A DNA stretch of 32,000 bases from contig NZ_CP042911.1 of assembly GCF_008065095.1 (NCBI RefSeq), forward strand, positions 5,820,001 through 5,852,000, given 5' to 3'. Origin of the DNA: Gemmata obscuriglobus. Lineage in GTDB: Bacteria > Planctomycetota > Planctomycetia > Gemmatales > Gemmataceae. Shown here piece after piece: positions 1 through 32,000 of this stretch (positions are counted from its first letter, which is position 1; every line of letters starts with the position of its first letter). A program made the position numbers and the translations under genes. The notes under the pieces are model-generated. The model was not told the origin of the DNA and searched no databases. It worked only from the letters and a program-made list of their open reading frames with translations.

Positions 1-1
1 G

Positions 2-514
2 CTGCGGCGGGACCGGGCGCGGACCAAGATCCTGCGGATCTCGCAGTTCGGGCTGATCGAGATGACCCGGCAGCGCATCCGGCCGAGCCTGAAGCGCAGC
101 ATCTTCGCGGACTGCCCGCACTGCCGCGGGAACGGGTTCGTGAAGACCTCCGAGAGCCTGGCCATCGAGGTGATGCGGCTGCTGCACCTCGCGGCGCACC
201 GCGCCCCGGCGGTGCAACTGGTGCAGGTGGCGGTCCACACGGACGCGGCCAGCTACCTGCTCAACAAGAAGCGCAAGGAGATCGCGGCGCTGGAAGAGCG
301 CGGCAAGCTCGAGGTGAACATCACCGGGCAGCCCGGCATCTCGCCGGAGGCGCTCACGATCCGGTGCTTCGACCACAACGGGAACGAGGTGCGGCTGCTG
401 CCGCCGGCCCCGCTGCCGAAGCTGAGCGCCGGCCGCATCCCGCCGCGCGACGACCGCCGCAGCGGGGGCGGGCGCGAGGACCGCGGCGCCCGATACCCGC
501 GCCCGCTCGATTGA
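2..514 (+). CDS. Ribonuclease E/G family protein, C-terminal part (5' end lies outside the window)
   Basis: The frame is open to the window edge. The translation LRRDRARTKILRISQFGLIEMTRQRIRPSL...CPHCRGNGFVKTSESLAIEVMRLL matches the conserved RNase E/G region with the CPxCxG zinc-link motif. It ends in an Arg-rich tail. Confidence 0.75.
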   Translation: MRRDRARTKILRISQFGLIEMTRQRIRPSLKRSIFADCPHCRGNGFVKTSESLAIEVMRLLHLAAHRAPAVQLVQVAVHTDAASYLLNKKRKEIAALEERGKLEVNITGQPGISPEALTIRCFDHNGNEVRLLPPAPLPKLSAGRIPPRDDRRSGGGREDRGARYPRPLD

Positions 515-586
515 TCGCGGGCCGTGCCGGTCGTATCCTGGAGCCCGTTGCGGCGCCACGATACGACCGGTCTTACGGAGCACCCC

Positions 587-1165
587 GTGACCGACCTCTC
601 CGACACCTGGGATCGTATCCACCACTGGCTCGCCGCGCACGCCCCGGCCGTGCTGGCGAGCCTCGCACCTCCCGCCACCGACGAGCAGTTCCGCCAAGTT
701 GAAAGCGTCACGGGCACCGCGTTACCCGAACACGTCAAAGCGTGCTACCGCGTTCACAACGGTCAGGCCCCGTTTCACCGCGCGCCGGCATTCCTGTACG
801 GGCACCGGTGGCACGGACTCGCGGACATGGCGGACTACTGGGAAACGCTTCACAGCCTGCGCGGCGAGTTCGCGGAGGTGCGTGGGGCGCCACGCGGGCC
901 GATCCGCAAGGACTGGTGGCACCGCAAGTGGCTCCCCCTTACCCGCGACGGCGCGGGCGACCTGCACTGCCTGGACCTGTTCCCGCCGAAGCGCGGGCAC
1001 GTCGGCCAGGTCATTTACTGGTACCACGACGAGAGCGAACGGTTCGTCGTGGCGAACAGTCTGCCCGCGTGGCTCGCACTGTTCGCCGCCGAACTCGAAC
1101 GCGGCGAGTTCACCACCGCACCGGACACGCACGGCCCCGGGCTGGTCCGTGTCCGCGATCTGTGA
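587..1165 (+). CDS. SMI1/KNR4 (SUKH-1) family protein
   Basis: Motifs WDRIHHWLAAHAP, ATDEQFRQVESVTGTALPEHVKACYRVHNGQ and WLPLTRDGAGDLHCLDL fit the SMI1/KNR4 pattern. I chose GTG 587, which has GGAG 7 nt upstream, over the ORF-track GTG 524. Confidence 0.65.
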   Translation: MTDLSDTWDRIHHWLAAHAPAVLASLAPPATDEQFRQVESVTGTALPEHVKACYRVHNGQAPFHRAPAFLYGHRWHGLADMADYWETLHSLRGEFAEVRGAPRGPIRKDWWHRKWLPLTRDGAGDLHCLDLFPPKRGHVGQVIYWYHDESERFVVANSLPAWLALFAAELERGEFTTAPDTHGPGLVRVRDL

Positions 1166-1179
1166 TTCCGGAGTTGCCG

Positions 1180-2253
1180 ATGGATACGACCGAACCGATC
1201 CGGTTAACGAAACTCGCGAAGCGGGCCGGGTGCGCCGCAAAACACCCGCCGGGTTTCCTGCTGCCCCTGCTGGGGATGCTGCCGCCGATCACGGACCCGA
1301 ACGTGCTGGTCGGCAGTGCCACCGCCGACGACGCGGCCATTTATAAGTTGTCGCCGGATCTGGCGCTGGTCCTCACCACCGATTTCTTCACGCCCATCGT
1401 CGACGCGCCCCGCGACTTCGGCCGGGTGGCGGCGGCGAACGCGCTGTCCGACGTGTACGCGATGGGCGGCAAACCCACAGCGGCGCTGAGCATCGTGGGG
1501 TTTCCGGACTCGCTCCCCGCGGCGGTGCTGGGCGAGATCCTTGCCGGCGCATCCGCAGTCGCGGCCGAGGCGGGAATCGCCATCGTCGGCGGGCACACCA
1601 TCAAGAGTGAGGAGCCGATTTTCGGCCTCGCGGTGGTCGGCACGGTTCACCCCGACCGCGTGTTGAGCAACGCGGGGGCGAAACCGGGCGACGTACTCGT
1701 TCTCACCAAGCCGCTCGGGTTGGGCATCATTTCGACGGCCGCGAAGAACGATCAGGACACGCGCGGGGCGATTGCCGACGCGATTCGGGTCATGACGACA
1801 CTCAACCGCACGGCCGCGGAGGTGCTCACGCAGTTCGAGGTCCACGCCCTCACCGACGTAACGGGGTTCGGGCTGTTGGGGCATTTGCGAAACGTGACGG
1901 CAGCGAGCGGCGTGACCGCAGAGGTGTTCGCGTCGCGCGTTCCGGTGCTGGACGCCGCACGCGAGTACGTGAAAGCCGGGATCGCACCCGGCGGAACACG
2001 AGCCAACGCAAAATTCCTCGCCGACTGGGTCGAGTTCGCGCCCGAGGTTCCGCCGGAAGAGCAACTGCTGTTGTGCGACGCACAGACGTCCGGCGGCTTG
2101 CTCGCGGCCGTACCGGTAGCCGTCGCGGATGAGGTGATACGCGCACTCAATGCGGCCGGTGCGCTCGCAAGTGCGAACGTGGGCTGGATCACCGGACCGG
2201 GCCGCGGAACGATTCGTGTCCGACACGGGGCGGCAATCCAGAAAGGGCCATGA
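1180..2253 (+). CDS. selD: Selenide, water dikinase SelD (Cys-type)
   Basis: The protein starts at ATG 1180 with MDTTEPIRLTKLAKRAGCAAKHPP (active-site Cys/Lys loop). It continues with DDAAIYKL..LTTDFFTPIVDAPRDFGRVAAANALSDVYAMGGKP and GGHTIKSEEPIFGLAVVG. The upstream 146 aa of the ORF-track entry overlap the SMI1 gene and are Arg/Pro junk. Confidence 0.9.
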   Translation: MDTTEPIRLTKLAKRAGCAAKHPPGFLLPLLGMLPPITDPNVLVGSATADDAAIYKLSPDLALVLTTDFFTPIVDAPRDFGRVAAANALSDVYAMGGKPTAALSIVGFPDSLPAAVLGEILAGASAVAAEAGIAIVGGHTIKSEEPIFGLAVVGTVHPDRVLSNAGAKPGDVLVLTKPLGLGIISTAAKNDQDTRGAIADAIRVMTTLNRTAAEVLTQFEVHALTDVTGFGLLGHLRNVTAASGVTAEVFASRVPVLDAAREYVKAGIAPGGTRANAKFLADWVEFAPEVPPEEQLLLCDAQTSGGLLAAVPVAVADEVIRALNAAGALASANVGWITGPGRGTIRVRHGAAIQKGP

Positions 2254-2468
2254 AAACGGCCGCTGGCCGAGCGAATTTACGGACTCCCGTAGAACCCGAT
2301 TCCCTGTCACAACCCGTTCATCCGGCCCCGCGAGTGCGGCCGCGTAGCCGGATGAACGGGCGTGCGAAATGAGCCCCAAAAATCCGCGCTCGGCGACCGA
2401 ATAGGATCGAGTGGCGAGTCGCGCCTGCGGCACCGGGTTGCCGGCGCGATCGCCGTTCGGAAACCGTT

Positions 2469-4433
2469 ATGCTCTCCGTTACCAAACGACTGGCACGACC
2501 ACCCCTGCCCCGCTTGCCCCTTCGGCTTGCGGCTCTCTTGCTCCTGGTCGCCGCTCACCCCGCATCCGCTGCCGACCTCGCGCCGGGAGCGCCGCCCCTC
2601 ACCCAGGACCTCGCCGACCTGCGCCGGGACGCGGTTGAGGTGTCGCTCGACATTCAGTTCACCGCCCGTCAGCTCCGCGAGCACCAGCGGCTGTACGCGT
2701 GGCACTGGAAGTACGCCACCGCCGACCGCCAAAAGGCCGAGGCCGCGTTCCTGCCGGCCTTCCGCGGGGCCTTCGAGAAGACGGACGCGGACCGCAAGGC
2801 GCTGCGGGAAAAACACCGGGCGGCCCTGCTGGCCGAGGCCAAGGAGCGGGCCGAAAAGGGGAGCCCGTACCACCGCTGGCTGCTCGCGACGGCGGACCGC
2901 GCGGCCGAGGTCATCGCGGCGGGGCCGCCGCCCCTGCGCCGCGACGCCCTTGAGAACACCCTGGAGTTCATCCAGTGGGTGCTCCGGATGCAGCTCACCG
3001 TCCGCCAACAAGAAGAGTTCTTGCGGCTGGTGCCGGCGGAGTGGAACCGGGACACGGCGAAGGCCGACCGCGAGACCATCATCAACGAGTTCCTCCCCGT
3101 CTACCGCAAGGTGGTGCGGCTCGCGCCGGGAGACCGGACGGCCGTCCGCAACATGGCCGAGCCGCTGCTCCTCGATGCGCTCAAGAAGCCCGAGACGCCA
3201 CTCGACCGCTGGCTGGCCGGCGCGCACGCCGAGGCGAACAAGGTTCTGGCCGCTGGCCCGCCCGACGCGCTGACCGCCGGGGCCACCGACCAACAAGCGG
3301 ACTTCTACGACTGGGCGCTGGGGCTGCGGCTGGCGGACGACACGCGCGCCGAACTCCGCAAGCTGATCGTTCAGGACTGGACGACGATCGAATCGACGCG
3401 CCGGGGCACACTCGACACGGCCCGGCTCATGGACGACCCGCCGGGCGGCGGGGCCGGCGAGCTGAGCCGCCTCCGGGACCGGGCCAGCACGCTGCTGTTC
3501 GTGTGCGGGCAGCCGAAGAACGTGGTCAACCGCGCGACGATGGACGTGTACCGAAAGGCCCACCCCGGGGTGGAAGCCCCGATTCTGCCAGACAGTCGGA
3601 AGGTGCTGGCGGACGGCGCCCCGCCACTGACCGAGGGCGAGGCCGAGTGCTCCCGGATGTGCTTCGAGTGGCTGTTCGGGTTCACGTTCACCGCCGACCA
3701 GCGGGCCGCGTTCCGCAAGACGCAGCTCGACGAGTGGGCACGCAAGGATAAGGCCTCGATGGAGGGGACGCTGGACAACGCGTTCCTGTACACGCAGCTC
3801 ATGTGGCTCACGCCGGAGGACCGCGAACTGGTGCGTGCGTTCACCCTTCCGGACTTCTTGAAGGTGATGCGCGAGACCAAGGATACGGACCCGGGGAACA
3901 AGTGGTTGTTGGAGCAGTACGAGGCCCGGTACCCGTCGCTCGTGAAGGGCAAACCCGGCCCGACGCAGGCCGACGCGGACGCGCTGGGCGAGCTGTTACG
4001 GTTCCAGACGCGGGAGGTCACCGGCGGGGACGCCGGCGCCGCCGAAAAAGTGGCGACCGTGGCGGTCGAGAAAGTGAAGTCGGGCGTCGGCGCGGTACAC
4101 GAAGTGACCGGCGCGGCCCAGCAGCTCGCCCTGATCCGTTACGCCTGGCCCACGCTCAACGAGGCGGACCGCCAAGAACTCCGCGACCGCTGGGCGGACA
4201 GCCTGCGACCGCTGGGCGTGAACCCCAAACTGGCGGTGTGGCAGGCCACTCCGTCCCCGGCCCGGGAAATCGACTCGGTGGCGGCGTGGCGGGCGCTTCA
4301 AGCGCAGCAGCAGAACACCGCCATGATCAGCAACATGCTCCGGATGCAGCACCAGACCAACATGACCATCATCCGGAACATGGGCAGCACCCCGTACCGG
4401 TACGAGTACAAGTACGAGTACCGCCGGCGGTAG
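2469..4433 (+). CDS. Secreted hypothetical protein built from 4-5 tandem ~112-120 aa modules, with a Tyr/Arg-rich C-terminal tail
   Basis: The N-terminal signal peptide is LRLAALLLLVAAHPASA|AD. Module starts recur at G(A/P)PPL: aa 40, 152, 263, 383, and a weaker one at 497. The protein ends in YRYEYKYEYRRR. No family was recognised. Confidence 0.7.
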   Translation: MLSVTKRLARPPLPRLPLRLAALLLLVAAHPASAADLAPGAPPLTQDLADLRRDAVEVSLDIQFTARQLREHQRLYAWHWKYATADRQKAEAAFLPAFRGAFEKTDADRKALREKHRAALLAEAKERAEKGSPYHRWLLATADRAAEVIAAGPPPLRRDALENTLEFIQWVLRMQLTVRQQEEFLRLVPAEWNRDTAKADRETIINEFLPVYRKVVRLAPGDRTAVRNMAEPLLLDALKKPETPLDRWLAGAHAEANKVLAAGPPDALTAGATDQQADFYDWALGLRLADDTRAELRKLIVQDWTTIESTRRGTLDTARLMDDPPGGGAGELSRLRDRASTLLFVCGQPKNVVNRATMDVYRKAHPGVEAPILPDSRKVLADGAPPLTEGEAECSRMCFEWLFGFTFTADQRAAFRKTQLDEWARKDKASMEGTLDNAFLYTQLMWLTPEDRELVRAFTLPDFLKVMRETKDTDPGNKWLLEQYEARYPSLVKGKPGPTQADADALGELLRFQTREVTGGDAGAAEKVATVAVEKVKSGVGAVHEVTGAAQQLALIRYAWPTLNEADRQELRDRWADSLRPLGVNPKLAVWQATPSPAREIDSVAAWRALQAQQQNTAMISNMLRMQHQTNMTIIRNMGSTPYRYEYKYEYRRR

Positions 4434-4548
4434 TGTTTGGTCGCAGACCAGTTCACCAACAGCGTGCCGATACAGCGTTAGAGCGCATGGCCGAATAAGC
4501 CCCACTCCGAGAGGCGCGGCCAGCCCGAGACAAGGGCGCTGAAAACAC

Positions 4549-4616
4549 TTTGACAGGATCGACAGGATAAACAGGATTTCAAATTGATCTGTCTTCATCC
4601 TGTCGATCCTGTCAAA
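4549..4616. repeat. 68-bp palindrome: perfect 20-bp inverted repeat TTTGACAGGATCGACAGGAT (4549-4568 / 4597-4616) around a 28-nt partly palindromic spacer
   Basis: Read directly from the sequence. Each arm carries tandem GACAGGAT units, with a third degenerate unit (AACAGGAT / ATCTGTCT) inside the spacer. It lies in the 470-bp gap between two + strand genes. Confidence 0.85.
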
Positions 4617-4903
4617 AGATGTCTTCATAAACATGATTTCCGCGTGGGCCGAAACGGGGCCACGACCAGCCGTCCATTCCGCCTCCGGTTCTTCTTTAAC
4701 TTGGCACCGGACCATTTTGCATCAGCAACCGGGAACGGGTTTCGACCGAGACATCCCGGAAAATTAACGCGCCGCCGCGCCAACACTTCAACCGCCGTTC
4801 CGGATCTGGCAATTGCCCTGTTGATGCACCCGGTTGCGGCGGCATGTCCGCTGTGATACGGTCAGGGCCGGTCGCCCGCCCTCCCACCTCATCGGAGTTC
4901 CCG

Positions 4904-5884
4904 ATGCTGCCGCGCCGGTTCCTCTGCCCGCTGCTCGCACTCGCCTCGGCCAGTCTGCTCGCCCTCGCGAGCGGGCAGGCCCAGGACACAAAGGACGTGA
5001 AGAAAAAGGACACCAAGAAGGAAGAGAAGAAGCTCCCAACGCCTGCGATCCCGCCCACCGCGGCGGGCGTGAAGTACGGCCCGGACGAGCGCAACGTGCT
5101 CGATTTCTGGCAGGCCAAGTCCGATGCGCCCACGCCGCTGGTGCTCTGCATCCACGGCGGCGGCTGGGTCAACGGCGACAAGAGCAGCTACTACGGCAGC
5201 GTGAAGGGGTACCTCGATAAGGGCATCTCGGTGGCCACCATCAACTACCGGCTGATGGCCCAAGCGAACGCGCAAAAGGTCACCCCGCCGGTGAAAGCCC
5301 CGCTCGAAGACGCGGCGCGTGCCCTCCAGTTCGTGCGGTCGAAGGCGGGCGACTGGAACATCGACAAGAAGAAGATCGGCGCGACCGGCGGGTCCGCGGG
5401 CGCGTGCTCGTCGCTGTGGCTCGCGTTCCACGACGACATGGCCGACCCCAAGAGCGCTGACCCCGTGGCGCGCGAGTCCACCCGCCTCTACTGCGCCGCG
5501 GTGAACGGCGCCCAGGTGTCGCTGGACCCGAAGGTGGTGCGCGAGTGGATTCCGAACTACACCTACGGCGCGCACGCCTTCGGGATGAAGAACCTGGACG
5601 AGGTGGAGCAGAACCGCGACAAACTCGCGGGTTGGATCAAGGAGTACTCGCCCATCGAGCACGTGACGAAGGACGATCCGCCCATCGGGCTGTATTACGC
5701 CGGTCCGAAGGAGCCGAAACCGGGTGAGAAGGACGCGGACCCGACCCACTCTCCGACCCTGGGGATCAAACTGGCAGAGAAGCTCAAGGCCACCGGCGTT
5801 GATGTCGTGTACCATTCGGCCGCCGAACCGAACGCGAAACTCCCCACCTCGCAGGCGTACCTGATCGACCGTCTCAAGAAGTGA
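4904..5884 (+). CDS. Secreted alpha/beta hydrolase (esterase/lipase type, Abhydrolase_3 / BD-FAE-like)
   Basis: ATG 4904 gives the signal peptide MLPRRFLCPLLALASASLLALASGQA, followed by a Lys-rich linker. The oxyanion motif is LCIHGGGWVNGDK and the nucleophile elbow is GATGGSAGA (GxSxG). Confidence 0.8.
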   Translation: MLPRRFLCPLLALASASLLALASGQAQDTKDVKKKDTKKEEKKLPTPAIPPTAAGVKYGPDERNVLDFWQAKSDAPTPLVLCIHGGGWVNGDKSSYYGSVKGYLDKGISVATINYRLMAQANAQKVTPPVKAPLEDAARALQFVRSKAGDWNIDKKKIGATGGSAGACSSLWLAFHDDMADPKSADPVARESTRLYCAAVNGAQVSLDPKVVREWIPNYTYGAHAFGMKNLDEVEQNRDKLAGWIKEYSPIEHVTKDDPPIGLYYAGPKEPKPGEKDADPTHSPTLGIKLAEKLKATGVDVVYHSAAEPNAKLPTSQAYLIDRLKK

Positions 5885-6139
5885 CGCCGGTTCTCATCCG
5901 GCTCTCGGCCCCCGGCCTGTGCGAACGGGCGGGGGCGTCTGCGCTCAGCACATCGACGCTGGCACTATCGCAGTTCCAGCCATTTTTACGTTCACGCTGC
6001 ATGATCCAATTGGTCCGGCGCTCCGGGCCGTGACACCGCATCTGACGCGAGCGCCCCCGCACCGTCCGTGCCATCAGTCCTGTAGGGGCCAAACCCGCGA
6101 CCCCGATTGACCGGACCACGCGCTTCCCGGCGAGTGCCC

Positions 6140-6191
6140 GTTCACGGGCGAAGACGGTGCGCACAACAGAGGACCGTCTTCGCCCGTGAAC
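6140..6191. repeat. Perfect 19-bp inverted repeat GTTCACGGGCGAAGACGGT (6140-6158 / 6173-6191) with a 14-nt loop
   Basis: Read directly from the sequence. It lies in gene-poor DNA about 250 nt downstream of the hydrolase stop. No T-tract follows on either strand. Confidence 0.8.
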
Positions 6192-6552
6192 CAGCCCCGG
6201 GAACAACGACTTCGCGGTGAGTTGTGGCCGAAACCGGTTCGGGTGACTTGCTGGCTTCCGCTGGGACAGAGGTCACTCGCACCCGCGGCTGATGGGGCAT
6301 CGACTGGACAAGTGCTACCGACCGACTGGTCATTCGCTGGGTGGTTGCTACCAACGAATCGCCTAGTTGAAACCTCTGGCGGCGAGTTTCGGGCCGCTCG
6401 GAGTTGATACACGGCGATCAGGAGATATGAAGCAACATGATTTTGCAAAATGACTTGCAACGAATGCCCTATTGTGATGGTCGTTCCGCACGGGCCGCTT
6501 TGCTCGGCCCGAATGCCACGCGACACGGGTTTGCGAACGACAAACTCGCTGG

Positions 6553-6583
6553 CTTATTGCTCATCTACCGGATGAGCAATAAG
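6553..6583 (-). terminator. Hairpin CTTATTGCTCATC-TACCG-GATGAGCAATAAG (13-bp perfect stem), possible terminator of the minus-strand zinc-ribbon ORF
   Basis: It starts 9 nt after the stop of ORF 6592..7071 on the minus strand. Only a weak T-run (GTTTG) follows the stem. Confidence 0.35.
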
Positions 6584-6591
6584 ACCCGAAA

Positions 6592-7071
6592 TCAGATGGC
6601 GGTGTCCGGTGACGCGCTGGGTTCTGCATACTTTTGCTCAGCCCGCCACGCTGCAGTTAACGCGCTCCATGAACTGGCGACGTGTAGCAGCGACAGCAGT
6701 CGCTCAGCATGCCGGGGAACTTGTACCCCGGCGAGTACCGCGGCCGTCGTTCTGTCTGGAGAGCCCAGCCGTCCGACGGCACGCCTGATGAGCCGCGAGA
6801 TCAACCGCGAGGCTTGTACCTGTGGGGCGCGAAAGGTTGGCGGATTCTGGACGCGCTTGGCCCGGACGGCGGAAGCTACCTCACTCTTCGGCTCACGGCC
6901 TTTCGTCGGGAACCAGAGCAAATGGCCGCACGACGGGCACGGAGCATCCAGCGCCGGATTCGAAGGCTCGACCTTGCAGCGCTGGCCGCACACGACGCAA
7001 CGGTTCGAATCGCCTTCCGGTGTACGGGACGAAATCGACACCGCTTGCCCCCCCGGGACACAAAAGGACAT
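6592..7071 (-). CDS. Hypothetical zinc-ribbon protein
   Basis: It has an ATG start. A CxxC-x17-CxxC unit (CVVCGQRCKVEPSNPALDAPCPSCGHLLWF) is encoded with the GC-rich third positions typical of this genome. The C-terminal half has weaker codon bias. A hairpin follows immediately downstream. Confidence 0.4.
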   Translation of the reverse strand: MSFCVPGGQAVSISSRTPEGDSNRCVVCGQRCKVEPSNPALDAPCPSCGHLLWFPTKGREPKSEVASAVRAKRVQNPPTFRAPQVQASRLISRLIRRAVGRLGSPDRTTAAVLAGVQVPRHAERLLSLLHVASSWSALTAAWRAEQKYAEPSASPDTAI

Positions 7072-7393
7072 TCAACTTTCGATAGCGATGATGACTGAGA
7101 CAGTCCGTCAACGGGATCTCGCTCGGAATCTGCTGTGGCCGAACTCCTGTCGGCAGAAAGTAAACGCCAGATGTGCGGACAGCAACTGCGTCATCGTCGC
7201 GGCCGTCATTTGGTGGGTTTGTGCGCTCCCACCACCTGCGTAAGGCGTTTGCGCTGTGCAACCGCACTCTCCGGCCGGCCTCGTCTGTCGTTCGCCCGAA
7301 ATGCCTCTTTCTTCACGGCCCCGGTGCGCGGTATCCTCTTTCTATCCTACCTGCCTTCTCGCGCTCAGCTCTCCCGCGGAGACCGCCTCCACT

Positions 7394-10300
7394 ATGCGCA
7401 CCTTCCTGCCTACCTCATTGCTGCTACTCGTAATCGCGAACCTGCTACCGCCCCCGCCGACCGTCCACGCCGCCCCGCCGGTCCCGGCCGCGCCACCGGA
7501 GTTCGCACCGAACCAGACACCGGCCAAGCCGGAACCGTTCCCGATTACGCTCATGGATCAGGGCCGGTTCGACCCACGACTCCAGGGGCTCTCGCTGCCC
7601 GACGGGTTCAAGGCCGAAATCGTCATCGACGCGCCGGACACCATTAACCCGGTCGGCATGACCTTCGACCCGGCGGGCAACCTTTACGTGATGGAGTGGC
7701 GCCCCGACGCGGTCACCGGCGACCGGTGGTTCGAGGTGAAGGAGACGTTCCGCTACCGGGACGGTACGACCCGGCAGGTCGCGACGATGAAGAAGTTCAC
7801 GACCGACCTCATCAAGCAGTTCAAGTACAACCCGGCGACCGGGCGGTTCGACAAGCCGCAGCCCATCATCTCGGAAGAGCTGCCGTCGAGCATCCTGTAC
7901 CACGAGGGGTACCTGTACGTCACCGGGCGGGGCACCGTGCGGCGGTGGACGCAGTCGAAGCCGAACGGCCCGTGGGACGTGCGCGAAACGATCGCGCAGG
8001 GGTTCTGCGGGTTCCACCACCACCAGGTGTCCGGCCTCACCATCGGCAACGACGGTTTGCTGTACCTGACCAGCGGCGACGACGACAACTTCGTGGAGGG
8101 TGCGGACGGGAGCCGGGCCACGGTGCTGCGCACCGGGGCGGTGTTCCGCTGCCGCCCGGACGGCTCCAAGATGGAGACGTTCTCGATCGGGTACCGCAAC
8201 CCGTACCGCGACATCGCTTATGACGACAAGTTCAACTTGTTCCACACCGACAACGACCAGGAAGACGGGAGCAAGTTTCAGGGGTGCCGCATCGTCCACG
8301 TCGCGGAGGGCACAGACTTCGGCTGGCGGTTGCAGCCGGGCGCGCGGTGCTGCCGCACGGACTTCGTGCGCGGGGCGGTCGCGGGCGAGCGCCCCGGAAA
8401 GGTGGCCCCGATGATCAAGACCGGGCGCGGGTCACCCGCCGGGATGCTGATCTACAACGACACGCGCCTGCCCGAGCAGTACCGCGGGCTGATGTTCTAC
8501 CCGGACGTGTACCGGCAACTGGTCCGCGCCTATAAGGCGGCCCCGGACGGCAGCACGTTCAAGATCACGAACGAGTTCGAGTTCATGAAGCCGGCCAAGT
8601 CGGGCGGCGCGGCGGACGGGCTGTTCCGCCCGTGCCAGATGATCACCGGGCCGGACGGCGCGATCTACGTGTGCGACTGGCGGACCAACTCTGGCGGCGC
8701 CGGGAAGCTGTCCGGCGACGGGGTCAACGGCCGCATCTACCGCATCACCTGGGCCGGCACGAAGGATTCGCCCGCGCTGCCGCGGCGCGGGATGGATAGC
8801 TGGGCCAAGATCCAGAAGCAGACCGACGCCGAGCTGCTCAAGACGCTGGGCGCACCGGACCTGACGGACCGCGTCGAGGCCCGCAAGGAACTCGTGCGCC
8901 GCGGTCCCAAAGCGCGCGACCTGGTACTCAGTAAGTTCGTCTCGGGCTCGCTGGACGGCGACGCCCGGTTGGTCGCGCTGGGGGCGCTTCAGTCCCACTG
9001 GACGCCGGAAGTGGAAGACCTGTTCCGGCTGCTCGTCAAGGACGATTCCGCCGACGTGCGCCGGCTCGCCGTCGAGGCGCTGGCGTACCACGCCCGCCCG
9101 AAGGACCAGCGGGTCCACGAGGCACTTGCGCGGGCGCTCGGCGACCACTCGCCGGCGGTCCGCCGGGCGGCGGCGCTCGGGCTGGGGCGGCTCGGCGCCG
9201 ACGGCGCCGGGGACGTGCTCGTAAGCACGCTGCGCCAGGACACCGACGCCGACGCGTACCTGAAGGACGCCTACGTTCGCGGGATCGAACGTCTCGGCAA
9301 GCCCGGCATCGACGCGCTGCTGGTGCTGGCTCAGACAAGCGACAAGGGGGCCGACCTGGTGGCGGACGTGTTCCTCGGGCTGCGCGCCCGGGCCGCGGCC
9401 GACGCGCTGCCGGAACTGCTGCTGAACCCGCACCTGGACGCGGCCCAGCGCGAGGCGCTGGTGCTGTCGTACACGAACTACCAGACCGACCCGCCGGTCT
9501 CGCTGACCCCGCTCGCGGACTACCTCGCGCGGCGGCCCAACGAGCCCGCGAGCGTTGTACTCGCCGCGGTCGAGGTGTTCGGCGCGAGCGGCGAGGCTCT
9601 GTCCCCGCGGGCCGTTCAACTGGTCCTGAACCTGCTCGGCCGCCCGGATGAAATGACCCGCCTGTCGGCGATCGCGGCCATCGAGACGGCCCGGCTTCAG
9701 CCCGCCGCGCCGAAGCTGATCGAGTTCCTCGGCGACGCGAACCGGACGCAACTGGAACGGGGCGCGGCGGTTCGTGCGCTCCGCGTGCTCGGCGACCGCC
9801 GCGCGGTCGAGCCGGTGAAGGCGCTCCTGAAGGGGCCGAACCCGGCCTTGCTGAAGGCCGAGGCGCTGCGCACGCTGGCGGCGTTCGACGCCGCGGCCGC
9901 GCGCAAGGAGGCCGAGCCGCTGCTCGATCAGGCGGACCCGACGCTCCTGACCGAGGCCGTCGCGGTGCTGTCGGCGACACGGGCCGGGACGAAGCTGATC
10001 GCCGAGCGGTACGTCGCGAAGAAGCTGCCCCGTGAGTTCTTCCCGCAGGTCAACGACGCGCTCGGCAAGTTCCCCGACGAAGTAGTGCCGGCGGTGGTCG
10101 GCTTCGATCACCTGTTCTTCCCGCGGATGGGCCGGGCGGTCGCGGACCCGGTGCTGGCGAAGCTCCGCACAGACGTGCTGCGCGGCGGGTTGCTGCTGTC
10201 GCTCGAACCCGGTCAGGTGGACAAGATCCGTGCCCTGGTGAGCGCCAAGGGCGACCCGAAGAAGGGCAAGGAACTGTACCTGAACACGAAGGTGCTGGCG

Positions 10301-11107
10301 TGCGCGACGTGCCACCGGCTCGAGGGGGTGGGCGGGGCGGTCGGCCCGGACCTGACCCGTGTGTGGGACACCCACAGCGTCGAGAAGATCCTGGAAGCGA
10401 TCGTGGACCCGAGCAAGGAAATCAAGGAGGGCTTCCAGACGTACCGGCTCACGACGGCCGACAGCAAGGTGTACACGGGGCTGAAGATCAAGGACGACGC
10501 GAAAGAGGTGATCCTCCGCGACGCCACCGGGCGCGACATTCGCGTGGCCAAGGACGAGGTCGAATCGCTGACGGCGAGCAAGCTGTCGCTGATGCCGGAC
10601 AACGTGGCGTCGCAGCTCACCTACGACCAGTTCATCGACCTGCTGGCGTTCTTGAAGAGCAAGGGGCAGCAGGAGTCGCTGCGCGGGCTGGTGGTGGACG
10701 CCGCGGTTGTCCCGATCACGACCACGGACATGACTTCGACGAAGCCCGAGCCGGTTGCGAACGTAACGTGGGCGGATGTGACCGCCGGGCCGAACGGTAA
10801 GTTCGACCTGAAAGGCACCTTCGCGGCGCCGAACGCTCCCGCGGTCTTGGTCCGCGCCTATGTCTTCGCCCCCGCGAAGCAAAAGGCGGCCGTGACTGTC
10901 GAGAGCGAGAACCCGTGGCGGGCGTGGGTGAACGGCTCAACCGCCCAACCCGCGGCGACCACGGAGGTCGAACTCGTGCAGGGCTGGAACGCGGTTCTGG
11001 TGAAGGTGGCCAACGGAGGCAAGCCCGCGGTACTGAGCATCCGCGTGGCCGGCGACGGGTTGCGCACCGCATCCAGGCCCGACGCGCCTACAACCGGCGG
11101 TCGGTAA
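7394..11107 (+). CDS. PVC-type heme-binding CxxCH protein: putative membrane-bound dehydrogenase domain + HEAT repeats + cytochrome c domain + C-terminal beta-rich extension
   Basis: ATG 7394 gives the signal peptide MRTFLPTSLLLLVIANLL. The N-terminal part (GFKAEIVIDAPDTINPVGMTFDPAGNLYVMEW..., GLTIGNDGLLYLTSGDD) resembles the Pirellula/Verrucomicrobium dehydrogenase domain. HEAT-like repeats follow (DVRRLAVEALAYH, AVRRAAALGLGRLG). The heme site CATCH lies at 10301-10315, followed by GPDLT. Confidence 0.85.
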   Translation: MRTFLPTSLLLLVIANLLPPPPTVHAAPPVPAAPPEFAPNQTPAKPEPFPITLMDQGRFDPRLQGLSLPDGFKAEIVIDAPDTINPVGMTFDPAGNLYVMEWRPDAVTGDRWFEVKETFRYRDGTTRQVATMKKFTTDLIKQFKYNPATGRFDKPQPIISEELPSSILYHEGYLYVTGRGTVRRWTQSKPNGPWDVRETIAQGFCGFHHHQVSGLTIGNDGLLYLTSGDDDNFVEGADGSRATVLRTGAVFRCRPDGSKMETFSIGYRNPYRDIAYDDKFNLFHTDNDQEDGSKFQGCRIVHVAEGTDFGWRLQPGARCCRTDFVRGAVAGERPGKVAPMIKTGRGSPAGMLIYNDTRLPEQYRGLMFYPDVYRQLVRAYKAAPDGSTFKITNEFEFMKPAKSGGAADGLFRPCQMITGPDGAIYVCDWRTNSGGAGKLSGDGVNGRIYRITWAGTKDSPALPRRGMDSWAKIQKQTDAELLKTLGAPDLTDRVEARKELVRRGPKARDLVLSKFVSGSLDGDARLVALGALQSHWTPEVEDLFRLLVKDDSADVRRLAVEALAYHARPKDQRVHEALARALGDHSPAVRRAAALGLGRLGADGAGDVLVSTLRQDTDADAYLKDAYVRGIERLGKPGIDALLVLAQTSDKGADLVADVFLGLRARAAADALPELLLNPHLDAAQREALVLSYTNYQTDPPVSLTPLADYLARRPNEPASVVLAAVEVFGASGEALSPRAVQLVLNLLGRPDEMTRLSAIAAIETARLQPAAPKLIEFLGDANRTQLERGAAVRALRVLGDRRAVEPVKALLKGPNPALLKAEALRTLAAFDAAAARKEAEPLLDQADPTLLTEAVAVLSATRAGTKLIAERYVAKKLPREFFPQVNDALGKFPDEVVPAVVGFDHLFFPRMGRAVADPVLAKLRTDVLRGGLLLSLEPGQVDKIRALVSAKGDPKKGKELYLNTKVLACATCHRLEGVGGAVGPDLTRVWDTHSVEKILEAIVDPSKEIKEGFQTYRLTTADSKVYTGLKIKDDAKEVILRDATGRDIRVAKDEVESLTASKLSLMPDNVASQLTYDQFIDLLAFLKSKGQQESLRGLVVDAAVVPITTTDMTSTKPEPVANVTWADVTAGPNGKFDLKGTFAAPNAPAVLVRAYVFAPAKQKAAVTVESENPWRAWVNGSTAQPAATTEVELVQGWNAVLVKVANGGKPAVLSIRVAGDGLRTASRPDAPTTGGR

Positions 11108-11184
11108 CCGGGCGCCGGTGCTCCCGCTCCGGGTTCCAAGTCGGCGACGCGATCGCGTCTCGGAACTCGGAGCCCGGAACCGGG

Positions 11185-11421
11185 TCAGTAGATGCCGCCG
11201 TGGATGCGCTCGGGCGTCAGGTGGCTGGGCTGATCATTGAACCAGAACCGGCGCCACTCGTTCTGGATCTGGCGCAGGTCTTCCGATTGATACAGCAGTT
11301 GCTGCATCCGCACGTTCGGGTCGCTGGAGTACTGGTTCAGCAGGCACCCGCTGTTCGCCGTCAGCGCGACGGCGGCGATCAGGGCCAGCAACAATTTGCG
11401 GAATGCGAGTTTGCGGACCAT
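11185..11421 (-). CDS. Small secreted protein / probable lipoprotein (78 aa)
   Basis: The internal ATG at 11421 gives MVRKLAFRKLLLALIAAVALTANSGC, a signal peptide ending in Cys. The 41 aa upstream in the ORF-track entry are Gly/Thr/Arg junk. Confidence 0.55.
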   Translation of the reverse strand: MVRKLAFRKLLLALIAAVALTANSGCLLNQYSSDPNVRMQQLLYQSEDLRQIQNEWRRFWFNDQPSHLTPERIHGGIY

Positions 11422-11649
11422 CCCCGTGCCTCCGTGCGCCGGTGTACCGTGCCCGCCGGTGGTGCCGCGCGTCCCCCACGCCGACAGCCTTCCGGTGAGC
11501 CGTACCCAATTTATCGACACAGACGGCACAATCCTTGAATTCAATTCTGCTTTTGTGACCCGTGTGCCAAGTTCGGGGTGGCGGTGAACCTCGAACCGCT
11601 CAACACTGTCTTGCCAGAGTGCCGCTGGTGAGTAAGTTAAATATACCCT

Positions 11650-11722
11650 GGCGGGGTAGCTCAGAGGTTAGAGCACTCGCTTCATAAGCGAGGAGTCGTG
11701 GGTTCAATTCCCACCCCCGCTA
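11650..11722 (+). tRNA. tRNA with anticodon CAT: elongator tRNA-Met, or tRNA-Ile2 if lysidine-modified
   Basis: A 73-nt cloverleaf was folded by hand. Acceptor GGCGGGG/CCCCGCT (G1.T72 wobble), D-arm GCTC/GAGC, anticodon arm CTCGC-TTCATAA-GCGAG, T-arm GTGGG-TTCAATT-CCCAC, discriminator A, no encoded CCA. The anticodon stem lacks the three G-C pairs of initiator tRNAs. Confidence 0.9.
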
Positions 11723-11847
11723 CTGGCTCGAAGTGATCGCAAGCCCTTTCTGCCGAAGCAGTTTCTGCTTACCCCGGTGAGTTGCCGGGTGCGGCCCCAA
11801 ACGACGCGAAGTGTGAAATCGTTTCACGCTTCGGGGGGACGTGCCCG

Positions 11848-13152
11848 ATGCCCGCACAGCGCAAGTCTGTTCCGACCTACTGCCTCCACAAGCAATCTGG
11901 CCGCGGTCGTGCCGTTTGGACCGACGCGACCGGGACACGCCGGTTCAAGCTGCTTCCCGGCGCGTTCGAGTCGCGCGAGTCGCGCACCGCGTTCGCAACC
12001 CTCCTGCTCGAACTCGACGCCTCGCCTGCCGCGGTCACCGCTCCCACACAGGGAATGACGCTCGCCGAGGTGATGGTCGCGTACCTCCAACACGCCGAAC
12101 GACACTACCGCGGCGCGGACGGGAAGCTGACCAGCGAGTTCAACGAGATCAGGTTGGTAGTCAAGGCGCTTCGGGAGTTGTATGCCGAGACGCCCGCTGC
12201 CGAGTTTGGCCCACTGCGTCTCAAGGCCGTTCAGCGCAGGTGGGTGAACGCGAACCTCGCGCGTTCGGAATGCAACCGGCGCGTGAACCTCGTCCGGCGC
12301 ATGTTTAAATGGGCGTCGTCTGAAGAACTGGTTCCGGTGGCGACCTACCAAGCGCTCACCACTGTCAGCGGACTTACTCGCGGGCGATCCGCAGCGCGCG
12401 AGACCGAACCGGTCGGGCCGGTCGAAAATGTCGTGGTCGATGCAACGCTGCCATACCTGAACCGTTTCGTTCGCGGGTTGGTTCAGTTCCAGCGGTTCAC
12501 CGGGTGCCGACCCGGGGAGGCGTGCAACCTGCGCCGGTGCGACATCGACATGAGCGGTCCCGTCTGGCTGTACCGCCCGGAGACGCACAAGACCGCATGG
12601 AAGGGGAAAAGTCGCGTTATCGCGATCGGCCCGAAAGCTCAACTGGTACTCAACGAATTCTTCACCACCGAAGCGAGTGACTACCTGTTTAGCCCGGAGC
12701 GTGCGATGGAAGAGCACCAAGCCGAGCGCGCCGCGAACCGTAAGACGCCTCGATACCCCAGCCACATGAAACGGAACGTCGGCAAGCGGAAGGCACGGCC
12801 GAGGCGCGCACCGACAGACAAATACGACCACCGCTCGTATTCTCGCGCCGTCGCCCGCGCCTGTGACGAAGCGTTCCCGGCCGCGGCACCGCTCGCGCAG
12901 CAGTCCGGCGAAACGCGAGTCGCGTGGGCGAGTCGGTTAACGGTGGATGAGAAGGCGCGTCTTCTGGCGTGGCAGCAAGAGCACCGCTGGCACCCGAATC
13001 AACTCCGCCACAGTTACGCGACTCGGGTCCGAAAGGAACACGGCCTCGAAGCCGCCCAAGTGCTTCTCGGTCACTCGCGTGCCGATGTAACGCAGGTGTA
13101 CGCCGAACGCAACGAACAACTGGCCGTGGCCCTCGCTGCCAAGATCGGGTGA
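11848..13152 (+). CDS. int: Tyrosine-type site-specific recombinase / integrase
   Basis: The C-terminal catalytic region is WHPNQLRHSYATRVRKEHGLEAAQVLLGHSRADVTQVYAERN (HxxR ... H ... Y), with an upstream FTGCRPGEACNLR (Arg I box). ATG 11848 is the chosen start. The gene sits next to a tRNA gene. Confidence 0.9.
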   Translation: MPAQRKSVPTYCLHKQSGRGRAVWTDATGTRRFKLLPGAFESRESRTAFATLLLELDASPAAVTAPTQGMTLAEVMVAYLQHAERHYRGADGKLTSEFNEIRLVVKALRELYAETPAAEFGPLRLKAVQRRWVNANLARSECNRRVNLVRRMFKWASSEELVPVATYQALTTVSGLTRGRSAARETEPVGPVENVVVDATLPYLNRFVRGLVQFQRFTGCRPGEACNLRRCDIDMSGPVWLYRPETHKTAWKGKSRVIAIGPKAQLVLNEFFTTEASDYLFSPERAMEEHQAERAANRKTPRYPSHMKRNVGKRKARPRRAPTDKYDHRSYSRAVARACDEAFPAAAPLAQQSGETRVAWASRLTVDEKARLLAWQQEHRWHPNQLRHSYATRVRKEHGLEAAQVLLGHSRADVTQVYAERNEQLAVALAAKIG

Positions 13153-13312
13153 GGGCACAACGGAAGTTGATCTACGCGCCCCTCGCAATCTATTGGTATA
13201 CTTGTGAACACATGGTCGCCGCCCGGTTGCAAACGGGTGGTTCGTGGGTGTTCGGGCGGGCGCAAGAGCCGCCGTCTTCCCTGCCGCTCGGCCCGGTGTG
13301 CGGGTACTTTAC

Positions 13313-15478
13313 ATGCCTGAATCCGTGCGAACGACCGTCGAATCTGCCCGTCTTTCCTTGTTGAACCATTCAGCACCCGCGCCCACCGCCGGCGCGGATG
13401 CTGCCCCACATTTCCCCGCGGCTTTCCGACACCAACCCATCTCTCCTTTCGCGGAGCGGTGGCGGGTGAAGCGCGAAGACTACGATCAGTTCGTCGCAAC
13501 CGTAAACCAAGCCAACGCTGCCCTTCCGGGTGGCATGCGTTTTCCCGACGCCCTGATTGCCGACTGGATGGCGTCCTGGGTCGATGACCTGTTCATCGGC
13601 ATTGTCCCCCAACACGACCGGCTCGCCCCGCACGAGGTGATGAGCGCCATTGAGGACATTGTCGCGCTCTTGGAAGCACTGCGTTTCACCGAGCGCCGGG
13701 CCGGGTGGTCGGGCGCAGAGCGCGTGTGGTTCTACGAACTCCCGTATGACCCGGGCCTCGGCACCTTTCCCACGGTGGAGTGGGTGGCGCAGTATTGCCC
13801 CGAGTGTGACCCGCGGCGGGGGCTGGAAGATCGACCCGGCGACAGTTCCTTGACAACGCGCTACGACCAATCGCAGTTCTTTGAGGCGGTTACGTTTCTG
13901 CTCGGAACTCCGACCGACGAGCAATGGGCGTGGCTCCGCCGGTTGGCGTACCGAACCGATCCGATGCAGCGCCTCTGGGACGAACCACCGCGGCACCACG
14001 CTTGGGCACGAAATCAACTTCGGCGGTGCGTTGCGGAACTGGCCGGCATCCTCGGTGTCGAGTGGCCGGAGTTCGACCCGAGTTCTCCCATCTTGGAACT
14101 CGTTCGCGAGGCGCACAACTGGGTTGTTGGGCACGCACGACCGGAACTGGCTCGCCGGGGGTGGTTGGACCGCGCGGGTGTCGGCCGAGCGGCAACCCAA
14201 CCTCCGTCCGATGGCCCGGGCGCACCGGTTAAGTTACGTTCCACGTTGGGGGGCTTGCTTGAGTACCTTGAAGGCGCCGAACGGAACCGCGAGTTCCAGC
14301 GCCTCAACCAGCATGAACAATTACGAAGAGGTCTCGTAGCTACGGACCCTTCATCCGCGCATCTGCTACCCGACGAGAGCGAGATGCAGGGGATACGGCG
14401 GATTGAGGTACTGTGCGACCTCGAACCCGGAGAAGCGGGGATCAATACCTCGAAGGTGCGCCGGTTGCGGGCAAAAATCTGCCAGCGGCAACGGTGGCAA
14501 CCACAGCACGCCAACGAACTGACGCTCGACGAAGCAGCCGATTTGCTTGAAGGCGTCCAGCGGGTCACGCTCGATGAATTACAACAAGCCAGCCGAGATC
14601 AGCTTCGCCACGGGCTTTGCACAATCGACCACATTAGCGCCGGGACGGGTGAGTGGGTTCAGGTTACCGGTCTGAGTTGCAAGGTGATCGCCGGGAGCAC
14701 CCCGACCGCGTGCCCGGACGCGAATCCCGTACTTCCGCCCTCGCTGTTATCGCTCGCGGAACAGGCGATTCGTCGGCTGTATCCGCTCCCCGAAGGAACC
14801 ACCGTCCACTGGGTCGGGCACGACACCGGTGTGCGGAACCGGTGCCGGTGCCACCCCGGCGCGCCGTTCGCGGCCCCGTTCGATCAGGCGAGGTGGGGGG
14901 CGGTTGCGGAACTGACTAACCCAAACTCCACAATGAGACCGCTCCGAAGGACAAATGATCCGACGGCGCACATTTCCCTTCGGGACCACGCCGGGCGCGA
15001 GCACTTAGTATCGCTTGCGGCGTGCCAATACCACGGGCGCCCCACATGCCCCGAATACCTCGCGCAGACACCCGAGCGGTTGAACGATCCGTGGCTCGCC
15101 GAGCGCTTGCTCGCCGAGCGGAACCTGGAACTGTGGGCGACCCGCGATGGCGTGTGGTTCGTGCTGGACGGCGACACGCGCGAGACCGTGACGATCAACG
15201 GCGACCAACTTAGCGATCTTCGGCCGCACGCGGTAGTAACGACCACGACACCGGGGCCGGGGGTGCCAGATGCGGTTCGCGCCACCCCTCCGCTCCAGCG
15301 CGAAGCGGCACGGAAAACCGGGCGTCCGCTCGACGATACCAAACCAGAGGTGGTGAAGTACGTCCGCGAACTGCGTGAGAAGAAAGTGCCGTGGAAGTAC
15401 ATTCCCGACGCGGTGTTTCAGCAATTCAAGGTCCGATACACCTCTGAAACGCTCCGCGGCTATCTCAAGAACGGGTGA
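13313..15478 (+). CDS. Hypothetical protein (721 aa) with a C-terminal resolvase-like HTH
   Basis: It is a long ORF with balanced composition, starting at ATG 13313. I recognise no domain except the last ~50 aa, GRPLDDTKPEVVKYVRELREKKVPWKYIPDAVFQQFKVRYTSETLRGYLKNG, which resembles an HTH_7-type GRP...TLxxYL motif. Confidence 0.7.
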   Translation: MPESVRTTVESARLSLLNHSAPAPTAGADAAPHFPAAFRHQPISPFAERWRVKREDYDQFVATVNQANAALPGGMRFPDALIADWMASWVDDLFIGIVPQHDRLAPHEVMSAIEDIVALLEALRFTERRAGWSGAERVWFYELPYDPGLGTFPTVEWVAQYCPECDPRRGLEDRPGDSSLTTRYDQSQFFEAVTFLLGTPTDEQWAWLRRLAYRTDPMQRLWDEPPRHHAWARNQLRRCVAELAGILGVEWPEFDPSSPILELVREAHNWVVGHARPELARRGWLDRAGVGRAATQPPSDGPGAPVKLRSTLGGLLEYLEGAERNREFQRLNQHEQLRRGLVATDPSSAHLLPDESEMQGIRRIEVLCDLEPGEAGINTSKVRRLRAKICQRQRWQPQHANELTLDEAADLLEGVQRVTLDELQQASRDQLRHGLCTIDHISAGTGEWVQVTGLSCKVIAGSTPTACPDANPVLPPSLLSLAEQAIRRLYPLPEGTTVHWVGHDTGVRNRCRCHPGAPFAAPFDQARWGAVAELTNPNSTMRPLRRTNDPTAHISLRDHAGREHLVSLAACQYHGRPTCPEYLAQTPERLNDPWLAERLLAERNLELWATRDGVWFVLDGDTRETVTINGDQLSDLRPHAVVTTTTPGPGVPDAVRATPPLQREAARKTGRPLDDTKPEVVKYVRELREKKVPWKYIPDAVFQQFKVRYTSETLRGYLKNG

Positions 15479-15539
15479 CCGGGGCGAAACCTTTTGCCCC
15501 GTTTCGGCCCAATTACAACTCCGCCGCGCATCGGCCATT

Positions 15540-15574
15540 GTGAACCTCAGCACAACCCGTGCGAGGAGGTTCAC
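15540..15574 (+). promoter_or_regulatory. Hairpin GTGAACCTC(15540-15548)/GAGGTTCAC(15566-15574) occluding the Shine-Dalgarno of the next gene
   Basis: It has a perfect 9-bp stem and a 17-nt loop. The 3' arm overlaps GAGGAGG, and ATG 15576 lies 2 nt after the stem. Confidence 0.35.
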
Positions 15575-15575
15575 G

Positions 15576-15953
15576 ATGGCCGAAACCGTTTCCGAAGCCG
15601 CATCCGCGCTGCCGGTGCTGGCCGAAATCCAGGTGGGCGCGGGGCTGTCACTGTCCGCCGCCGGGCGCCTGTTCCCGGGGCACCGCGGCGGCGCGTCCGT
15701 TGATCCGTCCACCGTGTTCCGCTGGGTGACCAAAGGCGCCCGGGCGGGCGAAGGGCGGGTCGTCAAGCTGGAGGCCGCCCGGGTCGGCGGGCGCTGGCTC
15801 ACGTCCCGCGAGGCCGTCGCCCGGTTCGTCGCCGCGCTCACCGAAGCCGCAACCCCCGCTGTTACTCCGGTCGCACCCACGACCCGCGCACCCGCAGCTC
15901 ACACGCGTGCGACCGAGAAGGCCGTCGCGGCGCTCAAGAAGATGGGCGCCTGA
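15576..15953 (+). CDS. DUF1580-like helix-turn-helix protein (excisionase/regulator-like)
   Basis: ATG 15576 has a GAGGAGG SD. The motifs LSLSAAGRLFPG...VDPSTVFRWVTKGAR...LEAARVGGRWLTSREAVARFVAAL match the pattern I recall for planctomycete DUF1580 / MerR-excisionase-type HTH proteins. Confidence 0.6.
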   Translation: MAETVSEAASALPVLAEIQVGAGLSLSAAGRLFPGHRGGASVDPSTVFRWVTKGARAGEGRVVKLEAARVGGRWLTSREAVARFVAALTEAATPAVTPVAPTTRAPAAHTRATEKAVAALKKMGA

Positions 15954-16040
15954 TCCCTACCCGGCCAACTTCACTCACCACTCAACGAAATCGGCCCGGG
16001 GAGCCGCGCAACTGACGCCCCGGACCGACTGGAGAAACCT

Positions 16041-18941
16041 ATGGACTTCACCGTATCAAATGGGTCCGGCGATCGCAATGAGAGCCCGAAAGAAATCACT
16101 GTCGATTTCGGCCCCGAGGCAGCCGACACCGAAACTGTGGGTCAGGGCGGTGCGGCGCGGGCAGAACAGCCCACCGATGGCACCAAAAAGCCCGAACTGC
16201 TGCCGAACCACCGGGCCGAACTCCGGGCGTCCGGGCTGACGGACGAAACGGGCACGGCGAATGGTGTGTACTCCGAGTCCGACCCGAAGGAGGTCGCCGC
16301 GCTCATCAATTGGAGTGTGACCCGCGCCAAGTTGCTCGGGCCGGTGTTGGTGTACCCGCATTTCGACCGCGACGGGCGACCGCTGCACCACGCCGCAGTG
16401 AAGCCGGACCGCCCACGTGACCGGGCGGACAAGCCCGGGAAGGTGAAGTACGAGAACCCGCGCCAGCGACCGAACCGCTTGTACGTTCCTGCGGGTGCCC
16501 GCGGCGCGCTGGGCGAGCCGACCGCGCCGCTGCTCGTTACTGAGGGGTGCAAGAAGGCGCTGGCCGCGACCCAGCACGGGTTCCCGTGCGTGTCGCTGCC
16601 CGGCGTCTGGTGCTGGGTGGCGCCGCGCGAGAAGAAGAACGGCAAGAAGGTCGGCAAGCTCGCGCTCAACCACGACCTGGCGGGCGTCGCATGGAAGGGG
16701 CGCCGCGTGTACATCTGCTTCGACAGCGACGCCGCGTCGAACTCCGATGTGGCCCGAGCCGAGAAGGCGCTCGCGGAGGTGTTGATCCGCCACGGGGCCG
16801 AGGTACGGGTCGTGCGGTTGCCCGCTGAACCGGACGGGGCCAAAAACGGGCTCGACGACTTCCTCGTCCGTCACGGCGCCGAACGACTCCGTCAGATCCT
16901 CAACGCCACCAACCCGGCCGCGAACCCAAAGCCGGAGGCGGTCCCCATTGATGCGACCGCATTCACCGAAAGCGGGTACACCGCGGTCCGCGGCAACACG
17001 TTCCACTGCGTGCTCGCGCGGGACGAGGACACGGACGAGTTGGTGGTCGCCAAGAAGACCAAGCTGGCCAACTTCATCGCTAAGATCGTGGGCGAGACGG
17101 TCACCGACGACGGGACCGAACAGGCCCGCGAGTTCGCGGTCCGGGTGGAACAGGGGCACAAGCCCGCGCGCGTCGCTGGGGTGCCGGTGGAGCGGTTCGG
17201 GGCGCTGGACTGGGTGGTCGAGAAGTTCGGGCCGACGTTGGTGATCCAGGCGGGCAGCGGGAAGCGCGATCACCTGCGGTGCGCGATTCAGGAGATGAGC
17301 GGGGACGACATCCCGTCGGCCACGGTCTACACACACACCGGGTGGCGCGAGATCGGCCGCCGGTGGTGCTACCTGCACGGCGCGGGTGCGATCGTCCCGA
17401 GTGTCCCAGGTGTCCCGGTTTCCCCATCGATAGATGTGCGACTCGACGGCGCGGCCTCTGGGTTCCAGTTCCCGGCGCCGCTCGCCGGCGATGCGCTCCG
17501 GGGCGCGGTTCGCGCCTCTCTGGGGTTGCTCGACGGGTTGGTTCCCGACGCGGTCGCGTTCCCGCTGGTCGCAACCGTGTACCGCGCGGGACTCGGTCCC
17601 GCCGACTTCGCGCTCTGGCTCTCGGGGCTGACCGGTGCGCAGAAGAGCGAACTCGCGGCGCTCGCCCAACAGCACTTCGGCGCCGGTATGACCCGGAGCC
17701 GGTTGCCGGGGAACTGGGCGTCCACCGACAACGCGCTCGAAGGATTGGCGTTCACCGTGAAGGACGCGGTGCTGGTGATCGACGACTTCGCCCCGCCGAC
17801 CTCCCGCGCCGACGCGGACCGGCAGCACCGCACCGCCGAGCGGCTGATCCGCGGCCAGGGCAACAGCGCCGGGCGCCAGCGGATGCGGGCCGACGGCACG
17901 CTGCGCCCGCCGAAGCCGCCGCGGGGTCTGATCCTGGCGACCGGCGAGGACGTTCCGCGTGGACACTCGATCACCGCTCGGTTGGGCGTGGTTGCAGTGC
18001 GGCGCGGGGACGTGAACCTTGCTCGCTTGTCGGCGTGCCAGAAGGACGCAGCGGACGGGTTACACGCCGCCGCAATGGCGGGGTTCATCGCGTGGCTGGC
18101 GCCGCGGTACGCAAATGTCCGCGGCGGCCTTGATGCCGAGCGGGTTCAACTGCGGGACCAGTTCGTGGGTCAGTTCTCGCACGCTCGCACCCCCGACATC
18201 ATCGCCAACCTGCTGCTCGGGTTGCGGTATCTGCTCGCGTTCGCGGGGGACATTCAGGCCATCGACCGACCACAGCGCGAGGAACTGTGGCGCCGTGGTG
18301 AGGTCGCGTTCCGGGCGCTGGCAGGCCAGCAAGGTGAGCACCAGCGAGCCGCCGACCCGGTGGCCCGGTTCCCGGAGATGCTCGGGGCGGTGCTGAGTAG
18401 CGGGCGCGGGCACCTCGCGGGGCCGGACGGCAAGGAACCTGGCGCCCCGCCATCGGTCGCGGCCTGGGGCTGGGATGCTCGCGAGAGCCGCACCGGGTTC
18501 GGCGAGGCGCGTGTGAGCTGTCAGCCGCGCGGGCGCAAGATCGGGTGGGTTGCGGGTGAAGAAGTGTATTTGGACCCGGACAGCGCGTTCGCGGCGCTGT
18601 CGGAACTGGCGCACGAACAGGGACAAGCGTATCCGGTCACGCAACAGACCTTGTACCGGCGGCTCAAAGAGAGCGGCGTGCTGGTGCGCACCGACGGCGA
18701 TCGGACCGCTTACCCGGTCACCCTAGAGGGCGTGCGCCGGCGCGTGTTGGTGCTGGCCGCCGACTTCCTGCTGGGGAAACCGGGACAACCGGGGCAACCG
18801 GGACTGGCCAAGGGAAATACCGGCTCGTTTGTCCCGGTTGTCCCGGTTTCGGGAACAGGAGGCGGTACCGAGAGCACGAACGGTCGACACGCACACGCGG
18901 ACGAGTTGTTTACGAACGACGTGGAGGTGTTCGCCCCATGA
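16041..18941 (+). CDS. Toprim-domain (DUF3854-like) primase / DUF927-like ATPase replication protein
   Basis: Toprim signature: LLVTEGCKKALA (Glu, ~16539), ICFDSDAASN (DxD, 16722-16730) and NGLDDFL. The central region contains YTHTGWREIG. A P-loop-like GLTGAQKS lies at 17625-17648 and a Walker B-like VLVIDDF at 17769-17789. Confidence 0.75.
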   Translation: MDFTVSNGSGDRNESPKEITVDFGPEAADTETVGQGGAARAEQPTDGTKKPELLPNHRAELRASGLTDETGTANGVYSESDPKEVAALINWSVTRAKLLGPVLVYPHFDRDGRPLHHAAVKPDRPRDRADKPGKVKYENPRQRPNRLYVPAGARGALGEPTAPLLVTEGCKKALAATQHGFPCVSLPGVWCWVAPREKKNGKKVGKLALNHDLAGVAWKGRRVYICFDSDAASNSDVARAEKALAEVLIRHGAEVRVVRLPAEPDGAKNGLDDFLVRHGAERLRQILNATNPAANPKPEAVPIDATAFTESGYTAVRGNTFHCVLARDEDTDELVVAKKTKLANFIAKIVGETVTDDGTEQAREFAVRVEQGHKPARVAGVPVERFGALDWVVEKFGPTLVIQAGSGKRDHLRCAIQEMSGDDIPSATVYTHTGWREIGRRWCYLHGAGAIVPSVPGVPVSPSIDVRLDGAASGFQFPAPLAGDALRGAVRASLGLLDGLVPDAVAFPLVATVYRAGLGPADFALWLSGLTGAQKSELAALAQQHFGAGMTRSRLPGNWASTDNALEGLAFTVKDAVLVIDDFAPPTSRADADRQHRTAERLIRGQGNSAGRQRMRADGTLRPPKPPRGLILATGEDVPRGHSITARLGVVAVRRGDVNLARLSACQKDAADGLHAAAMAGFIAWLAPRYANVRGGLDAERVQLRDQFVGQFSHARTPDIIANLLLGLRYLLAFAGDIQAIDRPQREELWRRGEVAFRALAGQQGEHQRAADPVARFPEMLGAVLSSGRGHLAGPDGKEPGAPPSVAAWGWDARESRTGFGEARVSCQPRGRKIGWVAGEEVYLDPDSAFAALSELAHEQGQAYPVTQQTLYRRLKESGVLVRTDGDRTAYPVTLEGVRRRVLVLAADFLLGKPGQPGQPGLAKGNTGSFVPVVPVSGTGGGTESTNGRHAHADELFTNDVEVFAP

Positions 18942-19366
18942 ACACCCGCGACCTAATCACAGCGCTCCGGGGGCGAGGCTTCCTGCTCGCGGTGGTGGAC
19001 GGCAAGTTAGCGGTGCGACCGGCGACCAGACTCGCCGCGGCTGATCGTGAGGCCATTCGGCGCAACTTGCCGGAGTTGGTCGCGGCGCTGGCGAACGAAT
19101 CGCTGGCGCCCGCAGACATGAAGTCCCCGACCGTTTCGGATGCCTGGGACGGTGACCTCGCGCACCGGCTCATGTACACCGCGGACACGCTGGTGAGTGA
19201 ACTCGGGGTGAGCGGATGCCGCACGACGGTCCAGGACGCGGCGGAAGCCGTGGTTCGCGCCCACGCGGCCGAGAACATGACGGAGTTGCGACGCGCGGTG
19301 TCGGTGTTCGTGACCGTGGTTCGCGGTCTGGGCGCGCGCTCTTCGACCGAAGCCCGCGCCGGGTGA
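18938..19366 (+). CDS. Hypothetical protein with TubC_N-like N-terminal motif
   Basis: The start overlaps the upstream stop (ATGA at 18938-18941), with GGAGG about 10 nt upstream. The N-terminus LITALRGRGFLLAVVDGKLAVRPATRLAAADREAIRRNLPELVAAL resembles the TubC N-terminal docking-domain pattern. Confidence 0.6.
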   Translation: MNTRDLITALRGRGFLLAVVDGKLAVRPATRLAAADREAIRRNLPELVAALANESLAPADMKSPTVSDAWDGDLAHRLMYTADTLVSELGVSGCRTTVQDAAEAVVRAHAAENMTELRRAVSVFVTVVRGLGARSSTEARAG

Positions 19367-19824
19367 GCGGCCGGAGGCGTTTTGCGGCAGAATTGTGCCG
19401 CGAAATGTTAACCCCGCGTTTCGCCGCGAACGGCTGTCAGACAAGGGTTTTACAACACAGCGTGCGATTTCCGGGCGCGCTCTTGCCCAATGATTTGGGT
19501 GAAACCGGTCGGGCGCTCTGAGGGAAGTTCAGCGGTAGCATGCACTGGCGTACTTGTCGGTGGCATCATTAAGTGGATTTGGGATCTTCTTGGATTCCAA
19601 CGGTGCGGTTCTGCGGAATCCGGGCGGAGCGTGTCGGCGAGTACGGGCACCACGATCGCAGCGAAATCCGGAGCCCAACCCAAATGAACCCCATTCGGCC
19701 ATGCGGAGAGGCCACCGAACGAGAAAAACCTTTGAAAGCGCCGCTTTCCGCGAGAGCCCGACCGGTTACACCCAATTCGATTCCCGTCACTCGCCGAATG
19801 AGCGCCAGCGGCCTTGGTTCGTCG

Positions 19825-20391
19825 CTAGCCATTTGCTCCAACGATAACAGCCGCCGAGGCGGCCACGTTAACTTGTTTCTTCGCAATGTTCACCTGAAGC
19901 ACCGGGATCGCGAGTTTGCGCACCTGGGCGAGCGTCTTGACCGCCGCCAGGAACCGGCGATTGGCGGCGTCCATCCGGTGCTGATGGAACTCGGCTTGCC
20001 GGAACGACGTGTCCTTCTGGCCCTGTGCGGCGCGCAGCTCGGCGTCCTGCACTTGAAGCCAGCACGCCACGACCCGCTCGACCAGCACCCGCTCCACGGG
20101 CGTCGGGTTCTCGCCGAGCAGCTCGGCCCGGAGCAGTTCCAACTTCCTCAGCACCGCCTCACGGAAGCTGACGTTGTCGCCGGCCATCGCCCGGGTGAAC
20201 GACGCGACGACCTCGTGGGCCAAGTCGCCGCCGAACAGGTGGACGCAGGCCGGGTCCTGCAACATCTTCCGCACCACCGGAGCGGTGCTCTCATCGCCGG
20301 CGTGGGTGCGCTTCAGCAGCGCTCGGATCTCGGCGGCCGTCTTCGGCAGTTCGGGCTCTGCCGGGGGGAGCGGCTTCGTTGCGTCAGCCAC
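19825..20391 (-). CDS. Hypothetical protein (188 aa from GTG 20391; alternative GTG 20412)
   Basis: The minus frame has GC-rich third positions and balanced composition, whereas the antisense + ORF is Arg/Gly/His junk. GGAGGA lies 7 nt upstream of GTG 20391. The start overlaps the upstream gene stop (GTGGCTGA). Confidence 0.65.
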   Translation of the reverse strand: MADATKPLPPAEPELPKTAAEIRALLKRTHAGDESTAPVVRKMLQDPACVHLFGGDLAHEVVASFTRAMAGDNVSFREAVLRKLELLRAELLGENPTPVERVLVERVVACWLQVQDAELRAAQGQKDTSFRQAEFHQHRMDAANRRFLAAVKTLAQVRKLAIPVLQVNIAKKQVNVAASAAVIVGANG

Positions 20392-20683
20392 GCTTCTTCC
20401 TCCACGCGCCACGTTTATGTTGGTGAAACCCGGCCGCGACCAGAGCCGCCCGGACCAGTTCGTCGGCCCGTGCGTTCAGTTCGTCCAGAGGCGCGTCGAG
20501 TCCCGCCAGTCGCTCACGCTCGGCGTGGGCGTCGGCTCGCTCACCTTTTCGCCGGTCGCGATCGAGGGCGTCGAGTTGGGCGGCCAGTTCGCCGACCGGT
20601 CCGCTACCAACATATTCGCGGACGACGCGTCGACCGACGCGGCGGGATCGCGTGTAGTACAGGCCGCCCTTGTCCCAGCCCAT
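20384..20683 (-). CDS. Hypothetical protein (99 aa), basic N- and C-termini around a coiled-coil-like centre
   Basis: ATG 20683 is the start. The sequence MGWDKGGLYYTRSRRVGRRVVREYVGSG...ELAAQLDALDRDRRKGERADAHAERERLAGLD shows good codon bias. It appears translationally coupled to the downstream 188-aa ORF. Confidence 0.6.
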   Translation of the reverse strand: MGWDKGGLYYTRSRRVGRRVVREYVGSGPVGELAAQLDALDRDRRKGERADAHAERERLAGLDAPLDELNARADELVRAALVAAGFHQHKRGAWRKKRG

Positions 20684-20980
20684 TTCTGTTACACCTCGGC
20701 ACGTGCCCCGCTTCGGCGGGTATTTGATTGTACCCGTTTGCTCATGCCGCGCAAGGTGAGCAGGTCAGGGGCAGATGCACCGGAGTGCCAATTCCCCCAG
20801 AAGAACGAGCAACCGGCACCTGACAGAAGCATGCGGCCTACTCGAAATCATCACAATCGACCAATCCCCCGAAAATCGCGCTCCTTCCCTTCCCCAAGGC
20901 CGGTTTGGGCGATTAGATGTGTGGGTCGGCGCGTACGGTCACACTGCGACCGCGCGGATCATTCACGCGATTCTTGATTC

Positions 20981-21910
20981 ATGCTCAGCTTCGCCCGCCC
21001 GGTCCTCGAACGCCTGCGTAGCTGTGGCGTCCGCCACTGGCTCCTGTTCGACGCCCTGTGGCTCGCCCACCGTGCGCCCGAGCCGGTACCTCGGGCGGAC
21101 CTCAACATCGACATCGGCGTGGACGCGAGCGATTTCTCCGCGTGTCGGGACATGCTCCTGGCGTGCCCGTCGTTACCCGATGAATTACCGAACGGGCGCC
21201 GCGCCGATCCGAATGTGGTCTCACTGGCGCGAGCCGACGGCCGGTGTGTGCGGTTGTGGCGCACCGAGCGCCGCGGGATCACGCGCGTGATTGCGTGCGC
21301 TCCTGAGCGGTTCGGATACGAGTTCCATTTCTGCGGGGCCGAGGAGCTATCGGTCGCCGGGCATCCGGTCGCGGTACCGCGATACGCACCCCAACTTCTC
21401 GATCACTGGTACGGTGCGGGCTGGCGCACGTCCCACGCCCCGCCCGCACTCGCCTCGCACCCGCCCGCGGCTCGCTCCGAACTGCGGGTCCTCATCGACG
21501 GGGTGTTCGACCTGTTCCACGTGGGCCACGTGCGCCTGTTCGCGCGGGCCAAGGCGTTGTACGGCCACGTTACCGCCGGGGTGATCGACGACGCCACCAC
21601 GGCCACCTACAAGCGCTGGCCGGTGGTCCCGCACGAGCACCGGGTGGAGGTGGTGCGGGCGTGCCGGTACGTCGATGCGGTGATCCCCCACTACCCGCTC
21701 CGGACGCCCGTGGCCGCACTCGACGCCCTCGGGATCGACTACCTGATCCACGGGGCCGGCGATCCGGCGTTCCTCCACACCTACTACAGCCATCTGATGG
21801 CGGCCGGCCGGTTCCACACGCTGCCCGAGTTCGACGGGTACCACACCACCGACCTCATCGCGCGGGCCGGAACCACCGTTCTACCTGCGGAATCGGCATT
21901 CGACGGTTGA
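20981..21910 (+). CDS. Fusion protein: degenerate LicD-like domain + cytidylyltransferase (CTP_transf_like; TagD/CCT/ECT-type)
   Basis: The C-terminal half is RVLIDGVFDLFHVGHVRLFARAK (HxGH at 21518-21529), VVRACRYVDAVIP and GYHTTDLIARA (RTxGISTT-like). The N-terminal half aligns by eye with the LicD domain of the next gene (LLFDALWLAHR....PRADLNIDIGV, ...LLDHWYGAGWRT), but the DDDID acidic cluster is replaced by ADLNID. Confidence 0.7.
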   Translation: MLSFARPVLERLRSCGVRHWLLFDALWLAHRAPEPVPRADLNIDIGVDASDFSACRDMLLACPSLPDELPNGRRADPNVVSLARADGRCVRLWRTERRGITRVIACAPERFGYEFHFCGAEELSVAGHPVAVPRYAPQLLDHWYGAGWRTSHAPPALASHPPAARSELRVLIDGVFDLFHVGHVRLFARAKALYGHVTAGVIDDATTATYKRWPVVPHEHRVEVVRACRYVDAVIPHYPLRTPVAALDALGIDYLIHGAGDPAFLHTYYSHLMAAGRFHTLPEFDGYHTTDLIARAGTTVLPAESAFDG

Positions 21911-21995
21911 GGAGTCGCGACGGGCCGCCCCCCGGTCGCCGGCCCTGACGCGCAACGGCTTCCCTGGTCTCCCTGAATCCACTCACGAGAACCGC

Positions 21996-23093
21996 ATGGC
22001 CCGTTTACCCGAGCAGCACGAGGCGCTCGACCTCCTGACCGAACTGGACCCGTTCCTGGCCCCGCGGGCGGCCCTGTTCTGGGGGAACCTGTTGGGGGCG
22101 GTGCGGCACGGCGGGTTCATCCCGTGGGACGACGACATCGATCTGCTGCTGCCGCGGTCGGACGTGCCCGCCCTGGAGGCGTTCTGTGCGGCCCGCGGGA
22201 TCGGAATCGTTCACCACAAGGCCCACTTCCTGAAGCTGTTCCGACGCGACGGGGCGGTGTGCCGGCCCGACCTGCCGTGGCGCTGGCCGTTCGTCGACGT
22301 GTTCCCGTACGACGTGTTCGGAGGCGAGGTGCTGACGCGGTTCGCCAACCGCGTGTACCGGTTCCCGGCGCCACAAGTGCTGCCGTTCCGCCCGGTCCTG
22401 TTCGAGGGGACTCCGCGACTCGCGCCGGCGTGCCCACTGGCCGTGCTGCGGAGCCTGTACGGCGACTACGGCACGTACCAGATCAAGACCTACGACCACC
22501 GGACCGAGCGGTCGGTGCCTCTGGACGAAATCGTCGAGCGGGTGAACGCCGCGCACTGGCGCCAGACGCCGCCGACGGGCGAGTCGCACTCCACGTTCGC
22601 GCCGGTCGCGGCAGCGGCGTTCGCCAGGGGCCAGGGGCGGGTGATCGATCTGGGCAGTGGGTCCGGCCGAGACGCCGCGTATCTGCGGGCGCAGGGGTTC
22701 GAGGTGGACGAGTGCGACCCGCATACCGGCCGCGGCGGGGACGCATTGATGGCGGACCTGTCCGGGTACGGGCGCATGTACTGTCGTTGGCTGCTGCACA
22801 CCCTCTCGTCCCGGCAGCAGTGGGCACTGCTGCGGCGACTGGCAGAAGTCCGGCCGGGAACCGTCGTGTGTCTGGAGTTCCGTGATCCGGCGGACGCATC
22901 TGCACTGACGCCCGTGTCCAACGACTCGCGCCTGTTTTTCGACGACGGGCACTTCCGCTGGCTGCTCGGAGCCAGTGAGGTAATGTCGGTGCTAGGTGCT
23001 GGGTTTAGGGTGCTCCACCACACGCTCGGCCGGTTTAGCTCGACGCCTGCTAGTGACCCGGTGCTCACCCGGCTCAACCTGCTCAAGCCATGA
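21996..23093 (+). CDS. Fusion protein: LicD-family phosphotransferase + class I SAM-dependent methyltransferase
   Basis: It carries the canonical LicD motif GNLLGAVRHGGFIPWDDDIDLLL (DDDID at 22128-22142) and LRSLYGDYGT. The C-terminal half has MTase motif I VIDLGSGSGRD (22641-) and an acidic post-I EVDECD. Confidence 0.75.
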   Translation: MARLPEQHEALDLLTELDPFLAPRAALFWGNLLGAVRHGGFIPWDDDIDLLLPRSDVPALEAFCAARGIGIVHHKAHFLKLFRRDGAVCRPDLPWRWPFVDVFPYDVFGGEVLTRFANRVYRFPAPQVLPFRPVLFEGTPRLAPACPLAVLRSLYGDYGTYQIKTYDHRTERSVPLDEIVERVNAAHWRQTPPTGESHSTFAPVAAAAFARGQGRVIDLGSGSGRDAAYLRAQGFEVDECDPHTGRGGDALMADLSGYGRMYCRWLLHTLSSRQQWALLRRLAEVRPGTVVCLEFRDPADASALTPVSNDSRLFFDDGHFRWLLGASEVMSVLGAGFRVLHHTLGRFSSTPASDPVLTRLNLLKP

Positions 23094-23139
23094 CGATCTG
23101 CGCTGCGACAGATTGATTCAGCGCGGCAGAACAACGAGA

Positions 23140-23487
23140 CGATATGGTGGGCTGGAACGGGCAACACGGCGGCGCGATCGTGCTCGAACCGAGTGCCCAC
23201 TGACAACACGTTATCACCGCACGCGGGTTCCCGGGAGGCGAGGCGCTGCCGGAGCAGATGCGCGCTGAACGCGCCGAAATCCGTCACGCGGGGCACGGGT
23301 GTCGCCCACTGGCGCTCGAGATCCTGCACTCGCTTCTCCACACCGGGCTTCTCGGTCGGGGTCGCGGGCATGCAGAACCGAGGTGCGAACGTGTCGTGGC
23401 TCGCCAGCACCGCACCCGCCCGGTCGATCACGTCCTTGACGAGTTGTTTACCTTCGGGGTTGGTTTCTCCACCCCGAGGGTTTTGCG
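23140..23487 (-). pseudogene. IS21-family IstA transposase fragment (internal/C-proximal piece only)
   Basis: The minus-strand translation ...GKQLVKDVIDRAGAVLASHDTFAPRFCMPATPTEKPGVEKRVQDLERQW...GTRFEHDRAAVLPVPA matches the IstA region ...P.T(K/E)KG.VE...RF..ER..LLPLP. There is no N-terminal HTH/DDE part and no istB. It abuts the LicD gene on one side and IS66 tnpA on the other. The ends are approximate. Confidence 0.5.
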
Positions 23488-23868
23488 ATGAACGAGTTTG
23501 TTCTTCCGGTCGATGTGACGAGTACGCCCATTGGTCCGGGCCGCCCGTCTCGGCGCGATCCGGCGGCCACCCGGCAGAAGTGGGTCGAGCGGATCGACCG
23601 GTTCCGCACCGCCGGCGTTACTGTCGCACAGTTCTGTCTGGCCGAGGGCGTCTCCGTCCCGGCCTTCTACCAGTGGCGGCGGACGCTCGCGGCCGAGCGC
23701 GCTACCGAACCGGCCGACCGGCTCACCGTCGTCCCCGTGCGGGTCGCGCGTCCCACGTCCGGCGTCGAGGTCGTGCTCACCTCCGGCGCGATGCTCCGCT
23801 TCTCGGCCGACTGCGATCCGCAGCACGTCGCGGCGTTGCTCCGGGCGGTGGGAGCAATCCCGTGCTGA
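23488..23868 (+). CDS. tnpA: IS66-family accessory protein TnpA (Orf1)
   Basis: The motifs RQKWVERIDRFRTAGVTVAQFCLAEGVSVPAFYQWRRTL and the tail VVLTSGAMLRFSADCDPQHVAALLRAV fit the IS66 Orf1 pattern. The stop overlaps the tnpB start. Confidence 0.8.
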   Translation: MNEFVLPVDVTSTPIGPGRPSRRDPAATRQKWVERIDRFRTAGVTVAQFCLAEGVSVPAFYQWRRTLAAERATEPADRLTVVPVRVARPTSGVEVVLTSGAMLRFSADCDPQHVAALLRAVGAIPC

Positions 23869-24224
23869 CCATACCGCCATCGGTCAAGCTGTGGTACGCG
23901 CCGACGCCGGTGGACTTCCGGCTCGGGTTCGACGGGCTGTTCAACCTGGTCCAGTCCCGGCTCAAGGCCGATCCGCTGTCCGGCCACCTGTTCATTTTTC
24001 GGAACAAGACGGCCGGCCGGGTGAAGGTCTTGTACTGGGGCGGTCACGGTCTGTGCTTGTGGTGCCAGCGACTCGAAGCCGGGCGGTATCACTTTCCCGA
24101 CCCGGCCGAGGCGACCGACGCGGGCGTCGAGCTGTCGGCCGCCCAGTTCGCCATGATCCTCGACGGCATCGACCTGTCCCGCGTCCGACGGTTCAAGCGG
24201 TTCACGCCCGCGACACCCCGCTGA
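23862..24224 (+). CDS. tnpB: IS66-family accessory protein TnpB (Orf2)
   Basis: The GTG 23862 start overlaps the tnpA stop. The sequence VKLWYAPTPVDFRLGFDGLFNLVQSRLKADPLSGHLFIFRNKTAGRVKVLYWGGHGLCLWCQRLEAGRYHFP is the classic IS66 Orf2 sequence. Confidence 0.85.
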   Translation: MLTIPPSVKLWYAPTPVDFRLGFDGLFNLVQSRLKADPLSGHLFIFRNKTAGRVKVLYWGGHGLCLWCQRLEAGRYHFPDPAEATDAGVELSAAQFAMILDGIDLSRVRRFKRFTPATPR

Positions 24225-24270
24225 CACTTTTCGCTGGCCGACCCCTCACGCGGCGGTCATCATCGCGGGC

Positions 24271-25569
24271 ATGGACGCCCCGCTCCCCGACCCCGGCGCC
24301 CCACTCCCGACCGACGTGGCCGCGCTCCATGCGCTGGTCCGCGCGTTGCTGGCCGAGGGGACCCGACTGCGGGCCGAGAACGCCGAACTGAAGACCAAAC
24401 TCGACGCGGCGACGAAGCACCGGTTCGGACGTCGCAGCGAGCGCAAGAAACCCGCACCGGCTGATCCGAAGCCCGCACGCCGACGCGACGAGCACGGGCG
24501 CTCGGTATTGCCCGAACATCTCGAACGGCGGGACGTGGTCCACGACCCGACCGACGAGCAGAAGCGGTGCCCGGCGTGCGGGCGTGCGCGGGAATGCATC
24601 GGCGAGCAGACGGCCGAGCAGTTGGACCTGGACCCGCCCCGGTTCTTCGTCCTGCGGACCCGCAAGCGGAGCTGCGCGTGCCGCCAGTGCGACCCGACGG
24701 CGGTGAAGCTGCGCGTCGCTGGCAAGAACCGCACGGCCCGGGCGCACCGGTGGGTCGGGATCGGGGATGCGGACTTCCCGTACGTAGTGTTCGACTTCAC
24801 CACCGGCTACACGGCCGACGGGCCGAGAGCGTTCTTCGACGGCTATGCGGGCTACCTCCAGGCCGACGCGCTGGCCCAGTACGAGGGGCTGTAGCGCGAG
24901 GGGAAGGTGACGCACGTGTGCTGCTGGGCACACGCCCGGCGGAAGTTCGTGGCCGCTCACGACGCCGGCGAGGAGCGAGCCGGTCGAGCGCTCGAACTGA
25001 TCGGCCCGCTATACGCGATCGAGCGGACGTTGCCCCCGCTGTTGCCCCCTTCGGACGACCTGGTCGCGACCGAGCAACGACGCGCCCGAGAAGAGCAACG
25101 GCGCGCGATCCGCGTGCGGGCGTCGGAAGGGCTGCTGAGCGACTTGCGGACGTGGCTCGATACGACGCGGGCGAGTGCGTTGCCGAAGTCACCGTTGGGG
25201 AGTGCAGTCGGTTACGCGACGAACAACTGGGCGGCGCTGGTCCGCGACCGGGACGCGGGGTACTTGGCGATCGACAACAACCTGGCCGAGCGAACGCTTC
25301 GCGCGGTCGCCGTCGGACGGAACAACTGGGGCGTGGTGGGTAGCGAGGTGGGCGGGCGAACGGCCGCGACCCTGTACAGCGTCGTCGGGACGTGCAAGCA
25401 CCTGTCCATCGACCCGTGGACGTACCTGCGGGACACGCTGCCGGGGATCTTCGCGCTGGGCGACGAGCCGACCGCCGAGCAACTGCGCGACTGGCTACCC
25501 GATCGGTGGCTGCTCAATCGCACCCGCGACCGACCCGCCAACACCGCCGCGCCGCACAAATCCCAATAG
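24271..25569 (+). pseudogene. tnpC: IS66-family transposase TnpC, inactivated (in-frame TAG at 24892-24894 and apparent internal deletion)
   Basis: The leucine-zipper N-terminus and zinc finger (CPACG...CACRQC) are followed after only ~12 aa by GKNRTARAHRWVGIGDADFPYVVFDFTTGY...GYLQADALAQYEGL, then a stop, then in the same frame REGKVTHVCCWAHARRKF. Intact TnpC proteins carry, to my recollection, >100 aa of DDE domain between the zinc finger and the GK.RT..LW segment. Confidence 0.7.
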
Positions 25570-25658
25570 CGAACCGCGACACCCAAACCCGCTGATCACG
25601 TGAGATCAGCGGGCTACCCGCGTTCCATCCCGAGCAACGTGTTTCGCCGGGCGCTTAC

Positions 25659-25908
25659 GGCGCAGGTTGTGGTCCAGGGTGCGGCGTTGGAACGCGAGCA
25701 GGGACGGGTCCTTGAGGGCGAACAGGGCCAGGCTCGCCAGGAGCGTGTCGGGCAACGAGAACGTGGGCTCGTGACGCGCATCCGGGATCGTGTCGAACCG
25801 GTTCCGGGCGAGCGAGATCAGGGCATCGAAGTGGAGGTGCTCATAGCACCCGGGGAACCGACGGGTGGGCTCATGACCACGCCCCAACGGGATCGGAGGG
25901 CGATACAA
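25659..25908 (-). pseudogene. N-terminal fragment of a DDE transposase gene truncated by the IS66 right end
   Basis: The minus-strand ORF (TTG start) shows good codon bias. Its sequence FDTIPDARHEPTFSLPDTLLASLALFALKDPSLLAFQRRTLDHNLR resembles the N-terminal region of IS4/ISAs1-like transposases. The reading frame runs straight into the IS66 IR at 25658 and ends shortly after. Confidence 0.5.
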
Positions 25909-26102
25909 TGACGGCCGCCTCGGGCCGACCGAGCTTCCCCGCCGGGGCCAAAAAGGCCCACGAATTCAAGCTTTTCAAGCCGAATTTCGCTCGCCGGGAA
26001 TTGCTGCGCGAGAGGCACGCCTGCCCGTCACTCATTCCCACACCACTCGCGACACCGTGAACGGTTACCGCGCCGACTGTTTGTGAGCGCAGGACTGCCC
26101 GG

Positions 26103-26585
26103 CTATTGTGCTGGCCGGGCATCAGCAACCAAGGCGACGGCTGAGCAAGTCGTTGAAAGGGCCCACCACGCAGAGAAAATGAAGGTGCTGTTTTGTGGAT
26201 CATTGGCTAGACCAAATCGCACAAGCCAACAGGCTTGAACAATGAGCGACGCAGACCAAATTAGCAGACGCACTTTTCGAGTGGGAATTGTGATTGCACG
26301 CACCCAGTAACCGATGGTAATAAGGTACCCAATACCGAATGGAAACGGAATAAGCGCCGACACGCCAAACGTACCGAATAGTAGAACGCCCCAAAGTGAA
26401 CCACCCAAAGCAAGCAAGATCGCGATCCGCTGCGGCCACAACGATTGACATGGCTGTTGCGCATCTTTGTGGACTGTTGATCGTAAAAAAAACATAATGT
26501 ATCCATTTAGAAAATTGTCTAGGCCGTGTGGACAGCCGCAATTGACTTTCGACGTAAACCCTGAATCAGTCTGATGTAGTGCCAC
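26103..26585 (-). CDS. Four-TM membrane protein, candidate Rhs immunity protein (GTG 26585; alternative ATG 26495)
   Basis: Four hydrophobic segments are present: IAILLALGGSLWGVLLFGTFGV, LIPFPFGIGYLITIGYWV, LLIWSASLIVQACWLV and FIFSAWWALSTTCSAVALV. It is the first sizeable ORF downstream of the Rhs gene on the same strand. It uses A/T-ending codons, unlike the host genes. Confidence 0.5.
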   Translation of the reverse strand: MALHQTDSGFTSKVNCGCPHGLDNFLNGYIMFFLRSTVHKDAQQPCQSLWPQRIAILLALGGSLWGVLLFGTFGVSALIPFPFGIGYLITIGYWVRAITIPTRKVRLLIWSASLIVQACWLVRFGLANDPQNSTFIFSAWWALSTTCSAVALVADARPAQ

Positions 26586-26660
26586 AATGGCGGCCAGGGG
26601 TTTGGCCGCCGCAACCGCTTGCTAGGCAGCAGCTCGTGAGTTGACTGTCTACATGATCTA

Positions 26661-26759
26661 CTAGCCATCGCAGAAAGAGTGCAACTCCTGTGACTGCAGC
26701 AGGGCACCTTTCCAAGGAGTTGGTTGCTAACTGAATCGCACTCTTTCTGCAACGGCTAG
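26661..26759. repeat. ~100-bp imperfect palindrome: CTAGCC..GCAGAAAGAGTGC-AACTCCT ... AGGAGTT ... GCACTCTTTCTGC..GGCTAG
   Basis: Read directly from the sequence. A 13-bp perfect arm lies at 26670-26682 / 26738-26750. An outer 6-bp arm lies at 26661-26666 / 26754-26759. An inner 7-bp arm lies at 26683-26689 / 26715-26721. Confidence 0.8.
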
Positions 26760-26761
26760 CA

Positions 26762-26864
26762 ATACGCTTCCCAGGAAACAACTGCCGGGCAGGCTTTCAG
26801 AAGCAGTCGAAAAACAACTGCCATTCCAGTGGTAGCTGTCGGCAGTTGTCTCCGGGAAGCGTAT
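26762..26864. repeat. ~100-bp imperfect palindrome ATACGCTTCCC-N-ACAACTGCCG ... CGGCAGTTGT-N-GGGAAGCGTAT with a third internal ACAACTGCC copy
   Basis: Read directly from the sequence. The arms are 26762-26787 / 26840-26864 (11 + 9 bp perfect, with a 5-6 nt mismatched middle). An extra AAAAACAACTGCC copy lies at 26810-26822. Confidence 0.8.
26810..26849 (-). terminator. Intrinsic-terminator-like hairpin for the rhs transcript
   Basis: On the minus strand it reads ACAACTGCC - 18-nt loop - GGCAGTTGT followed by TTTTCG. It lies about 120 nt after the rhs stop codon. Confidence 0.45.
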
Positions 26865-26965
26865 AAGATGCTGCAACCCAACGAGCTAGATTATTAGGCA
26901 AATCGAGCTATTCAACCCATATGGCCGTGGTCAATGGACAAAACACTATAATTTATATAAATACA

Positions 26966-29900
26966 TTAATCATCTAAATATGGCATTCTGCCTCCCGCCG
27001 CAGCGTCAGTCTTTTTGAATACCGAGATGGGTGGCCGAACGTCGACAACTCCATCACCCTTGTGAGCATTTGCCATATTAGTCAAGTATGTCTTCCAGAC
27101 TTTTTCAGTATCTTTTCTACCTTGATTGTTGAGCTGAAATCCAGCCTCTATCAACGCTCCGTTTCGCTTCTCTTCTGCGTTGGTTTCGAGTATCACAAGC
27201 TGCTTGCACTTCAAATCTACTGTTCTTACGGACCAAGTGCGCCAGCCAACGAGCAAGTGATTGCCGACGGTGACGGCTTCGATTTGCCGCCTAGGGCGAT
27301 TGAAAAACAATTCCACATAATTGATATTGCCGGGGCCATCACCCGCTATTAGGCCGCTCGACCAACCTTTTAGGCCAACAGCTTCAAATCCGGCAAACCA
27401 TCTACCATCTTTGATTCTAAAAGGAGGTATGACTCGAGAGTTATTATTTTCATTAAAATACTTAAACTGCTGCATGTCAAAATATATATTGCTGGCGATT
27501 GCATCCAACTGCTCTTGCGTTTTCCCTGTAAATTCAATCTTGACAATCTGTGTATGATGCAGCATCTCACCAGTTCCACCTTTGCTCCATTTCAGATCAC
27601 GCACAACATCGGCGTCGGGAATCTTATCTAAACCGTCATCAATTTTGCGTTTCTGCAATCCGCTTGCATCCGTGTCGTTTAGCGGACCGTTCGCAACGAA
27701 GCCGTAAAAATTCACATCTCCACCGGCAAGCCGGATCGGGTCGATGCTCACCCACCGCCCGAGTGTCGGGCTATACCACCGGTTACGTTGCGGGTTAAGA
27801 CCGGCCACCGCATCGGCCTCCATGCCCTGAAACCCGTGATAAAATGCGTATGCGCCTCCCAAGTCTATTTCATTATGGCTAGCGTTGTACGCGGTCTGCA
27901 CGCCGAACGGGTCATAGGCGTACCGCTCGACCAAGCTCCCGCTGCCGTTGACCAGCGCGGTGACGTTCCAGTTGGCGTCCTGCTGCACCCATAGCCGCTC
28001 ATCGAGCGTCCCGTTGGCGTCGGTATCGCGGTCACGCAGGATCAATGCGTCCAAGTACACAGGGCTCCACACGTACCGCGCGCTCGTGTTGCCGCCGACC
28101 TTCTCCTCGAGCACCTGCCACGAGGCCGAGTAGTACAGGTCCGTGGTTACGCTCGTCGCCGTCACGGTCTCGTTCACCCGCCGGTTGAGTCCATCGTACC
28201 CATAGGTCTTGAGCGTGGCGCCGCCGCTGCTCTTCACCGCCACGAGCCGGTTCCAGGCGTCGTACACGAACTGGCGCCCGGTCTCGTCACCGGTCATGTT
28301 CCCGTTCGCGTCGTACGTCGGGGTGGTGGCCCCGCTGATCCCGGTGATCTCGTTCTGCGCGTTCGCGGTGCGTGTCTGTGCGGCGCCGTTGGTGGTCACG
28401 CTGTCCCAGTTGCCCACCGCGTCGTAGTCCCAGTCTTGGCTCCGGGCTACCGTGCCACTGATCCCGGTCTTGGTGCCGTTGAGGGTGCCGCGATCGAAGC
28501 TCGCGAGCTGGTCCAGGGCGTCGTACCCGTACACCTCGCCGAACGTGGTATTGACAAGGTTGTCGCGGTACGTGCGGTTCCCGGCCGCGTCGTATCCGTA
28601 CTGGAACCGGTCCGTCGCGGTGCCGGTTGTTGGGTTCAGCCATCGCTGATCCACGACCCGCCCGAACCGGTCCAGGCCCGTGTACTGGTCGCCCGCGTCG
28701 CCGACGCTCTCGGCGGCCAGCTTCACGTAACTCAAGTCCACGTTCGGCTGCGGGTGCGAGCGAACCACGACGGTGCCCAGCCCCAGGTACGAGTACGCTT
28801 CCAGTGTGCCGGTCGAATCGCTCAGCGACGACCGCCGGCTGATGCTGTCATTTATCCCCGACGCGTAGTTGTACGTCAACACATATCCGGACGGGTACGT
28901 GATCGACGTGGGCCGCGATTGGTTGGTGCCGCTCGCCATTTCCGAGTACCCGTACTGCACCTTCGGGGTGGTCGAGGCGTTCACCGCGCCGCCGTGCGCC
29001 TGCCATTCGGTCACCATCTGCCCGAGCCCGTTGAACGCCCGCTGCACCTGGTTCACGATGCTCCCACCCGAGGCCGCGTCGTAGCTGGTGACGAGGTAGG
29101 CGTTCCCCTGGCCATCGTACGCGGTCTCGATGCGCCGTACGGCACCGCTGACGCCGCTGCCGAGGGTCGTCACCGCGTCACTCACCACCCGCCCGAGCAC
29201 ATCGTACGTCAGCGTGTGAACGCTCCCGTTGCGGTCCGTCGCCGTCAGCGTCTGCCCCAGCACGTTGACCGTCGTGACCTCCTGCTCGGACGCACTCGCG
29301 GCTCCGGTGCTCGGGTTCGGCCACCGGGTCGCGCCCGCCACATCGAACGAGTCCACCGCGCTGCCGGTACCCTGGCTCACCCCGTACAGGTACTGGGTGG
29401 TCTGCCCCCAGCCGCCCGTCACGTACGCCGTCAGGCTGGTCATCCCGGCCCCGTTGTACGTGTACCCCACGGCCTTGTCGTCTGCGTCGCTCACCACCCC
29501 GTTGACGAAGTTCTGGACCGTCCGCACGGTGCGCCCCAGCGCGTCCGCGTAGGTGCGACTCACCCGCCCCGCCGTGTCGGTCGCCTCGGCCGCCAAGCCG
29601 GCATCCCCGCCGGCGTTGACCACGGTCACGGACATGGTCGGGTTGCCGCCCGTCGCCACCACCGCCGGCTGGTACTTGCTGCCCAGCGCTCCGGTGAACC
29701 GCACCTCCCACCCGTACCCGCCCGGGGCCGCCGTCACCGCCACGTTCCCGCTACCGACTGAGGACAGCGCCTCCAGCGCCGCCTGCACCGCCGCCGCGGA
29801 CGCGTTCCACGCCAGCGACGAAGTGGTCTGGCCGCCAAACGTGAGGGTGAACGAGCCCCCCACGTTGGCCCCGGTGAGTTGTAACCACTGCACCGCGTCC

Positions 29901-32000
29901 GTCGCGTACCGGGTCTGCGTCACCAGCACGGTGGCGGTGCCCATCGGCACGGTGCCGGGCCGGGTCCACGCGGTCCCGCCGTTGGTCCCCACGTCCACGC
30001 TCGCCGTGGGCCGGTCGCCCAGGTCGTAGTAGTACCCGGCGTAGCTCACCCGCGCCCCGATCCCGCCCGACGGCGAGCCCAGCGCGCCGGTCCCGGTGGC
30101 GTCGTGGAACCGCTCCCGGCTCGTCACCGTCAGCACGTTCCCGCTCGCGTCGTACCCGTACTCCGCCTGCGTCAGAACCGTGTCCCCGGTCACGTCGTCG
30201 GCGTCGGAATACCCGATGTCCCCGCCCCCGTCCGTCGTGTAGTTGACGGTGAGCCGGCCCGCCCCGTCGTAGCTGGATTTCTGCACCAAGCCGCCCGGCG
30301 ACACGGTCTTGAGCACCTGCCCGCGGGCGTCGTACCACGTGAGCGAATACAGCGTGTTGGAGCCCACGTTCCCGGTACCCGGGTCGACCGCGTAGGTGTC
30401 GGTGCGGTACACCCGCCCCAACTCGTCGTAGCTGGTGGTGGACTGCGCCCGCAGCAGGCTGGAACTGAGCGGCTGTGGCACCCCGCCCGTCACGCTGGGG
30501 GTCGCCCCGTCGGCGTCGTACACCCGGGTCTTGGTCACCTGCCCCAGGTTGTCGTAGTCGGTGTACACGAGCGGCCGGTTCACACTCGTGGACTCGCTCG
30601 ACTCCACGCCCTGCTTCACCGCCACGGCCCGGCCCCGCCAGTCGAACCAGGTCTGCGTCACCCGCGCAGCGGCCCCGCCGCCCGGGTACTCGGTCACCGT
30701 GGTCAGGTTCCCGTCCCCGACGCCGCCCCCGTCGTACTCGTACGCCCGCACCTTCACCATGTTGGTGCCGGTCAGGTTGGTCGTGCTCCAGAACCCGGTG
30801 GTGGGCGTGTCGTCGGTGCCCACCCACACGCTCACCGCCCGCCCCAGCGCGTCGTACTCGGTGCGGGTGATGGTGCCCGCCGCGCTCACCGCCTTGTTCG
30901 ACTGCCCCGTCTTCCCGTACCCGGTCTGGGTGCGGTAAAAGTTCACCCCCTCGGTGCCCAGCGTCGCCGACGTCGAATACGTCAGCCCGCTCAGGGCGAA
31001 GTACGCGTCCGTGTGCGTCGCCTGTCCGACCGCGTTCACGTACGTGCGGGACAGCGACTGCACCTGGGAGATGGACTCGGCCCCGGTCGGCCGCCCGCCG
31101 CTCACCGCCGGAGCCGCGCTCATCGTCAGGGTTTCGGTGTACCCGTTCGCCGCGTCCGTGCGGGTCACCGTCGTCGGCCCGGTCGGGCGGTTCGTAGTAG
31201 CATCCCAGCCGGCATACGTGCGCACCTCGCGCGCGTCGTCGTCGTACACCGTGTAGTCCACCCGCCCGTTCGGGGCCGTCACCTTGGTCGCACGCCCGAG
31301 CGCATCCACCTCGTAGCTGGTCGTCAGGTGCAGCCCGCCGCCCGACGGGGTGGCCCACCCGCTGGGCAGGTTCGCGAACGTCCCGGTCTGGGCCGTGTCC
31401 ACGTCGGTGATGGTCTTCACCACCGCCCCGGTGGCCGCGTCGTACGCGGTGTACGTCAGGAACCCGGCCTGATCCTTCTGCCACACCGGGCGGCCGAACG
31501 CGTCGTTCACCGTCGTGACCGTGGTGGCGCTGTTGGACCCGTTCTGCGCCGTGGTGACGGTCGGCAACGTGACCGTGGTCGAAGCGATGTCGTTGGTGCC
31601 GGACCGGAACGTGTAACTGTAGCTCGTCGTCTGCCCGCCGGTCCCGTTGTCGTTCCGGTACACCGTCTCCGACGCCAGGTGGAAGAAGTCGAGCCCACCC
31701 ACCGTGTTCAGGATGTAGGTGAGCGTCTGCTGCGGCACCGCCGTCCCGGTCTCACCCTGCTGGATCGCCGACTGCTTCAGGTACCCGATCGCGTCGCCCG
31801 CGGCCGAGAGAGTCGCGGTGGTGATGCTCCCGTACGTGTACACCGTCACCAGGCCGGCCGTGTCGCTCAGGTACGTCGCGTTCCCGCCGCTGTACCCGAC
31901 CAGGTCCGCGTACCCCTCGCTGTACCCGGTCACCGCGCTGGGGGCTGCCGTCAGCGCCACCTGCCCGTCGGCCGTGTACCGGGTGTAGCTCACCCACGTG
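26966..32000 (-). CDS. Rhs/YD-repeat polymorphic toxin (N-terminus outside the window); core 27656-32000, variable C-terminal domain 26969-27655
   Basis: It has dozens of YD repeats (YTYDVLGRV, YGYDAAGNRT, YDANGNMT, YGYDGLNRRV). The Rhs-associated core end is RNRWYSPTLGRWVSIDPIRLAGGDVNFYGFVANGPLNDTDASGL. A 229-aa tail follows with no YD periodicity. The frame is open to the window edge. Confidence 0.9.
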   Translation of the reverse strand, partial: TWVSYTRYTADGQVALTAAPSAVTGYSEGYADLVGYSGGNATYLSDTAGLVTVYTYGSITTATLSAAGDAIGYLKQSAIQQGETGTAVPQQTLTYILNTVGGLDFFHLASETVYRNDNGTGGQTTSYSYTFRSGTNDIASTTVTLPTVTTAQNGSNSATTVTTVNDAFGRPVWQKDQAGFLTYTAYDAATGAVVKTITDVDTAQTGTFANLPSGWATPSGGGLHLTTSYEVDALGRATKVTAPNGRVDYTVYDDDAREVRTYAGWDATTNRPTGPTTVTRTDAANGYTETLTMSAAPAVSGGRPTGAESISQVQSLSRTYVNAVGQATHTDAYFALSGLTYSTSATLGTEGVNFYRTQTGYGKTGQSNKAVSAAGTITRTEYDALGRAVSVWVGTDDTPTTGFWSTTNLTGTNMVKVRAYEYDGGGVGDGNLTTVTEYPGGGAAARVTQTWFDWRGRAVAVKQGVESSESTSVNRPLVYTDYDNLGQVTKTRVYDADGATPSVTGGVPQPLSSSLLRAQSTTSYDELGRVYRTDTYAVDPGTGNVGSNTLYSLTWYDARGQVLKTVSPGGLVQKSSYDGAGRLTVNYTTDGGGDIGYSDADDVTGDTVLTQAEYGYDASGNVLTVTSRERFHDATGTGALGSPSGGIGARVSYAGYYYDLGDRPTASVDVGTNGGTAWTRPGTVPMGTATVLVTQTRYATDAVQWLQLTGANVGGSFTLTFGGQTTSSLAWNASAAAVQAALEALSSVGSGNVAVTAAPGGYGWEVRFTGALGSKYQPAVVATGGNPTMSVTVVNAGGDAGLAAEATDTAGRVSRTYADALGRTVRTVQNFVNGVVSDADDKAVGYTYNGAGMTSLTAYVTGGWGQTTQYLYGVSQGTGSAVDSFDVAGATRWPNPSTGAASASEQEVTTVNVLGQTLTATDRNGSVHTLTYDVLGRVVSDAVTTLGSGVSGAVRRIETAYDGQGNAYLVTSYDAASGGSIVNQVQRAFNGLGQMVTEWQAHGGAVNASTTPKVQYGYSEMASGTNQSRPTSITYPSGYVLTYNYASGINDSISRRSSLSDSTGTLEAYSYLGLGTVVVRSHPQPNVDLSYVKLAAESVGDAGDQYTGLDRFGRVVDQRWLNPTTGTATDRFQYGYDAAGNRTYRDNLVNTTFGEVYGYDALDQLASFDRGTLNGTKTGISGTVARSQDWDYDAVGNWDSVTTNGAAQTRTANAQNEITGISGATTPTYDANGNMTGDETGRQFVYDAWNRLVAVKSSGGATLKTYGYDGLNRRVNETVTATSVTTDLYYSASWQVLEEKVGGNTSARYVWSPVYLDALILRDRDTDANGTLDERLWVQQDANWNVTALVNGSGSLVERYAYDPFGVQTAYNASHNEIDLGGAYAFYHGFQGMEADAVAGLNPQRNRWYSPTLGRWVSIDPIRLAGGDVNFYGFVANGPLNDTDASGLQKRKIDDGLDKIPDADVVRDLKWSKGGTGEMLHHTQIVKIEFTGKTQEQLDAIASNIYFDMQQFKYFNENNNSRVIPPFRIKDGRWFAGFEAVGLKGWSSGLIAGDGPGNINYVELFFNRPRRQIEAVTVGNHLLVGWRTWSVRTVDLKCKQLVILETNAEEKRNGALIEAGFQLNNQGRKDTEKVWKTYLTNMANAHKGDGVVDVRPPISVFKKTDAAAGGRMPYLDD

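Follow-up and report, generated by a model that had tools for sequence, protein, structure and literature searches.

New antibacterial activities come in large part from Rhs toxins, and most of the Rhs tips characterised so far work in the cytoplasm as nucleases, NADases or ADP-ribosyltransferases. To our knowledge, the delivery systems and targets of interbacterial conflict in Planctomycetota are largely unknown. Burroughs, Nicastro & Aravind (2025, PMC12419801) predicted a START-like helix-grip tip for lipoprotein toxins with a Cystatin-like domain, and the same paper cites TelC/TipC, a lipid II phosphatase with membrane immunity. Zhang et al. 2012 (PMC3482391), in the text searched, does not use the terms 'START', 'SRPBCC' and 'helix-grip'.

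We analysed a 32-kb stretch of DNA (the window) that carries an Rhs gene with a C-terminal tail for which an earlier reading of the sequence, here called the original prediction, had recognised no toxin family. The locus is, in our judgement, probably a polymorphic Rhs toxin/immunity module, in which a swappable cassette encodes a helix-grip toxin acting at the membrane on a target that we infer. The features are listed in Table 1.

Table 1. Coordinates of the Rhs module and its flank in the window
Feature	Position	Strand	Remarks
Rhs/YD-repeat core (shell)	27656..32000	-	N-terminus past the edge of the 32-kb window
Rhs-associated core domain (plug / autoproteolysis region)	27656..27916	-	TIGR03696, intermediate GC3
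DASGL motif	27656-27670	-	End of Rhs core
C-terminal tail, toxin tip, 229 aa	26969..27655	-	Translation; stop codon 26966-26968
Predicted helix-grip (START/Bet v 1-like) domain	27056..27583	-	Tail residues ~25-200; AlphaFold2, Foldseek
Signature T-V-G-N-H-L-L-V-G-W-R-T-W	27233..27271	-	Tail residues 129-141; H133, G137, R139, W141
Strand T-N-A-E-E-K-R	27164..27184	-	Tail residues 158-164; T158, acidic 162
W-K-T-Y-L-T-N	27077..27097	-	Long C-terminal helix; W187, Y190, N193
Structured spacer, 470 nt	26496..26965	-	Toxin stop to immunity ATG at 26495; two ~100-nt hairpins
Candidate immunity gene, 130 aa, four-TM	26103..26495	-	ATG; maximal GTG-start ORF to 26585
Segments of the four-TM protein	about 26364-26426, 26301-26360, 26211-26267, 26124-26183	-	Hydrophobicity
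IS66-family element (tnpA-like, tnpB, tnpC in two ORFs)	23488..25569	+	Flanks cassette; context, outside module

A low-GC cassette on a GC-rich Rhs core

The minus-strand ORF 26966..31993 is still open where the window ends, and it runs for more than 1675 codons without interruption. Its shell contains YD/RHS repeats (PF05593 RHS_repeat, 2.5e-9; TIGR01643, 3.6e-5; Pfam and NCBIfam) and closes with the Rhs-associated core domain (TIGR03696 Rhs_assc_core, residues 1360–1446, E 1.7e-15), the last position of which is the L of DASGL. The motif is of the PxxxxDPxGL type with Ala for Pro, and relatives P0036 and P0083 likewise have D-A-x-G-L variants. The residues that we take to be catalytic are all found in the Rhs sequence: the Asp of DPIRLAGG, that of DASGL and an upstream Arg. 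The original prediction rightly ended the core at DASGL, but its range for the full motif, 27656–27676, covers only DTDASGL: the full NGPLNDTDASGL occupies 27656–27691. The variable tip then follows, and translation confirms its length.

GC content is 0.451 in the tail versus 0.686 in the Rhs core, and GC3 is 0.45 versus 0.92. The four-TM ORF has a GC3 of 0.47, and all four GC values that had been counted by hand were reproduced exactly (0.733, 0.683, 0.317 and 0.317). Along the Rhs ORF, GC3 is 0.85–1.0 upstream, 0.55–0.8 from codon ~1361 (nt ~27,913) and 0.25–0.65 in the tail. Identity to the cores of P0010, P0013, P0018 and P0061 is 45–75% until residue ~1360, and at residue 1361 identity to related cores drops from 48–75% to 26–38%, placing the identity break and the GC3 break together at codon ~1361. 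The proposal that GC content collapses directly after the motif, with the breakpoint at DASGL, thus calls for a refinement: GC3 has already dropped from 0.95 to 0.55–0.8 at codon ~1361, and comparison with related Rhs cores sets the break ~85 codons upstream of DASGL. At the other end, the low-GC block stops at ~26,100, with the stop codon of the four-TM ORF.

The closest relative, P0001 (locus L015), forms an orphan module in which only the final ~41 residues of the core precede the toxin and the immunity gene, at 41–48% GC within a contig of 63–70% GC. The same graft is seen in L021, where the core has 62% GC, the toxin 38% and the immunity gene 31%; with L018, three loci carry a low-GC graft or orphan module. 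The breaks in composition and identity at the 3' end of the core, the matching graft in L021 and the orphan module in L015 bear out the idea of a swappable foreign cassette. The block from ~27,910 to 26,100, which comprises the end of the core, the toxin, the spacer and the immunity gene, is a horizontally acquired cassette on a resident GC-rich Rhs core.

Directly downstream of the module lie a transposase-like fragment and the IS66 element with a split tnpC (PF05717 TnpB_IS66, 2.7e-31; DDE_Tnp_IS66 split over 24271–24894 and 24907–25569).

The toxin-tip family and its predicted fold

Searches of Pfam, NCBIfam and PDB sequences with the tail gave no match, and neither the tail nor the four-TM protein matches any Pfam family at E <= 1, the Tox-/Ntox/Imm models included. 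The absence of a recognised toxin family thus held up, as did the view that both proteins may represent new families: neither belongs to a curated family in Pfam or NCBIfam. In NCBIfam the four-TM protein has no match, and the sole hit of the tail, to the BrnA antitoxin, is at chance level (E 0.12; 12.6 bits, cut-off 60). The tail is not an orphan. An exhaustive search returned 83 relatives at E <= 1e-3 and 19 at E <= 1e-10 (best E 6.5e-34), and the family comprises at least 83 clusters at 50% identity. It is a toxin-domain family without a name, centred on Planctomycetota. The Rhs core stands directly ahead of the domain in 32 of the 46 relatives having N-terminal sequence. In others it forms part of short proteins that begin with an L-E-x-L-E-x-R leader, and more than one scaffold thus uses the domain as a mobile tip.

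An AlphaFold2 model of the tail, built on the relatives' alignment A1, reached a pLDDT of 85 and a pTM of 0.83. Its elements are ordered beta-alpha-beta2-alpha-beta4, followed by a long C-terminal helix. Foldseek gave 139 matches in the PDB at E <= 1e-3, of which the best 50 are PYR/PYL ABA receptors and a Bet v 1-fold hydroxynitrile lyase; these matches of the predicted model (E 4e-6 to 5e-5, probability 1.0) are of moderate quality, with TM 0.40–0.59 and rmsd 6–13 Å. START proteins also occur among weak structure matches in BFVD. The predicted fold of the tail is thus the START/Bet v 1 helix grip, which forms a box for hydrophobic ligands. At the sequence level, START, Polyketide_cyc, Bet_v_1 and SRPBCC-related Pfam families match neither the tail nor the 40 relatives nor the family consensus, and a profile search of PDB sequences with the tail family found no match.

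Several residues are conserved throughout the family. All 40 aligned relatives share H133, G137, R139, W141, T158 and W187, and position 162 is always acidic (Glu in 27, Asp in 13). Tyr190 is present in 37 of the 40 and Asn193 in 36, both on the helix that spans residues 167–198 in the model. Every invariant residue is kept in the tail studied here. In the model, strands 135–148 and 151–164 pair as a beta-hairpin, joining the strand of T158 and residue 162 to the H/R/W strand. Judging from strand register, the two sets of residues probably share one face of the sheet, and the polar cluster of H133, R139, T158 and E/D162, together with W141, W187, Y190 and N193, may line a putative ligand cavity.

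Membrane-associated partners and the probable site of action

The candidate immunity protein has four hydrophobic segments and a GRAVY of +0.71, in agreement with its earlier description as a four-TM protein. Both relatives that could be checked have a homologue directly downstream of the toxin. The distance from the toxin stop is 18 nt in L015 (39% identity, E 7e-25) and 35 nt in L001 (36% identity, E 7e-15). All positions common to these two homologues are kept in the protein here, and the L015 homologue has no Pfam family. The four-TM protein is therefore co-conserved with the tail and is likely the antidote that travels with the toxin domain. Whether this gene always follows the tail had been raised at the outset: it does in L015 and L001, whereas other loci carry unrelated membrane-associated genes.

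Across the family, the gene next downstream of the toxin is membrane-associated in 20 of 20 readable related loci. Some of these neighbours are small polytopic proteins from several unrelated families, and the rest are HEAT proteins anchored to the membrane by a hydrophobic N-terminus or a lipid; one HEAT neighbour, in L016, carries the lipoprotein lipobox LLTGC, which argues for the periplasmic side. The original inference of an envelope- or membrane-acting toxin is strengthened by this regularity.

The tip might instead act in the cytoplasm, for example as an RNase or other enzyme built on its H/R/E cluster. The membrane proteins would then block its entry at the inner membrane, by occupying or masking the route of translocation, and would not neutralise its activity there. 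The invariant His, Arg and acidic residues do resemble the acid–base sets of small nucleases, and the tail is soluble and basic (GRAVY −0.54, pI 9.1). In four to seven relatives a hydrophobic, Gly-rich segment separates DPxG from the toxin domain; it speaks for membrane action, although it could also serve translocation. The tail studied here has a hydrophilic linker and no membrane segment, which counts against membrane action. We nevertheless regard a cytoplasmic site as unlikely: no sequence or fold match to a nuclease, ADP-ribosyltransferase or deaminase family was found, the matched fold is a hydrophobic-ligand box, and five or more unrelated immunity families, among them a predicted periplasmic lipoprotein, are all membrane-bound, as is usual for toxins that act on the envelope.

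Pore-forming toxins typically come with small polytopic immunity proteins (those of colicins A, E1 and Ia, and CdiI-EC93), and the four-TM protein would fit a channel- or pore-forming tip that is related to DUF1990/OEP23 and neutralised within the membrane like the colicin pore-formers. PF09348 DUF1990 matches three family members weakly (E 0.015–0.08; the best value, 0.015, in 2 of 40 members), but the P0056 hit scores 13.5 bits against a Pfam cut-off of 23, and the tail and the family consensus have no DUF1990 match. DUF1990 includes chloroplast OEP23, a reported cation channel in bilayers, although its channel data were obtained with protein refolded from inclusion bodies, a caveat raised by the authors themselves (PMC4331141). 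The tail has no hydrophobic helical hairpin (maximum 19-residue Kyte–Doolittle score 0.81), its predicted fold is alpha/beta, and the invariant His/Arg/Thr/acid cluster resembles a site for binding or catalysis. Pore formation is accordingly improbable in our view, and we retain a helix-grip toxin that acts on a membrane component as the preferred reading.

The structured spacer and the integrity of the module

Between toxin and immunity gene lies a spacer with an RNA fold z of −7.86; none of 100 shuffles folds as well. Its inverted repeats are 26661–26687/26733–26759 and 26771–26787/26840–26856. The claim of a structured 380-bp spacer stands as regards structure, while 380 nt is the distance to the maximal GTG ORF and 470 nt that to the ATG. 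No Rfam family matches the spacer, and no counterpart was found elsewhere in the window or in the relatives' loci, where the gap measures 7–62 nt: the element is unique to this locus.

Such a spacer could uncouple or silence the immunity gene. With its long hairpins and the IS debris alongside, the locus might thus be a decaying remnant, uncoupled by a 470-nt insertion, whose pair no longer works. Both ORFs are intact, however, and the conserved positions of the tail and of the immunity protein are all retained, as is the long uninterrupted Rhs frame, which makes decay quite improbable. Bacterial START proteins that have been characterised mostly serve as lipid carriers or enzymes, and PasT and Rv0910, whose earlier 'toxin' labels have been questioned, have been reinterpreted (PMC13525633), but a non-toxic lipid-binding cargo for signalling, adhesion or nutrient capture, with the membrane neighbours as partners, is highly improbable, given a domain in toxin position behind the Rhs cleavage motif, orphan tip-plus-partner cassettes and hypervariable partners from non-homologous families, together the pattern of polymorphic toxins.

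Proposed mechanism and significance

The four-TM partner and the lipid-binding fold suggest that the predicted weapon attacks the cell membrane. We infer that the tip is toxic and would be released from the Rhs shell by autoproteolysis. It would most likely act at the periplasmic side of, or within, the target's cytoplasmic membrane, binding and probably chemically altering a lipid-like membrane component. The co-inherited four-TM inner-membrane protein would protect the producer by intercepting the toxin within the membrane plane. A bolder reading, possible but doubtful, is that the family represents the first START-fold antibacterial effector class. Its members would extract or cleave a membrane lipid that the target cell needs, for instance an undecaprenyl-linked cell-wall precursor, a quinone, or a hopanoid or sterol, and would thereby kill from the periplasmic side. 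Intramembrane or membrane-anchored immunity proteins against them would have originated independently at least five times.

If the membrane-acting module is correctly interpreted, a helix-grip lipid-binding tip that is invariably accompanied by membrane-bound immunity would constitute a mechanistically different, envelope-acting class of Rhs toxin and give interbacterial conflict among Planctomycetota its first functional entry point. The analysis provides a residue set (H133, R139, T158, E162, W141 and W187), a candidate cognate immunity gene and natural toxin/immunity pairs as resources.

Comparison with known systems

The module resembles Rhs polymorphic toxins (T6SS Rhs effectors, PMC8636562; Zhang et al. 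2012, PMC3482391) in its YD shell, DPxGL-type core end, variable tip and adjacent immunity gene, as well as in having a low-GC tip on a conserved core and orphan tip/immunity modules. It differs from those catalogued in that the tip family lies outside Pfam and NCBIfam, including Ntox/Tox, in the Ala-for-Pro substitution of DASGL with a swap junction ~85 codons upstream, and in a lineage that looks planctomycete.

With START/Bet v 1 proteins (SRPBCC: PYR/PYL, hydroxynitrile lyase, polyketide cyclases and PasT/Coq10) the tail shares a predicted long C-terminal helix over a curved sheet. Unlike them, it occurs in a toxin context, has no sequence-profile match to the superfamily and carries a C-terminal hairpin as well as an extra helix/loop at 95–110, where a subgroup shows an SGDGP motif.

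The Cystatin-like-domain toxins (PMC12419801) offer a parallel in which both sides are predictions: a helix-grip lipid-binding tip, action on membrane lipids and membrane-anchored immunity. The likeness of the two tips is one of described fold and predicted role. The scaffold there is a Cystatin-like domain with a lipobox rather than Rhs, and the immunity protein is probably a membrane-anchored BamE-like protein (the most widespread in that study) rather than a four-TM or HEAT protein.

In contrast to colicin pore-formers, the tail has no hydrophobic hairpin, and unlike TelC it shows no Lipocone/TelC fold; the immunity families described here are likewise unrelated to those of colicins, CdiI-EC93 and TipC. 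What the module has in common with these envelope-acting toxins is an immunity protein that sits in the cytoplasmic membrane or is anchored to it, implying that neutralisation takes place there.

A low-GC candidate toxin cassette on a GC-rich Rhs core

The candidate toxin forms the C-terminal tail, or tip, of a minus-strand Rhs ORF containing RHS/YD repeats. The match to the Rhs-associated core domain TIGR03696 stops exactly at the leucine of DASGL, a variant of the Rhs cleavage motif DPxGL with alanine in place of proline, which is where the original prediction had ended the core. Its four GC counts, made by hand, were reproduced to the digit, and the low-GC block ends at ~26,100.

The proposal of a foreign AT-rich block on an Rhs core holds, but the block does not start at DASGL. 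In 20-codon bins, GC3 is 0.85-1.0 up to codon 1360, 0.55-0.8 at codons 1361-1440 and 0.25-0.65 in the tail. Identity to the Rhs cores of four relatives of the tail (P0010, P0013, P0018 and P0061) is 45-75% up to residue 1360 and then 26-38% at residues 1361-1400. Because the two breaks coincide, we place the junction at nt ~27,913 (codon ~1361), directly after ERYAYDPFG and ~85 codons upstream of the motif. It follows that the plug/protease part of the core seems to belong to the swapped unit. The closest relative, P0001, fits such a junction: it is an orphan module comprising the last ~41 Rhs-core residues, the toxin and the 4-TM candidate immunity gene (locus L015, 2941-4185), with unrelated genes upstream and 41-48% GC in a contig of 63-70% GC. 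We rejected the idea that low GC is peculiar to the window locus, since the modules in L015, L021 and L018 likewise form low-GC grafts within contigs of high GC; the GC of the relatives in L013, L014 and L004 matches that of their own contigs.

Features of the window, in forward-strand coordinates
Feature	Position	Strand	Extent	GC	GC3	Remarks
RNase E/G gene	2-514					3' end
SUKH-1/SMI1-KNR4 gene	524-1165	+				E 7.5e-22
tRNA-Met	11650-11723	+
Tyrosine integrase gene	11782-13152	+
Primase-like gene	16041-18941	+				DUF3854/DUF927/Toprim
Cytidylyltransferase-like and LicD-family genes	20981-23093	+
IS66-family element	23488-25569	+
Small ORF	25606-25908	-	100 aa
4-TM ORF	26103-26495	-	130 aa	49.5%	0.47
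Spacer	26496-26965	-	470 nt	50%		two ~100-nt near-perfect hairpins
Rhs ORF	stop 26966-26968	-	1675 codons within window			open past window edge
Tail	26969-27655	-	229 residues after DASGL	45%	0.45
DASGL motif	27656-27670	-
TIGR03696 domain	ends at L of DASGL	-	residues 1360-1446			E 1.7e-15
Rhs core		-		69%	0.92
Rest of window				67%

The tail belongs to an unnamed family with a predicted helix-grip fold

The tail had no match by Pfam, NCBIfam or PDB sequence search, and PDB sequence and profile searches with the tail or its family gave chance-level matches only. A word-indexed homology search returned zero matches for the tail, the 4-TM ORF or the 40-sequence family alignment (A1). Such an empty result does not equal absence: an exhaustive HMMER search with the tail recovered 83 representatives (E <= 1e-3), of which the top one is 40% identical (E 6.5e-34). 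Relatives came only from this search and from DNA-level locus retrieval, which was run with a 10-sequence alignment because the 40-sequence one was too divergent. Their source annotation reads 'RHS repeat-associated protein' or 'hypothetical protein'. As judged from these homologies, the tail is a member of a genuine but unnamed family. A BrnA antitoxin match (E 0.12) scored 12.6 bits, where the cut-off is 60, and was discarded as chance.

The original prediction had called for a search for the tail on other delivery scaffolds, and this was rewarded. TIGR03696 lies just upstream of the tail domain in 32 of the 46 relatives with N-terminal sequence, and at least three to five relatives are short proteins that lack Rhs and begin with the leader L-E-x-L-E-x-R (P0021, P0031 and P0062; also P0053 and P0071), so that one tip is deployed on at least two scaffolds. 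In four to seven relatives, DPxG and the toxin domain are separated by a hydrophobic, Gly-rich segment (P0015, P0022, P0041 and P0048; also P0025, P0043 and P0047).

AlphaFold gave a pLDDT of 33 for the tail as a single sequence, and a pLDDT of 85 with a pTM of 0.83 when supplied with A1. The model runs from a β-strand (28-42) through an α-helix (47-62), two strands (73-80 and 86-92), a second helix (95-103) and four strands (112-164) to a 32-residue helix (167-198). Foldseek returned 139 PDB matches at E <= 1e-3; the 50 matches listed are all PYR/PYL abscisic-acid receptors and a Bet v 1-fold hydroxynitrile lyase (E 4e-6 to 5e-5, probability 1.0, TM 0.40-0.59). START-domain proteins are among the weak BFVD matches. 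The tail is thus predicted to be a START/Bet v 1 helix-grip domain.

Six residues are invariant in A1 (H133, G137, R139, W141, T158 and W187; 40/40, tail numbering), and position 162 is always acidic (27 Glu and 13 Asp). F64, F90, V114 and T129 are conserved in 39 of 40 sequences, F67 in 38, Y190 in 37 and N193 in 36. In the model, strands 135-148 and 151-164 form a hairpin with pairs 141/158, 139/160 and 137/162, in which G137, R139 and W141 as well as T158, A160 and E162 occupy alternating positions. H133 sits in the loop preceding the hairpin, and W187, Y190 and N193 share one face of the long helix. From this strand register and helix face, we infer that these residues line the ligand cavity.

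In the GC-rich relatives of L013 (4001-5356) and L014 (2346-3651), the helix-grip domain is followed by a further conserved stretch of ~150-270 aa at the C-terminus, reading …RAPWYRxPD…EFIxSDLNxRVALPLRxAAE…TPLNQNYLLP…; a frameshift was also seen in L014. In L001, one ~50-aa N-terminal segment (MAGCMNTQNLRPLRVELGGELLVVRAAPIRRSDLFPTCVPTERWMSCFAY) begins two different ORFs that flank the toxin module (2363-2510 and 6419-6570), one of which runs on into Rhs repeats. This duplication resembles a repeated element or the scar of a recombination event.

The candidate toxin gene is followed by genes for diverse membrane-associated proteins

The longest version of the 4-TM ORF, which ends at 26103, starts at GTG 26585 (160 aa). 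Comparison with homologues favours ATG 26495 (130 aa); the start is possibly a TTG codon 19 codons into the 130-aa ORF. In L015, a 116-aa ORF that is missing from the source annotation lies 18 nt past the toxin stop and is 39% identical to the window protein (E 7e-25). In L001, a Planctomycetota MAG, a 133-aa 4-TM homologue begins 35 nt past the toxin stop (36% identity, E 7e-15). Across the three proteins, 28 positions are invariant, among them those of FG-GY--T-GY--R, IW--S and WW. On this sequence comparison, the 4-TM gene is co-inherited with the toxin tip. The window protein has four hydrophobic segments joined by very short loops, and its positive charges are concentrated at the N-terminus and in the TM2-TM3 loop, which suggests a likely N-in/C-in topology with almost nothing exposed.

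We surveyed 20 related loci with readable downstream sequence (L014 ends too early), and the gene next to the toxin encodes a membrane-associated protein in all 20. The idea that the 4-TM gene might always follow the tail was borne out in L001 and L015, but the other loci carry different membrane-associated families. A second polytopic family of 136-149 aa, the commonest marine one (L004, L005, L006, L008/9, L010, L012 and, frameshifted, L011), showed no homology to the window type in hhalign (probability 0.2). L003/L022, L007, L013, L017, L018 and L021 encode other small proteins, polytopic or bitopic. HEAT/solenoid proteins with an N-terminal hydrophobic anchor occur in L002, L019 and L020, and the related solenoid protein of L016 has a lipoprotein lipobox (LLTGC). 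Outside the 20 loci, the neighbour of P0004 is a HEAT_2 protein, as read from the gene call only. The putative immunity solutions number at least five unrelated kinds, all membrane-tied and one with a predicted periplasmic orientation. This pattern argues for a toxin that would reach its target, or be intercepted, at the membrane.

The 470-nt spacer between toxin and 4-TM gene compares with 7-62 nt, or an overlap, in the surveyed related loci, except for the ~550 nt that precede the HEAT gene in L002. As originally described, the spacer is structured, folding far better than shuffled sequences (z = -7.86). It matches no Rfam family and has no second copy within the window or the fetched loci. 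A miR-284 match (E 0.6) reached 22 bits, where the gathering score is 60, and was dismissed as chance. The spacer could represent either a palindromic element that was inserted here or an RNA structure with a regulatory or stabilising role.

Proposed mechanism and alternatives

We propose that the tip sits inside the Rhs shell and, by analogy with established Rhs/Tc biology, would be freed at the DASGL-type site; the Rhs sequence contains the upstream Arg as well as the Asp residues of DPIRLAGG and DASGL. The delivered helix-grip domain would bind a hydrophobic component of the cytoplasmic membrane at the periplasmic face and would probably modify it via the His/Arg/Thr/acid cluster, while the 4-TM protein would neutralise the tip laterally within the membrane. 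A putative toxin/immunity cassette acting at the membrane is, in our judgement, quite probable; a lipid-like substrate of the tip is a tentative and rather doubtful addition.

One alternative is a cytoplasmic enzyme whose entry is blocked by the immunity proteins. The tip could also be a non-toxic lipid-binding cargo, or the module could have decayed. A further alternative, a DUF1990/OEP23-like channel, rests on weak matches; this lead stayed below threshold and was dropped. The tail is soluble (GRAVY -0.54, pI 9.1) and has no hydrophobic stretch; a colicin-like pore former was ruled out, as the tail has no hydrophobic hairpin.

Other features of the window

An IS66-family element adjoins the immunity gene downstream, with tnpA-like, tnpB and tnpC genes, the last in two ORFs (frameshift or stop); no clear terminal inverted repeats were found. 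The 100-aa ORF beside it resembles, by eye, a truncated transposase N-terminus and has no Pfam match. A tRNA-Met gene directly followed by a tyrosine integrase gene and then a primase-like gene suggests an integrated mobile element (11650-18941); an attR copy of the tRNA 3' end was not found within the window. A cytidylyltransferase-like gene lies between the primase region and the IS66 element, together with a LicD-family gene whose C-terminus is methyltransferase-like; the two may specify a surface modification of the phosphocholine type. Directly after the RNase E/G gene lies a stand-alone gene of the SUKH-1/SMI1-KNR4 family, a classic polymorphic-toxin immunity family. It has no toxin gene nearby and may be an orphan immunity gene. 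The window also has genes, such as one for a DUF7133/HEAT/cytochrome c protein, that fit a Planctomycetota lineage.

Comparison with known systems

The window gene agrees with Rhs polymorphic toxins in every testable respect, and the curated Tox/Ntox models do not include its tip family. The terms 'START', 'SRPBCC' and 'helix-grip' are absent from the available text of the 2012 polymorphic-toxin census (Zhang et al., PMC3482391). The only precedent we found for a helix-grip toxin tip is a 2025 computational note (Burroughs, Nicastro & Aravind, PMC12419801). It is echoed in a 2026 review on START proteins in bacteria (PMC13525633), which also notes that PasT and Rv0910, earlier regarded as 'START toxins', have been reinterpreted. 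Taken together, the delivery and immunity logic is known, and what is new here is the immunity families and a tip of an unusual, uncharacterised fold class.
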